From: a virus
IMG/VR virus record: IMGVR_UViG_3300017917_002953
Coordinates: 5,481-69,480 of that record
Direction: 5' to 3' (one strand)
DNA length: 64,000 bases
The stretch's first letter is position 1, and the number at the start of each line of letters is the position of its first letter. The translations under genes were made by a program, and so were the position numbers. Shown piece by piece: positions 1 to 64,000 of the stretch. Below the pieces are notes generated by a model, which saw nothing but the letters and a program-made list of their open reading frames with translations, did no database searches and was not told the DNA's origin.

Positions 1-1
1 A

Positions 2-1507
2 TCCAACATTGATAATATGAATTTTATTTGGGTCTAACCCTAATTTTTCTTTAGTACTTTCTTTTGATAATACAATTGTTGGGGTGTATGGAAATTCAAT
101 AACTTCACCATAAGACGGCATATCTCTAAAGGTTACTTCTTTATGAAATGGTGAACAAAATGCATATGCCTCAGGGTGAAATACTTTTTCAATATTTGGT
201 TGAAATACCACATTATGACATGTTTCAACAACTCTCCAAGTTCGGTCATTTTTATAAATAAAATTCATCAACTCATTTGATAATTTATTATATGAATCGA
301 ATGATTCAATCATCTCATCCAAATGAATTACATCAAAATAATTTTCTTCAATAATTTTCTTCAATTCATTTTTGTCTTCACCTAAGGTCCAAAAATGGGT
401 TGGAGGTATTAACTCTTTAATTCTATTTTTTTGAACAACATAATGGTCACTATGATTGGAATATTCCACCACAAACAACTCAACTTTATCATTGTAATAT
501 TTCAATAACGATTCAATTCGTTTTAATAAAAATGACGGCATACCACCGGTTGATAAATGTGGTGCTAAAAATAATACTCTCGTTTTAACATTAACATTGT
601 CTATAATATCAAACATTTTATCAATTTCGTTTTGTCTTTTTTCACCATGAAAAACTTTAATATAATTCTTATTCTCAGGTATTGTATAAAATTCTTTCAC
701 GACAGTATATTCACCACCTTCAAATTTAAAGAAATGGTTTAATGTTTTTGCACCGTCAACATTTATGTATGATAAAGGTAATCCTTCATGGTTAGGGTTA
801 ATTTTCCAAATTAAAACATTATATATTGTTTCTTCGTGGAATGGGGTTATGGTGTTTAATGAAACTAATTTTGGTAAAATATTTTTTGTGTCTCTCCATG
901 TTTTCAAAAATTCTTTGGTGTTGGAATTACCCACTAAAATATTTGTGGTTCGATAATGACTTCGTTGGTTTGGTTCTAATCCCATAAACTTCATTAACGG
1001 CCATTCTAATGTGTTTTCATAATCAACAGTTCCATCATTCCTCCAAAAAGGGTTTCCGACCAATGAACCATCAGATTTTACCAATAAAACATATTCATGG
1101 GGGCCTAAAGTAGCTAAAGGGAATTCTGTGATTTTTGAACAATACATAAACAAATCATCAACATTTTTATTAACAATGCTGTCAGAATCGATATAAACCC
1201 ATTCATTCAAATGTTGGGTTGCTTCCAACATCACATCTATTTTTGCACCTAAAGCGTAATAACTTCTAATGTGATTTCTATTTACGTATGAATTACCGTT
1301 TGCGTCTTCAATAAATCCCTCATCGTCTAATTTTGGTAAATTTAAATTAACCCTATAACATTTTGTTAGATTTTGTAATTCTTCAGACCCATTATAATCT
1401 ACGGTGTATACGATAATATCGTATTTTGAGTATTTTTTTATACTTTTAACTAAATTTAAAGTTATATGTTCGTAGTTTTTAGTTGTGTGAGTAATAAATG
1501 CTCTCAT
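2..1507 (-). CDS. Bifunctional glycosyltransferase (N-terminal GT-A, C-terminal GT-B/GT4); truncated by the window start
   Basis: Manual translation from ATG 1507, which overlaps the upstream stop (ATGA): MRAFITHTTKNY...WVYIDSDSIV (DxD)...RVLFLAPHLSTGGMP...KIHIINVG. The frame stays open to the window edge. Not in the supplied ORF track. Confidence 0.8.
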   Translation of the reverse strand, partial: MRAFITHTTKNYEHITLNLVKSIKKYSKYDIIVYTVDYNGSEELQNLTKCYRVNLNLPKLDDEGFIEDANGNSYVNRNHIRSYYALGAKIDVMLEATQHLNEWVYIDSDSIVNKNVDDLFMYCSKITEFPLATLGPHEYVLLVKSDGSLVGNPFWRNDGTVDYENTLEWPLMKFMGLEPNQRSHYRTTNILVGNSNTKEFLKTWRDTKNILPKLVSLNTITPFHEETIYNVLIWKINPNHEGLPLSYINVDGAKTLNHFFKFEGGEYTVVKEFYTIPENKNYIKVFHGEKRQNEIDKMFDIIDNVNVKTRVLFLAPHLSTGGMPSFLLKRIESLLKYYNDKVELFVVEYSNHSDHYVVQKNRIKELIPPTHFWTLGEDKNELKKIIEENYFDVIHLDEMIESFDSYNKLSNELMNFIYKNDRTWRVVETCHNVVFQPNIEKVFHPEAYAFCSPFHKEVTFRDMPSYGEVIEFPYTPTIVLSKESTKEKLGLDPNKIHIINVG

Positions 1508-3090
1508 ATTTTCAATTTGTGTATTGATATTAAATTGTTAATCTTATCATAACCTTCAATAATGATTGAATCACCTATAATGTTTTTAGGTAATTCTAAG
1601 TATATTGTTTCTCTATCTGATAATTCGTAGAAATCCATTTCATGAATTATTTCTCTATTTAAATTTTTGATGATGATTTTAATAAATTCTAATTTGTTGA
1701 TTGGTTTGAATGAAATATTATGATTATCATGTCTCATATTAACAATCGCACCACCGGAGAAAAAATTTAAATCACTCAATAATTTAACCCTCTCTTCTTT
1801 TTTATAACCGGTTACATGCACAATAAAATCATTTGGTTCCCATACCAAATTATTAACACCTTTATTATGGAATGTTATAAAAGGTGAATTCATATACCAA
1901 AACGTATTTAAGATTTTTTCATCAATAATTTTTATATGATTTTTAAATTGAGGTTTTAAAATGGTGGACCTAGTCTGTCTTCCCTCATAATCAAATGTGT
2001 GATAATCCATGTTTTTGGGTAAATCCTCACATTTCCAAATATCTTCCAAAATTTGTATTCCCATTTCATCATTTTTAACCAAAAACTGACTTGTAATGAT
2101 ATTATCGGTTTTGAATGGTGTTATGGTTGGGGTGTCAATTGCAGGTACATTATGTGAAGGAACAATAAAAGAATATTTTTCATCAATAATTGTTTCTAAC
2201 TTAATAGTTGAATTCATTATTAAACAATCCAAATCAATAAAAAATAACCAATCAAAATTATCATTCTTTAATATTTCAATTGATTTGGATATTTTAGCCC
2301 AAGATGCATGTCGGTCAAAATTCTCAACTTTATGTGGGATTAAAGTGTATCCATGAATTTCACAATATTGTTGAATATTAGTGTCAACTGTGATTTTTTT
2401 CATTTCTTCATAGTTGTCATCATATACGACTAATACTGCAATTTTTTTAGATGTTACTTTTTTTTTTATCCACCAAGAACCAAACCATTCTTTAGTTACT
2501 TGTGGATTATATTCGTGTTTAGAACAAAACTCATCAACGGCCGGATTAACACCAAATATTCCGTGATAGAAATTACCGCTATAAATGTGTTTATCTTTTT
2601 GATTTTCACAAAAGTTTTGGTCACCATACCAATCCATACGAATATAGTCGTGACCACATAAATAACCACCTTCTTTAATTTTTGGATACCAAAGTTCGAT
2701 GTCTTGAACTACATAGTCATACGCGTGATTTGCGTCAATATAAACAAAATCTAAAGAATTGTCTTCAAACATATCTGCGGCAACTTCTGAGGTTGCTCTA
2801 ACCATAACTGCTCTATCTTCGAATCCTTTAATGTTGTTCATTGCCTCACCATAAACTCCGTTTTCAAAATTTGTGTGATTACTTGAATCTAAATATTCTT
2901 CATTTGATAATGGTCTCCAAACATCTACCATGTATAAAGTACCGGACCAATTATTCATTATTTCTTTTGAAAACTCACCTTTAAATGTCCCGACTTCAAC
3001 ACCTTTTCCTTTTGGAAATTCTTTACCAATTATATTGATTAAATCAGTTCTAGTAAAATCTTGTAAATTCATAATTTTAATTTTATTCAA
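1504..3090 (-). CDS. Class I SAM methyltransferase (Methyltransf_24-like) fused to a GT34-like glycosyltransferase
   Basis: VEVGTFKG, DFVYIDANHAYD and GGYLCGHDY, followed by SWAKI, WLFFIDLDCLIMN and DFIVHVTG. Confidence 0.8.
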   Translation of the reverse strand: MNKIKIMNLQDFTRTDLINIIGKEFPKGKGVEVGTFKGEFSKEIMNNWSGTLYMVDVWRPLSNEEYLDSSNHTNFENGVYGEAMNNIKGFEDRAVMVRATSEVAADMFEDNSLDFVYIDANHAYDYVVQDIELWYPKIKEGGYLCGHDYIRMDWYGDQNFCENQKDKHIYSGNFYHGIFGVNPAVDEFCSKHEYNPQVTKEWFGSWWIKKKVTSKKIAVLVVYDDNYEEMKKITVDTNIQQYCEIHGYTLIPHKVENFDRHASWAKISKSIEILKNDNFDWLFFIDLDCLIMNSTIKLETIIDEKYSFIVPSHNVPAIDTPTITPFKTDNIITSQFLVKNDEMGIQILEDIWKCEDLPKNMDYHTFDYEGRQTRSTILKPQFKNHIKIIDEKILNTFWYMNSPFITFHNKGVNNLVWEPNDFIVHVTGYKKEERVKLLSDLNFFSGGAIVNMRHDNHNISFKPINKLEFIKIIIKNLNREIIHEMDFYELSDRETIYLELPKNIIGDSIIIEGYDKINNLISIHKLKI

Positions 3091-3156
3091 AATAATAAAC
3101 CAAAACTATTTAATAATCCACACTTAAATGTACTTTTAGTTGTATTTATACAAGAT

Positions 3157-3624
3157 ATGATTTCAATAACTTTAACAGGAATAACTGGGACTGCACCATA
3201 TGTAATATCGGTTTGTGATATTACAAAAACTTATTGTTATAATGTTTATACCGGTACACCGACTTTACCTTTAACAGTCGAAGTGCCTTCACAACTATCC
3301 ACCGCGAATCAAGTATTGTTGGATGTTGTGGATTCTCAAAATTGTGATTATTTTCAAATCATATCGTGTATACCATCTTCACCAACACCGACAACGACTA
3401 CAACACCAACTCCCACACCAACACCTAGTGGATGTGCTTGTTTAACTTTTGAGAATACGGGAGTAACAAATGCGAATATTACTTATACTCGATGTGATGG
3501 AGTTATAATTACTGAAACACTTTATGTTGGAACCATATTATATTATTGTGGGGGTAATCCGACTTTTGATGGGGATGTGTCAGTAACAATTGGACCTGCT
3601 TGTGTTAATAATACCTGTATTTAA
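3157..3624 (+). CDS. Small Cys-rich protein with a Pro/Thr linker (putative virion surface protein)
   Basis: GTAPYVISVCD start resembles the starts of ORFs 7175 and 7390; PTPT linker. Confidence 0.6.
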   Translation: MISITLTGITGTAPYVISVCDITKTYCYNVYTGTPTLPLTVEVPSQLSTANQVLLDVVDSQNCDYFQIISCIPSSPTPTTTTTPTPTPTPSGCACLTFENTGVTNANITYTRCDGVIITETLYVGTILYYCGGNPTFDGDVSVTIGPACVNNTCI

Positions 3625-3625
3625 T

Positions 3626-3659
3626 AAAAAAAAAGGGATAGTAGCGAACTTCCCTTTTT
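3626..3659. terminator. Bidirectional intrinsic terminator between convergent genes
   Basis: AAAAAGGGA-(TAGTAGCGAACT)-TCCCTTTTT with A/T tracts on both sides. Confidence 0.7.
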
Positions 3660-3684
3660 AAAAGTCACCTTAACAGTAACGGTC

Positions 3685-3873
3685 CTAAACGTCCTCTTCT
3701 TTGAGAGGTGGCTTCTCAGATTTTGATTTGTATAATTTGAGTAATTTTAAGGAATCTTTATAGTGTTTTTCTAGTCTATCAAGTTCGTCTAATGGTGTAG
3801 TATTTTCACAGGCCAAATAATATTGTTCTTCGGCCTCTTGAATAATTTTTTCTATTGTCGAAAGAAGTTTCAT
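3685..3873 (-). CDS. 62-aa hypothetical helical protein
   Basis: Has its own TATTTATA motif 4 nt upstream and a terminator downstream. Confidence 0.65.
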   Translation of the reverse strand: MKLLSTIEKIIQEAEEQYYLACENTTPLDELDRLEKHYKDSLKLLKLYKSKSEKPPLKEEDV

Positions 3874-3981
3874 ATTATATAAATATCCTGAAGACCTCTC
3901 TTTATTTGTTTTTTTATAAAACTATATTTCTTTTTGAATAAAAACCTATTATCAGGTTATTTATAGTAAATTGAATTTTGA

Positions 3982-6900
3982 ATGGCTTGTAAGTATTATA
4001 ATGTAACGATAAGTGCACTTGATTTAGCGGACGCAACCGGAAACTCTAATCCATCATTAAATGGAGTTGTTTTTGTTAGTTATACCGATTGTTTTGGTTC
4101 GCCAATTGAGACAAGTTATGCGAGTGCGGGTACATATGTTGATGATATATGTGCAGATAATACTGATTTTGTTGGTGTTTTCTATTGGAAAGATAATAGT
4201 CAATTTCTATCAATTAATAGTAGTGCTACAGAGCAAGGTGATTGTTCGGTAGGGACACCAACGCCTACACCAACACCTACTACAACACCTGTTTATATCT
4301 GTGAATATTATGACACATATGTGTATGAATCAGACTTATTATTAGCCACTGGTAATACTGACCCTTCATTAAATAATGTTGTAGTTTATCAATATGCGGG
4401 ATGTGACGGAAATCCTGCGGTTTACAAACAGGGGGTGTCAGGAAATACTTCCAACGCTTTATGTGTTTCTAGTGAAGGTGGGGGATTTATTTTCATATGG
4501 GTTTATACCGATGATGTTCAAAATTTTGCAACTAGTTACGCGACTAATACTACAAATTTATGTTTTGTCCCAACACCAACGCCAACACCAACAAATACTC
4601 AAACACCAACAAATACTCAAACACCAACAAATACTCAAACACCGACTAATACTCCAACACAAACTCCACCCGCATGTTATTATATTGGAAAGTTTTTATA
4701 TAGTTCGGTTGATTGTAATGGTGCTTGTACAAGTATTGAACAAGTTGATTTATATTCAAATACTGAGCCGATAGTACCAGGGTCAATATTATATTCAGGG
4801 ACTTGTGTGACCACTGTAAACGATGGTTATTATTCGTTGGCGTCTACTGCAGGGCCAAGTAATTTAGGATGTTATACAGTTAATGGTGGTAGTGGTGTTA
4901 TTAGTTCATATTCTATCTGTGTAACACCAACACCAACACCAACACCAACAACTACACCGACACCAACTAATACTCAAACACCTACTCAAACTGCAACTAA
5001 AACTCAAACACCTACTCAAACACCTACACCAACAAACACTCCAACAGGAGGGTATATTGTTGAGTTTCAAAGTTGTGTGAATTCACTTAATAAATTTAGA
5101 TTTATTGGATTACCATCGACATTTTCTATCGGTGAAACTTATTTAATTGATAATAGTAGTGAGTATGAAGGTTGCGCTACTGTTGTTACATATACAGGGT
5201 CAGGGCCAATTTATAATGGTTCGGGGGTAAGTTTTACACAAATGAGTTTTGGTTGTGGAGACCCAACATGTCCGACAACAAATAATATTCCGGCCGTACT
5301 TACAAAATGTTCTGACGGGACAATATTATATGCCAATGTTGAAGAAGGAACTGCGTTTGTTGGGGCGGCTTATTTGTATAATGGTGAATGTTATGAGTTC
5401 ATCGAATTCTCAGGACCGGGAGGACCTAATTTAGGGGAACCTGATTACAAAAGTTGTTTATATTGTATTCCAACTCAGACGCCAACACCAACACCTCAAC
5501 CAACACCTACAATAACACCAACACCATCAACAACACCGATTGCGTGTTCAAACAGTGTTTATTGTTTTAGAACTACATTATCATCTTTATCAGGTTATAG
5601 TGGAAATTATACATCTGCTGGTTCATATAATTCAAAACCTTATTATTCGGGAGATTCGGTGAGTACTTCCTTTATTTATTATACCGGAAATTATTGGTGT
5701 TTAAGTGGAAGTTTAGGTGGGTCTTGTTTATTACAGGGGGCAGAACCTTGTTATTCAAATTGTCCTGATATTTCTGCTAATGATTTTTCGGTTGGACCAT
5801 GTCCTTCACCGACACCATTGCCAATTGATTGTTCGACTTTTGATTTTAGTGCTTATTTTGATTGTGATTTTGAGCCGACGCCAACTCCAATCCCGGTTAT
5901 TGATTGTGATGATGTTGATTTTACTATTGATAGTATTGGTGTGACTCCAACACCTTCACCAACACCTACAAGTGCATGTAATTTAACTTCGGTTTCGTTT
6001 AGTTTAAGTTCGTATACGCCATCAACACCAAGTGTTACGGTTACACCATCAGTTACTGTAAGTAATACAGTTCCTGCCGGTGGATTGGTTACATTCAATA
6101 TGATGGAAGATACATTTAAGTGTGTGTTAGTAAAAGTATTGAAACTTTGTTCTGATGGTAGTGAAATATATGTGACAGATGGATTGGTGTATAATAATTT
6201 ACCTTTAACGACCGGAACAACATTCTTGGCTTTAATCAATAATGTTCAAACATGTGTAACTTATGATAGAGATGATTTCAATTTCTCATCTAATGTAAAT
6301 GTTGATTCAATTATAAATGTATACGGTAATTGTGGTGCTTGTAATGTATTACCTACACCAACTCAAACACCAACAACGACTCAAACTCCTACACCTACAA
6401 ATACATCAACACCTACACAAACATCAAGTCAAACACCTACTCAAACTATGACACCAACACCAACAAGAACCCCTAATGGAACTCCACCTGAGACTCCAAC
6501 ACCAACACCAACAAATACACCAACAAATACAAATACGCCTACAAATACAAGAACTCAAACACCAACACCAACACCAACGTCAAAATATGTTTATGTTTAT
6601 GAGAGTTGTTCACCTATTAAAGGTTCTTTGTTTGATTTTACATCACTTAAAACTCAAATTGGACAATCAGTACCACATCCAAATGTTAATATTGGAGAAA
6701 TTTTCGCAGACCAAAATGGTGTTTGTTGGACTTTCTTAGGTCAGTTTGATGCTAATTATTCACCGACACCTCCAAATAGTGTGATTTACACAACATCGGA
6801 TACGGATTATTTCACAATACCGACATTAACGACCTTTATAACTTGTGAAAGATGTGAAAATATTGCGACAATATATAGTTTTGGGGGTTCAAAAGATGGA

Positions 6901-7164
6901 TTTGTAAAACCGGATGCCGCTTGTGTTGATGTAAATTTAAATGGTTCAACGATTTCATATTATTCTTACACTCAAAGTTTAGAGGTGGGAAGTGTAATTT
7001 ATGTAAATACAGGTGATTTTTTTAATCCGGTTTATGAACCTTTGGCTGGTGGTAATTTATATTATGCGATTGGGGATTCAATTCTTAATTTTTATTCTTC
7101 ATATCAAATAAATAATTTAGGGGTAATAATTTCAATTGGAAATTTAAGTTGTATTTTAATTTAA
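3982..7164 (+). CDS. Large Cys-rich protein with several Pro/Thr (mucin-like) linkers; putative virion fibre or decoration protein
   Basis: At least six TPTPTP/TQTPTN blocks separating Cys-rich modules. Confidence 0.7.
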   Translation: MACKYYNVTISALDLADATGNSNPSLNGVVFVSYTDCFGSPIETSYASAGTYVDDICADNTDFVGVFYWKDNSQFLSINSSATEQGDCSVGTPTPTPTPTTTPVYICEYYDTYVYESDLLLATGNTDPSLNNVVVYQYAGCDGNPAVYKQGVSGNTSNALCVSSEGGGFIFIWVYTDDVQNFATSYATNTTNLCFVPTPTPTPTNTQTPTNTQTPTNTQTPTNTPTQTPPACYYIGKFLYSSVDCNGACTSIEQVDLYSNTEPIVPGSILYSGTCVTTVNDGYYSLASTAGPSNLGCYTVNGGSGVISSYSICVTPTPTPTPTTTPTPTNTQTPTQTATKTQTPTQTPTPTNTPTGGYIVEFQSCVNSLNKFRFIGLPSTFSIGETYLIDNSSEYEGCATVVTYTGSGPIYNGSGVSFTQMSFGCGDPTCPTTNNIPAVLTKCSDGTILYANVEEGTAFVGAAYLYNGECYEFIEFSGPGGPNLGEPDYKSCLYCIPTQTPTPTPQPTPTITPTPSTTPIACSNSVYCFRTTLSSLSGYSGNYTSAGSYNSKPYYSGDSVSTSFIYYTGNYWCLSGSLGGSCLLQGAEPCYSNCPDISANDFSVGPCPSPTPLPIDCSTFDFSAYFDCDFEPTPTPIPVIDCDDVDFTIDSIGVTPTPSPTPTSACNLTSVSFSLSSYTPSTPSVTVTPSVTVSNTVPAGGLVTFNMMEDTFKCVLVKVLKLCSDGSEIYVTDGLVYNNLPLTTGTTFLALINNVQTCVTYDRDDFNFSSNVNVDSIINVYGNCGACNVLPTPTQTPTTTQTPTPTNTSTPTQTSSQTPTQTMTPTPTRTPNGTPPETPTPTPTNTPTNTNTPTNTRTQTPTPTPTSKYVYVYESCSPIKGSLFDFTSLKTQIGQSVPHPNVNIGEIFADQNGVCWTFLGQFDANYSPTPPNSVIYTTSDTDYFTIPTLTTFITCERCENIATIYSFGGSKDGFVKPDAACVDVNLNGSTISYYSYTQSLEVGSVIYVNTGDFFNPVYEPLAGGNLYYAIGDSILNFYSSYQINNLGVIISIGNLSCILI
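4585..4638 (+). repeat. Three 18-bp tandem repeats (ACACCAACAAATACTCAA, encoding TPTNTQ)
   Basis: Exact tandem copies inside the CDS. Confidence 0.85.
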
Positions 7165-7174
7165 AGAAAAAGAA

Positions 7175-7390
7175 ATGGCAATACAAGTAACAATAGATAC
7201 AATCGCAGGACTACCACCATTCGACATTTATATATGTCAATCAAATGGTACGGGTTGTTTTTATATCTCAACTATAGAATCAACACCATATGTGTTTGAT
7301 ATACCCGAACCATATGATAATGCAACAACTTATCAATTAAAAGTAATTGATGGAAATAACTGTACAATAACCGGAATAGAAAGTATATAA
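7175..7390 (+). CDS. Small beta-rich structural protein; same module as the N-termini of ORFs 3157 and 7390
   Basis: GLPPFDIYIC...PYVFDIPEPYD...KVIDGNNC. Confidence 0.6.
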   Translation: MAIQVTIDTIAGLPPFDIYICQSNGTGCFYISTIESTPYVFDIPEPYDNATTYQLKVIDGNNCTITGIESI

Positions 7391-8946
7391 TGAGTCAAGA
7401 AGTAACAATATTATCAGTAACTGCAAACACACCTGTGGATGTGTATTATTGTGATTCGTTTAGTGCGAATTGTGTTTTTGTGGATTCAGTAACCGTGTTT
7501 CCTTTTACTTTTGACGTTCCACCTCCATATGACCAAACAAATATTGTAATTAAAATAATCGATAATGAAGATTGTGTTGATGGTGAAGTAATTCCAATCA
7601 GTCCAACACCGACAAGTAGTGTTACACCGACTATGACGCCAACATCAACTCAAACGCCAACTAATACTCAAACACCAACACAAACCCAAACTCAAACTTC
7701 GACACAGACGGGTACGCCAACTCAAACACCAACAAATACTGTAACTCCAAGTCAAACACCGGTTGCGGCAATTCATTATGTTGGGCAAAATCCTTTTACA
7801 ACTTCAGGTGAAGTCTGTAATGATATTGTTACAATTTTACCATATTATACTTATTTAAGTGAATCAAACAATGTTCCAGTAATTGGTGTTACGGTTTATC
7901 AAACAATTCTTAATGGGGTTCTTTATAACCCATTCAGCGGAGGTGAAAAATATTATAAAATGACATTTGGTGAATATTATTATGCGGTACAAATTAACGA
8001 TGATGGTGAGATAATGTCTTTTAATATCTGTTCGCAGTTAATTACACCAACACCAACGCCAACTATGACATCTACTCAAACTCCTACTAATACATCAACA
8101 AATACTAATACACCAACAAATACACCAACAAATACCTCAACACCTACCAATACTCCAACAAATACTTCAACACCTACCAATACTCCAACAAACACGACAA
8201 CTCCAACACAAACAAAAACACCGGGATTTACACCAACTAATACTCCAACAAATACCTCAACACCTACTCCAACACCAACTAGTTTACCTTTGGCAATATC
8301 TCAATATGGTTATCTTTATAATGAAAATTTTGCTCATGTAAGTAATTTTGCACCAACAGGGTGGAGAATACCCGAATACCACAGTAGTGCCGGAACACTT
8401 AGTGATTTGTTTATATTGATAAATTATATTAGCTCTAATGGAGGAAAATTAAAAAGTATGAGAACCGCTCCTATGGCTCAACCGAGGTGGGAAGTTCCTA
8501 ATACTGGTGCGGTTGACATTTATGGATTTTCGGCTTTAGGTGCGGGATTTAGACAACAAAATGGTAATTTTTGGCCTCTTGGGTACGAATTTAGATTATT
8601 AGGTGGTGGATATGATTATACTGGATTAATCCCTGTTTTTAGTACTCTTCGATTGAGTACTAATAGTTCGAGTGCAACAATTGCAGCAGGTACTAGTATG
8701 CAGAATTATGGTCAATCCGTTCGATTTATTAAAGAAGACCCAAACGATTGGTCTCCGGGTGATACTGTAACGGATTACGAAGGTAATGTTTATAATACTG
8801 TCCAAGTTGGGACTCAAGTTTGGACAGTTGAAAATTGGAGGTCTCTTAAATATTTTGATGGGTCAGATATACCATTAGTTCAAGATAGTTCGGCATGGAT
8901 TGCATTAACAATACCGGCAGCTTGTTATAATACGCTGAATTATTAA
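7390..8946 (+). CDS. Pro/Thr-rich protein with a C-terminal, circularly permuted Fib_succ_major (FISUMP) domain
   Basis: YGYLYN, PTGWRIP, GFSALGAGFR, GQSVRFIK, then DYEGNVYNTVQVGTQVW. Confidence 0.75.
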   Translation: MSQEVTILSVTANTPVDVYYCDSFSANCVFVDSVTVFPFTFDVPPPYDQTNIVIKIIDNEDCVDGEVIPISPTPTSSVTPTMTPTSTQTPTNTQTPTQTQTQTSTQTGTPTQTPTNTVTPSQTPVAAIHYVGQNPFTTSGEVCNDIVTILPYYTYLSESNNVPVIGVTVYQTILNGVLYNPFSGGEKYYKMTFGEYYYAVQINDDGEIMSFNICSQLITPTPTPTMTSTQTPTNTSTNTNTPTNTPTNTSTPTNTPTNTSTPTNTPTNTTTPTQTKTPGFTPTNTPTNTSTPTPTPTSLPLAISQYGYLYNENFAHVSNFAPTGWRIPEYHSSAGTLSDLFILINYISSNGGKLKSMRTAPMAQPRWEVPNTGAVDIYGFSALGAGFRQQNGNFWPLGYEFRLLGGGYDYTGLIPVFSTLRLSTNSSSATIAAGTSMQNYGQSVRFIKEDPNDWSPGDTVTDYEGNVYNTVQVGTQVWTVENWRSLKYFDGSDIPLVQDSSAWIALTIPAACYNTLNY

Positions 8947-8984
8947 ATAAAATAAATAAAAATATAATTATAGAATAAAGAAGA

Positions 8985-11429
8985 ATGCAAGGTATAATTT
9001 GTGGTTTAGGTTTAATTAAACAAAATAGTGAATATAATTACACGGATTGTTGTGGTAATTTCATATCAGGTTTAAATAATACCGGTGGTGATTTGGAGGT
9101 AAATTTTAATTATACTTTACCAAGAGGTGGTGTGGGTAAATTAAATGTACCTGTTAGTGTAACATGTGCTTCACCAACCCCAACCCCAACACAAACAGTT
9201 ACACCAACAAACACTGTTACACCTTCTGTAACTCCAACAAGTACTCAAACTCCTACACCAAGTATTACACCATCAATTACTCCATCAAATAGTCCGGTTA
9301 CAAGGTTAAAGAATAGTTGTGATGTTGTGACTTTATTTAATATGGGTATTTCGTGCAATGTTATTCAAAACCCGTCAAGTCCAACTTCATTGGATGGTAT
9401 AATATCAGTTAATGTTACAGGTGGTACTGCACCATATTCATATTTTTGGGCCGGAGGGCAAAGAACTCAAACATTATTTGGAGTACCACAAGGAACTTAT
9501 GAAGTAGTGGTGACAGACTATTCATGGCCTGATGGAGGTCCTGACTTTACAGCCTCAACGATATGTTCGTTAGTTGGACCAACTCCAACAACAACACCAA
9601 CAATGACACCAACACCAAGTAATACACCACCAATACAATGTGTTGATTTGTGTGTTACTATGACAAGTGAAAGAGGTGTAATTCAATTTGGACCTGCACA
9701 ATTTGTATGTAATGGTTTATTTAACGGTCAATTTAGTTGGTTTGCAGAATCTAACGGAAAACCTTTTTATATTCTATACAATTTGGATAGATATCAAATC
9801 TATAACGATAGTGAGGGTAATGTTCCATATTTCTTTGAAAATAGTGTTGTTGCAACAGATGTATACGCGGCAATACCATTAACAGGTTGGCAATACTATG
9901 GAGGTTTTGCTTCAGGTAATATAACAGTATCTACAGAACCTTGTCCGGAATACCCTCCATTATCACTAAATCTATTCTCAAATAACAATAGTTGTCGAGG
10001 AATGGTTAATTGTGATGGCTCAATTACAGCAAATGTACAGGGTGGTGTTGCGCCTTACTATTATTCAATTAATGATGGTGTGACAACACAAACAAGTCCA
10101 ACATTTAATAATTTATGTCCTGCTAATTATATTGTAACTGTTTATGATTCGGTAGGTAATGTACAATCAAGTAGTGTTGAAATTAGTTTTGAATCTAATC
10201 CAGTGACATATCAATTATCTGTTGTTGATTATGGAACTCCGGTGGTTGGAGGAATACCAAATGTTTCGAATAATTTAACTAAAAACTATAAAATTCAATC
10301 TAACCCACTAATACCTGTTGGTACTAGTGTGACTTTTAATTTAACATTCTCGAATACTAAGACATATGATGGACCTGGTAATGGTACAATAAACAATACC
10401 TTTATTGTATACAAAAATAATGTACAACAAACTGTTAACTTAGTTTCTAATACACCTGTGGTAATAAACAGACCAAATTGTTCACCAAGTCAACAAACAG
10501 GAGTAACCCAAACTAATACAATAACATTAACAATGAGTTCGGGTGATGATATTTTATTGATTGATGCATCTGATTTAACCTTAACAAACCCTCAAGGAAG
10601 TGCTCAAACAAATTGTACTACAAAACTTACTCAATCAGTGACTTCAAATATTACACAAGTTTCAGTTTCGGGTAATGAATGTTCAACTGCTGTTGGAGGT
10701 TCAAGAACTGTTTTAGAAAATTCAATTACTTATGTTCCAACAGTAACACCACCTGATTTACCTTGTTTTGGTTATTTATATAATTTTTATGCAATTACAG
10801 GTTCAACTACACAATCATTAACAAGTAGTGATAGTTGGTCTGTACCAACTCAAACTGATTTCCAAACTTTAATTAATTCAGTTTCTAACAATTCAAGTGC
10901 GTTAAGATTAGTTAATACAACTACTTATTGGAGGGCGAATAATACAAATGCGACAAATACATCGGGATTCAGTGCTAAAGGAAGTGGGTTTAGAGATACT
11001 TTGACCAACGTAGGGTTTACTAATTTAAGAGATGATGTGAATTATCATTCTAAAACACCTTGGAGTGGTGGTCAAAATCTAAGTGTATCGTTATTTCTTT
11101 CTAGTGGTCAAATAACACCTCTTCTTAGTACGTTAAGTGCGAATATTAGAACTGCTGGTAATTCGGTAAGATTGGTTAAAAATACAACACAATTATTACC
11201 GGGTCAAACAGGTACATACGTTGGTAATGACGGAAAAACATATAATACAATATGTATAGGTACTCAAGAATGGATGTCAGAAGATTTACGAGAAACTCAA
11301 TATAGAAATTCAACGGCAATACCGAATGTAACCTCTCAATCAACTTGGTCAGGGTTAACCACAGGAGCTTATTGTATTTACAATAATGACCCAACTAATG
11401 TTGGAGGATGTACTGAAAATTTACCATAA
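8985..11429 (+). CDS. Surface protein with two SprB-like repeats and a permuted FISUMP domain
   Basis: GIISVNVTGGTAPYSYFW and GSITANVQGGVAPYYYSI (SprB-like); FGYLYN...SVRLVK...GNDGKTYNTICIGTQEWM. Confidence 0.75.
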   Translation: MQGIICGLGLIKQNSEYNYTDCCGNFISGLNNTGGDLEVNFNYTLPRGGVGKLNVPVSVTCASPTPTPTQTVTPTNTVTPSVTPTSTQTPTPSITPSITPSNSPVTRLKNSCDVVTLFNMGISCNVIQNPSSPTSLDGIISVNVTGGTAPYSYFWAGGQRTQTLFGVPQGTYEVVVTDYSWPDGGPDFTASTICSLVGPTPTTTPTMTPTPSNTPPIQCVDLCVTMTSERGVIQFGPAQFVCNGLFNGQFSWFAESNGKPFYILYNLDRYQIYNDSEGNVPYFFENSVVATDVYAAIPLTGWQYYGGFASGNITVSTEPCPEYPPLSLNLFSNNNSCRGMVNCDGSITANVQGGVAPYYYSINDGVTTQTSPTFNNLCPANYIVTVYDSVGNVQSSSVEISFESNPVTYQLSVVDYGTPVVGGIPNVSNNLTKNYKIQSNPLIPVGTSVTFNLTFSNTKTYDGPGNGTINNTFIVYKNNVQQTVNLVSNTPVVINRPNCSPSQQTGVTQTNTITLTMSSGDDILLIDASDLTLTNPQGSAQTNCTTKLTQSVTSNITQVSVSGNECSTAVGGSRTVLENSITYVPTVTPPDLPCFGYLYNFYAITGSTTQSLTSSDSWSVPTQTDFQTLINSVSNNSSALRLVNTTTYWRANNTNATNTSGFSAKGSGFRDTLTNVGFTNLRDDVNYHSKTPWSGGQNLSVSLFLSSGQITPLLSTLSANIRTAGNSVRLVKNTTQLLPGQTGTYVGNDGKTYNTICIGTQEWMSEDLRETQYRNSTAIPNVTSQSTWSGLTTGAYCIYNNDPTNVGGCTENLP

Positions 11430-11461
11430 TTAAAATAAAAAGAAGAAACTATTTATAACAA

Positions 11462-13690
11462 ATGGCTTATATAATTAAAAATACTGCGGGACTAATTAAC
11501 ACAAGATTAACTGATGTGGGTAGAAGATACTTATCTCAGGGTAATTTTAATATTGCTTATTTTCAAATAGGGGATAGTGAGGTTAGTTATACTGCGGTTC
11601 CGAGTTACAACCAAACTAATAACAACATTTTGATGCCAGCATTTAATGCTCAAAATGATACAGGTTCTCCACAATCTAACAAACAAAATATCAAATATCC
11701 TTATTATGTTGATGGTGGTAGAGGAAATACTTATGGTATTCCTTATATGGCAAGCGATTTTCAATCAGTTTATAATTCGGCAGGTGTAAAAGGGTTTTTT
11801 GTTACAGGTGGTACACAAGGTAATTGGGATGTTCAAACAAGTTCGGCATATACCATAACATCAAATTATCAAGTTGATATGCTAACATTGGTCGGTCAAA
11901 ATCAAATTGATATTGAATTGGACCCATTGATTTGTTCTCCAACAACAGGGACACCTTCAGTTAATGATTTTGTTACTATTATTTATGATGGTAATGGTGG
12001 ATGTAGTGATGTTGGTACATATTCTATTTTAACTTATAAGATACAAGATTTAAGCCCGTCAACCGGTACAACAGGTACAACGACTTGGACTTTAACTTTA
12101 GACCGAAATGTCCCTGATTATACAGGGAAAGTATTAGGTGCTGAAAAAGGTAGAGTTTTAATCTACCCTTCAGGTATGACCGCCTTATATGATACAATAA
12201 CTCCGGCACCATATTGGGATATTGATACTATTAATTTTGAATCTCCTTGTGATATTTCAAAAAGAGAAAATACGGTTGTATGGAATATGAACATTCCATG
12301 GACTGAAAACCCTGCTGGGTTATATCCAAATCAATATGAAGGATATAATAATTATGGTTCAGTTAGTTATATTGGTACGAAAGAATATTTGGGTTATAAT
12401 GAACCATCAGGTCAAACCGATAATAGTAAAGTTTATTATTATAATTCATACGATGAAGAGATTGTACTTAAACCTCAAGACCAAAAAGCAATCGCGATTA
12501 TTCATTATACCAATCAAGATATTGATAATGTTTATGGTGAAAAATTTGCGACAGTTCCTTATGACCCACAAAACCCTACAGATAATACAGGATTAGCCCG
12601 TCATTTCAAACTTACGATTCCAACATTAATGTGGCATAAATCATCGGGTTCAAGTATTGGGGAAACTTTTTGGATTGACCCTCCTGGATATGATTTATGT
12701 AAACCATATTACATTAAATCACTTAAGAATTACGACATGAATGACCCGGGTATTAGATACTTCCATTTATGGGATACTAATCCTGATGCTAATGGAAATT
12801 TAAATAGAATTGGTAAAGTTTTCCCTGACCAAGAAATCATTGTAATTGATGATGAGGAAGTGGTTGCTGCGATGTCTTATAAGGCGAATAGAAACTGGAC
12901 TTTACCAGCACCTAAATTATCGTTATTGTCACCAAATGTTTGTAGTCCAAACACATCTGCATCAACAGGTATTTTTACGACACCAACACAAAGTATGTGG
13001 ATTACATATCGTTTTGATTCAACAGGATTTACGGATTCATTACATTGTAATTATTATTCATTGATTAGTGCTAGTTCAGGTGTTACACAAACAAATAGTG
13101 AGAATATTGCCGTTAAATTTGGTCCTGAATTTAAATTCTTAAATCAACCATTAAATACTTATACAAGTGCTGATTTAAGTGGGTATTCTGCAAACTCTAT
13201 GAAATTATTGGTTCAAATGGTTGAAGGGACTAATAGACCAATATCTACCGCTTGGAGAGAAATTGATGTAACATCTCAAATAAGTGGAAGCTCAATTAAC
13301 GGATATATTACAATGAGTGGTATTACGGGAACTACTTTCCAAATTGACCAAGAAACTTATGATAATGCGACATCATATAATTTGGCGAATTACATTACAT
13401 TACCTGAAAACGGACAGACGGATTATTTGAATTTTGGTGATGAATATTATTTCTATGGAAATCTTGAAACAGATATTACGGCAACAATTTATGAAATGAA
13501 ATATCTTGTGAATTTGGGACGAAACCAATTTACAAATACCTCAAATCCGACTTGGATGTCAGGAACAACTTCATATGTTACTGAAATTGGCCTTTACAAT
13601 CAAAATAAAGACCTTATGGTTATATCTAAACTACAATCACCTGAATTAAGACAAGGTATTCAACAATTTGTAGTTAAATTAGATTTTTAA
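11462..13690 (+). CDS. Putative tail/baseplate structural protein (tail-collar-fibre-like termini)
   Basis: N-terminal LTDVGRRYL...YFQIGDSE and C-terminal VTEIGLYN...LMVISKL...FVVKLDF. Confidence 0.6.
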   Translation: MAYIIKNTAGLINTRLTDVGRRYLSQGNFNIAYFQIGDSEVSYTAVPSYNQTNNNILMPAFNAQNDTGSPQSNKQNIKYPYYVDGGRGNTYGIPYMASDFQSVYNSAGVKGFFVTGGTQGNWDVQTSSAYTITSNYQVDMLTLVGQNQIDIELDPLICSPTTGTPSVNDFVTIIYDGNGGCSDVGTYSILTYKIQDLSPSTGTTGTTTWTLTLDRNVPDYTGKVLGAEKGRVLIYPSGMTALYDTITPAPYWDIDTINFESPCDISKRENTVVWNMNIPWTENPAGLYPNQYEGYNNYGSVSYIGTKEYLGYNEPSGQTDNSKVYYYNSYDEEIVLKPQDQKAIAIIHYTNQDIDNVYGEKFATVPYDPQNPTDNTGLARHFKLTIPTLMWHKSSGSSIGETFWIDPPGYDLCKPYYIKSLKNYDMNDPGIRYFHLWDTNPDANGNLNRIGKVFPDQEIIVIDDEEVVAAMSYKANRNWTLPAPKLSLLSPNVCSPNTSASTGIFTTPTQSMWITYRFDSTGFTDSLHCNYYSLISASSGVTQTNSENIAVKFGPEFKFLNQPLNTYTSADLSGYSANSMKLLVQMVEGTNRPISTAWREIDVTSQISGSSINGYITMSGITGTTFQIDQETYDNATSYNLANYITLPENGQTDYLNFGDEYYFYGNLETDITATIYEMKYLVNLGRNQFTNTSNPTWMSGTTSYVTEIGLYNQNKDLMVISKLQSPELRQGIQQFVVKLDF

Positions 13691-13692
13691 AT

Positions 13693-14295
13693 ATGACAAA
13701 AACTATTAAGAAAGATTCTCCAAAAGTATTAGGGTTGGATGTATCGACAAAAACTATTGGATGGGCATTATTCGATATTCAAACTAGAGAATTGTTGGAA
13801 CTAACTCACATTTCACCTGTTCCAAAACCAAAAGTAGAAGACAAAATTGAAGAATTAATTTTGAAGGGTAATATCTTCAGACAGAAACTTGAAAATTATG
13901 TCGGTATGGGAATTAAGTATGTGGTTATAGAAGAGCCACTATTAAATTCGAATAATGTTTATACCGTTGGTACATTAATGAGATTTAACACATTGGTGTG
14001 TAAAGAAGTTTATGATGTCTTAGGAGTTGTTCCGGTATTTATCTCAACTTATAATTCAAGAAAATTTGCATTTCCTGAGTTAGTTCAAGAAAATGATAAA
14101 GGTAAATTTGTTCTTTTTGGAGGTCTTCCAAAAACTATCGATAAAAAGAATATCATTTGGGACTTAGTTGCGAAAAGAGAACCTCAAATCACATGGCAAT
14201 ATACTAAGAACAATACCCTTAAAAAAGAAAATTTTGACCAAACCGACGCATATTGTGCGGCATTAGGTTACATGAAAATGAAAGAAATTTGGTAG
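13693..14295 (+). CDS. RuvC-like Holliday junction resolvase
   Basis: VLGLDVSTKTIGWA, VVIEEP and DQTDAYCAA acidic motifs. Confidence 0.75.
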   Translation: MTKTIKKDSPKVLGLDVSTKTIGWALFDIQTRELLELTHISPVPKPKVEDKIEELILKGNIFRQKLENYVGMGIKYVVIEEPLLNSNNVYTVGTLMRFNTLVCKEVYDVLGVVPVFISTYNSRKFAFPELVQENDKGKFVLFGGLPKTIDKKNIIWDLVAKREPQITWQYTKNNTLKKENFDQTDAYCAALGYMKMKEIW

Positions 14296-14319
14296 TTTAG
14301 GAAAAATGTTTTATCTTTG
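14288..14319 (+). promoter_or_regulatory. Bacteroidota housekeeping-sigma promoter
   Basis: TTTG 14288-14291, 20-nt spacer, TATCTTTG 14312-14319. Confidence 0.7.
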
Positions 14320-14339
14320 TGTGAAAATCATAAATCAAG

Positions 14340-14726
14340 ATGGGGAAGATATTAAGAAAAGATACTGATACCAAAAAACTTAAAAGGATAATTTTAAAAC
14401 ATTCAAAAGACATCTCAACCTATAATGATAGGCTTAGAGGTGTCTTTTCTATTAAAAATATTCGTATTTATGATATCGATAGTATTTTTAAAAAGGTTGA
14501 GGTTGATATTGAATTCAAAGGTGAAATATACGCTCAATTGTCCTCGATTAGAGGTGATGAGTGGATTGATTCTAAAATTTTGACGAATGACAAATTTAGT
14601 GTGTCTAAAGTTCGTCTTAATAAGTTCTTCAAAAGAAGGTTATTAAATGATGTTAAACATCGTTTATCTTACTTTAATGAGGACATTCTTCATGATAGTC
14701 AAATAAAAAAAATAAAATGGATATGA
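14340..14726 (+). CDS. Hypothetical protein
   Basis: ORF directly after the promoter. Confidence 0.65.
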   Translation: MGKILRKDTDTKKLKRIILKHSKDISTYNDRLRGVFSIKNIRIYDIDSIFKKVEVDIEFKGEIYAQLSSIRGDEWIDSKILTNDKFSVSKVRLNKFFKRRLLNDVKHRLSYFNEDILHDSQIKKIKWI

Positions 14727-14875
14727 CATATTTTATAATTTGGATTGTTATTGCCTCTTTAGGGGTTTTAATATTTCCGATAGGTAATCGAATTGAAAAA
14801 CTTGATGACAATCATCGTTTAAAGAAATGGTGGAAGAAACATATTACGGACACTTACAAGGGTAATGACTTTTAA
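14723..14875 (+). CDS. 50-aa membrane protein
   Basis: Manual translation MTYFIIWIVIASLGVLIFP...; ATGA overlap with the previous gene. Confidence 0.55.
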   Translation: MTYFIIWIVIASLGVLIFPIGNRIEKLDDNHRLKKWWKKHITDTYKGNDF

Positions 14876-14899
14876 AAATAAAAGTTTTATATTTAAGTC

Positions 14900-15814
14900 A
14901 TGACAGAAGAAGTTGAAGTATTAGTTGAATTATTAACAGATGTTTTGGGAGAACCCCACCAACATTATGAAACTCGTGGTCAAATTTCTTTTGACTGTCC
15001 TGTTTGTGCGGATGAAAAAGGGTTGGACCATGGTGATGGGAAAGGTAATTTAGAAATTAATTACGGGAAACATGTTTATAAATGTTGGTCGTGTGGTGAA
15101 ACTTTAGGGACTCACGGACCTTTAGGTAAGTTATTTGACAAATACGCAACTAAAGAACAAAAGAAAATTTATAACTTAATCAAACCTGAGGAACTTCAAA
15201 AACAAGAACAAAAAAAGAATGCTTTAAAATTACCGGAAGGTTATACTCAATTTAAAGATTCCAATCCAAGATTTATTCCTCATGCGGAGGCTTACCGATA
15301 CTTAACCTCAAGAGGTATTACTGATGAGATTATTGAAAAATATCAAATAGGTTATACAGTGACTGGTGATTTTGCCTATAGGGTAATTGTTCCATCATTT
15401 AACAAGAATGGGGTTTTGAATTATTTTGTTGCGAGGTCTTGGGTTCCAAAAAAGATGAAATATAAAAACCCAACAGCTGCCAAAGATGAAATAATTTTTA
15501 ATGAGAGTCGAATTGATTGGTTTAAGGATGTTTATTTGGTTGAGGGTGTATTTGATAGTTTTTTCTTGGATAATTCAATTGTTATGTTGGGGAAAAAGAT
15601 GAGTCCGTTATTATTTGAAACTTTATATGAAAAAGTTTTGGGTAATATTATTATATGTGTGGATGGTGATGCTTGGGATGACGGATTAAAGTTATATCAT
15701 GAATTAAATGGGGGTAGATTGTACAATAAAATTAAAATTGTAAAATTACCTACCGATAAAGATGTCTGTGACTTACGAGGACAGATTGACGAATATTATT
15801 ATGAGATTAGATGA
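14900..15814 (+). CDS. DNA primase (Zn finger plus TOPRIM)
   Basis: CPVC...CWSC; YLVEGVFD; DGD. Confidence 0.85.
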   Translation: MTEEVEVLVELLTDVLGEPHQHYETRGQISFDCPVCADEKGLDHGDGKGNLEINYGKHVYKCWSCGETLGTHGPLGKLFDKYATKEQKKIYNLIKPEELQKQEQKKNALKLPEGYTQFKDSNPRFIPHAEAYRYLTSRGITDEIIEKYQIGYTVTGDFAYRVIVPSFNKNGVLNYFVARSWVPKKMKYKNPTAAKDEIIFNESRIDWFKDVYLVEGVFDSFFLDNSIVMLGKKMSPLLFETLYEKVLGNIIICVDGDAWDDGLKLYHELNGGRLYNKIKIVKLPTDKDVCDLRGQIDEYYYEIR

Positions 15815-15963
15815 GTAATTTAAGAATTAATATAAGATTTTTTATGTGGCACTTTAAAGTGTCAAATGATTGGGAATTCAGTTGGAGTTATAACGAAGCT
15901 CACAAAGGATTTCCAAATGGTTGGTTTGATGTGTATCAATTCGAACCTTTTAAAAAAAGATAA
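15811..15963 (+). CDS. 50-aa hypothetical protein
   Basis: Manual translation MSNLRINIRFFMWHF...; ATGA overlap. Confidence 0.5.
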   Translation: MSNLRINIRFFMWHFKVSNDWEFSWSYNEAHKGFPNGWFDVYQFEPFKKR

Positions 15964-15969
15964 AAAAAA

Positions 15970-16001
15970 TTTGGTGGAATAAAAAAAGAATCGTAGTTTT
16001 G
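15970..16001 (+). promoter_or_regulatory. Bacteroidota housekeeping-sigma promoter
   Basis: TTTG, 20-nt spacer, TAGTTTTG. Confidence 0.65.
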
Positions 16002-16024
16002 TCTTGAATTTAAAATTAAACTTT

Positions 16025-16189
16025 ATGTCAGGTACAATTTCATTTAATTTGGAAACTTATCAATCATTCAAAAAAGAGTATCAAAACGCTGTGAATGGTA
16101 ATAAAACTCAATTTAAATTCCAAAATAACGATTTCTTAACAAGTTACGCCAAATATCTATTAGAATATTTGAAATGTAAATTTGAGTAA
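16025..16189 (+). CDS. Small hypothetical protein
   Basis: MSGTISF...YAKYLLEYL; ATG start chosen downstream of the promoter. Confidence 0.55.
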   Translation: MSGTISFNLETYQSFKKEYQNAVNGNKTQFKFQNNDFLTSYAKYLLEYLKCKFE

Positions 16190-17032
16190 ATGGATTTAAA
16201 AAAAATTGCGATTGAAATACGAGAACTAATTAGTCAACGACAACAAGAATTAGGTCTTACTTTTGAAGAGGATAATCATATCTATACCATGAATGGGAGA
16301 AATGATTATCCTTCTGTATCTAAAGTATTAAAGAAATTTTATACTGAATTCCCGACTGAACAAGCGGCGTATAATAAAGCCGGTGGAGACCCACAAAAAC
16401 AACAAGAGTTAATTGAGGAGTGGGCAGCTGCCGGAACCTATTCAACTAACATGGGTAGTAGAGTTCATTACGAACTTGAAAAAGAAACCATAAAAAGAAA
16501 TGGTGGTTATAAAGAAGTTAGACAACCTATTTTTGAATGTGACAATACCCAATTATTTAAAAGCGACAATATGATTGTTGCCGGTAAAAACTTCCTTAAC
16601 TTAATGGAGCAACGAGGTGCGATATTACTTGATACTGAGATGGTGTTGGGTGACCCGGAACTAGGTTATACCGGACAACCCGATAAGGTATGGTTGATAA
16701 TGAATATCCATCAAAATGAATTTGGGTTGGTTATTACTGATTGGAAAACTAATAAGCCGAAAAACTTCCTTGAAACAAGATATACTAAAAGAATGTTGGA
16801 ACCATATGGTAAATCACCGGACAACGCGTTGGGTCATTACCAGGTTCAATTACCTCTTTATGGTAAATTGTTAATTAAAATGTTGGAAGGTACTAAGTAT
16901 GAGAATATTAAGTTATACGGATGTATTATTACTCACCTAAAAGAAGATGCTACTTTTGATGAATATCGTGTTCCAAAAGATGTTATTACGACAACTTTAA
17001 ACATGGATATGAAAAAATATTTGGTTAAGTAA
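16190..17032 (+). CDS. PD-(D/E)XK family exonuclease
   Basis: YPSVS, GSRVH, GQPDKVW, ITDWKT, YQVQLPLY. Confidence 0.8.
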   Translation: MDLKKIAIEIRELISQRQQELGLTFEEDNHIYTMNGRNDYPSVSKVLKKFYTEFPTEQAAYNKAGGDPQKQQELIEEWAAAGTYSTNMGSRVHYELEKETIKRNGGYKEVRQPIFECDNTQLFKSDNMIVAGKNFLNLMEQRGAILLDTEMVLGDPELGYTGQPDKVWLIMNIHQNEFGLVITDWKTNKPKNFLETRYTKRMLEPYGKSPDNALGHYQVQLPLYGKLLIKMLEGTKYENIKLYGCIITHLKEDATFDEYRVPKDVITTTLNMDMKKYLVK

Positions 17033-17051
17033 AAAACTTTATCTATCTTTG
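17020..17051 (+). promoter_or_regulatory. Bacteroidota housekeeping-sigma promoter
   Basis: TTTG, 20-nt spacer, TATCTTTG. Confidence 0.65.
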
Positions 17052-17073
17052 TCTCCAATATAAAAAAAGAGAT

Positions 17074-17961
17074 ATGTCTAAAATTGATGATTTAAGGGTA
17101 AAGTACCCTACAGTTCAACTTCAAACTTTTACAAAATTTGTTGATGCGGATAAAACTCCGACTAAAAAATATGTTGAATTTTTATTAAAAACATGGTCTC
17201 GACGAGACATGAATGGTTGTGTAAGAACTACTGCTCAATTAATTAGTTTGGTTCATAAATTTGACGAATTACTACCATATATTGAGGAAAAGGACATTTA
17301 CAATAAAAATTATACTTGGGTTCCTGCATTACAAAAAGTAATAGACGATGCGGAAAGTGAAAAAGAATTTAAAAGTTTTGATAGAAAAGACCATGTTGAG
17401 GTTTTATATGAGGATGATAAGATACTTTTTCTCATTCCAAAAACACATAAAGGGTCTTTAAAGTATGGTGCAAATACTAGATGGTGTACTGCCTCAAGAA
17501 ACAATGCCTCAACATTTAATAATTATTCAAAATCAGGATTACTTGCTTATTTGATTGATAAAACGGGAAAAAATACCGCTCATTATCAAAAAGTTGCGTT
17601 TTATTTATCTTGGAATGAGATAGGTATAACCTCAGCAATTGACATTTATAATACTAACGATAATGTTTGTGGGGACAAAATGATTATTAAAGGAGGATGG
17701 GACGATGAAGTACTTTTTAAGATGATGACAATTTTTCGACTTAAATTCATCAATTATAAGAAAATTAAAACATCAATTGATAATATCAATTCGTTTGGTG
17801 AAACTTTAAAAAGATTAAACTTCGATTTATTAAAAGATAGTTTGGAAAAACTTGAACAATCGATAGAACCTTCGTATATTTCTAATCTAAAGGAGAACAT
17901 CGATAGTTTCCTTGAAAAACTTAACACTAAAAAATATGGAATTACAACAACCGAAAATTAA
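17074..17961 (+). CDS. Hypothetical protein of the T[RK]WCT paralog family
   Basis: KDIY...SLKYGANTRWCTAS; related to ORFs 37948 and 50750. Confidence 0.7.
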   Translation: MSKIDDLRVKYPTVQLQTFTKFVDADKTPTKKYVEFLLKTWSRRDMNGCVRTTAQLISLVHKFDELLPYIEEKDIYNKNYTWVPALQKVIDDAESEKEFKSFDRKDHVEVLYEDDKILFLIPKTHKGSLKYGANTRWCTASRNNASTFNNYSKSGLLAYLIDKTGKNTAHYQKVAFYLSWNEIGITSAIDIYNTNDNVCGDKMIIKGGWDDEVLFKMMTIFRLKFINYKKIKTSIDNINSFGETLKRLNFDLLKDSLEKLEQSIEPSYISNLKENIDSFLEKLNTKKYGITTTEN

Positions 17962-18172
17962 TTTAAAAGAGTGTCCAACGATAAAATGTGAATCTTGTAA
18001 TGGGATTTACTTTAGAGAGGTGATTTACCTTAAAAGAGTTCCAAAACTTATGACAGGTTCACCTGAGGATACAACCGTGCCATTCCCGATTTACAAATGT
18101 GATTCGTGTGGTCATGTCAATAAAGGATTCAACCCATTTGAGGAAGAAGAAAAAACATTAATTAAAGAATAA
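17936..18172 (+). CDS. Zinc-ribbon protein
   Basis: CESC...CDSC. Confidence 0.65.
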   Translation: MELQQPKINLKECPTIKCESCNGIYFREVIYLKRVPKLMTGSPEDTTVPFPIYKCDSCGHVNKGFNPFEEEEKTLIKE

Positions 18173-18957
18173 TGATAAATAGATTAGTACATTTTTCTGA
18201 TTTACACATCAAACTTTTTAAAGACCACGATTTATATCGGGACATACTTGAAGTTGCGTTAAAAGAATGGAAAACATTACAACCGGATAGGATTGTCTTC
18301 ACTGGTGATTTGGTTCATTCAAAAAATCAAATGACACCGGAGTTGGTTGAGTTTGTTGCTTGGATATTAACCGAATGTTCCAAGATTGCGAAGACAATTG
18401 TTATTATCGGTAATCACGATTTCCTTGAAAACAACAATGCAAGATTGGATGCCCTAACACCGATTGTGGATTCATTAAAAAATGATAATATTGTTTATTT
18501 GAAAAACCGAGGTGTTTATCCGGATGATAATGTGAATTGGTGTGTTTATTCATTGATGGAACACAACATTCCACCGGACATTGAAAAATCGGAGAACAAG
18601 AATATTGGATTGTTCCATGGACCTATTCAAGGATTATATACTGACATTGGTTTCAAATTTGAAGATGGATTTGAGGTTAGTAAGTTTGATGGGTGTGATT
18701 TGGTATTATGTGGTGATATTCACAAAAGACAAGTATTTGACATACCTGGTGGTAAAAAGGCGTACATGGTGGGTTCAACCATCCAACAAAATTTTGGGGA
18801 AACCATAAAAAACCATGGTTATGGTGTTTATGATATTGAGAAAGATGAGTGTGTTTTTGTTGATTTACCTAACACTAAACCATATCTAAAATTTTCAATC
18901 GATTCATTTGATTGTATTGAAAAGGGAACTGAAAAGTTATTAAACAATGGAAAATAA
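18172..18957 (+). CDS. SbcD/Mre11 (gp47-like) metallophosphoesterase nuclease
   Basis: SDLH, TGD, GNHD, FHG, GDIH and GS..QQNFGE motifs. Confidence 0.85.
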   Translation: MINRLVHFSDLHIKLFKDHDLYRDILEVALKEWKTLQPDRIVFTGDLVHSKNQMTPELVEFVAWILTECSKIAKTIVIIGNHDFLENNNARLDALTPIVDSLKNDNIVYLKNRGVYPDDNVNWCVYSLMEHNIPPDIEKSENKNIGLFHGPIQGLYTDIGFKFEDGFEVSKFDGCDLVLCGDIHKRQVFDIPGGKKAYMVGSTIQQNFGETIKNHGYGVYDIEKDECVFVDLPNTKPYLKFSIDSFDCIEKGTEKLLNNGK

Positions 18958-19168
18958 TATGGGACCATTAAAGAAGGTTACAGAAGATATTTTACCAAAA
19001 ATTAAAAACAGGTATTATAGATTTGGTAAAAAAGAAATTAAAGTTGGTGATACTATCGGCTCCATTATGTTAGAGGTTTCAAAAGAAGGTGAGAATGAAA
19101 CGATGGAAATGAGAACTTTTGTAATTGATGAAGGTGGTATTGCTTATGTATTGAGTGATAAAAAATAG
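18947..19168 (+). CDS. Hypothetical protein
   Basis: Operon-like spacing. Confidence 0.55.
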   Translation: MENNMGPLKKVTEDILPKIKNRYYRFGKKEIKVGDTIGSIMLEVSKEGENETMEMRTFVIDEGGIAYVLSDKK

Positions 19169-19174
19169 GTTAAT

Positions 19175-19432
19175 ATGGGAAATCTTAGAGACAAATATAC
19201 GGATGAGGAATGGGATGAACTCGAAAGAGAAATTGAACATGAAAAAAAGTTGGGTCAGCCCGATGATAGGTATTTGGCGATTTTTGTTGATAGTTTAACT
19301 AAAGACCGATTGATTGAACTCAAAAATAAATTAATTGAATGTAATATCCCAAGACATCAATATTGGAGAATTGATGATTGGATAAAGTATAGAGAAAATA
19401 AAGAGCGTGAGTCAAATACAACTAACAACTAA
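19175..19432 (+). CDS. Hypothetical protein
   Basis: Operon-like spacing. Confidence 0.55.
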   Translation: MGNLRDKYTDEEWDELEREIEHEKKLGQPDDRYLAIFVDSLTKDRLIELKNKLIECNIPRHQYWRIDDWIKYRENKERESNTTNN

Positions 19433-20144
19433 TCAATTCAAATCGGTTCAAGAATTTTGTAAATTAAACAAAATTGAGAACATTGATGAGTTCATTACCA
19501 AATGTTTTACTTCAGGATTTAATATTGAAAAATATGGTTTATTAAATTCCGGGGTTAAAAATGAAAAAATAGTGGAAAAAGAAGTCATCGTTGAAAAACG
19601 AGTGGAAGTTCCGGTTGAGGTAATCAAAGAAGTTGTTAAAGTTGAATATGTTGAGGTTGAAAAACCGGTTGAAAAAATCGTTGAAGTCATAAAAGAAGTT
19701 CCGAGCCCTCCCACGGAAATCGAAGTCATCAAATATGTTGATAGAGAGGTTATTAAGGAGGTAAAAGTGGAAGTTCCTGTCGAAAAAATAGTATATATTC
19801 ACGACAAAAAAGAAGAGGAAGTTGTCACAAATTTAGACAATATTTGTGACAAACCTGAACCAATTATTATTGAGAAGATAGTTGAAGTTCCGGTTGAAGT
19901 TATTAAGGAGGTTATTGTTGAAAAAGAGGTGATTAAAGAAGTTATTGTTGAAAACGATACTGATAGTAAATTAAAACCTAAATTAGATGCTCTCCAACAG
20001 ACGGTTCAAAAACTTAAGTTAGATAATATTGAAAAAGATAAACTGATAAAAGAATACGAGAAGACAATTCAAGATATTCAAAAGTTCAATGAAGGAACCA
20101 AGGCAATGTATTTGAAAGGTTCCAATTTGGATAATAAATTATAG
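19407..20144 (+). CDS. Protein with EKIVEVPVEVIKEV repeats and a C-terminal coiled coil
   Basis: V/E/K/I/P-rich repeats. Confidence 0.7.
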   Translation: MSQIQLTTNQFKSVQEFCKLNKIENIDEFITKCFTSGFNIEKYGLLNSGVKNEKIVEKEVIVEKRVEVPVEVIKEVVKVEYVEVEKPVEKIVEVIKEVPSPPTEIEVIKYVDREVIKEVKVEVPVEKIVYIHDKKEEEVVTNLDNICDKPEPIIIEKIVEVPVEVIKEVIVEKEVIKEVIVENDTDSKLKPKLDALQQTVQKLKLDNIEKDKLIKEYEKTIQDIQKFNEGTKAMYLKGSNLDNKL

Positions 20145-20156
20145 AAATAATCTAAT

Positions 20157-20435
20157 ATGGAAAATTATTATGTAGATTTAAGAGTTAGTGGTGGTAAAGA
20201 AGAAATCCAAGAATTACTTGAATTATTAACGAAGATACAAATTTTAGGGTCAGTAGGTTCTAATAGAACTATTCCGGTGACGGTTGATGGTGATGGTAGC
20301 GCTCGACTACGATTTGAAACAACCTCAACTGAAGAAGACCAAATTGAAAAAATAAAAGAATTCCGTTCCATCCAAAAATTCATAAGTGAAGTTGAAAAAG
20401 GTGAGAACATAAGCACACATTATATAGGTGAATAA
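20157..20435 (+). CDS. Hypothetical protein
   Basis: ORF in operon. Confidence 0.6.
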   Translation: MENYYVDLRVSGGKEEIQELLELLTKIQILGSVGSNRTIPVTVDGDGSARLRFETTSTEEDQIEKIKEFRSIQKFISEVEKGENISTHYIGE

Positions 20436-20775
20436 TATGGAAATTTTAGTATGGTTTATATTAAGTTATGGACTTATGAACATTATGGTTTTTGGTTCGA
20501 TATTCCAAGGATTAAGGGATTCGTTCAAAAAATGGGGAGAAAATAAATTAATGCCGTTTAATGAAGTCGGTGAATTTATTTCAGGTATTCTGTCCTGTCC
20601 AATGTGTTTTAGTACTTGGGGAGGTTTCGCACTTTCATTGTTGGTTTTTTCACCGACTTTCACATTATTTGGAACACCTATTTGGATTAGTTGGTTCTTT
20701 GATGGTATATTATCGTCAGGGGCCGTGTGGGCGATAAATGCTATTGTTGAATGGTTTGAAGAAAACCGAAATTAA
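20428..20775 (+). CDS. Membrane protein with CxxC (DUF1360-like)
   Basis: Hydrophobic helices; LSCPMCFSTW. Confidence 0.6.
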   Translation: MNNMEILVWFILSYGLMNIMVFGSIFQGLRDSFKKWGENKLMPFNEVGEFISGILSCPMCFSTWGGFALSLLVFSPTFTLFGTPIWISWFFDGILSSGAVWAINAIVEWFEENRN

Positions 20776-20778
20776 ATA

Positions 20779-21291
20779 ATGGAAAACAAGTTAGGTGATT
20801 TTATAATAAAGCAAATCGAAGATAAAAAAGTTCAACGATGGATTATTCCAAGTGAGGATTTATTCGTCCTTTGTGGTAATATGGGAATTATCGATGATGA
20901 TGACCTTATGATAAATGTGATGGAATATTTGGAAGAAAATGAAATTGATGTTAATTTTCATAATCAACAGGCGACCGGATATTATCGAAGATGGAATGAA
21001 CTTGAAAAAATGATTACCTTACGAAAAATGTTGAACGGTACTAAAACGGAGACTCAATTGATGATGGAAAAAGTTGATTCAATAAAAGTTCCTGAACGAC
21101 CTGAGTGGTTGGGGGAATATATGGATGATGATGAAGAAGGTGTAACTCCGGTAAAATATGAACATCAGGAAGAGTTTGCGAGAATACGAGAAATGATAAT
21201 AGAAGAATTGACTGAAAGGGTTAATAACGAACCGGAAATAACAATTGAGGAACTCCAACAAGAAATAAATAACGAAAATAATAACAATTAA
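20779..21291 (+). CDS. Hypothetical acidic protein
   Basis: ORF in operon. Confidence 0.6.
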   Translation: MENKLGDFIIKQIEDKKVQRWIIPSEDLFVLCGNMGIIDDDDLMINVMEYLEENEIDVNFHNQQATGYYRRWNELEKMITLRKMLNGTKTETQLMMEKVDSIKVPERPEWLGEYMDDDEEGVTPVKYEHQEEFARIREMIIEELTERVNNEPEITIEELQQEINNENNNN

Positions 21292-21304
21292 ATAAATAAA
21301 AATT

Positions 21305-21499
21305 ATGCCAAAATCAAAAACAAGAGGTTCATTAAAAGAACACAGAACAAGAGTTAAACACAGAAATAATACTCTTAAAGGACAATCAAGAGCATTCCAA
21401 AAAATCTTAAATGACCAAATGGAAGAATTGAAAAGAAAATATGAGGAAGCTCAAGCTCAAAGTGGAATAACTGAAAATCAAGAGGTTGTAACACAATAA
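21305..21499 (+). CDS. Small basic protein
   Basis: MPKSKTRG...; in operon. Confidence 0.55.
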   Translation: MPKSKTRGSLKEHRTRVKHRNNTLKGQSRAFQKILNDQMEELKRKYEEAQAQSGITENQEVVTQ

Positions 21500-21505
21500 T
21501 AAACC

Positions 21506-23878
21506 ATGGATTTATTCAATCCACCACCAATTTTTAATTTAAAAGAAATGCAACACAATATAGATGTGGAAACATTAGACAATCCATATATTCAAGTTGT
21601 TTGGGAGGATACTCCTGAAAACTTCACGCAAGAAAGAATTAAATCGGTGAAACAATATTTCACCAAGAAATATAATTCAACCAATGTAAATGTTATAACC
21701 AAGGTTAAAACCACCGAGGATATTCAACAAACCATTGATGTGTCCGTGAATATTATGGATAAAAATTATCAAAAAGAATTGATTAAGTCCTTATTGGAAA
21801 GTAAGGGCCAAGAACAATTCTTGGACCAAGTGATGGCGATTGATGGTATGGTTGAAAATAGAATGGCGGCCAACGAAGTTGAGGTTACTCCATTCAAGAA
21901 ATGGTATATCAAAAAAATCGAGTTCAGTAATTTCTTATCGTATGGTGAGAACCAAGTAATCGATTTTGACAAATGTGAAGGGATTACCGTTGTTGAGTCA
22001 GACCCACCAAATTTTGGTGGGAAGACCGTATTAACGGTGGACTTATTATTGTTCCTTTTCTTTAACACCACAACCAAAACACAAAAAGCTGAAGAGATAT
22101 TCAACCGATTCACCGACAAGAATAAAGTTAGTGTTCGTGGGGATATTCTTATAGATGGTGAGGAATATATCATTGCTCGTCAAATCGAAAGAAAGAAATC
22201 CAAGGCAGGTGAATGGAATGTAAAAACCGAATTGGAGTTTTTTAGAAAACTTCCTGATGGTCAATTACAAAACTTTACCGGGGAACAGAGAAGAGAAACC
22301 GAGGCATTCATGAAGAAATCGATAGGAACCATGGATGACTTCTTGATGACCATATTAACAACCGCATCAAACTTGGAAGATTTATTGGAATCGAAACCAA
22401 CCGCTCGTGGTCAGGTATTATCAAGATTTTTGGGGTTAGAGTTCCTTAAGAAAAAAGAAGAAACCGGAAAAGAAATTTATTCGGAGTTTTCAAAAGGGAT
22501 GATGTCCAATGTGTATAACACAGAGACATTAAAACAAGATAATGAAACTTCAACAATTGAAATCCAAAGATTAAAGGATGAAATTGATGAGGCAACAAAA
22601 AATATCGATGATGTTGATAATTCCCTTAAAAAAGGTCAAGAATATAAAGATGGGTTATTAAACTCCAAACATAGTGATTTGGACCAAGAATTAATTATCT
22701 TGGACCCAGTGAAACTACAAACGGACATTAACACTCATATCCAAACTAGTAAAACTATTCAAAGTCAAATTGATGGGGTTAAAATAGTGGAACCAAGTGG
22801 ATTCTACCATGAGGACAAACATGATAGGGTTAAAGAATTATTAACTAACCACAAAATTCAATTAGGTAATATAACTCATAAGGTAAGTGAAATCGATTTG
22901 ATGGTTAAAAAGTTTGGAGACGGTATAGAATGTGAACATTGTGGGATTAAGTTAATGGACGCCGCCATCACCAAAAAGAAGATAGGTGAACTTGATGGTT
23001 TAAAAGAAGAGGTTAATATTCATAATAAATTGATTACAGAGTTAGACACGGAAGAAAAAACATATGTCCAACTTAAAAAAGAATTTGATGAGTATGAGAG
23101 AAACAAACTTATCAAAGAGAAGTATGAGGTGTCCTTGGAGTCAAATGAGTTGAAATTAGAGGCGTTAAAACTGAAATTGAAACGATATGAGGAAGTTCAA
23201 GATAAAATCAAACAGAACAACGATATTGATGCGAAATTAATCAAAGCCAATCTAAGAATTGATGAATTGATTAGTCAAAAACGAGGATATGAAAAAATCC
23301 AAAGTACCAATCAAAATCAAATTGAAAATCTGTTGGCTCGAATTGAGAAGAATAATGGAATCATCCTTAAAATTGCTGAAGAATTTGAAAAAGAAAAAAT
23401 CTATAAAATCTATACCGAATTGTATGGGAAAAATGGAATCAGTAAAATCATAATGAAAACCATGATGCCAGTAATCAATGCCGAACTTCAAAGATTACTC
23501 CAAGATTCTTGTTTGTTTAACTTAGAAATTCGAATCAATGATAAGAATGAGGTAGAGTTTATTATGATTGACAACTCAACCGGAATCGAACGACCAATTA
23601 CATCCGGGTCAGGTTATGAGAAAACGGTCGGGGCGTTGGCGATTAGAGCCGTACTATCCAAAGTGTGTTCATTACCAAAACCACAATTATCGGTTTACGA
23701 TGAGGTTTGGGGTAAAGTTGCGAATGACAATCTTGATTTGGTTGGTGAATTTTTTGATAAATTGAAAACCTATTTCGAGAAGATATTTGTAATTTCACAT
23801 AATCCACTCATCTCGAATTGGGCTAATACGGTGGTCAAAATCACCAAAACAGATAATGTCTCAAAGGTCTCTCAATAA
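21506..23878 (+). CDS. SbcC/Rad50 (gp46-like) ATPase with an N-terminal extension
   Basis: FSNFLSYG, Walker A NFGGKT, coiled coil, CEHC zinc hook, SGYE signature, VYDE Walker B, ISH. Confidence 0.9.
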   Translation: MDLFNPPPIFNLKEMQHNIDVETLDNPYIQVVWEDTPENFTQERIKSVKQYFTKKYNSTNVNVITKVKTTEDIQQTIDVSVNIMDKNYQKELIKSLLESKGQEQFLDQVMAIDGMVENRMAANEVEVTPFKKWYIKKIEFSNFLSYGENQVIDFDKCEGITVVESDPPNFGGKTVLTVDLLLFLFFNTTTKTQKAEEIFNRFTDKNKVSVRGDILIDGEEYIIARQIERKKSKAGEWNVKTELEFFRKLPDGQLQNFTGEQRRETEAFMKKSIGTMDDFLMTILTTASNLEDLLESKPTARGQVLSRFLGLEFLKKKEETGKEIYSEFSKGMMSNVYNTETLKQDNETSTIEIQRLKDEIDEATKNIDDVDNSLKKGQEYKDGLLNSKHSDLDQELIILDPVKLQTDINTHIQTSKTIQSQIDGVKIVEPSGFYHEDKHDRVKELLTNHKIQLGNITHKVSEIDLMVKKFGDGIECEHCGIKLMDAAITKKKIGELDGLKEEVNIHNKLITELDTEEKTYVQLKKEFDEYERNKLIKEKYEVSLESNELKLEALKLKLKRYEEVQDKIKQNNDIDAKLIKANLRIDELISQKRGYEKIQSTNQNQIENLLARIEKNNGIILKIAEEFEKEKIYKIYTELYGKNGISKIIMKTMMPVINAELQRLLQDSCLFNLEIRINDKNEVEFIMIDNSTGIERPITSGSGYEKTVGALAIRAVLSKVCSLPKPQLSVYDEVWGKVANDNLDLVGEFFDKLKTYFEKIFVISHNPLISNWANTVVKITKTDNVSKVSQ

Positions 23879-23893
23879 TGGGAGACTTTTTTT
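23863..23893 (+). terminator. Intrinsic terminator
   Basis: AAGGTCTCTCA-ATAA-TGGGAGACTT followed by a T tract. Confidence 0.7.
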
Positions 23894-23939
23894 GACTATC
23901 GAAAAAAGAATGTTTATGTTTAAATAAAAAAAAAATAAA

Positions 23940-24518
23940 ATGAAAAAAATTAAATTTAAGACCACAAAAAGAGAATCAAAAACATATGAACAAAATGAAC
24001 ATACTTGGGTAATTGAACATCAACTTAATTTAGAGGATGTTTTAAAATTGGACGCGTTTAAAAAATTCGAACACTGTGGTACTGTAGTTAAATCTAATAA
24101 TGCTGCTGGTTTTGAGATTTTATTAGAGCCTAAATTTAAAAAACAAAAGTTTGTAATATACATGATAACTACAATGGGTAAAATATTAAAAGGGGGGAAA
24201 TCTAAAAATTCTTTAGATACTAGGTCTTACGCGGCAGGGACTGAAGAAAGTTGGACTGAAAGAGGTACTCCTTCGGTGACTAATTATATTTGGTCCCAAT
24301 TATTTAGACAATCTTTAGAAGACGGTGTTGAGGTAAAATTTTATGGGGTCATTTGTCCGTCGGTTATTTATAATTATGAATCATTTGATGGACAAATAAC
24401 TACTGAATATGTTTCGCCTTATGAATCTGAAGAGAAAAAACTTAACACTATCTTAAATAAACTTAATGGGAAAAAACTTATTGGAGAGGGTAAACTTTTA
24501 TCACAATTTAAATCTTAA
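23940..24518 (+). CDS. Putative GIY-YIG-like endonuclease
   Basis: VIYMI...ILKGGKS resembles a GIY-YIG hairpin (weak); next to methylase genes. Confidence 0.35.
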   Translation: MKKIKFKTTKRESKTYEQNEHTWVIEHQLNLEDVLKLDAFKKFEHCGTVVKSNNAAGFEILLEPKFKKQKFVIYMITTMGKILKGGKSKNSLDTRSYAAGTEESWTERGTPSVTNYIWSQLFRQSLEDGVEVKFYGVICPSVIYNYESFDGQITTEYVSPYESEEKKLNTILNKLNGKKLIGEGKLLSQFKS

Positions 24519-24599
24519 AAAAAATATTTAAAATGTGCTCGGACTATTAAATTTAATCCGACTATTTATATTAGGTAATAAAATATTATAATTTAAAAT

Positions 24600-25517
24600 A
24601 TGAAATTCGATTGTTTAGTAACTAACCCACCTTATCAAGACTCATCCCATACTGAGAAGAAAAATACATTATGGAGAAAATGGTTGTCGTTTAATGATAC
24701 ATTAATAAATGATAACGGAATTTTTTCATTAGTAATTCCATCGTCATGGATGGGGTCATCACCCATGTTAAAAGAAAATTTTTTAATAAATAAAAAAATA
24801 AAAAATAATTTAACATTTATTAATCGAGATGAATGTAGGAGACACTTTCCAAGTGTCGGTTCAACATTTTCATATTTTGTTATTGAAAAAAAACAATATA
24901 TGAATAAAACTTCAATTATATCAAAAAATATTGATGGTACTATTGGAGTTGCAAAAGATTTAGATTTGAATGATTGTATTGTTGATGTTTTTCCTAGAGA
25001 TTTGAGCGATGTTGGATTATCTATTATCAAAAAAACATTAAATGATGATGTTGAGAAATTAGGTATTATTAATAATACTTACAACCATAGTGTTCATAGA
25101 AAAAAATGGTCATTAAATCAAAGTGAGGAATTCTGTTATCCAATACAAAATACTCCATCGAAATTGTATTGGTATAATTATTCACACCCTCATCAGGGAT
25201 TATTAAAGTTACTTATTCCCACTACAACATATTTTAGGAGACAATTGGTGTCTACATACGGTGTTACACAAAGTTTTTGTTATTTGTTAATTGAAGATGG
25301 TTTAGACCCTGAAATAGTTTTAAATAATGTAAACAATAAACTTTTTGATTATTTGAATGAATGTTTTAGATATGCTAATTGGAATTCAGTAAATCTTTTA
25401 AGGAAATTACCAAAAATACCAATGGAACAACAATTAACTGACGATGATATATATGAGTTTTTTAATTTAACTGAAGAAGAAATAAACCACATAAATAAAA
25501 TGATAAAATGGAGATGA
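24600..25517 (+). CDS. N6-adenine DNA methyltransferase, catalytic and TRD half
   Basis: Begins MKFDCLVTNPPY (motif IV); LVIPSSW; no SAM-binding motif I. Confidence 0.75.
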   Translation: MKFDCLVTNPPYQDSSHTEKKNTLWRKWLSFNDTLINDNGIFSLVIPSSWMGSSPMLKENFLINKKIKNNLTFINRDECRRHFPSVGSTFSYFVIEKKQYMNKTSIISKNIDGTIGVAKDLDLNDCIVDVFPRDLSDVGLSIIKKTLNDDVEKLGIINNTYNHSVHRKKWSLNQSEEFCYPIQNTPSKLYWYNYSHPHQGLLKLLIPTTTYFRRQLVSTYGVTQSFCYLLIEDGLDPEIVLNNVNNKLFDYLNECFRYANWNSVNLLRKLPKIPMEQQLTDDDIYEFFNLTEEEINHINKMIKWR

Positions 25518-25957
25518 TTAAATATATTAACCATGTTAGAGATAGGGGTTATATGAGTGGTATTGAAAGGGATAATCATAGAATTAAAGTAACTGCAGAA
25601 GTTTTCACCAAAACCGAATTAGTTATTGAAATTTTAGATAAAATTGAACTAACTCACCCCGATATATTTACAGATGTGACTAAGACATTTATCGATAATT
25701 GTTGTGGTGACGGACAATTCTTATCTGAGGTTGTTATTAGAAAGATGGAAAGAAGTGGATGTACTTTAGAACAAGCATTATCAACAACTTATGGTGTAGA
25801 ACTAATGGAAGATAATGTTATTGAGTGTAGAAAAAGATTGGCGGGACCGGACCCAACTCCGGAAATTTTAGAAATAGTAACCAAAAATATAGTTCACCAC
25901 GATGCATTAACATATGATTATTCGTTTGGTGAAAACAAAGAAAATGAAACAACTTAA
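25514..25957 (+). CDS. N6-adenine DNA methyltransferase, SAM-binding half
   Basis: AEVFT (motif X), FIDNCCGDGQFL (I), YGVEL (II), NIVHHDAL (III). Confidence 0.75.
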   Translation: MIKYINHVRDRGYMSGIERDNHRIKVTAEVFTKTELVIEILDKIELTHPDIFTDVTKTFIDNCCGDGQFLSEVVIRKMERSGCTLEQALSTTYGVELMEDNVIECRKRLAGPDPTPEILEIVTKNIVHHDALTYDYSFGENKENETT

Positions 25958-26471
25958 CTATACAAAAAAAGGGGTGACACATTCACCCCGCCTCTACTGG
26001 CAAACCGATGAGAAGACCATGGTTGCAATTTATCAGGGTGAGAGGGGTGAGAATCCGGAACTTGATTTCATTGTTAAGTATAAGGAGGATGGAAAGAGAT
26101 TGAGGATGCCTTCGCACACTCATTGGATTGTTGATTTATTGGTCAAGGCGGAGCATAGTAAAGAATTGGTTTTATCTTATGTTAATAATTTGATATTAAT
26201 TTATGAAAATGCGGTTCCATTTAATAGTGTTGAAGAGAGAGACACTTATGAATTAAGACATAATAATGTGATGAATTTAAGGTATAATGACCTTAATAAT
26301 CATGGGTATTATACGATTTCCACGCTTACATCGTTCATTGAGTTGTTCTCAATTTGTGAAAAACAAACTACGGGGGCGTTCATGTTCAAGGGGTTACTAA
26401 CATTGGTGAAAGAATATTGTGAAGGTAAAAAAGATTTTTACCAAATTGTTGGTTATTCCAAAAGAGTTTAA
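25944..26471 (+). CDS. Hypothetical protein
   Basis: ORF; PSHTHWIVDL. Confidence 0.6.
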   Translation: MKQLNYTKKGVTHSPRLYWQTDEKTMVAIYQGERGENPELDFIVKYKEDGKRLRMPSHTHWIVDLLVKAEHSKELVLSYVNNLILIYENAVPFNSVEERDTYELRHNNVMNLRYNDLNNHGYYTISTLTSFIELFSICEKQTTGAFMFKGLLTLVKEYCEGKKDFYQIVGYSKRV

Positions 26472-26504
26472 TACCTTTGTAGAAATAATTTTAATTTAAA
26501 AACT

Positions 26505-27044
26505 ATGAATTACTATTTGTTGTCAGTCACCAACGATTTCGCGTCGGAAGGGTTATGTCGGGAGATTGCAATATCATTAAGTCCCATAGTGGACTCACCC
26601 AATTTAAAGTTTCATTACACTCGGAACCAAATATTATTTTCATTTGGTGCGGAAACTGAAAAAAGTGAAATATATGATTATATCCATGGAGTTTTATATG
26701 GACTTGTTGAGATTTTTGTTTTAACGGAAATCGTTGACGAATATTCGGTTTATCTTCCAAAAGATATTAAAGAGCATTTATTTGATTTGGAAAATGTTGG
26801 AGACAATGTAACAATGAAGATAGATATGCAACGAATAAAACAAAATTTGGATTTTTCATTGGAAGATGAAGATGACGATGATGATTATGAGGATTTTATT
26901 TCCAAGATGATTACTAATAAATTAACTACACCTATACCTACACAACCTACTTTAGACCAAATATTAGACAAATTGTACTCAGAAGGAATGGAATCATTGA
27001 GTTTACAAGAGAAGAGAATATTAGAAACCTATAGTAAAAATTAA
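26505..27044 (+). CDS. Hypothetical protein with a C-terminal DUF6576-like helix pair
   Basis: LDQILDKLYSEGMESLSLQEKRIL. Confidence 0.55.
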   Translation: MNYYLLSVTNDFASEGLCREIAISLSPIVDSPNLKFHYTRNQILFSFGAETEKSEIYDYIHGVLYGLVEIFVLTEIVDEYSVYLPKDIKEHLFDLENVGDNVTMKIDMQRIKQNLDFSLEDEDDDDDYEDFISKMITNKLTTPIPTQPTLDQILDKLYSEGMESLSLQEKRILETYSKN

Positions 27045-27045
27045 A

Positions 27046-27843
27046 ATGAAAGAAAAGGCGGGTATACCAATCAATCAAGAAGAAATTAGCCATTATTTAA
27101 AAGACATTCGAAAATTAAAAGTGATGACACCTGAAAGGGAAAGGGAGTTGTCGGAACTAATCTTAAAGGGTGACTTATCAGAGGTTGAAAAACAAAAAAT
27201 CAATAAGGAATTATTGGAAGGTAATTTAAGGTTTGTGATTACGGTTGCAAAACAATACCAAAATCAAGGATTGGATTTCCCTGACTTGGTTGCTGAAGGT
27301 AATCTTGGATTAATGAAAGCAATTGAAAGTTTTGATTGGTCCAAAAAGTTGAGATTTATATCTTATGCGGTTTGGTGGGTTAGACAATCAATATTACAAT
27401 CTTTAAATGAAAACGCAAGAACCATCCGTCTTCCGGTGAATGTGGTTCAAGAATTACAAAAGGCGAAAAAAGATTTGGAAAAGGCTGGTGTGGATATGCC
27501 GGAGAAATTTGCCAACTTACCTTATACCATTAACTTGGATAATCCATTGAATGATGAGGGTGATACATTGGTGGATGTGTTGAATAACCCCAATGCTGAA
27601 TTACCGGATGCCGGATTATCGACCGAGAAAACATTAAAGGATAAATTATATCAAATGTTGGATGTTTTGGATGATAGGGAAAAAGTTATTATTCAGGATT
27701 ATTTTGGATTATCGGGGTCAACAAGAACCTTGGAAGATATTGGGAATGACTTCACATTGACCAAAGAAAGGGTTCGACAAATTAAAGAAAAGGCGTTGAG
27801 GAAGTTGAGAAACGAGACATCAACTCTGTTTGATTACTTATAA
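27046..27843 (+). CDS. RNA polymerase sigma-70 factor, Bacteroidota RpoD-like (no region 1.1)
   Basis: NLRFVITVAKQYQNQGL..DLVAEGNLGL; RFISYAVWWVRQSILQ; TLEDIG...TKERVRQIKEKALRKL. Confidence 0.92.
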   Translation: MKEKAGIPINQEEISHYLKDIRKLKVMTPERERELSELILKGDLSEVEKQKINKELLEGNLRFVITVAKQYQNQGLDFPDLVAEGNLGLMKAIESFDWSKKLRFISYAVWWVRQSILQSLNENARTIRLPVNVVQELQKAKKDLEKAGVDMPEKFANLPYTINLDNPLNDEGDTLVDVLNNPNAELPDAGLSTEKTLKDKLYQMLDVLDDREKVIIQDYFGLSGSTRTLEDIGNDFTLTKERVRQIKEKALRKLRNETSTLFDYL

Positions 27844-27851
27844 AATGAATT

Positions 27852-27880
27852 AAAGGGTGTATTTATTTAATACACCTTTT
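27852..27880 (+). terminator. Hairpin terminator overlapping a TATTTAT motif
   Basis: AAAGGGTGTATT-TATTT-AATACACCTTTT. Confidence 0.55.
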
Positions 27881-27912
27881 ATATTTAAAGATAAATCTAA
27901 AAAAAAATACAT

Positions 27913-28197
27913 ATGAAAAATTTTATTCAAAAAAACTTTATTGTTATTGTTTTGGTTATTTCGTTATTAACATTCTTTAAGGGATGTGGAGATTCAAGGG
28001 AATTATCCAAATTAAGAAAAGAAGTTGAAACGATTAAAGATTCGACTTATACTAAAAAAGAATTACAAGTTGAATTGAAAATAATGGGATTGGAAGCTGA
28101 AAAAAGAATGATTCAAGCGACCGACAGAAAATTATTGGATGTTCAAAGACAAACTCAAATTGAGGAAGAGATAAAAAAATTAAAATCATCTAAATAA
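27913..28197 (+). CDS. Small membrane protein or lipoprotein with a coiled coil (lysis region)
   Basis: N-terminal hydrophobic stretch ending FKGC. Confidence 0.55.
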   Translation: MKNFIQKNFIVIVLVISLLTFFKGCGDSRELSKLRKEVETIKDSTYTKKELQVELKIMGLEAEKRMIQATDRKLLDVQRQTQIEEEIKKLKSSK

Positions 28198-28925
28198 TGA
28201 ATTGGTTTCAAAGAAATTTTAAAACAATCATCTATATCTCCTTTTTGGTTCCAATATTAACCGTGGCGTTTGTATCCATTTCCCATGTTACTAAATGGTA
28301 TGGATTATCAAATCCGTTGAGTTGGGCAATATATTTGTCGGTTGGAGTTGAAATTGCCGCATTATCGGCATTGGCGGCTATATCAGCGAAGATGGGTAAA
28401 AAGGTTTATTTCCCATTCGGGATTGTAACTTTAATTCAGTTCATCGGGAATATATTCTTCGCTTATCAATATATTGATGTTAATTCGACATCATTTAAGG
28501 ATTGGATGGATTTGGTTGACCCGTTTGTTAGTTATTTGGGGGTTGAATCCGGAGACCCAATTGGTCATAAAAGATTCTTATCGTTATTTGCGGGTGGAAT
28601 GCTACCGATAATCTCATTATCATTCTTACACATGTTGGTTAAGTTTGAAGAGGAAGATAAAAAAGATGTTCCCCAATTACCAACTGATATTGATATTGAA
28701 AAATTAAGTAAAGAAATTGGTAGACAAGAGGCGGAAATTGACAAAGAAAAATATACACCAACCGAAGAGGATATTGAAAAACTTCAAATCGCGTTAGAAA
28801 ACTTAACCAAGGGAAAAACGGAAACTCTTGAAGGACCTACAGGTTCTAATGGTCCTGATGATTCAGGATTGACTAACGCTGAACCTGATAAAAAAGTATT
28901 GAATTATTTAAGAAGGGATGCTTAA
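28197..28925 (+). CDS. Multi-pass membrane protein (possible holin-like role)
   Basis: About four hydrophobic helices; directly upstream of the amidase. Confidence 0.5.
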   Translation: MNWFQRNFKTIIYISFLVPILTVAFVSISHVTKWYGLSNPLSWAIYLSVGVEIAALSALAAISAKMGKKVYFPFGIVTLIQFIGNIFFAYQYIDVNSTSFKDWMDLVDPFVSYLGVESGDPIGHKRFLSLFAGGMLPIISLSFLHMLVKFEEEDKKDVPQLPTDIDIEKLSKEIGRQEAEIDKEKYTPTEEDIEKLQIALENLTKGKTETLEGPTGSNGPDDSGLTNAEPDKKVLNYLRRDA

Positions 28926-29523
28926 CATACAGAAATTTGGGAATTTTAAACCAAGTGGAAGACAAAAAAGAAAAAAACAAATAATCCTATGTCATACATC
29001 AAGGGAGGTTCAAGAATATTTGGCCTCCCTTAAACATAGGTATAATGGTAAATACGATAAAATACCACACTACATCATTACAAGAAAAGGTGAGATTTTG
29101 CAATTACTTGAAAACTCACAATATTCAAACTACTTCAATGATGAGACAACCAATAAGAACTCAATAATTATTTCCTTAGAAAATTTAGGTTGGTTGGAAA
29201 AGAAACCACTAACAAATTATTATATTAACTGGAAAGGAAGTATTTATAATGAAAAGGTTTATGAAAAGAAATGGAGAGATTTCTTTTTTTGGCAACCATA
29301 CACTCCAATTCAGATTGAAATGGTTGCGGAATTGTCTAAACAACTATCAGAAGACCTTAACATAAATAAAAGATGTATTGGACACAATACTAAATTTTAT
29401 GGGGTGTCCAATTATGAAGGGATTGTAAGTAAAAGTAATTACGACTCTTCATTTACGGATTTAAGTCCATCATTTAATTTTGAAGAATTTAAAAAACATT
29501 TAGAAAATGAGCAATTTGCATAA
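28918..29523 (+). CDS. N-acetylmuramoyl-L-alanine amidase (Amidase_2; endolysin candidate)
   Basis: IILCHT, PHYIITRKGEI, SIIISLE, IGH, DLSP. Confidence 0.7.
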   Translation: MLNIQKFGNFKPSGRQKRKKQIILCHTSREVQEYLASLKHRYNGKYDKIPHYIITRKGEILQLLENSQYSNYFNDETTNKNSIIISLENLGWLEKKPLTNYYINWKGSIYNEKVYEKKWRDFFFWQPYTPIQIEMVAELSKQLSEDLNINKRCIGHNTKFYGVSNYEGIVSKSNYDSSFTDLSPSFNFEEFKKHLENEQFA

Positions 29524-30076
29524 CGAAAGATACGATGAAATAAAATCTCTGTTAAAAAAATCAAGAATGATTATGGAACAGAGTACACAAATAAATGTTG
29601 CCAAAGATTTGGAGACACGAATTGACCAAGAAACTGATTTAGAAACTGCAGATGTGGATACAAATCAAGTTGAGACTCCAAAATCAGATAAAAAACAAAG
29701 ATATAGAATTTCCGGAGGTATTTTAGCATTACATGGTAAAGACCGAAATGATTTGGATATTACTAGTGATGAGAAATTAGCTTTCCAAGAAACTATGGAT
29801 GAATTTGTTGAGGAAGTGTCGGATTTAGTTGATTTCAACACATTAAATGTTTACCCAAATAATGTTGAATGGTCAGGTAAATTAATCGATGAGGATTTAG
29901 ATTTCATATTCACAATTGGTGAGGATAGTGGAATTTATATCAATGGTCAAATGATTAAAGTGGACCCGGAATTTATGGACACATTAAATAAACTTCAACA
30001 ATATTACCAAAAATTTAAATCTAAATGGGGTAAAGTTTTGGCTAATAGAAAGAAAACTTCTGAGGCGGCTGAATAA
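29507..30076 (+). CDS. Hypothetical protein
   Basis: ORF in operon. Confidence 0.6.
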   Translation: MSNLHNERYDEIKSLLKKSRMIMEQSTQINVAKDLETRIDQETDLETADVDTNQVETPKSDKKQRYRISGGILALHGKDRNDLDITSDEKLAFQETMDEFVEEVSDLVDFNTLNVYPNNVEWSGKLIDEDLDFIFTIGEDSGIYINGQMIKVDPEFMDTLNKLQQYYQKFKSKWGKVLANRKKTSEAAE

Positions 30077-30432
30077 TGAAAGACATTGTAGGTAATAACA
30101 AACAAAATATCTTATTAATCATCGTTATTGTTTTAGCGGGATGGAATATTTTTACAACCAATAGAATCAAAACCGATGTTAAATCTTATAAGGAAAAAAT
30201 AGAATCACTTCAAACTGAAATTGATTCTGCTAAAGCGTTAAACGAAGGGATTGATGTTAAGATTGACTCAGTTAAAGGTAATGTTGTAAGGATTACGGAA
30301 GAAATTAATCATATCGATAATAATATAACAATAATTAAAAAACAAACGAATGAAAAAGTTAATAGTGTTGACACTCTTACTGCTAACGAGCTTGAGCAGT
30401 TTTTCACAGACCGATACGACAAAGCCAAATAG
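30076..30432 (+). CDS. N-terminal TM helix plus coiled coil (i-spanin-like)
   Basis: TM helix followed by heptads; overlaps the next ORF. Confidence 0.45.
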   Translation: MKDIVGNNKQNILLIIVIVLAGWNIFTTNRIKTDVKSYKEKIESLQTEIDSAKALNEGIDVKIDSVKGNVVRITEEINHIDNNITIIKKQTNEKVNSVDTLTANELEQFFTDRYDKAK

Positions 30433-30802
30433 TAATACTCCAATTCCTACTCAGGTAAGTGATACAACTAAGGTTAGGTTGAAAGTACCTGTAGCTAAAT
30501 TAGCGATAAAAGATATAATCAAAGGTGATGGATGTGCTGAAGAGCTAAAACAAACTCAAGAGAAAGTTATTAAATTAGAAACTAGAGAAAAAGAGAAAGA
30601 CGCTCATATTGTTCTTCTTGAAGAGAAAGATAAGAATAATAACTTTATGTTAGGGAAAAAAGACCAACAATTAAAAACTTCGGAAGAATTATCTACTAAA
30701 TTAGAAAAAGAACTAAAAGGTCAACGAACTAAAACATTTTTATGGAAAGTTGGGACCTATGTAGGGATAATCACATCAACATATCTTTTAATAATAAAGT
30801 AA
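30350..30802 (+). CDS. Secreted coiled-coil protein with a C-terminal TM helix (spanin-like)
   Basis: Signal peptide MKKLIVLTLLLLTSLSSFS|Q; C-terminal hydrophobic helix. Confidence 0.45.
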   Translation: MKKLIVLTLLLLTSLSSFSQTDTTKPNSNTPIPTQVSDTTKVRLKVPVAKLAIKDIIKGDGCAEELKQTQEKVIKLETREKEKDAHIVLLEEKDKNNNFMLGKKDQQLKTSEELSTKLEKELKGQRTKTFLWKVGTYVGIITSTYLLIIK

Positions 30803-31047
30803 TGGCATTAACCGCAACCGATAAAAAAGAAATTGAGACTATGATTCGTAAGGAGATAAAATCCTTCATGGAGAATAATACTATTAGACAATTTGAAGAT
30901 AAATTAGTCGCTCGAATCAGTAAAGAAATGAAAAGAGGTAAACTTGAAGGTGATGTTAAAGACATCACATTAAGAATGTTCCGTGAATTCTACCAATTTA
31001 TGTGGATGAATAGAAGTTATTGGGAACCAAGATTAAGAAACGCATAA
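30802..31047 (+). CDS. Hypothetical protein
   Basis: MALTATDKKEIETMIRKEI... Confidence 0.6.
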   Translation: MALTATDKKEIETMIRKEIKSFMENNTIRQFEDKLVARISKEMKRGKLEGDVKDITLRMFREFYQFMWMNRSYWEPRLRNA

Positions 31048-31048
31048 T

Positions 31049-32113
31049 ATGGAAACATCAGGACAATTATTTAAAAACAAATTAGATAAAGCATTTCAAG
31101 CTTCAAATATAAAAATGAATCAAACAACCATGGGTGATGCAATGAAATACAAACAATCCTTTAAAGAGGAAAAAATTGAAGGAGGTATTGCTGACGGTAA
31201 AACCTTAATGGATGTGGTGAAAAAACATTCTAAAGGGGATTCTGTTGACCCTTCTACAAAAAAGAAAATTAAAGATATTTTTAGAAAAATAAAAATTCAA
31301 CTTAATAAAGGTATTAAAGTTGAAATGGAACATACTAAAAGTAGAATTAAAGCAAAAGAAATTGCGATGGACCATTTGTGGGAAGACCCAAAATATTATG
31401 ATAAGTTGAAAAAAATTGAGTCGAAAGAAGGTAAAGAAAAAAAATATTTAGACATTGAAGACATGATTCCTGAATTAAGAAAACAACTTAATAAGAATAC
31501 TATGTTTGATAAAGACAAAAAGAAAGAAGAATCTCCAAGTAAGAAAGAAACTAAAGAAGAAACTGAAGTTTCTGAAAAATGGAGTGAAAAATATAAAAAA
31601 TCAATTGATTGTTCAAATCCAAAAGGTTTTAGTCAAAAAGCTCATTGTCAAGGTCGTAAAAAGAAAGAAACTAAAGAAGCTACAGGTTCAGGTTCCGCAG
31701 GTGCTTATTCAGGACCGGTATTTGGTGGTAATGATGAGTTTTGGGAGAGAAGTAGAAGTGAGAACCCTAAATTAGAAGAACAAGTTGAAAAAGTTGAAGC
31801 AACTGAGGCAACAGGTTCCGGTTCAGTAGGTGGTTATGAAACACCGGCTATGTGGGCTAAATCAACTAAAAAGAAAGATTGGGGTCCAAGTAGAAAAACT
31901 CAAATACCTGGTGGTGGTTTTGTTAAAGTTAAGAAGAAATGTACTAAATTTCCTTATTGTAATCAAGGTGATATTAGTAATCTTAAAATAAGTAAAAATG
32001 AATCGGTAAAAAATGCTATTAAAAGTGTTTCAAGTAAATTAGGTATTAGTGAAAGTACTATCATAACTATTTTGGAACATGAATACGAAAAATCGAGTAA
32101 AAGAACTAAATAA
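31049..32113 (+). CDS. Lys/Glu-rich modular protein (DUF5661-like module); probable internal head protein
   Basis: GIKVEMEHT...EIAMDHLWEDPKYYDKL; KWSEKYKKSIDCSNPKGFSQKAHC; repeated EATGSGS. Confidence 0.6.
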   Translation: METSGQLFKNKLDKAFQASNIKMNQTTMGDAMKYKQSFKEEKIEGGIADGKTLMDVVKKHSKGDSVDPSTKKKIKDIFRKIKIQLNKGIKVEMEHTKSRIKAKEIAMDHLWEDPKYYDKLKKIESKEGKEKKYLDIEDMIPELRKQLNKNTMFDKDKKKEESPSKKETKEETEVSEKWSEKYKKSIDCSNPKGFSQKAHCQGRKKKETKEATGSGSAGAYSGPVFGGNDEFWERSRSENPKLEEQVEKVEATEATGSGSVGGYETPAMWAKSTKKKDWGPSRKTQIPGGGFVKVKKKCTKFPYCNQGDISNLKISKNESVKNAIKSVSSKLGISESTIITILEHEYEKSSKRTK

Positions 32114-32139
32114 AGATATTTATAATTAAAATTAAAAAG

Positions 32140-33474
32140 ATGGATAAATTTGAAAAACATATCGACAAACTTGTTTCTAAAGTTTTAAACGAAGAAATTG
32201 AAAGTAAAGTAAAACAAATCACTGAGACCATGAGTGGTGAGTGGACTGAAATTACTGTCGACGAAGAATTAAAAGGTGGTCAAAAGAAACTTGATGTTGC
32301 TAAGCCAAAAGGTAAATTAACTAAAGCTGATTTTGATAAACTTAGAAAAGAAAAAGAAATCAAAGCGGGTAAAAAACATTCAGGAAGATTCGGGATGGAA
32401 GAGGCTGAGACTGAAGAGGGTAATGCTTTTTCAGGGGCTTTAGCTAAAGCTAAGGAAAAAGGTGATGATAGTTTTGAAGTTGATGGTAAAAAATATTCTG
32501 TTAAAGAAAGTGAAGAGAAGTGGATTCAAGACACTAAAATGAAAAAAGGTGCTCTTCATAAAAAATTAGGGGTTCCAGAAGGTGATAAAATTCCTGTTTC
32601 AAAATTAAAATCACTTAAAAAAGAATTAATGAAAAAAGGTGAAGGTGATAAAAAATTATCTGCAGCTGATTCTAAGTTATTAAAACAAGTTAATTTAGCT
32701 TTAACACTTAAATCCGTGAAAGAAAGTAAAAACTCTTTAAGATTGACTGAAAACGAGTTAATCGACATGATAGAACAAATAGTTCTTGAACAAGAAGTTA
32801 AAGATGCTGCTGAAAAAAGTAATATTACTAAAAAAAGTCCTCAAGGTTTAAAAGATACTGATAAGGTGTTAAACAAAAACAGAGAAATTAATGACGACCA
32901 TACAAAAGAAGTTGTTAAGAAAATGAAAGAATATATGAAGGATATGTTTATGGGTGGTAATGGATACGAAGACCAACCTGAAGATTTCCCTCAAAGTAAT
33001 TATGACATGGAAAAAGACCACAAAGAAAAGAAATATAATCCATCAGACGCAGTAGAAGAGTATATTGACGCATTTGCTTACCCTGGTATGACTAACTTAG
33101 TTTATGATGAAATCAAACCTGATGAAGAGATGATTGAAAAACAAATTAAGGGTGATTCTAAGAATGGTAATGCGGTTAAAGGCAAAGATGGTAAAGCATT
33201 AGGTAATGTTTCTAAAAGAAGTGAAAAAACCGGAGAGAAATTCAAGAAAAATTTTGAGGAGAACTTATATGGTGCTGAGCAAATGAATGGGTCATATAAA
33301 AGAGTTCCACAACCTGTAGACGTTGCTGGTGATAAAAAACAATCGGGTTCTTTGGCAAAATCACAAAAAATTCTTAACACATTAGAATCTAAAGAAAATA
33401 AGAAAGAAAAACTTGTTTCAGAAGAAATGATTAAGATGAAAGATTTAATTTCTTACAATAGAAAAACACAATAA
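32140..33474 (+). CDS. Lys/Glu-rich modular protein; probable internal head protein
   Basis: VSKVLNEE and LRLTENELIDMIEQIVLEQ motifs; TATTTATA upstream. Confidence 0.6.
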   Translation: MDKFEKHIDKLVSKVLNEEIESKVKQITETMSGEWTEITVDEELKGGQKKLDVAKPKGKLTKADFDKLRKEKEIKAGKKHSGRFGMEEAETEEGNAFSGALAKAKEKGDDSFEVDGKKYSVKESEEKWIQDTKMKKGALHKKLGVPEGDKIPVSKLKSLKKELMKKGEGDKKLSAADSKLLKQVNLALTLKSVKESKNSLRLTENELIDMIEQIVLEQEVKDAAEKSNITKKSPQGLKDTDKVLNKNREINDDHTKEVVKKMKEYMKDMFMGGNGYEDQPEDFPQSNYDMEKDHKEKKYNPSDAVEEYIDAFAYPGMTNLVYDEIKPDEEMIEKQIKGDSKNGNAVKGKDGKALGNVSKRSEKTGEKFKKNFEENLYGAEQMNGSYKRVPQPVDVAGDKKQSGSLAKSQKILNTLESKENKKEKLVSEEMIKMKDLISYNRKTQ

Positions 33475-33512
33475 AATTCACATTTCGAATGATTATACTA
33501 TATTCTCCATAG

Positions 33513-33980
33513 ATGAACTCTATGGAGAATTTTTTTAATTATATGACTCAAACAGTACCAAAAGAAGATTTAATTATTTGGTTCAATATTCATAATATGT
33601 ATTATGAACGGATTGAATTATATGGGGATATATTCAAATCTTTAAATTTTATAATAATGGACACCTATTTAGGTAATGAAAATAACGAGACAAGAATTAT
33701 TATCTCTCAAGAAGATAATGATAATCATTTCAATTGGTGTTGGGAAAAACTGATTGAAAGTTTTAGAAAAGAAAATATAATAATTGACAGTGAAGGGGAC
33801 CATAAAGAATATTTTAAATCATTCTATAATGACACTTTTTATGGTGAAAATAAAACTCAAATGAGATTGTCAATACCTAATTTTTTGAACGATATTTTTA
33901 ATGTGGATAAAGAATTTGTTAAACCTGATTTGGATATTTTAACAGAGTATTATAAGATTTTACAAAAATATATTAATTAA
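33513..33980 (+). CDS. Hypothetical protein
   Basis: ORF. Confidence 0.6.
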   Translation: MNSMENFFNYMTQTVPKEDLIIWFNIHNMYYERIELYGDIFKSLNFIIMDTYLGNENNETRIIISQEDNDNHFNWCWEKLIESFRKENIIIDSEGDHKEYFKSFYNDTFYGENKTQMRLSIPNFLNDIFNVDKEFVKPDLDILTEYYKILQKYIN

Positions 33981-34059
33981 AAAAATTCGGTTGGTATTTA
34001 CACCAGGGTAAAAAAAGTTATTTTTCCCATATACGAATAAACCAAATAATAATTTAAAG

Positions 34060-34245
34060 ATGGAAACATTAGAAAAAATTAAAACTTTAACTGAGCAATT
34101 ATCTGTTGATGCTACTAAGTTCTATAACGGGAACAAAAGTGCTGGTACAAGAACAAGAAAAACTGCTCAAGAGTTAAAAGCGTTACTACAAGAGTTTAGA
34201 GTTGAGATTCTTGAACATAGTAAAAAAGGAACTGAGAATGCATAA
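34060..34245 (+). CDS. Histone H1-like protein (Hc1 family)
   Basis: KFYNGNKSAGTRTRKTAQELKALLQEFR. Confidence 0.7.
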   Translation: METLEKIKTLTEQLSVDATKFYNGNKSAGTRTRKTAQELKALLQEFRVEILEHSKKGTENA

Positions 34246-34423
34246 TATTGAAACAATATATCTTTTTATATTTGTGTTCACAATATTAGTGGTGTTGAAG
34301 AACATCACAAAATTTATAAGTGCCCTGTTATCTAAAGAACCAAAACCGTTGGTTTATAGTAACAGGGAACTTATTTTCCTTGGATTATCATTAAGTTATT
34401 TAATTACATACATATTACAATGA
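34238..34423 (+). CDS. Small two-TM membrane protein
   Basis: Two hydrophobic stretches. Confidence 0.55.
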   Translation: MHNIETIYLFIFVFTILVVLKNITKFISALLSKEPKPLVYSNRELIFLGLSLSYLITYILQ

Positions 34424-34875
34424 GTTTTTATAAAGAATTAGAGCCGTTTGTGCAATACATACATTCCGTTAGAAAATTGGAAAATTATTTAAGTTTTGAC
34501 ATGGCGTTTCCTGTCAAGTGGTCATTACCAAAAAGTATTATTGATGAAGGTCAAGTGATTGGTTTCAATTTGGAAGACCAAAACTTAAAAGGATTGACAT
34601 TTGTTACACAGATTAACGAAAATGATGTTTCAACTATTCTTACCAAAATTGCCAAAATAATAAAACTAAATAAAGAGAGAGAATTAAAAGAACAATTATT
34701 TAAACAAACTATCGATAGGTTAAAACAAACATTCGAGAAAACGGATTTAGATAAACTTCAACATCTTTATTTTGATTTTGAAACTGATATGACACCAAAT
34801 TTAGAATTAGATGAGCAAAACGGAGAGGAGTCAGCAACTATTGAATTGGCTGACGAGCGAGAAGAAGAAAGATAA
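34420..34875 (+). CDS. Hypothetical protein
   Basis: ORF in operon. Confidence 0.6.
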   Translation: MSFYKELEPFVQYIHSVRKLENYLSFDMAFPVKWSLPKSIIDEGQVIGFNLEDQNLKGLTFVTQINENDVSTILTKIAKIIKLNKERELKEQLFKQTIDRLKQTFEKTDLDKLQHLYFDFETDMTPNLELDEQNGEESATIELADEREEER

Positions 34876-35005
34876 TATCGAACTTGAACGAAACAAAAAA
34901 AGAATTATTTGGGAAATTAAACAAATGAATAAAAAAGATTTATTTCCTGAACCAAAAAAACTTACACTATGGGAGAAGATAAAGATATTGATTTTGGGAC
35001 ATTAG
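34811..35005 (+). CDS. Hypothetical protein
   Basis: Overlapping ORF in operon. Confidence 0.5.
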   Translation: MSKTERSQQLLNWLTSEKKKDNIELERNKKRIIWEIKQMNKKDLFPEPKKLTLWEKIKILILGH

Positions 35006-35199
35006 AAAAATTGGCATTGATTGCGGAATCTTGTCAAACCATTTTCAGCGGTAAAGGTACAATTATATTTGAATTACCTAAAGGAGAATATACTAGTGTT
35101 ATAAATCATTTTAGGGAAATTGATAGGCATCATAAACAATTTACCATTGACATATCTGGAACTGAATTTCATTTTATTTTGAAGGAGGTAGAGTCGTAA
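34969..35199 (+). CDS. Hypothetical protein
   Basis: Overlapping ORF in operon. Confidence 0.5.
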   Translation: MGEDKDIDFGTLEKLALIAESCQTIFSGKGTIIFELPKGEYTSVINHFREIDRHHKQFTIDISGTEFHFILKEVES

Positions 35200-35818
35200 A
35201 TTTTCGATATAATATTTTTTTATCAATTCCGTATGATTCTAAAAGATTAAATAAGTATTTTCTTTGTGCAGAGGAGTGGTCTTTAACAAAAAGACAATCT
35301 CCTCTTTTTATTTTAAAAAAATGTGAAGATAAACAATCAATGAACCTTGATGCTTCGGATTCTGATTTTAATGTGAATAAATTTATTTTTTCATCTTCTT
35401 GAACAACAATTTTATTATTTAAACTCGAGATTAGTTTTAATCCATCACCTTTCAAATATGTTTTGATTAGTTGATTTACTGTTATTTTTTTCTTTTTCGA
35501 AACATCGTAAATCTTTTCTTCTTTTTTAAATGGGGATATTTGAAATAATGTCATATCATTAGAGTCAAGTTTTACTCTAGAGTGTCTACCAAACTCATCG
35601 GTCATATAAACAGGGACTAGTTGTTTTGAACTCATTTCAACGATTCCTAATTCATATTTACAATCAACACCATTTTCCATTTCAACATTAAAAATGATAT
35701 TGTTTGATTCTTCCATTAATTTATCGTAAAATTGTTTAGCTCGTGAAAATGTCACGAACTTATTTATTATTTTTTTCTTTTTTTTATCCTTAAATAATAC
35801 TACAAGATAGTTCACCAT
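35174..35818 (-). CDS. Hypothetical protein
   Basis: Long ORF; start moved to MVNYLVV. Confidence 0.6.
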   Translation of the reverse strand: MVNYLVVLFKDKKKKKIINKFVTFSRAKQFYDKLMEESNNIIFNVEMENGVDCKYELGIVEMSSKQLVPVYMTDEFGRHSRVKLDSNDMTLFQISPFKKEEKIYDVSKKKKITVNQLIKTYLKGDGLKLISSLNNKIVVQEDEKINLFTLKSESEASRFIDCLSSHFFKIKRGDCLFVKDHSSAQRKYLFNLLESYGIDKKILYRKFTTLPPSK

Positions 35819-35820
35819 AT

Positions 35821-36741
35821 ATGAAAGATTACTATAAAATTTTAGAAGTTGAAGAGAAAGCGTCACAAGATGACATAAAAAAAAGTTATCGGTCTCTATC
35901 TAAGAAATATCATCCCGATGTAAATCCGGAGGGTTCGGATAAATTTAAAGAGATTGCGGAAGCTTATGACACATTGGGAAACGTTGAAAAACGAGCTCAA
36001 TATGACCAAAGTAAAAATAACCCATTTGCTGGAGGAGGTTCATTTGAAGATATATTTTCTCAGATGTTTGGTAATAGAGGTGGTTTTCAACAACAACGAA
36101 GAAAATCCGTACCTGATAAAATTGTGAAGGTTCAAATAACACCGATAGAGTCTTATAAAGGTGTTGAAAAGAAAATCCAATACATGAAGGATAATCAATG
36201 TGGTACTTGTAGTGGAACAGGAGGAGACAGACAAGTATGTGGTTCTTGTAATGGGGTAGGGTTTCAAATTAAATCATTTGGAACAGGATTTATGACACAA
36301 CAAATAAGACAAGCGTGTGGTAGTTGTGGAGGTCGAGGATATACATTGGTTCATAAATGTCATGTATGTTCAGGTCACGGAAGTAAAACAGAAATAAGTT
36401 CGGTTAATTTTAAATTACCTAAAGGGGTTGATAGTGGTCAATATTTGAAACTTGAAAACTTAGGGGATTTTAAAAATGGGGAAATTGGTGATTTAGTTAT
36501 TCAAATAGAGGTTATAGACCATGATGGTTTTGAAAAAATGAATAATGATTTAATTTATAGTTTATTCCTTAATTTGGAAGAGGTTAAACAAGATAGGTTA
36601 AAAGTCCCTCATCCGGATGGTGAGTTAATGTTAAACCAACCCAAGATATTCGATACTTCAAAACCTTTAAGGTTGAAAGGGAAAGGATATAACGGAGGAG
36701 ATATGTATGTTAAGTTAAATGTAAGATTTGAAAGACCTTAA
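35821..36741 (+). CDS. dnaJ: DnaJ chaperone
   Basis: J domain with HPD, four CxxCxGxG repeats, C-terminal domain. Confidence 0.92.
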   Translation: MKDYYKILEVEEKASQDDIKKSYRSLSKKYHPDVNPEGSDKFKEIAEAYDTLGNVEKRAQYDQSKNNPFAGGGSFEDIFSQMFGNRGGFQQQRRKSVPDKIVKVQITPIESYKGVEKKIQYMKDNQCGTCSGTGGDRQVCGSCNGVGFQIKSFGTGFMTQQIRQACGSCGGRGYTLVHKCHVCSGHGSKTEISSVNFKLPKGVDSGQYLKLENLGDFKNGEIGDLVIQIEVIDHDGFEKMNNDLIYSLFLNLEEVKQDRLKVPHPDGELMLNQPKIFDTSKPLRLKGKGYNGGDMYVKLNVRFERP

Positions 36742-36926
36742 AAAATAAGGTCTTTTAATTTGATAATTAGTTGGATGGTTCCATATATTGATGCGAATAT
36801 GATGTAAAATCCTAACACAATGATTCCAATTTGTTTTTTAGATACACCTCTTTGTCTACATTTTTTACATTCACCTTGTGAGTTAATTTGATTTTCTTCG
36901 ATAATTTGTCCTTCTACTACTTCCAT
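36738..36926 (-). CDS. Small CxxC plus TM protein
   Basis: CKKC followed by a hydrophobic helix. Confidence 0.5.
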   Translation of the reverse strand: MEVVEGQIIEENQINSQGECKKCRQRGVSKKQIGIIVLGFYIIFASIYGTIQLIIKLKDLIF

Positions 36927-37023
36927 AATGTTTTAATTTTAATAAAAAATAAATTAAAAAACTTTAAAGTCAAACTTGCTTTTTATGTTTTTATTTCTTA
37001 TAATTATAAAAAAAAATAAAATT

Positions 37024-37866
37024 ATGGCATTATCATACATTGGAGGTAAATCTAAGATAGGTAAATGGATTGTACCGTTTTACGATAAAAATATGAAAAC
37101 TTATGTTGAACCATTTGGAGGAATGTTTTGGTGTTTTTTCAATATGGATTTAACTCAATACCCTAACTTAGAAGAAGTTGTTTATAATGACTTTAATCCA
37201 TTAAACTATAATTTGTTTCAATGTCTTCAACATCCGGAGTTACTATTGGAATCAATCAATTCAATCCCATGTCAAGAAAGAGGGGTTGAAAATACACCTG
37301 AGATTTATAAAGAACAATTTTTAAGGTTTCAAGCTGAAATATTTGATGAAAATTTCAGGGTACAACCTTATGATTATTTGACTGCGGCAAAATACGCGTA
37401 TGTTTTAACGCAAGTGTTTAGTGGTTCAAGACCTGAAACAAGTTCTTTTATTGATTTAAAAGGGAAATACAAATCAAAATACTTAACATTTAGAGATAAG
37501 TTAAGTAATTCTGTTTGGGTAGAACATTTTGTAAGAATTACTAAAATTGAAAACTTAGATTTTGAGGAGTTAATTCAAAAATACGATTCACCTGACACTT
37601 ATATTTATCTTGACCCTCCTTATTGGAAAACAGAAAACTATTATTCAAACCATGATTTTGACAGTGGTGACCATGAACGACTTGCGAATTGTGTTAAAGG
37701 TAGTCAATCAAAATGGTCATTATCTTACTATGATTTTCCACAATTACATCAATGGTTTCCACAAGACCAATTTAGATGGGAGAAGAAAGAATTTGCTAAA
37801 GCAGCTGCTGCTAAGAAAGGTGAGAAACAAAATAAGGGTGAGGAATTATTAATCATGAATTATTAA
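37024..37866 (+). CDS. Dam-family (D12 class) DNA adenine methyltransferase
   Basis: YIGGKSK, YVEPFGG, YND, YLDPPY. Confidence 0.88.
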   Translation: MALSYIGGKSKIGKWIVPFYDKNMKTYVEPFGGMFWCFFNMDLTQYPNLEEVVYNDFNPLNYNLFQCLQHPELLLESINSIPCQERGVENTPEIYKEQFLRFQAEIFDENFRVQPYDYLTAAKYAYVLTQVFSGSRPETSSFIDLKGKYKSKYLTFRDKLSNSVWVEHFVRITKIENLDFEELIQKYDSPDTYIYLDPPYWKTENYYSNHDFDSGDHERLANCVKGSQSKWSLSYYDFPQLHQWFPQDQFRWEKKEFAKAAAAKKGEKQNKGEELLIMNY

Positions 37867-37947
37867 AAAAAAGTGTAATTTATTTTTGAGATATCAAAAT
37901 AAGAATTATATTTGCATTCGATATATTTATAATTAAAATAGTTTAAG

Positions 37948-39273
37948 ATGAAATTTACACCATTATTAAAATCAATCATTCTAGAACAATCAAGATTTGA
38001 GGTTTTATACGACGCTTTAACAAAACCAAGTGTAGACAAACAAGGAAAAAAACAAAAACCAAAATTGACAAAACAAGAATTGAACGCTCTTGTTATGGCG
38101 GACCCAACAACTCGATTAAATGATGTTGATTTAGAAAATATGTCCCCTGATGATTTCAAGAAAATCAAGGCGGGTAAATATGTTCAGTGGCTTATCAAAC
38201 AATATCTATCACCTAAAACAGAAAGACAACCTGGTGAAAATGGATATGATAGAGAAGTTGCTCAAGTTAAAGAAACTTTCATGGAAGACCTTTATAAAGT
38301 TACTGATGATTTGAAAAAATTCGAAAGATTCAAAAACAAAATTAAAGGGGAAAAAGATATTAATAAATTGACTGCGGACCAATTATATGACGCGGTTAAA
38401 GATTTTGACCTTACATTGGCAACCACTACTAAAGCGGAAAGAAGGTCTGCTGATGTTCACCCTGGTTCTAAATTAGTCTATGACGGTCCTAATTGGAGAG
38501 TTGTTGAAATTGAAGATAAGGGTCCTGTTGGTAAAGAGGCGGCTTGTTTCTATGGAGGTAATAACCAAGAGACAAGATGGTGTACTTCAACACCGGGTAC
38601 TGACCAATGGTTCAATAGATATATTAAAGACGGTCCGTTATATGTGATTTACAATCCTAACGACACGGATGTTGCACCAACTACAGGTCTACCTAAAAAC
38701 AGATATCAATTCCATTTCCCATCAAATCAATTCATGGATAAAGATGACCGTCAACAAGATTTGGTTCAGTTATTAACAGGTCCTATGAAAGAATTAAAAG
38801 ATTTCTTCAAACCTGAATTTGCTAAAGGATTAACTGTTGGTGGTGGTGAGAAATTAGTCATTGATAGTTTCACTCATGGTGCTGTTGGTAAGTTCATTGC
38901 ATTATATGGTTTAGATGACTTAATTGGTAATCTACCTGATACATTGAAAGAATTCCAAATTCAAAATAAAGATAATAAAAATGATATTACAATTAATATC
39001 CCTGAGGAAATTGGTAGATTCAAGAATTTAACTATGATTATGTTAGATAATTGTATTGCTAGTATTCCGGATTCGGTTTGTACATTACCTAAGTTACAAT
39101 TTTTAGCGTTAATCAATAACCCTAAACTTACAAAAGTACCTGAATGTATTGTAAATTTACCATCATTATTATTCCTTAACTTAAAAGGTAGTCCAAATGT
39201 ACAAGTACCTGCAGCTATCAAAGAAAAAGGAACTGATATGGGTGGAGGTATGTGGGACCTTCAAGCAGATTAA
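37948..39273 (+). CDS. T[RK]WCT-family protein with C-terminal leucine-rich repeats
   Basis: KDINKL...ACFYGG...TRWCTS; IPEEIGRFKNL, IPDSVCTLPKL, VPECIVNLPSL. Confidence 0.75.
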   Translation: MKFTPLLKSIILEQSRFEVLYDALTKPSVDKQGKKQKPKLTKQELNALVMADPTTRLNDVDLENMSPDDFKKIKAGKYVQWLIKQYLSPKTERQPGENGYDREVAQVKETFMEDLYKVTDDLKKFERFKNKIKGEKDINKLTADQLYDAVKDFDLTLATTTKAERRSADVHPGSKLVYDGPNWRVVEIEDKGPVGKEAACFYGGNNQETRWCTSTPGTDQWFNRYIKDGPLYVIYNPNDTDVAPTTGLPKNRYQFHFPSNQFMDKDDRQQDLVQLLTGPMKELKDFFKPEFAKGLTVGGGEKLVIDSFTHGAVGKFIALYGLDDLIGNLPDTLKEFQIQNKDNKNDITINIPEEIGRFKNLTMIMLDNCIASIPDSVCTLPKLQFLALINNPKLTKVPECIVNLPSLLFLNLKGSPNVQVPAAIKEKGTDMGGGMWDLQAD

Positions 39274-39287
39274 AAAAAAATAAATAT

Positions 39288-39635
39288 ATGAGTGTAGATG
39301 TTGAAGTTTATTTGAGTGGGATTGTAAAATTCTTCAAAGAAAACCCAAAAGATTTACTTAGTTTAGTTCCGAAAGAAAAGGAAGATGATTTTTACTCCTT
39401 AATACGAAAATATTCTTTTGAGAATTATGAAAAAGGTGATGATTATGTTTTAACGAGGAATCAAATTTTGGAGATATGTGTTCAGTTAAATGAATCTCAT
39501 AGACAAAATGGTGAAATTACTCCATCAAAAATGAATAAAATAGACAATCTACAACATATGTTAGATGAGGCGATTAAAAATGAAGAATATGAAGTCGCCG
39601 CTGAATTGAGAGACCAAATAAAAAATATGGTATAA
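39288..39635 (+). CDS. Protein with a C-terminal UVR (UvrB/C) motif
   Basis: LDEAIKNEEYEVAAELRDQI. Confidence 0.65.
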   Translation: MSVDVEVYLSGIVKFFKENPKDLLSLVPKEKEDDFYSLIRKYSFENYEKGDDYVLTRNQILEICVQLNESHRQNGEITPSKMNKIDNLQHMLDEAIKNEEYEVAAELRDQIKNMV

Positions 39636-39642
39636 AAAAAAT

Positions 39643-39673
39643 GGGGAACAATTTGTTCCCCTTTTATTTTTTT
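39643..39673 (+). terminator. Terminator hairpin overlapping the next promoter
   Basis: GGGGAACA-ATT-TGTTCCCC followed by a T-rich tail. Confidence 0.65.
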
Positions 39674-39683
39674 CATATATTTG
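39652..39683 (+). promoter_or_regulatory. Bacteroidota housekeeping-sigma promoter
   Basis: TTTG, 20-nt spacer, TATATTTG. Confidence 0.6.
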
Positions 39684-39688
39684 CTCTC

Positions 39689-41344
39689 ATGAAAGAAGTA
39701 ATATTAAAATATAGTTTCAAGACGGATAAAACTATGATTTTCCAAAATAGTAGTCCGATTGATTATGTCTCTAATTTCCAAGAGGATGATACTATAACCG
39801 ATATTTTTGGTAGTGATTACAAGATAAGTTCAATGCCTCCAACACCAAAAAAACCATTATACCTTTACGAACATACTTTTATGAATGATGAAGAAAAATA
39901 TCTTCAACATTATGGAAATCCTATGGCGACAGTTTCTCAAGAGACGGTTACAATTGTGATTGAGGGAGAAGGGGATAAACTTGCTTTAAAATTATTTAGT
40001 AGTTATAGACAAAGACGAAGAGGTGTAAAATTCTTTAAAGTTAGTAAAAATGTTAACTATATTACCGTGAACAGAAAAACCGGTGATGTTTACATTGGTT
40101 ATTTGTATAATTACCAAAATAAAAGAAAATTTACTAAACAATTACGGAGAAATTACTTTCCTGAAATGTTATTGAATAACTTTAAGTCGAGAATGAAAAA
40201 TCATTTGAATGAATTAAAGGTTAATGACTCGGTGATGATTGTTGACTCAATTATTGGAACCTTTATTGACAAGATTGATGGTAATTTAAATTTTGATTTA
40301 TCTCAAGATGAGAGATTATTTTTATTTTATTTAAGAAAAAGAGGTATTAAGTATCCAAATAACTTTAATGTGTTTAGAGGTGAATTAATCGGTCCATCAA
40401 TTAGAAAAAAATTAAAAAAGAATGGGGGTAAATTGGTGGATGCTTTTATGACTGAGAATAACTTACGAGGTAAAGTATTGAAAAAAGTTTTACATGAATG
40501 TAATAGAATTAATTTAGATGTTTACAGATATGCAATTCATCTTTTTGGTGAGGATAAATTAAATCAAGATATTGAGGGATTAAAAAAAATATTGAGTAGT
40601 TCCGGACATGTTAATAACCCTCAATACGGTGAAAGATTAAAAGAACTTATGACACCTTCCGAATTAGAAAGGTATTATAAAATGTTTAAGAATGTTTATG
40701 GTAATAACGGTTATGATATGTATACTCTTTCTGACCATGTCAGATTTTATGTTCAATTAAAATCATATGGCGAAGATGTTAAATGGATGTCTGATGGTTC
40801 TGATAGAAGTTTTTATCAGAATGAGCATCTTGATTGGACGGACACTCTTCAACATTATCGACAAGGTGTTTTTACAAGAACTTACCCAAAAATATTGGAT
40901 AAATTATTATCGGATGATATTGATGGATATACACCTGTATTGTTGAAAAATTCTTATGAATATAATGAGGAAAGTTCCCATCAATCAAATTGTGTTAAAG
41001 GGTATATTAATCGAGCGTCATCCATTATTATTTCATTGAGAAAAAATGGTGAGAGAGCGACAATAGAATTTCGTATTGGATTGAAAGATTCCAAAATTAA
41101 TATTTATAGAATTCAAACTTTAGGTAAACATAATAAACCATTATCGGATGATTGGGATGATGTATTGTTTAAATTGGATGAAATAATGTTATATTATGGT
41201 AAACATAAAGAATTTAGATTACCTGACATACTTAAAGAGACCAAAATTGGAATGAAAATTCATTCGGGGTCTAAATGGTCTAATGGTGTCTTGATTTGGG
41301 ATAATGAGAACATAAACGATAATGGTGGAATGTTTTTTATATAA
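39689..41344 (+). CDS. PcfJ-like domain protein
   Basis: C-terminal EESSHQSNCVKGY...IISLR...RATIEF...IQTLGKHN. Confidence 0.6.
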   Translation: MKEVILKYSFKTDKTMIFQNSSPIDYVSNFQEDDTITDIFGSDYKISSMPPTPKKPLYLYEHTFMNDEEKYLQHYGNPMATVSQETVTIVIEGEGDKLALKLFSSYRQRRRGVKFFKVSKNVNYITVNRKTGDVYIGYLYNYQNKRKFTKQLRRNYFPEMLLNNFKSRMKNHLNELKVNDSVMIVDSIIGTFIDKIDGNLNFDLSQDERLFLFYLRKRGIKYPNNFNVFRGELIGPSIRKKLKKNGGKLVDAFMTENNLRGKVLKKVLHECNRINLDVYRYAIHLFGEDKLNQDIEGLKKILSSSGHVNNPQYGERLKELMTPSELERYYKMFKNVYGNNGYDMYTLSDHVRFYVQLKSYGEDVKWMSDGSDRSFYQNEHLDWTDTLQHYRQGVFTRTYPKILDKLLSDDIDGYTPVLLKNSYEYNEESSHQSNCVKGYINRASSIIISLRKNGERATIEFRIGLKDSKINIYRIQTLGKHNKPLSDDWDDVLFKLDEIMLYYGKHKEFRLPDILKETKIGMKIHSGSKWSNGVLIWDNENINDNGGMFFI

Positions 41345-41684
41345 CATGAGAAAGCCAAATTACATAAGAGACATTGAAGGTAAAAATAACATCATTTATT
41401 CAGTGATGACTTTACCTGAGGGAAATAACGAATTCTTGAAATTTGTTGATAATAAATTTGAGTTGGTTAATAGTATTTCAAGTATGGGAACTGATTTGAA
41501 AATAACCTTTTCAGAAAAATTTTACTTAACAAAACAAGAATTTTATATATATTTATTAATAACTGATGACGATGAGGTTCAGGTGAAAGTGTTTTATAAT
41601 CAAAAACAATTCGATGAACTTAGATTGGTATTCGGACAAATCTTAAAACAAAAAAATTTATGGAAATTACAACAGAAGAATTAA
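41322..41684 (+). CDS. Hypothetical protein
   Basis: ORF in operon; the start may be the downstream MRKPNY. Confidence 0.55.
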   Translation: MVECFLYNMRKPNYIRDIEGKNNIIYSVMTLPEGNNEFLKFVDNKFELVNSISSMGTDLKITFSEKFYLTKQEFYIYLLITDDDEVQVKVFYNQKQFDELRLVFGQILKQKNLWKLQQKN

Positions 41685-41980
41685 AACAAAAAATTGAGAA
41701 TGGTGAAAAATTAGTGGTTGATTTCTGGGCTCCATGGTGTGGACCATGCAAAATTATGAAACCAATTTTCGAAAAAGTATCAGAAGAATATCGAAATGAT
41801 AATTCTGAAGTACAACTTTTCACCTTGAATGTTGAGGAAAATAAAGAATTTGCTGCCGAGTTAGGGATTAGAGCAATTCCTACGGTAAAAACATTCTCAG
41901 GTGGAGAACAAAAATTCTCAAGTCCTGGCATGTTGGCGGAGACCCGCATAAAAGAATTGGCGACAGAATTGTTAAATTAA
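41660..41980 (+). CDS. Thioredoxin
   Basis: VVDFWAPWCGPC; IRAIPT. Confidence 0.92.
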   Translation: MEITTEELKQKIENGEKLVVDFWAPWCGPCKIMKPIFEKVSEEYRNDNSEVQLFTLNVEENKEFAAELGIRAIPTVKTFSGGEQKFSSPGMLAETRIKELATELLN

Positions 41981-41981
41981 T

Positions 41982-42281
41982 ATGAAAAACTTAAATGTTA
42001 TAGTTTATACCATGAAGGGGTGTCCTTTCTGTGTTGACTTCAAGGATTTATTAGTAAAGGAAGGGATTGAGTTCTTCGATAGAGATATTGATGAATATAA
42101 AGATGAGTATGAAGTTTATACTCAGATAACAGAAAATGATATGATTCCGGCTTTATTGATTATTGAGGGTGATGATAAAAAATATGAATCATTCTTATAT
42201 GCTCCTGAGAGAAATTATAACGAATTAAGTGAGGCGGTTGATATCATTAACCAACATAGAAAAAAAGTTGGTATAATCTAA
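41982..42281 (+). CDS. Glutaredoxin-like protein
   Basis: VYTMKGCPFC; MIP. Confidence 0.8.
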   Translation: MKNLNVIVYTMKGCPFCVDFKDLLVKEGIEFFDRDIDEYKDEYEVYTQITENDMIPALLIIEGDDKKYESFLYAPERNYNELSEAVDIINQHRKKVGII

Positions 42282-43033
42282 ATTATAACCAACTCTTTAT
42301 TTATTTTTTTTACAAAATCAAAATCTTCAAGTGGATTGAGTAGTTCAAAACTCCAATCCACTTTTTTTATTTCATTTTTTAGTGGTTGTAAGTCAAAATC
42401 AAATACATCCAAAATTGCTGAAGTTAAAGTTTTATCTTCTTCTTTTGATGATATGTTTTGAACTGAAAATATTGTTTCACCATCTTCAGTTTTATTTTTT
42501 GACATATTGAATAGTAAACTATTAACCGGATAGTTTGGTGGGATACTATAAAAAATATGTTTTCCATAGTAATACATTGCTCTCCCTTGGTTTAAAGAAT
42601 AACCATGTGGAAACTCTGATTCAAATACCATAGAATCTTCATCTATTTCAGTTGTGATTAAATTATAATCGTAAGATGACTTTTTTTCGTTATATAAATC
42701 AATTTGAGTGTGATGGTACGAACAATTGATTGAATTATGATAAATGAATTGATAATTTTCTTTCTCGGTTAGTTTCGTATCATATTCAATTAAATCGATG
42801 GTGTGTGTTAATTTAATACCATTTAATTCTTTTGAAAATTTTGTGATAAACTCCTCTAGTATGGTTGGTATGTCTAAAACTTCTTTTGATGTTGTTTTTC
42901 CTTTAATGATGTAAAAATTGATACAATCAACTACTTTAATTATAGTTGATTCTTCTTGTGATATTTTAGATAAAATAAAGTCAGTAAATAGATTTACTAT
43001 GAATATTCTTGATGATGGATTTTTTAATATCAT
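42278..43033 (-). CDS. Hypothetical protein; possibly a degenerate S-adenosylmethionine synthetase (MetK) fold
   Basis: By-eye similarity to MetK N- and C-terminal segments; catalytic motifs absent. Confidence 0.45.
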   Translation of the reverse strand: MILKNPSSRIFIVNLFTDFILSKISQEESTIIKVVDCINFYIIKGKTTSKEVLDIPTILEEFITKFSKELNGIKLTHTIDLIEYDTKLTEKENYQFIYHNSINCSYHHTQIDLYNEKKSSYDYNLITTEIDEDSMVFESEFPHGYSLNQGRAMYYYGKHIFYSIPPNYPVNSLLFNMSKNKTEDGETIFSVQNISSKEEDKTLTSAILDVFDFDLQPLKNEIKKVDWSFELLNPLEDFDFVKKINKELVII

Positions 43034-43158
43034 GTTAATTTAGAATAAGTGTTTAATGTTTTGGGAATTATAGTAAAATTAAAAAATAAAACGAATAGTT
43101 ATTTAATCAAAATAACCGATTTACCTCGTATTTATAAGTTAAGAGAAAGAAAGTTTTA

Positions 43159-45429
43159 ATGGCTAAAAACATATTAATAGTACCAAGTAATTCAATTGCT
43201 CCGCAACCGGACAATGTACCTTTTTTTGATTTCGAGAACACTGGCTTAATTAAATTAAAAGTTATTGCCAATGGAACTTTAGTGTTTAGTAGTGCCACCG
43301 AAGATGAAGTACTTTATATTAATGATAAAGAAGTTAGAGTAGGAAATAATTTAGATGTTATAGATTATTTCGAAGTAAATGGTACTCAAGTTATTAATGG
43401 TACGGGTGATTGGATAGGTCCTACAACAAATATTGAAGGTGCTCAAGGTGCAACGGGAGCTAAAGGTGATACGGGAGATACAGGAGATACGGGTAATACC
43501 GGTGCTCAAGGTGCTGCTAGTGTGGTTTCAGGTGCTCCCGGACCAACAGGTCCAACCGGTGCACAAGGACCTCAAGGTAATAATGGTATTTCGGGGTCTA
43601 CGGGTCATATAGGAGTTACTGGTGCCACAGGTCCTAAGGGAGTTGCCGGTGCTACGGGTCCTCAAGGTCCTCAAGGTTTACAAGGCCCCCAAGGTTCACA
43701 AGGTACGGTAGGTCCTCAAGGTTCTACAGGACCAACAGGACCGACAGGAGCGATTGGTCCAAATGGACCTTCAGGTGATATTGGTGAGGACGGAGACACG
43801 GGAGGAAATGGACTAACAGGATTTGCCGGGCCACAAGGTGTACAAGGTTCACAAGGGGGGCAAGGTTCTCAAGGTGCGACCGGTAATACAGGGGCTCAAG
43901 GACCGCAAGGACCTCAAGGTTCTCAAGGTAATTCCGGAGCACAAGGGGTTATAGGTCCCCAAGGTGCTCAAGGAAATACAGGTGCCCAAGGTTTTACTGG
44001 ACCACAAGGTGCCCCGGGTGTCCAAGGATTGACGGGACCACAAGGAGCTGCGGGATTTACAGGACCGACAGGTGCTCAAGGACCAACAGGTGCCACGGGT
44101 CCTACGGGACCAACAGGGCCTACGGGACCAACAGGTGCTGTGGGACCAACAGGGTCTCCCGGAGCAACCGGTCAACCCGGACCTGCTGGTGCGACAGGGC
44201 ATTCAGGTGCTCAAGGACCTCAAGGACCTCAAGGATTTCAAGGTCCGACAGGGTTCGTAGGAGGGCAAGGAACTAGAGGACCTCAAGGCTCTCAAGGTCC
44301 CCAAGGATTCCAAGGGGCTACCGGATTTGCTGGTCCTATTGGAGCTCAGGGTTCACAGGGGTTACAAGGGTCTCAAGGTGCAACGGGTAATCGAGGACCA
44401 CAAGGGTCTCAAGGACCAACAGGAGCTACAGGTCCTACGGGACCTACCGGTAATACAGGTTCTCAAGGACCACAAGGGTCTCAAGGTGCCACAGGTGGGA
44501 CAGGTTTTCCGGGACCTAATGGTCCACAAGGTGCTCAAGGTGCTCCCGGTAATACAGGTGCAACCGGACCTCAAGGTGCTCAAGGACCTCAGGGTGCTCA
44601 AGGGTCCGCAGGGCCTCAAGGTGCTCAAGGGGGTCAAGGGTTTCAAGGTACTCAAGGAGGTCAAGGATTTCAAGGTGAGTTTAGAACAGGTCCTCAAGGT
44701 AATCAAGGTGCTCCCGGTCCAACAGGTGCTCAAGGTGTTCTTGGACCAACAGGTGCTCAAGGAGCCTCAGGCTCATCACCTACAGGTGCTCAAGGTGCTC
44801 AAGGGTCTCAAGGAGCGTCAGGTCCTGCTCTTGCGACATGTACATCCTCAAGTTTAACTTATTGGAATGATTGTAGTGAACCTTGTGCTGGATTCAAAGG
44901 TAATACAATAACTATTTGGATGCAAAGTTCAGGTGACCCTTATCCCACATATAGATTTAGGACACAGAGTAATTGTCAAAATAGTATTTGTGATTGGAAT
45001 ACATACATACCTGTAGGTGGAGCAAGAAACTTTTTTTGTATAACTTATGACCCAGATTGTGGATTTATTGTAGACCAGTTTGATTGTTTTCAATATTCTG
45101 ATGTTAGATTAAAAGATGGTATTGAAACTTTAGAAAATTCATTAGAGAATATAATGAAGATTGATGCCGTTGAATATGATTGGAATAAAAATTTAAATCC
45201 TAATATGTATGAATTTTTCTTAAAACAAGATAAACTACATACCATAGGTTTAATTGCTCAAAATGTTAGATTATATTATCCTGAAGTTGTGAATATGAAT
45301 GATGAAGGGTATTACTATATTGACTATCAAAAACTAAATTCAGTTTTAGTTGAAGGTATTAAAGATTTACAGTATGAGATTCAAGAAATTGATAAAGAAT
45401 TAGATGAAATTGAATTAAAACTTAGTTAA
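43159..45429 (+). CDS. Collagen-like fibre with a Cys-rich domain and a peptidase S74 chaperone
   Basis: Long Gly-X-Y run; [20 protein letters not shown]. Confidence 0.85.
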
Positions 45430-47462
45430 TGGCAAATATCATAATATATCCCCAAGGTAATGTTGGAAATACTGACCCACATATGGTTTTCGATGATGGG
45501 TCATCAAAGTTGCAATTCAATGTTAAAAATGGGTTTTTATCATTATCATCGTCCACAGTTAGTGATGGGGTAAATATTGGACCCCAAAATGTTAGAGTTT
45601 CAGGTGCGACAATTACAGGACCTAGTGCTTCTTTAGTTGTGGGTGGTGTTCAAATGATAAATAGTTCAGCTGTATGGGTTGGACCTCTTGAACCGTTGAT
45701 TGGGTTTCAAGGTGCTCAAGGAGCTCAAGGTTCTAAAGGAAGTACAGGTGCTCAGGGTGCTCAAGGTGCTCAAGGACCTATCGGTGCTCAAGGGTTTCAA
45801 GGATTTACAGGTCCAACAGGATTTGTCGGACCTAATGGACCTCAAGGTGCTCAAGGTGCTCAAGGTGCTCAAGGAGTAACAGGTGCTCAAGGTGCGACAG
45901 GTTCACAAGGTGCACAAGGGTCAATTGGTTTTACAGGACCAATTGGTATATCAGGAAGTACAGGTATTGGCGGAGGTACAGGATTTGCGGGTGCGACAGG
46001 ATTAACAGGCGCTCAAGGGCCAAGCGGACTTCGAGGTGCTCAAGGTGCTAAAGGTTCACAAGGTGCTCAAGGACCTCAAGGGCCTCAAGGTCCACAAGGA
46101 TTTAAAGGTGGTACAGGACCAACAGGTCCACAAGGAGCTCAGGGGGCTCAAGGATTAAACGCTGGTGCGACAGGTCCAACAGGTCCAACAGGTTCACAGG
46201 GTTCTCAAGGAGCACCGAGTTCAGTCCAAGGTTCACAAGGAGCTCAAGGTGCTCAAGGTTCTCAAGGACCACAAGGGTCTCAAAGTGCCGTGTCAGGTGC
46301 ACAAGGACCACAAGGTTCTCAAGGGCCACAAGGATTTGCCGGTGCTAATAGTAGTGTTCAAGGTGCTCAAGGTGCTGCGGGAAACACAGGGGCTCAAGGA
46401 CCTCAAGGTTCTCAAAGTGTGGTTTCAGGGGCTCAAGGATTTACGGGTTCACAAGGAGCTCAAGGTTCTCAAGGGGCTCAAGGTACAAATGCCGGTGCCA
46501 CAGGACCTCAAGGTGCTCAAGGTCCTCAAGGACCTCAGGGTGCCACGGGTTCAAATTCAGCGGTTGCTGGTGCGACCGGACCACAAGGGCCTCAAGGTAC
46601 TCAAGGACCTCAAGGTGCAACACAAGGAGGACAAGGATTTACAGGACCACAGGGTGCTCAAGGTTCACAAGGGTCTACGGGGTCAGTTCAAGGGGCTACA
46701 GGGCCACAAGGGGTTCAAGGTGCTGCAGGTCTGCAAGGGGCTCAAGGAGCAAACGCAGGTGCTACAGGACCACAAGGTTCTCAAGGAGCCCAAGGTGCTC
46801 AAGGGCCATCCAATGGTACAGGACCTCAAGGTTCTCAAGGACCTCAAGGTTCTCAAGGTGCCGGAGGTTTACAAGGTTCACCTGGACCTTCAGGTCCAAA
46901 TGGACCACAAGGGTTTCAAGGGGTTCGAGGTCCACAAGGGGCTCAAGGGGTTCGAGGACCACAAGGAGCTCAAGGTAGTCCAGGGTTTTCAGGTGCTCAA
47001 GGTGCGACAGGGCCTCAAGGTTCTCAAGGGGCTGCAGGTGCTCAAGGTAGTCAAGGGGCTCAAGGTACGACTATACAAGGATTTCAGGGGTCTCAAGGTG
47101 CTGAAGGTGCTCAAGGTGCTCCTTCAGATAGGAGATTGAAAGACAACATAAGACCAATTGTTAATGTTTTATCGATAACAAAAAATATTCAGGGTGTTTT
47201 ATTTGAATGGGATAATAAACATACAAAAATAAAAGACAATAAATCTATTGTGTTTCAAGAAGCGTTTTCGGGTGACTCAATAGGATTTATTGCTCAGGAT
47301 TTAGAGAAAGTAGTTCCTGAAGTTGTCTTTACTGATGATAAAGGATGGATGAGCGTGAATTATGGTCAAATGGTTAGTTTAGGTATTGGTGGTGTACAAG
47401 AACAAAAAAGAAGACTTGATTCAATTTATGATAGAATAAATAAATTAAAAGAACTTATATAA
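45429..47462 (+). CDS. Collagen-like fibre with a peptidase S74 chaperone
   Basis: Gly-X-Y run; PSDRRLKDNI, IGFIAQDLE. Confidence 0.85.
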   Translation: MANIIIYPQGNVGNTDPHMVFDDGSSKLQFNVKNGFLSLSSSTVSDGVNIGPQNVRVSGATITGPSASLVVGGVQMINSSAVWVGPLEPLIGFQGAQGAQGSKGSTGAQGAQGAQGPIGAQGFQGFTGPTGFVGPNGPQGAQGAQGAQGVTGAQGATGSQGAQGSIGFTGPIGISGSTGIGGGTGFAGATGLTGAQGPSGLRGAQGAKGSQGAQGPQGPQGPQGFKGGTGPTGPQGAQGAQGLNAGATGPTGPTGSQGSQGAPSSVQGSQGAQGAQGSQGPQGSQSAVSGAQGPQGSQGPQGFAGANSSVQGAQGAAGNTGAQGPQGSQSVVSGAQGFTGSQGAQGSQGAQGTNAGATGPQGAQGPQGPQGATGSNSAVAGATGPQGPQGTQGPQGATQGGQGFTGPQGAQGSQGSTGSVQGATGPQGVQGAAGLQGAQGANAGATGPQGSQGAQGAQGPSNGTGPQGSQGPQGSQGAGGLQGSPGPSGPNGPQGFQGVRGPQGAQGVRGPQGAQGSPGFSGAQGATGPQGSQGAAGAQGSQGAQGTTIQGFQGSQGAEGAQGAPSDRRLKDNIRPIVNVLSITKNIQGVLFEWDNKHTKIKDNKSIVFQEAFSGDSIGFIAQDLEKVVPEVVFTDDKGWMSVNYGQMVSLGIGGVQEQKRRLDSIYDRINKLKELI

Positions 47463-49439
47463 GTGGCTGAGAATATTATTATAACCCCAGGTAGTGGTAC
47501 AATCGATTTAACTAGTTCGTTAAATGTTACAACTAATCTTGTAATTGAAACGGGTTCGTTAAAATTTAAAAGAAGTACAACCACTATATTTCAAATGGAT
47601 AATACATATCCAAATTTTAGAGTTAATACTAATGACGGATTATATGTAATTAATACATTTGTTAATAATTATGGACCTTTAATTAATTCTACCGGTTGGT
47701 TAGGTAATAGACAACCTACAGGTGCTCAAGGGTCCCAAGGAGCTGTGGGGGCTCAAGGTTCTCAAGGTTCTCAAGGAGGCTCAGGTGCTCAAGGAACAAA
47801 AGGTCCTCAGGGGTCGCAAGGACCACAAGGACCGCAAGGTGCAAATGGACCACAAGGTTCTCAGGGTCCACAAGGTGCTCAAGGAGTTCAAGGTTCTCAA
47901 GGACCTGTAGGACCTCAAGGAGACCAAGGACCGCAAGGACCACAAGGACCACAAGGTGCCCAAGGTGCTCAAGGTGCCCAAGGTGCTCAAGGTGCTCAAG
48001 GTGCGCAAGGACCGCAAGGTTCTCAAGGAGGTCAAGGTCCTCAAGGTGCTCAAGGTGCTAAAGGACCTCAAGGAACTCAAGGTACAACACCAGGACCTCA
48101 AGGTCCTCAAGGTCCTCAAGGTGCTATTGGTGCTGCGGGGCCAACAGGTGCAACAGGGCCAACGGGAGGACAAGGTGCTCAAGGTTTTCCGGGACTACAA
48201 GGTGCCCAAGGAGTTTCAGGGCCAACAGGACCACAAGGAACTCAAGGTGCAATAGGTTCAACAGGTGCTACAGGTGCTACAGGTCCAACAGGTGGACAAG
48301 GGGCTCAAGGACCAACAGGACCAACAGGACCACAAGGGCCTCAAGGTTCTCAAGGTGCAAGTGGAAGTCAAGGTTCTCAAGGACCACAAGGCTCACAAGG
48401 TTCAGCCGGACCAACGGGTACTCAAGGAGCCCAAGGTCCTCAAGGTGCCACAGGTCCAACAGGTCCAACAGGTCCAACAGGTGGTCAAGGTGCTCAAGGA
48501 TTTACAGGACCAACAGGACCAACAGGTCCACAGGGAGCTCAAGGACCTATCGGTGCCCAAGGATTCCAAGGTTCTACAGGTCCAACAGGGTTTGTTGGGC
48601 CAACAGGAGGACAAGGTGCTCAAGGACCTCAAGGTGCTACAGGTCCAACAGGTGGAACCGGACCGACAGGACCTCAAGGATTTCAAGGTGCTACAGGGCC
48701 TCAAGGTTCACAAGGTCCACAAGGTTCACAAGGAGGTCAAGGTGCTCAAGGTGTTGTCGGTGCTATTGGTCCTGTAGGTGCTCAGGGTGCTCAAGGTGAT
48801 AAACCATTTGGTGCTCCCGGACCGACAGGTCCTCAAGGAGTTCAAGGTTCAACTGGTGCTCAAGGTCCTGTAGGATTTCCTTCAGTTGCGTCAGGTTCTC
48901 AAGGTGCTCCGGGAACAGTTCAAGGTTCTCAAGGTGCTCCGGGAGGAACTCAAGGTGCTCAAGGTGGTGGAGTTCAAGGTGTTCAAGGTTCACAAGGTGT
49001 AGCACCGACAGGTGCTCAAGGAACGAAAGGTCCTCAAGGGGCTCAAGGAAATAAAGGAATTGGAGCTGAAGGTGCTCAAGGTGCTCAAGGTGCTCAAGGT
49101 GCGACTCCTTCAGATAGAAGAATGAAGAAAAATATTCGTGAAATTGAAAACCCGTTGGAAAAAGTTATGAAATTAAGGGGTGTTTCGTTTATTTGGAATC
49201 AAAATAAAAATATACCAAACTATGGTAAAGATATTGGTTTCATTGCTCAAGAAGTTGCACATGTATTACCTGAATTAGTTTTCAAAAAAGATAGTGAAAA
49301 TTCGTTTTATCAAGTTAAGTATCATGATGTTATTGCACTTTGTTTGGAGGCGATTAAGGAACAATCTAAATTGATTGAATTAAGAGAAGAGAGATTAAGT
49401 AAGTTAGAAAATAAAGCAAAAGAAAAGGGACTAATTTAA
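47463..49439 (+). CDS. Collagen-like fibre with a peptidase S74 chaperone
   Basis: Gly-X-Y run; [24 protein letters not shown]. Confidence 0.85.
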
Positions 49440-49450
49440 GTCCCTTTTTT
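49423..49450. terminator. Bidirectional terminator
   Basis: AAAAGGGACT-AATTTA-AGTCCCTTTT between convergent genes. Confidence 0.7.
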
Positions 49451-49451
49451 A

Positions 49452-50432
49452 TTAGATATAATCACCAAACATTTCGTTAATTTCTCTTTTTATTTTTTCC
49501 CAACTAGGATAATCAGGTGCCCAATACCTTAAACAATCTCCATTTTCTTCAAGGATATTTATAAAATTTCCATAATACTCTAAAGTTTGAGATGAGCCTT
49601 TTCCGTTGTTTAAATAATCTTTAATTGGTGTGTAAAAATCTCGTATTGGGAGTTCAAGTACTTGTATTTGAGTATCTTTTTTATATGGATGTTGTTTGTA
49701 TTCCCATTTGCGTTTTGATGTGTCAAAAATGTCATCAAGTTTATTCCAAACACCTTCATATACATCAGATTCATATGCTGAATTATATGCGTTTGAATGA
49801 ATTGAATTTAATTCACTATCCAATTCACTTAAATCGTGGTCTAATAAATAACCCATCGTCTCTGAATCATTAACAACCGATACGACATTTTCCATATTAA
49901 TGGTTGCGTAATCGGTATTTTGTTGAGTTGCAATATCTCCAAGTAATTCAGTGTCCGGTTCAACTTGAACACCTTCCAAATTTCTGACAATATAACTGTA
50001 TAGTAGTTTTAAATTCTCTTCATCAAGTTCCTCAATAACATCTCTATAAACATCATCAGTGGTGTCCCAATATCTATCCCAATCGGATTCACCGGAAATA
50101 ATTTCACCTATAGTGTCTTGGTTAATATCGTTTCTACTTTCACAAAAAAGTTTTTTTAAATCACTTGCGTCGTGTAATACCAAAACAGGTTCTTTTCCTT
50201 CTTCAAATCGAACATCTCCGATTTGTTTTTCAACTTCCTCTAAAAATTTCTGAGTGTTTGTCTCAGATAAATAAAGAAGATAATCATTTTCCATATAATT
50301 GTATTCCAAATCAAGGTCATCTAAACGACCTCTCTTATCCATTATTTTAAAAAATGTATCTGAATCGTTAAAATATTTTTCAACGTCTAATTCGGTGTTA
50401 TTAAATAATTCTATTACTTCATCTATATTCAT
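49452..50432 (-). CDS. Very acidic hypothetical protein
   Basis: D/E-rich ORF; TATTTATA 3 nt upstream. Confidence 0.7.
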   Translation of the reverse strand: MNIDEVIELFNNTELDVEKYFNDSDTFFKIMDKRGRLDDLDLEYNYMENDYLLYLSETNTQKFLEEVEKQIGDVRFEEGKEPVLVLHDASDLKKLFCESRNDINQDTIGEIISGESDWDRYWDTTDDVYRDVIEELDEENLKLLYSYIVRNLEGVQVEPDTELLGDIATQQNTDYATINMENVVSVVNDSETMGYLLDHDLSELDSELNSIHSNAYNSAYESDVYEGVWNKLDDIFDTSKRKWEYKQHPYKKDTQIQVLELPIRDFYTPIKDYLNNGKGSSQTLEYYGNFINILEENGDCLRYWAPDYPSWEKIKREINEMFGDYI

Positions 50433-50445
50433 ATGTATAAATACA

Positions 50446-50473
50446 AAAAAAGGGACAAATATTATGTCCCTTT
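50446..50473 (-). terminator. Terminator of the small minus-strand ORF
   Basis: AAAGGGACA-AATATTA-TGTCCCTTT; the preceding A tract gives a U tail on the minus strand. Confidence 0.6.
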
Positions 50474-50498
50474 GTGAATTTTTTTAACTCCTGAAAAA

Positions 50499-50660
50499 TT
50501 ATTTCGATGTTTTATTAACATTATAATATTTTTCAACCGTTTTTTTGATGGCTGATTTTATACTTTCAGTTTGTTGTTGTTTCACAGCTTGAGCTTGTTG
50601 AGTTTGAACGGCTTGTTGTTCAGGTGTTTGGTTTTGCTTATTTTTGCATCCACATCCCAT
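50499..50660 (-). CDS. 53-aa MGCGCK...Gln-rich protein
   Basis: Manual translation MGCGCKNKQNQTPEQQAVQTQQ...; upstream motif and downstream terminator. Confidence 0.65.
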   Translation of the reverse strand: MGCGCKNKQNQTPEQQAVQTQQAQAVKQQQTESIKSAIKKTVEKYYNVNKTSK

Positions 50661-50749
50661 GATGATTGATTTATTAAAGTTTATTATTATAAATACTAAT
50701 TATAAGAGAAATATAAATAAAAACGATATTTATTAAATAAAAAAAGTTT

Positions 50750-52510
50750 ATGAAATTTTCAGAATATATTCTTGAGGGTAGAGTTGATGATTTTAAGTTA
50801 AAATTTGGAAAGAAGTTTTCACCTCAAAATTTAGAAAAAATAGTTAAAACAATTGCGCCAAAATATTTGAGTTGGGTTGGGAAATTTTTTGATGAAGTTG
50901 CGTTTGATACAAAATTTAAAGATTTGGTTGGTGCGTTAAAAAGATTTGAAACTATCTCAACAAATTTACCATTAACAGACATTAACCAATATAAATCGGT
51001 TGATGAACTAGTGAATGCCATTAGAACTTATGATAATCGTGTAAGACGAGATGTTAAAGAAGTTAAAGGAGGTAAAGTTGTTTATGATGACGGAAGATTC
51101 TTTGTTGTGAATCCTTTGAATTATGAGTCATCATGTTATTATGGTAAAGGAACCAAGTGGTGTACTGCAGCTGAAACGGATACTCATTTCAAGAGATACA
51201 ATGAAGATGGGAAATTATTTTACATGATTGACCGAACAAAACCAAGTAATGACCCTAATTATAAAGTTGCGTTATTAAAAAAATTCGATGGGGAAATGTC
51301 ATTTTTTGATGCAAAAGATGATAGAGTTGATTTTGAAGGAATCGTTGGTAAAGATAAATTTGATGAAATCATTGGTAATGTTGATAAGTTTTTACAAGAG
51401 GTATATCCTGAACAATTAAAGATTTTTGCGGATAAAATTGCCGCCAAGAAAGAAAAAGAAAGATTAGAACAATTAAGAATTCAACAAGAGTTAAGAGCGA
51501 AGTTGGATGATGCCCAAGACAGAAGAGAATCCGGAGAATGGGATGGTGATTTGGAAGATATAAGTGATGAGGGTGTTAGAGCTTATGCATTATTACAATG
51601 GTTGGATGAATATGATACTGATGTTAGAGTTAAACAACCGGGAGATGATGCTAAAATATTAGAGATTGAAACTGAGATTCAGAGATTGGATTCGGAATAT
51701 GATAATAGTGAAGACCCAAGACCTGAGTTATTGGATGAAATCTCAGAATTAGAAGAAGAACTTGAAGAATTAAAAAGTAGAATTGATGTGTATAACATTG
51801 TTCCTGATGGGTCTTATTATGATATGACCCAATTTGAAGTATTAGCTGATGGTTATAGAGATAAAAGATTCGCGGTTGGTGATGAAGAAGAGGTAAAATC
51901 AAGTGCATATGATTCGGTAGAAAACTTAATTGATGATATTGGATTTGAGGGGTTTGGTGAATCATTCTTAGAAGATTATATTGATAAAGATATAGTTAAA
52001 CAATACGCCCATGATTTTTATTATGATGATGTTTATGAATCACCGGATGCTTATTTTGAAGACAACCAAAGAGAATTATCGGATACTCAAGAGGAAGAGA
52101 TTAGAATTAAAGAAAGGTCGATAGGTAAAATACAATCACAAATAGATTCATTAGAGGAACGAATGAATGGTAATTATGATGAAGATATTTCAGAAAAAAT
52201 TGATGAACTTAGGGGGATGATTGATGAATTAGAAACTGAAATTGAAGATATAAAAGAAGACCCACAAGGAGATTTCCCGGATGAGTTAATGGAATCAAAA
52301 ATTGATGAATTAGTTGATGATGTATTATATGACCCAAAAGATTGGCTTCAAAGTTATGGTTTTGAATTAAAAAATTTTATTAACCAAGAGGATTTTATAT
52401 GGGGGGTAATCGATGCTGATGGTTATGGACACACACTTAATCGATGGGATGGTTCCGATGATGAAGTGAAGGTGGGAAACACATGGTTTCATGTAATGAG
52501 AATTGACTAA
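50750..52510 (+). CDS. T[RK]WCT-family protein with an acidic coiled-coil C-terminus
   Basis: TDINQY...SSCYYGKGTKWCTAA. Confidence 0.75.
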   Translation: MKFSEYILEGRVDDFKLKFGKKFSPQNLEKIVKTIAPKYLSWVGKFFDEVAFDTKFKDLVGALKRFETISTNLPLTDINQYKSVDELVNAIRTYDNRVRRDVKEVKGGKVVYDDGRFFVVNPLNYESSCYYGKGTKWCTAAETDTHFKRYNEDGKLFYMIDRTKPSNDPNYKVALLKKFDGEMSFFDAKDDRVDFEGIVGKDKFDEIIGNVDKFLQEVYPEQLKIFADKIAAKKEKERLEQLRIQQELRAKLDDAQDRRESGEWDGDLEDISDEGVRAYALLQWLDEYDTDVRVKQPGDDAKILEIETEIQRLDSEYDNSEDPRPELLDEISELEEELEELKSRIDVYNIVPDGSYYDMTQFEVLADGYRDKRFAVGDEEEVKSSAYDSVENLIDDIGFEGFGESFLEDYIDKDIVKQYAHDFYYDDVYESPDAYFEDNQRELSDTQEEEIRIKERSIGKIQSQIDSLEERMNGNYDEDISEKIDELRGMIDELETEIEDIKEDPQGDFPDELMESKIDELVDDVLYDPKDWLQSYGFELKNFINQEDFIWGVIDADGYGHTLNRWDGSDDEVKVGNTWFHVMRID

Positions 52511-52537
52511 TTTTCTTTTATTCATATTATTATTTTT

Positions 52538-53317
52538 ATGGGTAGAAAAAAGAAAATATCATTCAAATTGAATCCGGAATGGATGTTGAAAGAGCCATTG
52601 GATTTCGAATACAACAAGTATACTTTGTTAGATTATATACAAAAATGCGAAAAAGGTTTTGATAAATTGGAGATTTATCCCGATTTTGTTGAAATTTCTT
52701 TGCATTTAGCCAATTTACAATCGTTAATTAAAGAAAATACTTTATTATTGACCAACAAGAAATTTGAATCTTGTGATGATGAGATATTGGTTAAAGAATT
52801 AACACCAAAAAAACCAAGAGAATTAACTCAAGAGGAAGAACTTGAGTTAATTAAAACTTTAAAATATTCAAATACTAAATTATTTGATACTTTCAATGTG
52901 GCCAAATCAATATGGAATTTGGCTTATGATAATATTGAAATCTTTATTAAAAAAAATAGAAAAGGAATTGTTGCCGGAAGTGGTTATGTTTATTTCTATG
53001 ACAAGTCAATTGAAAAGTTATTTGTTTGGGAATATGAAATTAAAAAACCAAGAGGTGACAAAAATAATCACAAAACTTATTTAACTTTAATTTTTGAGGG
53101 AGAGTTCAAAAAATTCTCAATCCCGGAAATTATTGACCAAAATTCAAATTGGAACGAAACTGATTACTACAAACAACTTCCAATTTTTGAGGCTCAATCT
53201 TCGCAAAACTTCCCAATGGACGCAACATTGGTCCCAATTATCAAAAGAAAAATAATGACATATATTTTTCAAATTGTTAATACTCAGAAGATAAATAATT
53301 TTGACTTTGAGGAATAA
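52538..53317 (+). CDS. Hypothetical protein
   Basis: ORF; PLDFEYNKYTLLDY. Confidence 0.65.
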   Translation: MGRKKKISFKLNPEWMLKEPLDFEYNKYTLLDYIQKCEKGFDKLEIYPDFVEISLHLANLQSLIKENTLLLTNKKFESCDDEILVKELTPKKPRELTQEEELELIKTLKYSNTKLFDTFNVAKSIWNLAYDNIEIFIKKNRKGIVAGSGYVYFYDKSIEKLFVWEYEIKKPRGDKNNHKTYLTLIFEGEFKKFSIPEIIDQNSNWNETDYYKQLPIFEAQSSQNFPMDATLVPIIKRKIMTYIFQIVNTQKINNFDFEE

Positions 53318-53335
53318 TATGTTTATTATTGATAT

Positions 53336-53551
53336 GTGGGTTTTAATAAGAGATACATATCAAAAAAACAATCATTAACCGCTCTTGAAAATAATAACCT
53401 TGTTGGTTATTATGGTCGTGCGGATATGTTAATATTTGAAGATGACATTAGTGAATTGGTTTATGATTTATATCTTTCAGGAAAAACCGAACATGAAATA
53501 TTAACCCAAATAAATTTTAACACGGAGGAAAAAAACGATGAAGTGTATTAA
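53336..53551 (+). CDS. Hypothetical protein
   Basis: ORF in operon. Confidence 0.5.
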   Translation: MGFNKRYISKKQSLTALENNNLVGYYGRADMLIFEDDISELVYDLYLSGKTEHEILTQINFNTEEKNDEVY

Positions 53552-53753
53552 AAGAACAAAAGGAGAAAGCGTAATCATTCGAGTGGATGATAAAGATGCT
53601 GAGACAAAAGTAAGTACTGGTACTTGGGCTTATTGTCCAAAAAGCGAGTGGAAAGAATTAACAAGAAGAGCAAAACCTGTTTCAAAAAAAGAAGTTGAAG
53701 AAGGTGATGAGGATAAACCAATTACCAAGAGAGGTAAGAATAGTAATAAGTAA
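53538..53753 (+). CDS. Hypothetical protein
   Basis: WAYCPKSEWK. Confidence 0.55.
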   Translation: MKCIKRTKGESVIIRVDDKDAETKVSTGTWAYCPKSEWKELTRRAKPVSKKEVEEGDEDKPITKRGKNSNK

Positions 53754-53758
53754 TTCTT

Positions 53759-53977
53759 ATGCAAAAGGAGATGGTGAATAATCCTGACCATTACGGAGGT
53801 GCTTCGAATCCATATGAGGCAATCAAGGTAATTGAGGCTTGGGATTTGGATTTTCATTTGGGTAATACTGTAAAGTATATTTCAAGAGCCGGTAAGAAAG
53901 AATCGGATAAAGAACTTCAAGACCTTAAAAAGGCGTTGTGGTATTTGCAAAGAAAAATAGATAATCTACAAAAATGA
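53759..53977 (+). CDS. DUF3310 family protein
   Basis: VNNPDHY...FHLGNTVKYISRAGKK...DLKKALWYL. Confidence 0.8.
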   Translation: MQKEMVNNPDHYGGASNPYEAIKVIEAWDLDFHLGNTVKYISRAGKKESDKELQDLKKALWYLQRKIDNLQK

Positions 53978-54420
53978 TTTATTACTTAATCGGACAACCT
54001 CATGCTGGTAAGACCACATTGTCCAAATTATTAAAAGAACACTTGTTCCCTCAAAATGTTGTTCAGATTGACGGGGATGACCTTAGGGATATTTTTCAAA
54101 ATAAAGATTATTCTGAGGAAGGAAGACGAAATAATATCAGACGGGCTCAAGATATTGCCATGTTCCTTAATGCTAAGGGTATTGAGGTTATTATGTCATT
54201 AGTTTCACCTTATAAAGATTTAAGGGATGAGTTAAAACAAAAAAGTAATGTGATTGAAATATATCTTCATACTGATGACATACGAGGACGAGAGGAATTC
54301 CATGTAGAAAATTATGAAAAACCTACCGAAGATTTTATTGATTTAGATACTACAGGAGTTTCAGAATTAAAATCTATAGGTGAATTAATAAATAAAATTG
54401 GTGAATATGGAAAAAAATAA
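53974..54420 (+). CDS. cysC: Adenylyl-sulfate kinase-like protein
   Basis: GQPHAGKTT, DGDDLR, R..NIRRA, SLVSPY, YEKP. Confidence 0.75.
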   Translation: MIYYLIGQPHAGKTTLSKLLKEHLFPQNVVQIDGDDLRDIFQNKDYSEEGRRNNIRRAQDIAMFLNAKGIEVIMSLVSPYKDLRDELKQKSNVIEIYLHTDDIRGREEFHVENYEKPTEDFIDLDTTGVSELKSIGELINKIGEYGKK

Positions 54421-54616
54421 CGAAACTCCGGAAATACAATTCTATCTCGCATATTATATGGATAATGGGGAGGTTGATGAGAATGGTAATATGGACATAC
54501 AACTGAAAACAGCGGTTGTACCGATTAAACTTAAAGAAAAATTCTTAGAAACATTTAAAGATAATCCAACTCCAAGTAAGAAAGAAATTTTTAAATTTTT
54601 GGATAGTCATGAATAA
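54407..54616 (+). CDS. Hypothetical protein
   Basis: ORF in operon; start moved to MEKNNE. Confidence 0.5.
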   Translation: MEKNNETPEIQFYLAYYMDNGEVDENGNMDIQLKTAVVPIKLKEKFLETFKDNPTPSKKEIFKFLDSHE

Positions 54617-55019
54617 TTGGGAAAGAAAGACACATGTTCAAGCAGCATTTGCATCATCCTCTTCAAGTAAAAAATATTCTATGTTTGTGGGAAGGTGGCA
54701 ACCATGGCACCATGGGCATAGAGCTCTAATTGACCAACAACTTAATAGAGGTAAGAATGTTTTACTTTGTGTTAGAGATGTTGAGATTGATGAGAAGAAT
54801 CCATTTTCAACGGAATGGGTTGTTGAGAATTTGAATAACGAATTGAAAGATTTGATTGATGAAGGTCGACTAGTGATTCAAGTTATTCCGGATATTGAAA
54901 GTATCAATATTGGTAGAGGAGTTGGGTATGATGTTATTGAACATTTACCTCCTGATGAAATTAAAAACATATCTGCGACCAAAATTAGGGAACAGATGAA
55001 ACAAGAAGGTAAGTTATGA
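54609..55019 (+). CDS. HxGH nucleotidyltransferase (cytidylyltransferase-like)
   Basis: FVGRWQPWHHGH; ISATKIR. Confidence 0.8.
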   Translation: MNNWERKTHVQAAFASSSSSKKYSMFVGRWQPWHHGHRALIDQQLNRGKNVLLCVRDVEIDEKNPFSTEWVVENLNNELKDLIDEGRLVIQVIPDIESINIGRGVGYDVIEHLPPDEIKNISATKIREQMKQEGKL

Positions 55020-55315
55020 AATTTAAAGTAGATATTGACCAATACGCGGAAGGTGCCGTTCTATTGGACGGATTAGAAAGTGCAATCGTTGGGATTGTGG
55101 AGGAGTTTGGAAACGGAAATCGAATTTTATATTCCAAACAAAAGATACTCAACATTCTCCAAGAAAGAGATTTGATGACACAGGGTGAAGCCGAAGAGTT
55201 TTATGATTATAATATACTTGGATTACATGGTGGTGAACAAAATGCGGTGTTCCTTGATTTGGAAATTACACCAATAAAAAAAGAAGATGGTTGGGAATAC
55301 CAATTAAAAGATTAA
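55016..55315 (+). CDS. Hypothetical phage-type protein
   Basis: LDGLESAIVG...EAEEFYDYNILG. Confidence 0.6.
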   Translation: MKFKVDIDQYAEGAVLLDGLESAIVGIVEEFGNGNRILYSKQKILNILQERDLMTQGEAEEFYDYNILGLHGGEQNAVFLDLEITPIKKEDGWEYQLKD

Positions 55316-55366
55316 AAAAAATAATAATTTATTATGACTTCTCCTAACTATTAGATATTTATTAGT

Positions 55367-56164
55367 ATGGAGAAGTTATTATTAAATGAAACTGATGTTG
55401 TGAATCAGTATAATAGATTAAAAAACATACATAAAGTTGCGAAATATTTTAATGTATCAATATCACCAATTACTAGAATTCTAAAATCAAATGGTTTTGA
55501 TTTAACCAATCGAAGATACGATGTTAATCATAATTATTTTGATGTGATAGATACTGAAGAGAAGGCGTATTGGTTAGGTTTTTTATTTGCTGATGGTTAT
55601 ATTAGAGAAAGAAAATCGGGTAATTCTCTTGAAATTAAATTATCTATTAAAGATAGACATCATTTAGAAAAGTTCCGTAATTCAATAGGGTCAAATCATA
55701 ATATAGTTGATGGTTTTAATAGGGTGAAATACAAGGATGGTGTATCAAGTTCACATATGTCGACTTTGGCGATTTATTCCAAACAATTAGTTGAGTCAAT
55801 TAAAAATCAAGGAATTCATTCAAGAAAAACATTTACAATTGAAAAACCTAATATTGGTAATGATTTAATTCATCATTTTATTCGAGGATATTTTGATGGT
55901 GATGGTACTGTTAGGTTTGTTGAAAAAAAATTAAATGGGACGGGTATTGCTTGTGCTTCTGAAAAGTTTAGAGAATTTATAATCAATGAATTATTTGATA
56001 ATGGTATTACTATTAAACATTATGGGGATATTCATTTACATATTCAAAATAAAGTAGAAAATAATAAATTTTATAATTACATTTACAACAACGCAACGAT
56101 TTATTTAGAAAGAAAAAAAGAAATATATGAAAGATTTAGAGAATATTATAAATACAATAATTAA
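55367..56164 (+). CDS. Free-standing LAGLIDADG homing endonuclease
   Basis: YWLGFLFADG and FIRGYFDGDG; N-terminal HTH-like segment. Confidence 0.85.
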   Translation: MEKLLLNETDVVNQYNRLKNIHKVAKYFNVSISPITRILKSNGFDLTNRRYDVNHNYFDVIDTEEKAYWLGFLFADGYIRERKSGNSLEIKLSIKDRHHLEKFRNSIGSNHNIVDGFNRVKYKDGVSSSHMSTLAIYSKQLVESIKNQGIHSRKTFTIEKPNIGNDLIHHFIRGYFDGDGTVRFVEKKLNGTGIACASEKFREFIINELFDNGITIKHYGDIHLHIQNKVENNKFYNYIYNNATIYLERKKEIYERFREYYKYNN

Positions 56165-56990
56165 TGGTGACTGTGTTGAAGTGATGAAAACCTTACCGGA
56201 AGGATGTATTGATTTAATTTGTTGTAGTCCCCCATACAATGCCAGCATCAAATATGATGTATATGACGATGGATTATCTATGGACGAGTATTGGAAATTC
56301 ACTATTGATTGGTTAAGTCAGGTATTCAGAGTGTTGAAGGATGATGGTAGGGTTGCAATAAATGTTCCAATTGAAATGAATGTTCAAGATAGAGGTGGTA
56401 GAATCTTATTCAATGCCGAATTTTGGATGAAGATGAAAGAAGTTGGTTTTCAGTTTTTCGGAATGGTTGATTTAACTGAAGATAGTCCACACAGGGTAAG
56501 ACAAACCGCTTGGGGTTCTTGGATGAGTGCTAGTTCACCATACATATATAATCCAAAAGAGTGTGTAATATTGGCTTACAAGAAGGATAAGAAGAAACTT
56601 TTAAAAGGAGAATCACAATGGATGGGAGAGACAATTCAAGTAGAACAAGAAGATGGTTTATTTAAGAACAAGACCATGTACAAGGAAGAAGATAAGAAAG
56701 AATTTATGAATTTGGTATTTGGAAGATGGGAATATTTTGCCGATACAAAATCATTAACTAAAGCCACATTCTCAATGGACATTCCAACCAAGGCAATAAA
56801 GATTCTTACTTATAAAAACGATATTGTTTTAGACCCATTCATGGGAAGTGGAACCACAGCGGTTGCCGCGGAAACCTTGGGAAGAAGATGGTTGGGAATT
56901 GAATTATCTCCAAACTATACCGAGATTGCGAGAAATCGAGTTAATCAATTTATTGAAGAAAGAAAACAACTAAAATTGGAAATTGAATAG
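56127..56990 (+). CDS. Beta-class DNA methyltransferase (likely N4-cytosine)
   Basis: SPPY precedes DPFMGSGTT. Confidence 0.85.
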   Translation: MKDLENIINTIINGDCVEVMKTLPEGCIDLICCSPPYNASIKYDVYDDGLSMDEYWKFTIDWLSQVFRVLKDDGRVAINVPIEMNVQDRGGRILFNAEFWMKMKEVGFQFFGMVDLTEDSPHRVRQTAWGSWMSASSPYIYNPKECVILAYKKDKKKLLKGESQWMGETIQVEQEDGLFKNKTMYKEEDKKEFMNLVFGRWEYFADTKSLTKATFSMDIPTKAIKILTYKNDIVLDPFMGSGTTAVAAETLGRRWLGIELSPNYTEIARNRVNQFIEERKQLKLEIE

Positions 56991-57016
56991 AAAAGGGCAT
57001 TATAACCCTTTTTTTT
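56991..57016 (+). terminator. Intrinsic terminator
   Basis: AAAAGGG-CATTATAA-CCCTTTT followed by a T tract. Confidence 0.55.
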
Positions 57017-57049
57017 ATTTATAATGATATTTATAGATAAAATACAAAA

Positions 57050-57421
57050 ATGAAAGAAGAATTAATCTTAAAACTAGTACAAATCCAAGTTCAATTTAAG
57101 TTTATGCATTGGCAAACAACAGGTGATGCTAAACACAGAGCTTATGGTGATATATATGATACTTTAGGTGATTTAATTGATAATTTCGCAGAATCAATGA
57201 TGGGTAAATATGGTAGAATAGAATTTGAACCGGAGTTTTCCATTATGTTCCAAGACCTAAAATCTTTAAGTTTACAAAATTTTATTGATGGTATTACCGA
57301 GTTTTTAGTTTCGATGACTGAACAACTTGATACAAAATACGACACCGATTTATTAAACTTAAGAGATGAGATGTTGGCATCAATAAACAAATTAAAATAC
57401 TTACTAACCCTTAAATATTAA
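57050..57421 (+). CDS. Ferritin/Dps-like protein (DUF5856-like)
   Basis: HWQT..DAKHRAYG..YD...LIDNFAE..MGKYG. Confidence 0.7.
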   Translation: MKEELILKLVQIQVQFKFMHWQTTGDAKHRAYGDIYDTLGDLIDNFAESMMGKYGRIEFEPEFSIMFQDLKSLSLQNFIDGITEFLVSMTEQLDTKYDTDLLNLRDEMLASINKLKYLLTLKY

Positions 57422-57422
57422 G

Positions 57423-57770
57423 ATGAAAAAAGTAATTAAACTTACAGAATCAGATTTACAAAATATTGTAAATAGAGTACTTCAAGAACAAATGAATACT
57501 TTAGAGCCAATTGACTCTCAATTAAAAAAAATCAAACCTGCAAAAGGTGGAAAATATTGTTTTGGTAAAAACAAATTACAAGAATTAAAGAGAGATATTG
57601 GTGACCGTAATTTAAAATTACATTTAATAAAACCTGGTGATACATTATCTGAATTGGAAAATTCTGCAGTTGATGCAAGAAATATTATTTTAGATAATAA
57701 ATTTTGTGATTTAGGAAAAGTTTTAAGAGCAGGAGATGTAATCATTTACAGTGTCCTTCCTTCAATGTAA
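57423..57770 (+). CDS. LysM-like protein with an N-terminal KLTESDL leader
   Basis: HLIKPGDTLSEL...LRAGDVI. Confidence 0.6.
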   Translation: MKKVIKLTESDLQNIVNRVLQEQMNTLEPIDSQLKKIKPAKGGKYCFGKNKLQELKRDIGDRNLKLHLIKPGDTLSELENSAVDARNIILDNKFCDLGKVLRAGDVIIYSVLPSM

Positions 57771-57771
57771 T

Positions 57772-59178
57772 ATGAAAAAACTAATAAAAGAATCGGGTAT
57801 TAGGGATATAAAAAAATTATCCCAACGATACCCAAAAGCCGAAATTTATTTCCATCAAGATTTGGATGGGGTGACAACCGCTATTGCTATGAAGAAATAT
57901 CTTGAGAGTAATGGTATTGATGTGGTTGGTGCTCATGTTATTCAATATGGGGATAAAGAATTCTCTGTGAAGAAGAATGATGCTCAAGGGGATACAATGC
58001 CTGTCTTGGTTGATTTTGCTCACGGAAAACCAATGTTTGTTATTCATACGGACCATCATGATAGACAAGCCGGAGCTGAAGACACAAAATCAACTTCATT
58101 CAGACAATCTCGTTCAAATGTTGAAACCATATCTCAAATAGTTTCACCAAAAGAGTTGTTTCCATCTTCGGACATTTTATTAATTTCTACTGTTGACTCT
58201 GCTGACTTTGCTAAATATGATATAACTGCCGATGAAGTGGTTAATTATTTATTTAGATTCGATAAAGAACAATCATTACAACGAAATAAAATGTTATTGG
58301 GTCTTGTAATAAACAAACTCATATTGGCGTTTAAAAACAAACCCGGATTTCTTGAAGGGTTGGTGATGGATTCAGAGCCATCATTAATGTCCATTCTTAC
58401 AAACATTAAAGAATGGATGAAAAAAACAAATTCGGTTAAACCGGAACTATTACAAAAAAATGCTGAAGAATATAAAACATCGATGCAAGGATTTCCAAAT
58501 GTCGGCGACAACATTATCTTCCAATATGGTGGGGGTAGCATGTTCAAGCCTGGGTCTTATGATAGATACACCCCATTTAGAAATAATCCTGAAGCAGATT
58601 TTCTTATCATGGCGTGGCCATTGGGTCTTGTTCAGGCATCTTGTAACCCATTCAAGAAAGAAAGAGAACTTAAAGGAGTTAATTTGGGTGAAATTGCCCA
58701 AGAGGTGTTATCGAAATGGGAAGACCAATTAAAATCAAAAGATATTCCATTATCAACCATTAAATGGGTGAGTGAGACGGCGGTTGGTCCTGAGAGTGTT
58801 GGATTTACATTCAAGGATTTTAAAGCGTTATATGGTGATAAATTCAAATCGGTTGAGAATGGTGAAAAAGCGTTGAGACATATTCAACAAATGATGGAGG
58901 TTCCTTTTTCTGAGTTAAGTGAGGAACATAGACAGATGTTAGATAAGATTACCATCAATGCTTGGGACTTGATTCAATCCAATTCAGGTGGACATAAATG
59001 TATTACAAACATTTCAGGGTTGAATTACCTTGGAAGAAATACAAGACCTCCACAAGGTGGAAAAAGATTTGGTGACCCATCGGAGGATTCTCCAACGGTT
59101 AAGTTCACAAAAATGATTGCAACAAGGTTTAGAAATATATTAAAAGATAAGATTGATAATTCGAAAGAGTTAGAATAA
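57772..59178 (+). CDS. DHH-family phosphoesterase
   Basis: FHQDLDG, LVDF, TDHH, SGGH. Confidence 0.75.
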   Translation: MKKLIKESGIRDIKKLSQRYPKAEIYFHQDLDGVTTAIAMKKYLESNGIDVVGAHVIQYGDKEFSVKKNDAQGDTMPVLVDFAHGKPMFVIHTDHHDRQAGAEDTKSTSFRQSRSNVETISQIVSPKELFPSSDILLISTVDSADFAKYDITADEVVNYLFRFDKEQSLQRNKMLLGLVINKLILAFKNKPGFLEGLVMDSEPSLMSILTNIKEWMKKTNSVKPELLQKNAEEYKTSMQGFPNVGDNIIFQYGGGSMFKPGSYDRYTPFRNNPEADFLIMAWPLGLVQASCNPFKKERELKGVNLGEIAQEVLSKWEDQLKSKDIPLSTIKWVSETAVGPESVGFTFKDFKALYGDKFKSVENGEKALRHIQQMMEVPFSELSEEHRQMLDKITINAWDLIQSNSGGHKCITNISGLNYLGRNTRPPQGGKRFGDPSEDSPTVKFTKMIATRFRNILKDKIDNSKELE

Positions 59179-59517
59179 ATATTCAATTACATCACCCGGT
59201 TCGATGTTAAGGTATTCACAAGTACCTCCTTCAAGTTCCAATACAATATTTCCATTCCCGCAATAACTTGGACATTCATTACCTTGACAAGGTGGACAAT
59301 TGTGGTGGATGTTTACAATTACATTATTTTTAATAATAATTATATCAAGGTTAGTGATACAATTTTTCATCCAAAAACATTGTTTACTACCTCCCATAAG
59401 GAATAATAAACCTTCGAAAGTGTCGTCAAAAGTTTTTCCCATCATACCAATTGCTTGGGACCTCTTATCAGTAAGAGTTTTGACTTTAAAGATATTTTGA
59501 TTAATTTTTACATTCAT
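59170..59517 (-). CDS. DUF192 family protein
   Basis: GMMG...GLLF...FWMKNC...LDIII...VLELEGG. Confidence 0.8.
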   Translation of the reverse strand: MNVKINQNIFKVKTLTDKRSQAIGMMGKTFDDTFEGLLFLMGGSKQCFWMKNCITNLDIIIIKNNVIVNIHHNCPPCQGNECPSYCGNGNIVLELEGGTCEYLNIEPGDVIEYLF

Positions 59518-59529
59518 ACTTATAAATAT

Positions 59530-59952
59530 ATGAAAATTAAAAGGTATTCAGGTGTTTTAGTAAAATGTGGTGATAAAGTTTTACTATGTAAGAGAAACTC
59601 TAAGGGTTTATATCCTGGTATGTGGTCATTGCCGGGTGGTCACCTTGAGAAGGGTGAATCTACCATGGACTGTGCGAAAAGAGAATTTTTCGAAGAGACC
59701 GACATCGATATTGATGATATGGATTTAACTTTTGTTGGTGTTGTTCCAAGAACTAGTAGAGATGGTAAAAAAATTAGGGGTATGATGTATGTTTATCAAT
59801 TGGATAGTGATACAGAACTTGAACCTGATTTTGAAAATGCGATGGACGGAGACGAACACACGGAATGGAGATATTTTACTCTCAATCAAATTAAACCGGA
59901 AAGAACCGGATTGAAACTCCACAAACTTATTACAAACGTAATGAGTAAATAA
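59530..59952 (+). CDS. NUDIX hydrolase
   Basis: PGGHLEKGESTMDCAKREFFEET (Nudix box). Confidence 0.88.
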   Translation: MKIKRYSGVLVKCGDKVLLCKRNSKGLYPGMWSLPGGHLEKGESTMDCAKREFFEETDIDIDDMDLTFVGVVPRTSRDGKKIRGMMYVYQLDSDTELEPDFENAMDGDEHTEWRYFTLNQIKPERTGLKLHKLITNVMSK

Positions 59953-60015
59953 TTTTTTATTTTTATTTGTTTATTAAAAAATATAGTTGTAATTTTACAC
60001 CAAAATTATGACGAT

Positions 60016-60966
60016 ATGAAAACTCTATTAAAAAGTATCTTTGGTGGTAATGAAACTACAACAATTGAACCACCTGTTAAATCAGAACAAGAATTAATTG
60101 AAGAAATTCACAATGAGTTTGATACTGCTCCTGAGAGAATCCTTCAACAAGCATTATCAATCATCAACGAACAACAAAATTCTAAAGTTTCATTGGAAAG
60201 TGAAATTGAGGATAAGGCGATTCGTTTGCAAAACTTGGGGTTTGTTAAAAATGGTTTGGTTAATAAGTTGGGTGAGATTCAAGAGAGAAATCGTCAAAAA
60301 GATTTAATTATCAATATGGAGATGAAGATGGCTGAAGGTATTCAATATTATGCACGAACTTATCCATTCCTTAAATTCTTACCGGTGAGTGAATTGGATA
60401 GAATTTGTGATAAGTATGGTTTAGTTTATGCTCCGGTTGGTCATTATAAGATGCCAGTTCCGGATAAAAATCTTAAAGAAATTGAGGATGCTCAACCATT
60501 GAAATCTATAGATGTTCAACCGGATATTGTGACCCGAACATATTATGATGATTCTATGACTAGAAATTGGGGTTATAAAAGAGTAAAACAAATTCTTGGT
60601 GGTAATAGTTTTACTGATGATGAAATCCGTGAATTGGCAAAAAAACATAATATTGAATTAAGATGGGATAGTACTAGAGACTTCTTTTGGCAGGCTGGTC
60701 TTAAGTTTTTATCGGAGAATGATAGACCTATTACCACAGAAGTGGTTAAGACAAGTTCTCGTCAAGGATTGTTCATTGCTGCACCAAAAGACCACTTTGA
60801 TTTAACCGGATTGGAATTTGATAAGAAAAAAGGTTATTTCCAAACAACCATTCAAGTTAAGAAAGACCCAATCGTATTTAGATATGTTAAGGGAGGTATT
60901 CAGGTTTTAACCAAATGGGGGTTGGAGGCTGATGACCCGGCATTACAAATGGAGATATTAAATTAA
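60016..60966 (+). CDS. Hypothetical protein
   Basis: 316-aa ORF. Confidence 0.7.
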   Translation: MKTLLKSIFGGNETTTIEPPVKSEQELIEEIHNEFDTAPERILQQALSIINEQQNSKVSLESEIEDKAIRLQNLGFVKNGLVNKLGEIQERNRQKDLIINMEMKMAEGIQYYARTYPFLKFLPVSELDRICDKYGLVYAPVGHYKMPVPDKNLKEIEDAQPLKSIDVQPDIVTRTYYDDSMTRNWGYKRVKQILGGNSFTDDEIRELAKKHNIELRWDSTRDFFWQAGLKFLSENDRPITTEVVKTSSRQGLFIAAPKDHFDLTGLEFDKKKGYFQTTIQVKKDPIVFRYVKGGIQVLTKWGLEADDPALQMEILN

Positions 60967-60983
60967 AATATTTCCATAAAAAG

Positions 60984-61014
60984 TTTGGTAGAAATTAAAA
61001 AAGTATTATCTTTG
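60984..61014 (+). promoter_or_regulatory. Bacteroidota housekeeping-sigma promoter heading the small-ORF/RNA region
   Basis: TTTG, 19-nt spacer, TATCTTTG. Confidence 0.7.
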
Positions 61015-61035
61015 TACTCACAAAATGGATAAATT

Positions 61036-64000: not shown

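What the first reader, a model, noticed from the sequence alone, without database searches (positions are those of the whole stretch)
3641..3688. 3' UTR complementary to 23S rRNA helices 69-71, in permuted order and overlapping a stop codon
Seen: the + strand has TAACAGTAACGGTCCTAA (3671-3688) and GTAGCGAACTTCC (3641-3653). Established: 23S rRNA reads TAACTATAACGGTCCTAA-G-GTAGCGAAATTCC (E. coli about 1911-1942; also the I-CeuI site). The matches are 16/18 and 12/13 to two adjacent rRNA segments. The minus-strand mRNA of the 62-aa ORF is therefore antisense: its UAG stop lies inside UUAGGACCGUUA (anti-H69), and UUCGCUA (anti-H70/71) sits in the loop of its terminator hairpin. H69 forms bridge B2a and contacts release and recycling factors. 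Inference: an RNA element that pairs with the 50S subunit to affect termination, recycling or subunit joining. An alternative is a relic or decoy of a homing-endonuclease target. Only one copy was noticed in this window.
Basis: partly seen in the sequence, partly recalled or inferred. Interest (0 to 1): 0.72.

Follow-up and report, generated by a model that had tools for sequence, protein, structure and literature searches.

The report
Phage small RNA with anti-23S loops
The flagged sequence is one copy of a previously undescribed small structured RNA, found in many uncultured large phages, whose two exposed conserved segments could base-pair with one universally conserved stretch of the host's large ribosomal RNA.

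Summary
Window 3677-3688 and 3641-3648, read on the minus strand, are exact complements of E. coli 23S 1917-1928 and 1930-1937. In this window alone that is not beyond chance: 43 of 300 shuffles gave a 12-mer plus an adjacent 8-mer.

It is real because it recurs. The copies share one plan of about 90 nt: a P1 hairpin, an exposed UUAGGACC, a covarying P2 hairpin, an A-rich linker, and a terminator hairpin with CGCUA in its loop. Five large records, two of them complete, hold one or two block-1 matches each. The neighbouring genes differ, and one copy lies between two tRNA genes.

In samples not selected on block 1, the only changes in UUAGGACC are A>G and C>U (26 variant elements of 127). These keep pairing with GGUCCUAA, which suggests an invariant RNA partner. 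In the two host-type genomes tested, both seeds occur together only in 23S rRNA genes.

Best reading (0.5): a trans-acting phage RNA that pairs with 23S at the H69-H70 junction. The stop-codon overlap is incidental (8 of 99 copies). No Rfam family matches, and five literature searches found nothing.

The parts
3626..3712 (-). The whole RNA element (P1, block 1, P2, linker, P3 terminator, U run). About 87 nt.
   Evidence: MFE fold of window 3621-3716 minus strand, -23.8 kcal/mol. The same plan is seen in 177 distinct copies.
3693..3708 (-). P1 hairpin (CCUCU / AGAGG). It lies inside the 3' end of the 62-aa ORF.
   Evidence: Fold. A hairpin of 4 bp or more ending within 6 nt of block 1 is present in 113 of 177 copies, with 50 distinct 5' strands.
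3677..3688 (-). Block 1, UUAGGACCGUUA. It is an exact complement of 23S 1917-1928. Positions 1-8 are exposed and positions 9-12 form the 5' strand of P2.
   Evidence: Mean unpaired probability is 0.52-0.63 for positions 1-8 and 0.12-0.21 for positions 9-12 over 177 copies. The only variants are A3G, A6G, C7U and C8U in block-1-free samples.
3685..3687 (-). UAG stop codon of the 62-aa ORF, inside block 1.
   Evidence: This overlap is seen in only 8 of 99 distinct family copies.
3664..3680 (-). P2 hairpin (GUUACU / GGUGAC, with a U.G pair at 3678/3666).
   Evidence: Fold. P2 of 4 bp or more is present in 171 of 177 copies. Compensatory pairs at position 12 are A-U 143, G-C 8 and C-G 2, and positions 13-15 show many pair types.
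3630..3659 (-). P3, a terminator hairpin shared with the convergent + strand gene. Its loop and closing bases carry block 2.
   Evidence: Fold. P3 of 4 bp or more encloses CGCUA in 177 of 177 copies, with 100 distinct 5' strands. RNAalifold found 7 pairs, each with 24 or more sequences changed on both sides.
3641..3648 (-). Block 2, UUCGCUAC. It is an exact complement of 23S 1930-1937. The invariant core is CGCUA(C/U).
   Evidence: Loop bases CGCU have unpaired probability 0.95-0.98. Variants are U1A, U1C, U2C and C8U only.
3626..3634 (-). U run after P3.
   Evidence: A run of four or more T within 30 nt after block 2 is present in 88 of 99 distinct copies.
3685..3873 (-). 62-aa ORF, a real conserved small gene of unknown function. 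Its C-terminus runs into P1 and block 1.
   Evidence: 21 related IMG/VR loci were found. Only 3 of 15 distinct forms (the window, L340, L346) carry the element behind it. There is no Pfam or PHROG match.
3157..3624 (+). Convergent 155-aa ORF (PT-rich linker and Cys-rich end) that would use the same hairpin as its terminator.
   Evidence: There is no family match.

Best explanation
Window 3626-3712 (minus strand) encodes one member of an undescribed family of small structured RNAs, about 70-95 nt long, found in uncultured T4-like and jumbo phages. A variable, covarying scaffold (P1, P2, and a P3 hairpin that is usually a Rho-independent terminator) displays two invariant segments. UAGGACCG lies in a single-stranded joint, and CGCUA(C/U) lies in the P3 loop. 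Shown: the family exists, its structure covaries, the few large records examined hold one or two block-1 matches each, its gene context varies, it was not found in bacterial chromosomes, and its exposed block 1 varies only by A>G and C>U. Inferred: the two segments act as seeds that pair in trans with host 23S rRNA at 1920/1-1928 (H69 3' strand and the following joint) and 1930-1935 (start of H70), leaving G1929 unpaired. The topology resembles the EBS2/EBS1-IBS2/IBS1 pairing of group II introns. The most likely consequence, and the most speculative step, is that the RNA captures 23S that is not locked into a 70S ribosome, either nascent or late-assembly 50S or free 50S. That would block H69 folding or bridge B2a, altering host ribosome biogenesis, subunit joining or rRNA stability during infection.
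For: Recurrence:
- The same pattern in 596 Gb of bacterial and archaeal genomes gave 50 hits. About 41 were true 23S genes and about 8 looked like chance or coding matches. Only one was a phage-type element, on a 3.7-kb MAG contig.

Structure:
- Among 177 distinct copies, P3 encloses CGCUA in 177, P2 is present in 171 and P1 in 113.
- There are 100 distinct P3 strands, and P2 shows compensatory changes.

Variation in samples not selected on the block:
- Block-1-free scan of IMG/VR: 71 elements, changes only A3G (2), A6G (4), C7U (10).
- The same scan of metagenomes: 56 elements, changes only A6G (2), C7U (6), C8U (2).
- Synteny samples add C7U, C8U and A6G. They also add A12G and A12C, which are compensated in P2.
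- U2, G4 and G5 never change. U1 changes once (L361). All four positions where a G.U wobble can preserve a pair do change, and only in that direction.
- This strand-specific asymmetry also fixes the RNA strand as the window's minus strand.

Target:
- GGTCCTAA followed within 40 nt by GTAGCG occurs in E. coli K-12 only in its 7 rrl genes. In a Leeuwenhoekiella genome it occurs only at two neighbouring places on one contig, in the 23S stretch seen as L130.
- Of 121 Bacteroidota genomes, 53 show TAACGGTCCTAAGGTAGCG and none shows a variant at 1921-1926.
- No complementary partner lies in the window. The five large phage records show nothing beyond their own block-1 matches on either strand.

Energetics and feasibility:
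- Duplex energies are -18.3 kcal/mol for block 1 and -10.9 kcal/mol for block 2.
- The loop is 95-98% unpaired.
- A synthetic PNA against H69 blocks translation. This is Kulik 2017 as described in a review passage of PMC12828698.

Breadth:
- The same two cores sit in three different scaffolds. Their nearest cultured relatives infect Flavobacterium (classes A and B) and Sinorhizobium or Agrobacterium (class C).
- That breadth calls for a universally conserved partner.
Against: - No experiment or RNA data shows the RNA, its ends, or any contact with ribosomes.
- In mature 50S the target is base-paired (H69 stem, H70), so pairing needs unfolding.
- Block 2 contributes only 5-6 invariant bases. 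Its first two U vary in ways that break pairing with A1936 and A1937.
- One class C copy has U1>C, which is not wobble-compatible.
- The wobble test rests on about 10 independent-looking events at 4 sites.
- The family was found because of its likeness to 23S, so the likeness itself is partly ascertained.
- Related phages lack the element: 5 of 20, 7 of 22 and 12 of 15 distinct syntenic loci, and one complete 317-kb genome. It is therefore dispensable.
- No benefit to the phage has been demonstrated.
- Host assignments are indirect.
Confidence: 0.5

Rival explanations
1. The family is a real structured phage RNA, but its two conserved loops bind a protein or form a tertiary contact. On this view the complementarity to 23S is a coincidence that caught the reader's eye.
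For: The class C version is a compact fold. A pseudoknot joins a hairpin loop to the 3' tail and covaries: GCUCGA/UCGAGC, GCCAC/GUGGC and GGCCCCGG/CAGGGGC. The invariant part of block 2 is only 5-6 nt. The family was ascertained through its rRNA likeness. UAG of block 1 and CUA of block 2 could form a 3-bp loop-loop contact (my inspection).
Against: Protein recognition does not predict that only A>G and C>U occur while G and U stay fixed. Two invariant segments map to adjacent sites on the same strand of one universally conserved rRNA stretch. No conserved neighbouring protein exists: the downstream ORFs fall into 50 clusters.
Confidence: 0.2
2. One reading: a cis-acting 3' UTR element that holds the 50S subunit at its own stop codon to influence termination, recycling or subunit joining on that mRNA.
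For: In the window, in L340 and L346, and in class C, the upstream ORF stops at the UAG inside block 1. 79 of 99 copies lie within 70 nt of the end of a frame of 50 or more codons.
Against: The stop overlap holds in only 8 of 99 copies. One copy lies between two tRNA genes with no ORF, and another follows a tRNA gene. The upstream genes are unrelated to each other: RNR alpha, a 167-aa protein, acidic proteins and a 62-aa protein. Each of the five large records examined holds only one or two block-1 matches, so at most a couple of mRNAs per genome could profit.
Confidence: 0.06
3. A tRNA-like or tRNA-elbow mimic, or a processing signal, derived from a tRNA gene. It would be recognised by RNase P or Z, a tRNA-modifying enzyme, or the ribosomal tRNA sites.
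For: It is tRNA-sized with three hairpins, and it sits in or next to tRNA arrays in L097 and L071. The class B hairpin ACGG-AUUAGGA-CCGU resembles a D arm, and GUUCGCUAC resembles a T loop (my inspection, from recalled tRNA consensus).
Against: The Rfam tRNA model gives no hit on the element at E up to 5-10 in the window, L097, L071, L012, L005 or L022. ARAGORN finds none. There is no acceptor stem, and P2 ends in tetraloops rather than an anticodon loop. Loop conservation is the reverse of a T loop: the positions equivalent to U54 and U55 vary while CGCUA is fixed, with C where A58 should be. The D-arm-like stem exists in only 23 of 177 copies.
Confidence: 0.07
4. A DNA-level feature: a relic, decoy or half-site of a 23S-specific homing endonuclease target (I-CeuI type) or a recombination site.
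For: The rRNA stretch is a classic homing site. In some of the 23S genes hit, the flank upstream of the match departs from the 23S sequence the other hits share; I read this as an insertion next to it. Phage regions next to nrdA often hold free-standing endonucleases (recalled).
Against: The two halves are permuted and 28 nt apart, so they are not a contiguous site. Hairpins P1-P3 covary as RNA. The substitutions are strand-asymmetric. No endonuclease gene is a constant neighbour.
Confidence: 0.03
5. Pure chance resemblance in an ordinary bidirectional terminator.
For: Window-level statistics: 43 of 300 shuffles give a comparable two-block match.
Against: 177 distinct copies with invariant blocks in diverged scaffolds. 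The chance rate is about 8 in 596 Gb of cellular genomes.
Confidence: 0.01

Closest known systems
Trans-acting base-pairing sRNAs with a Rho-independent terminator (enterobacterial type, including phage-encoded ones such as DicF; recalled)
   Same: Size. A conserved single-stranded seed near the 5' side, internal hairpins, an A/U-rich stretch, and a terminator hairpin plus U tail. They are single-copy genes, often derived from 3' UTRs.
   Different: The presumed target is the core of mature 23S rRNA rather than an mRNA. A second conserved seed sits in the terminator loop. The seed is invariant across phages whose nearest relatives infect different phyla.
Archaeal and eukaryotic rRNA guide RNAs (box C/D and H/ACA snoRNA/sRNA)
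   Same: A small structured RNA with 6-12 nt antisense elements to conserved rRNA. Two guide parts could flank one unpaired target nucleotide (here G1929).
   Different: No C/D or H/ACA boxes are visible in the window copy (my inspection of the sequence). The order of the two guides is permuted relative to an H/ACA pocket. No partner enzyme is known, and no such guides are known in bacteria or phages (recalled).
Group II intron exon-binding sites EBS2/EBS1 pairing with IBS2/IBS1 (recalled)
   Same: Two short antisense segments sit in separate loops and in the same 5'-3' order as their adjacent targets. The second lies in a terminal hairpin loop.
   Different: The element lacks every other intron domain. 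It is about 90 nt and ends in a terminator.
Synthetic anti-H69 peptide nucleic acid (Kulik et al. 2017, as described in review PMC12828698; passages read)
   Same: An antisense oligomer to helix 69 of 23S rRNA. It shows the site can be invaded and that binding blocks translation.
   Different: It is artificial, contiguous, targets H69 only, and has a PNA backbone.
Helicobacter pylori antisense RNA complementary to the 23S precursor (PMC6582327; search listing and start of the abstract only)
   Same: A natural antisense RNA acting on an rRNA precursor in a bacterium.
   Different: From recall, not from the listing: it is cis-encoded, pairs with leader sequence rather than the mature core, and serves RNase III processing. 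It is not phage-borne.
T4 stable RNAs rnaC and rnaD in the tRNA cluster (NC_000866)
   Same: Small stable phage RNAs of unknown function. They are co-located with tRNA genes, as are the L097 and L071 copies.
   Different: There is no sequence relation. The longest exact complements to 23S are 8-9 nt and lie elsewhere, and there is no UAGGACCG. rnaD does have a hairpin loop GUCGCUA.
Plant-virus 3' translation enhancers that bind ribosomal subunits or pair with 18S rRNA (TSS and BTE types; recalled)
   Same: A structured element at the 3' end of a viral mRNA with affinity for ribosomal RNA or the large subunit.
   Different: These are eukaryotic and act in cis on translation initiation. Here several copies are not in mRNAs at all.

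Membership tests
Rho-independent (intrinsic) terminator | A stable hairpin followed directly by a U run | tested here: met
   P3 (3630-3659) is followed by U9. 88 of 99 distinct copies have a run of four or more T within 30 nt. The simple scanner did not call it, because its rule allows loops of 3-8 nt and this loop is larger.
Any Rfam 15 family | A covariance-model match | tested here: not met
   At the gathering threshold on the window there is only a tRNA at 63779-63909. At E up to 10 on 3500-4000 the best hit is STnc290 with E 1.8, aligned on the terminator only. At E up to 5 on five loci of classes A2, B and C, nothing lies on the element.
tRNA / tRNA-like | Cloverleaf with an acceptor stem, a 7-nt anticodon loop, and a T loop with U54, U55, C56 and A58 | tested here: not met
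   ARAGORN finds none, and there is no RF00005 hit on the element. There is no acceptor stem. The loop has C at the A58 position, and its first two U vary. The consensus features are recalled.
Box C/D or H/ACA guide RNA | C (RUGAUGA) and D (CUGA) boxes, or an ACA box 3 nt from the 3' end with a pseudouridylation pocket | tested here: not met
   None of these boxes is present in the window copy, read by eye. The box sequences are recalled. No formal scan was run.
I-CeuI-type homing endonuclease site | A contiguous rDNA sequence spanning 1911-1937 | tested here: not met
   The two halves are in reversed order and 28 nt apart. The contiguous form is seen only in true 23S genes. No cleavage assay is possible with these tools.
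Group I or group II intron | Catalytic core domains, and a guide colinear with the exon junction (group I) | tested here: not met
   There is no intron family hit in the Rfam scans. The element is about 90 nt. The guide order is permuted relative to a group I internal guide sequence (inference).
Base-pairing antisense RNA against 23S rRNA (proposed new family) | Exposed conserved seeds complementary to one rRNA site | tested here: met
Base-pairing antisense RNA against 23S rRNA (proposed new family) | Seed substitutions restricted to those that keep pairing with an invariant target | tested here: met
   26 variant elements of 127, all A>G or C>U at positions 3, 6, 7 and 8. The one exception in the synteny samples is U1>C in L361. 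The target was invariant in the 53 Bacteroidota genomes that show it.
Base-pairing antisense RNA against 23S rRNA (proposed new family) | Physical RNA-rRNA duplex in infected cells | not testable with these tools
   This needs crosslinking or ligation sequencing, sedimentation and structure probing.

The most novel reading that the evidence does not exclude
Uncultured T4-like and jumbo phages of aquatic bacteria carry a dedicated guide-like small RNA. Its two loops pair with the universally conserved H69-H70 junction of 23S rRNA. The phage would then address the host's large ribosomal subunit, or its precursor, by Watson-Crick pairing. Possible purposes are to stop ribosome biogenesis, to split or hold apart subunits, to mark rRNA for cleavage and nucleotide salvage, or to present G1929 or the H69 loop to an enzyme. 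It would be the first natural RNA known to target the mature core of bacterial rRNA by base pairing.
Probability: 0.4. Interest if true: 0.92.

Novelty: new variant of a known kind. Interest (0 to 1): 0.8.

Why it matters
If the pairing is real, phages have evolved an RNA-based way to address the ribosome itself. Bacterial and phage small RNAs are known to pair with mRNAs (recalled). RNA guides against rRNA are known only from archaea and eukaryotes (recalled). Helix 69 forms bridge B2a and contacts release and recycling factors (recalled), and a synthetic antisense oligomer against it has already been tested as an antibacterial. A natural, compact, evolved anti-H69/H70 RNA would offer three things: a new mechanism of host takeover, a tool for probing 50S assembly and subunit joining, and a template for antisense antibacterials. 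Even if the rRNA link fails, this is a widespread structured phage RNA family that is absent from Rfam. It has three scaffold variants and a clear covariation record.

Tried and rejected
- Rfam: nothing matched on the element.
- Cultured or GenBank phages: blastn with the window, L008, L022, L005 and L012 versions found no copy. The P-HM2 hit at E = 9 lies inside a coding sequence on the other strand and was dropped.
- Four named records lack it by pattern search. For Flavobacterium phage immuto. For Sinorhizobium phage Phosso, Agrobacterium phage Atu_ph07 and the uncultured record LR756508, matches were no more numerous than the reversed-pattern controls and none had the core. Short-query blastn is insensitive, so this is 'not found', not 'absent'.
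- T4 rnaC and rnaD are unrelated.
- tRNA likeness was rejected.
- The simple terminator scanner did not call P3 because of its loop-size rule. It called another weak hairpin at 3700-3720 on the + strand, which is the complement of P1.
- MAFFT plus RNAalifold on 89 sequences recovered only P3, because P1 and P2 are misaligned between classes. P1 and P2 were therefore assessed per sequence with ViennaRNA. Positions 1-7 of block 1 and CGCUA were forced unpaired, so their 'unpaired' state there is by construction. One search is unconstrained.
- No covariance model was built, so more divergent members may have been missed. All family counts are lower bounds. The IMG/VR pattern scans stopped at 120 stretches and the metagenome scan at 119.
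- Expression: no RNA holder is listed for window 3300-4100.
- Contigs of four runs guessed to be RNA were laid. Contigs of relatives, about 90% alike, in two runs cover 3626-4076. Among the 40 listed differences (31 more were not shown), those inside the element are at 3663 and 3666, in the linker and P2. Contigs cannot show transcription, ends or strand, so this is no evidence either way.
- The nrdA-subclass P2 (CCGUUAUAGUUAACGG) nearly equals the full antisense of H69. I do not count it, because once CCGUUA is fixed only the 4-nt loop is free.
- The class C upstream GGAUUCGCC resembles antisense 23S only with 4 gaps, and it is also coding (K-D/N-S-P-stop).
- In one search the reversed control pattern gave 8 hits in E. 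coli against 7 real ones. The count alone is therefore not informative. What matters is that all 7 real matches are the rrl genes, with the same 2-nt gap.
- Neighbouring proteins: Pfam and PHROGs give no informative function, apart from a radical-SAM protein downstream in class C.
- Literature: searches by concept and by sequence string found no description of this RNA or of any natural RNA pairing with H69. Supplements were not consulted. They are closed and might hold motif lists.
Full report
**What is in the window.** The + strand carries GTAGCGAACTTCC at 3641-3653 and TAACAGTAACGGTCCTAA at 3671-3688. I fetched E. coli K-12 rrlH and compared. The two strings match 1930-1942 at 12 of 13 positions and 1911-1928 at 16 of 18. 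The exact cores are a 12-mer (3677-3688 = 1917-1928) and an 8-mer (3641-3648 = 1930-1937). The window is part of a 69.5-kb IMG/VR virus record, estimated 24% complete, with about 31% GC and no rRNA. On the minus strand a 62-aa ORF (3685-3873) ends with a UAG that lies inside UUAGGACCGUUA. A convergent 155-aa ORF ends at 3624.

ViennaRNA folds the minus-strand RNA 3716-3621 into three hairpins:
- P1 at 3693-3708.
- P2 at 3664-3680.
- P3 at 3630-3659, followed by nine U.

UUAGGACC lies between P1 and P2, and UCGCU lies in the P3 loop.

**Is the window match more than chance?** Taken alone, it is not. I looked for a 12-mer identical to either strand of 23S plus an 8-mer within 70 nt whose rRNA target lies within 5 nt of the first. 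This arose in 43 of 300 first-order Markov shuffles of the window. With a gap of up to 30 nt, the real window contains two other unrelated places of that kind, both AT-rich coding sequence at 27.6 and 58.4 kb. Each block occurs once in the window, as often as shuffles predict.

**Recurrence.**
- Of the 99 distinct forms, 89 share a P1/P2/terminator plan and 10 are a GC-richer variant.
- The same pattern across one genome for each of 185,579 prokaryote species gave 50 hits. About 41 are true 23S genes, in which a lineage-specific second TTCGCTAC lies 39 nt on. About 8 look like chance or coding matches. One, on a 3.7-kb MAG contig, is the phage-type element.
- Chance therefore yields roughly 8 matches in 596 Gb, and the element is essentially confined to viral contigs.
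- Pooling all scans, I hold 177 distinct copies including flanks.

**Anatomy.**
- P3: all 177 copies have a hairpin of 4 bp or more enclosing CGCUA.
- P2: 171 copies have a hairpin of 4 bp or more between the blocks.
- P1: 113 copies have a hairpin ending within 6 nt of block 1, with 50 different stems. In 23 copies an upstream ACGG pairs with the CCGU of block 1 instead.
- P3 has 100 different 5' strands. In the MAFFT/RNAalifold analysis, each of its 7 pairs has 24 or more sequences changed on both sides.
- P2 starts inside block 1 (G9-A12) and covaries. Position 12 is A-U in 143 copies, G-C in 8 and C-G in 2. The next three pairs use four to five pair types.
- Without constraints, block 1 positions 1-8 are unpaired with probability 0.52-0.63, and the loop bases CGCU with probability 0.95-0.98.

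Three scaffold classes carry the same two blocks:
- A: P1 hairpin, AT-rich. This is the window type.
- B: an ACGG...CCGU stem around AUUAGGA.
- C: GC-richer and without a terminator. Block 1 sits in a large hairpin loop, and a pseudoknot between a second hairpin loop and the 3' tail covaries.

**Variation when a block is not part of the search.**
- Block 2 left free: 61 of 74 distinct elements had exact UUCGCUAC, and one search's recount of 73 gave the variants U1A (4), U1C (3), U2C (1) and C8U (5). Class C adds AUC-, ACC- and CUC-GCUAC. The invariant core is CGCUA(C/U).
- Block 1 left free, IMG/VR: 71 elements. The only changes are A3G (2), A6G (4) and C7U (10). Eleven stretches were dropped as non-elements.
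- Block 1 left free, metagenome contigs, same scan: 56 elements. The only changes are A6G (2), C7U (6) and C8U (2). Fifty-one stretches were dropped.
- Three synteny samples used the upstream proteins and so are blind to both blocks. They show either a canonical element or none. They add C7U, C8U, A6G, compensated A12G and A12C, U10C and one U1C at the block's edge.

In the exposed core, every position at which a G.U wobble can preserve a pair (A3, A6, C7, C8) varies, and always in that direction. U2, G4 and G5 never change. I count about ten independent-looking events. If transitions fell equally on A/C and G/U positions, this outcome would have a probability near 0.001 (my estimate). This is the pattern expected for a helix with an unchanging partner reading GGUCCUAA. 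Because it is strand-specific, it also identifies the window's minus strand as the RNA.

**The partner.**
- No complementary sequence lies in the window.
- Five large phage records, two of them complete at 321-322 kb, hold one or two block-1 matches each and nothing else on either strand. The reversed controls gave 0.
- GGTCCTAA followed within 40 nt by GTAGCG occurs in E. coli K-12 only in its seven rrl genes. In a Leeuwenhoekiella genome it occurs only at two neighbouring places on one contig, in the 23S stretch seen as L130.
- In a sample of 121 Bacteroidota genomes, 53 show TAACGGTCCTAAGGTAGCG and none shows a variant at 1921-1926. Five other matches are unrelated. The element variants therefore form wobble pairs and do not track host changes.
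- Predicted duplex energies are -18.3 kcal/mol for block 1 (12 bp), -12.0 for its first 8 nt, and -10.9 for block 2.
- The two helices would abut on the rRNA with G1929 unpaired between them.

**Context.**
- Upstream genes differ: class I RNR alpha, a 167-aa protein, acidic proteins, the 62-aa protein and tRNA genes.
- Downstream ORFs fall into 50 clusters.
- In L097 the element fills the 70-nt gap between two tRNA genes of a large array and has no U run.
- The 62-aa ORF is a real gene with 21 related loci. Only 3 of 15 distinct forms carry the element behind it. In two of the other records the element sits elsewhere, and one complete 317-kb relative has none by my pattern.
- A frame of 50 or more codons ends at the block 1 UAG in 8 of 99 copies. 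The stop-codon overlap is therefore incidental.

**Which phages carry it.**
- The RNR context is nearest to Flavobacterium phage immuto (67-68% nt).
- A class B terminase is nearest to the same phage (31% aa).
- A class C DNA polymerase is nearest to Sinorhizobium phage Phosso and Agrobacterium phage Atu_ph07 (50% and 47% aa).
- The window encodes SprB-repeat and Fib_succ_major proteins.
- DNA runs holding the stretch are labelled pond or freshwater metagenomes.
- None of the cultured phages examined carries the element.

**Known kinds.** No Rfam family matches. It is not a tRNA, not a C/D or H/ACA RNA, not an intron and not a homing site (see Membership tests). It works most like a terminator-ended base-pairing sRNA with two seeds. 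In pairing topology it resembles the exon-binding loops of group II introns. Five literature searches, by concept and by sequence string, found no description of it. A review passage reports that a synthetic PNA against H69 blocks translation.

**Reading.**
- I hold with about 0.9 confidence that this is a genuine, selected, structured phage RNA family.
- I hold with about 0.5 confidence that its two loops act by pairing with 23S rRNA.
- What that pairing achieves is inference only. Candidates are a block of late 50S assembly, anti-association through H69 and bridge B2a, rRNA decay for nucleotide salvage (a subset lies directly behind nrdA), or presentation of a nucleotide to an enzyme.

**Main weaknesses.**
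- There is no expression or binding data.
- The target is structured in mature 50S.
- Block 2 has a short invariant core.
- The family was ascertained through its rRNA likeness.
- The element is dispensable in close relatives.

Noticed in passing
window 63779-63909 (+): Rfam calls a tRNA (38.6 bits, full model 1-71) spread over 131 nt, which implies an insertion of about 60 nt. This may be an intron-containing tRNA gene. ARAGORN finds no tRNA in the window.
   Followed up: no
window 44001-48000: A GC-rich island (0.46, against about 0.31 elsewhere) covers the large + strand ORFs 43159-45429, 45429-47462 and 47463-49439.
   Followed up: no
window 1504-3090 (-): A 528-aa protein fuses a Methyltransf_24 domain with a GMA12/MNN10-type galactosyltransferase domain.
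   Followed up: no
window 7390-11429 (+): Two large proteins carry Fib_succ_major domains, and one also carries SprB repeats. This suggests a Bacteroidota-type host surface interaction.
   Followed up: no
window 27611-27640 and 58340-58411 (+): Two coding stretches each contain a 12-mer and a nearby 8-mer antisense to 23S 2170-2230. They are AT-rich and look like chance. They serve as an internal control for two-block rRNA matches.
   Followed up: partly
L380 3054-3172 (T4 rnaD, NC_000866 71053-71171): The T4 stable RNA species 2 has a 5' hairpin ACCGG-GUCGCUA-CCGGU. Its loop shares UCGCUA with block 2 of the new family, and there is no other likeness.
   Followed up: partly
L127, L129, L136, L151, L165 (genome-contig loci): In several Acidobacteriota 23S genes and one Acidimicrobiales 23S gene, the flank just upstream of the TTAGGACC match (antisense reading) departs from the 23S sequence the other hits share. 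I read this as an inserted element next to the stretch the phage RNA complements.
   Followed up: no
L005 3200-4336 and class C loci: In class C the element is followed about 70 nt later by a radical-SAM protein gene (PHROG 14086, E = 3e-15). It is preceded by a conserved 81-aa protein that ends ...KDSP at the block 1 UAG.
   Followed up: partly
G001:C1:122535-122546 (L300): A complete 322-kb phage record has a second block-1-like site (TTAGGGTCGTTA) on the other strand, besides its canonical element. I did not inspect it for the hairpins.
   Followed up: no
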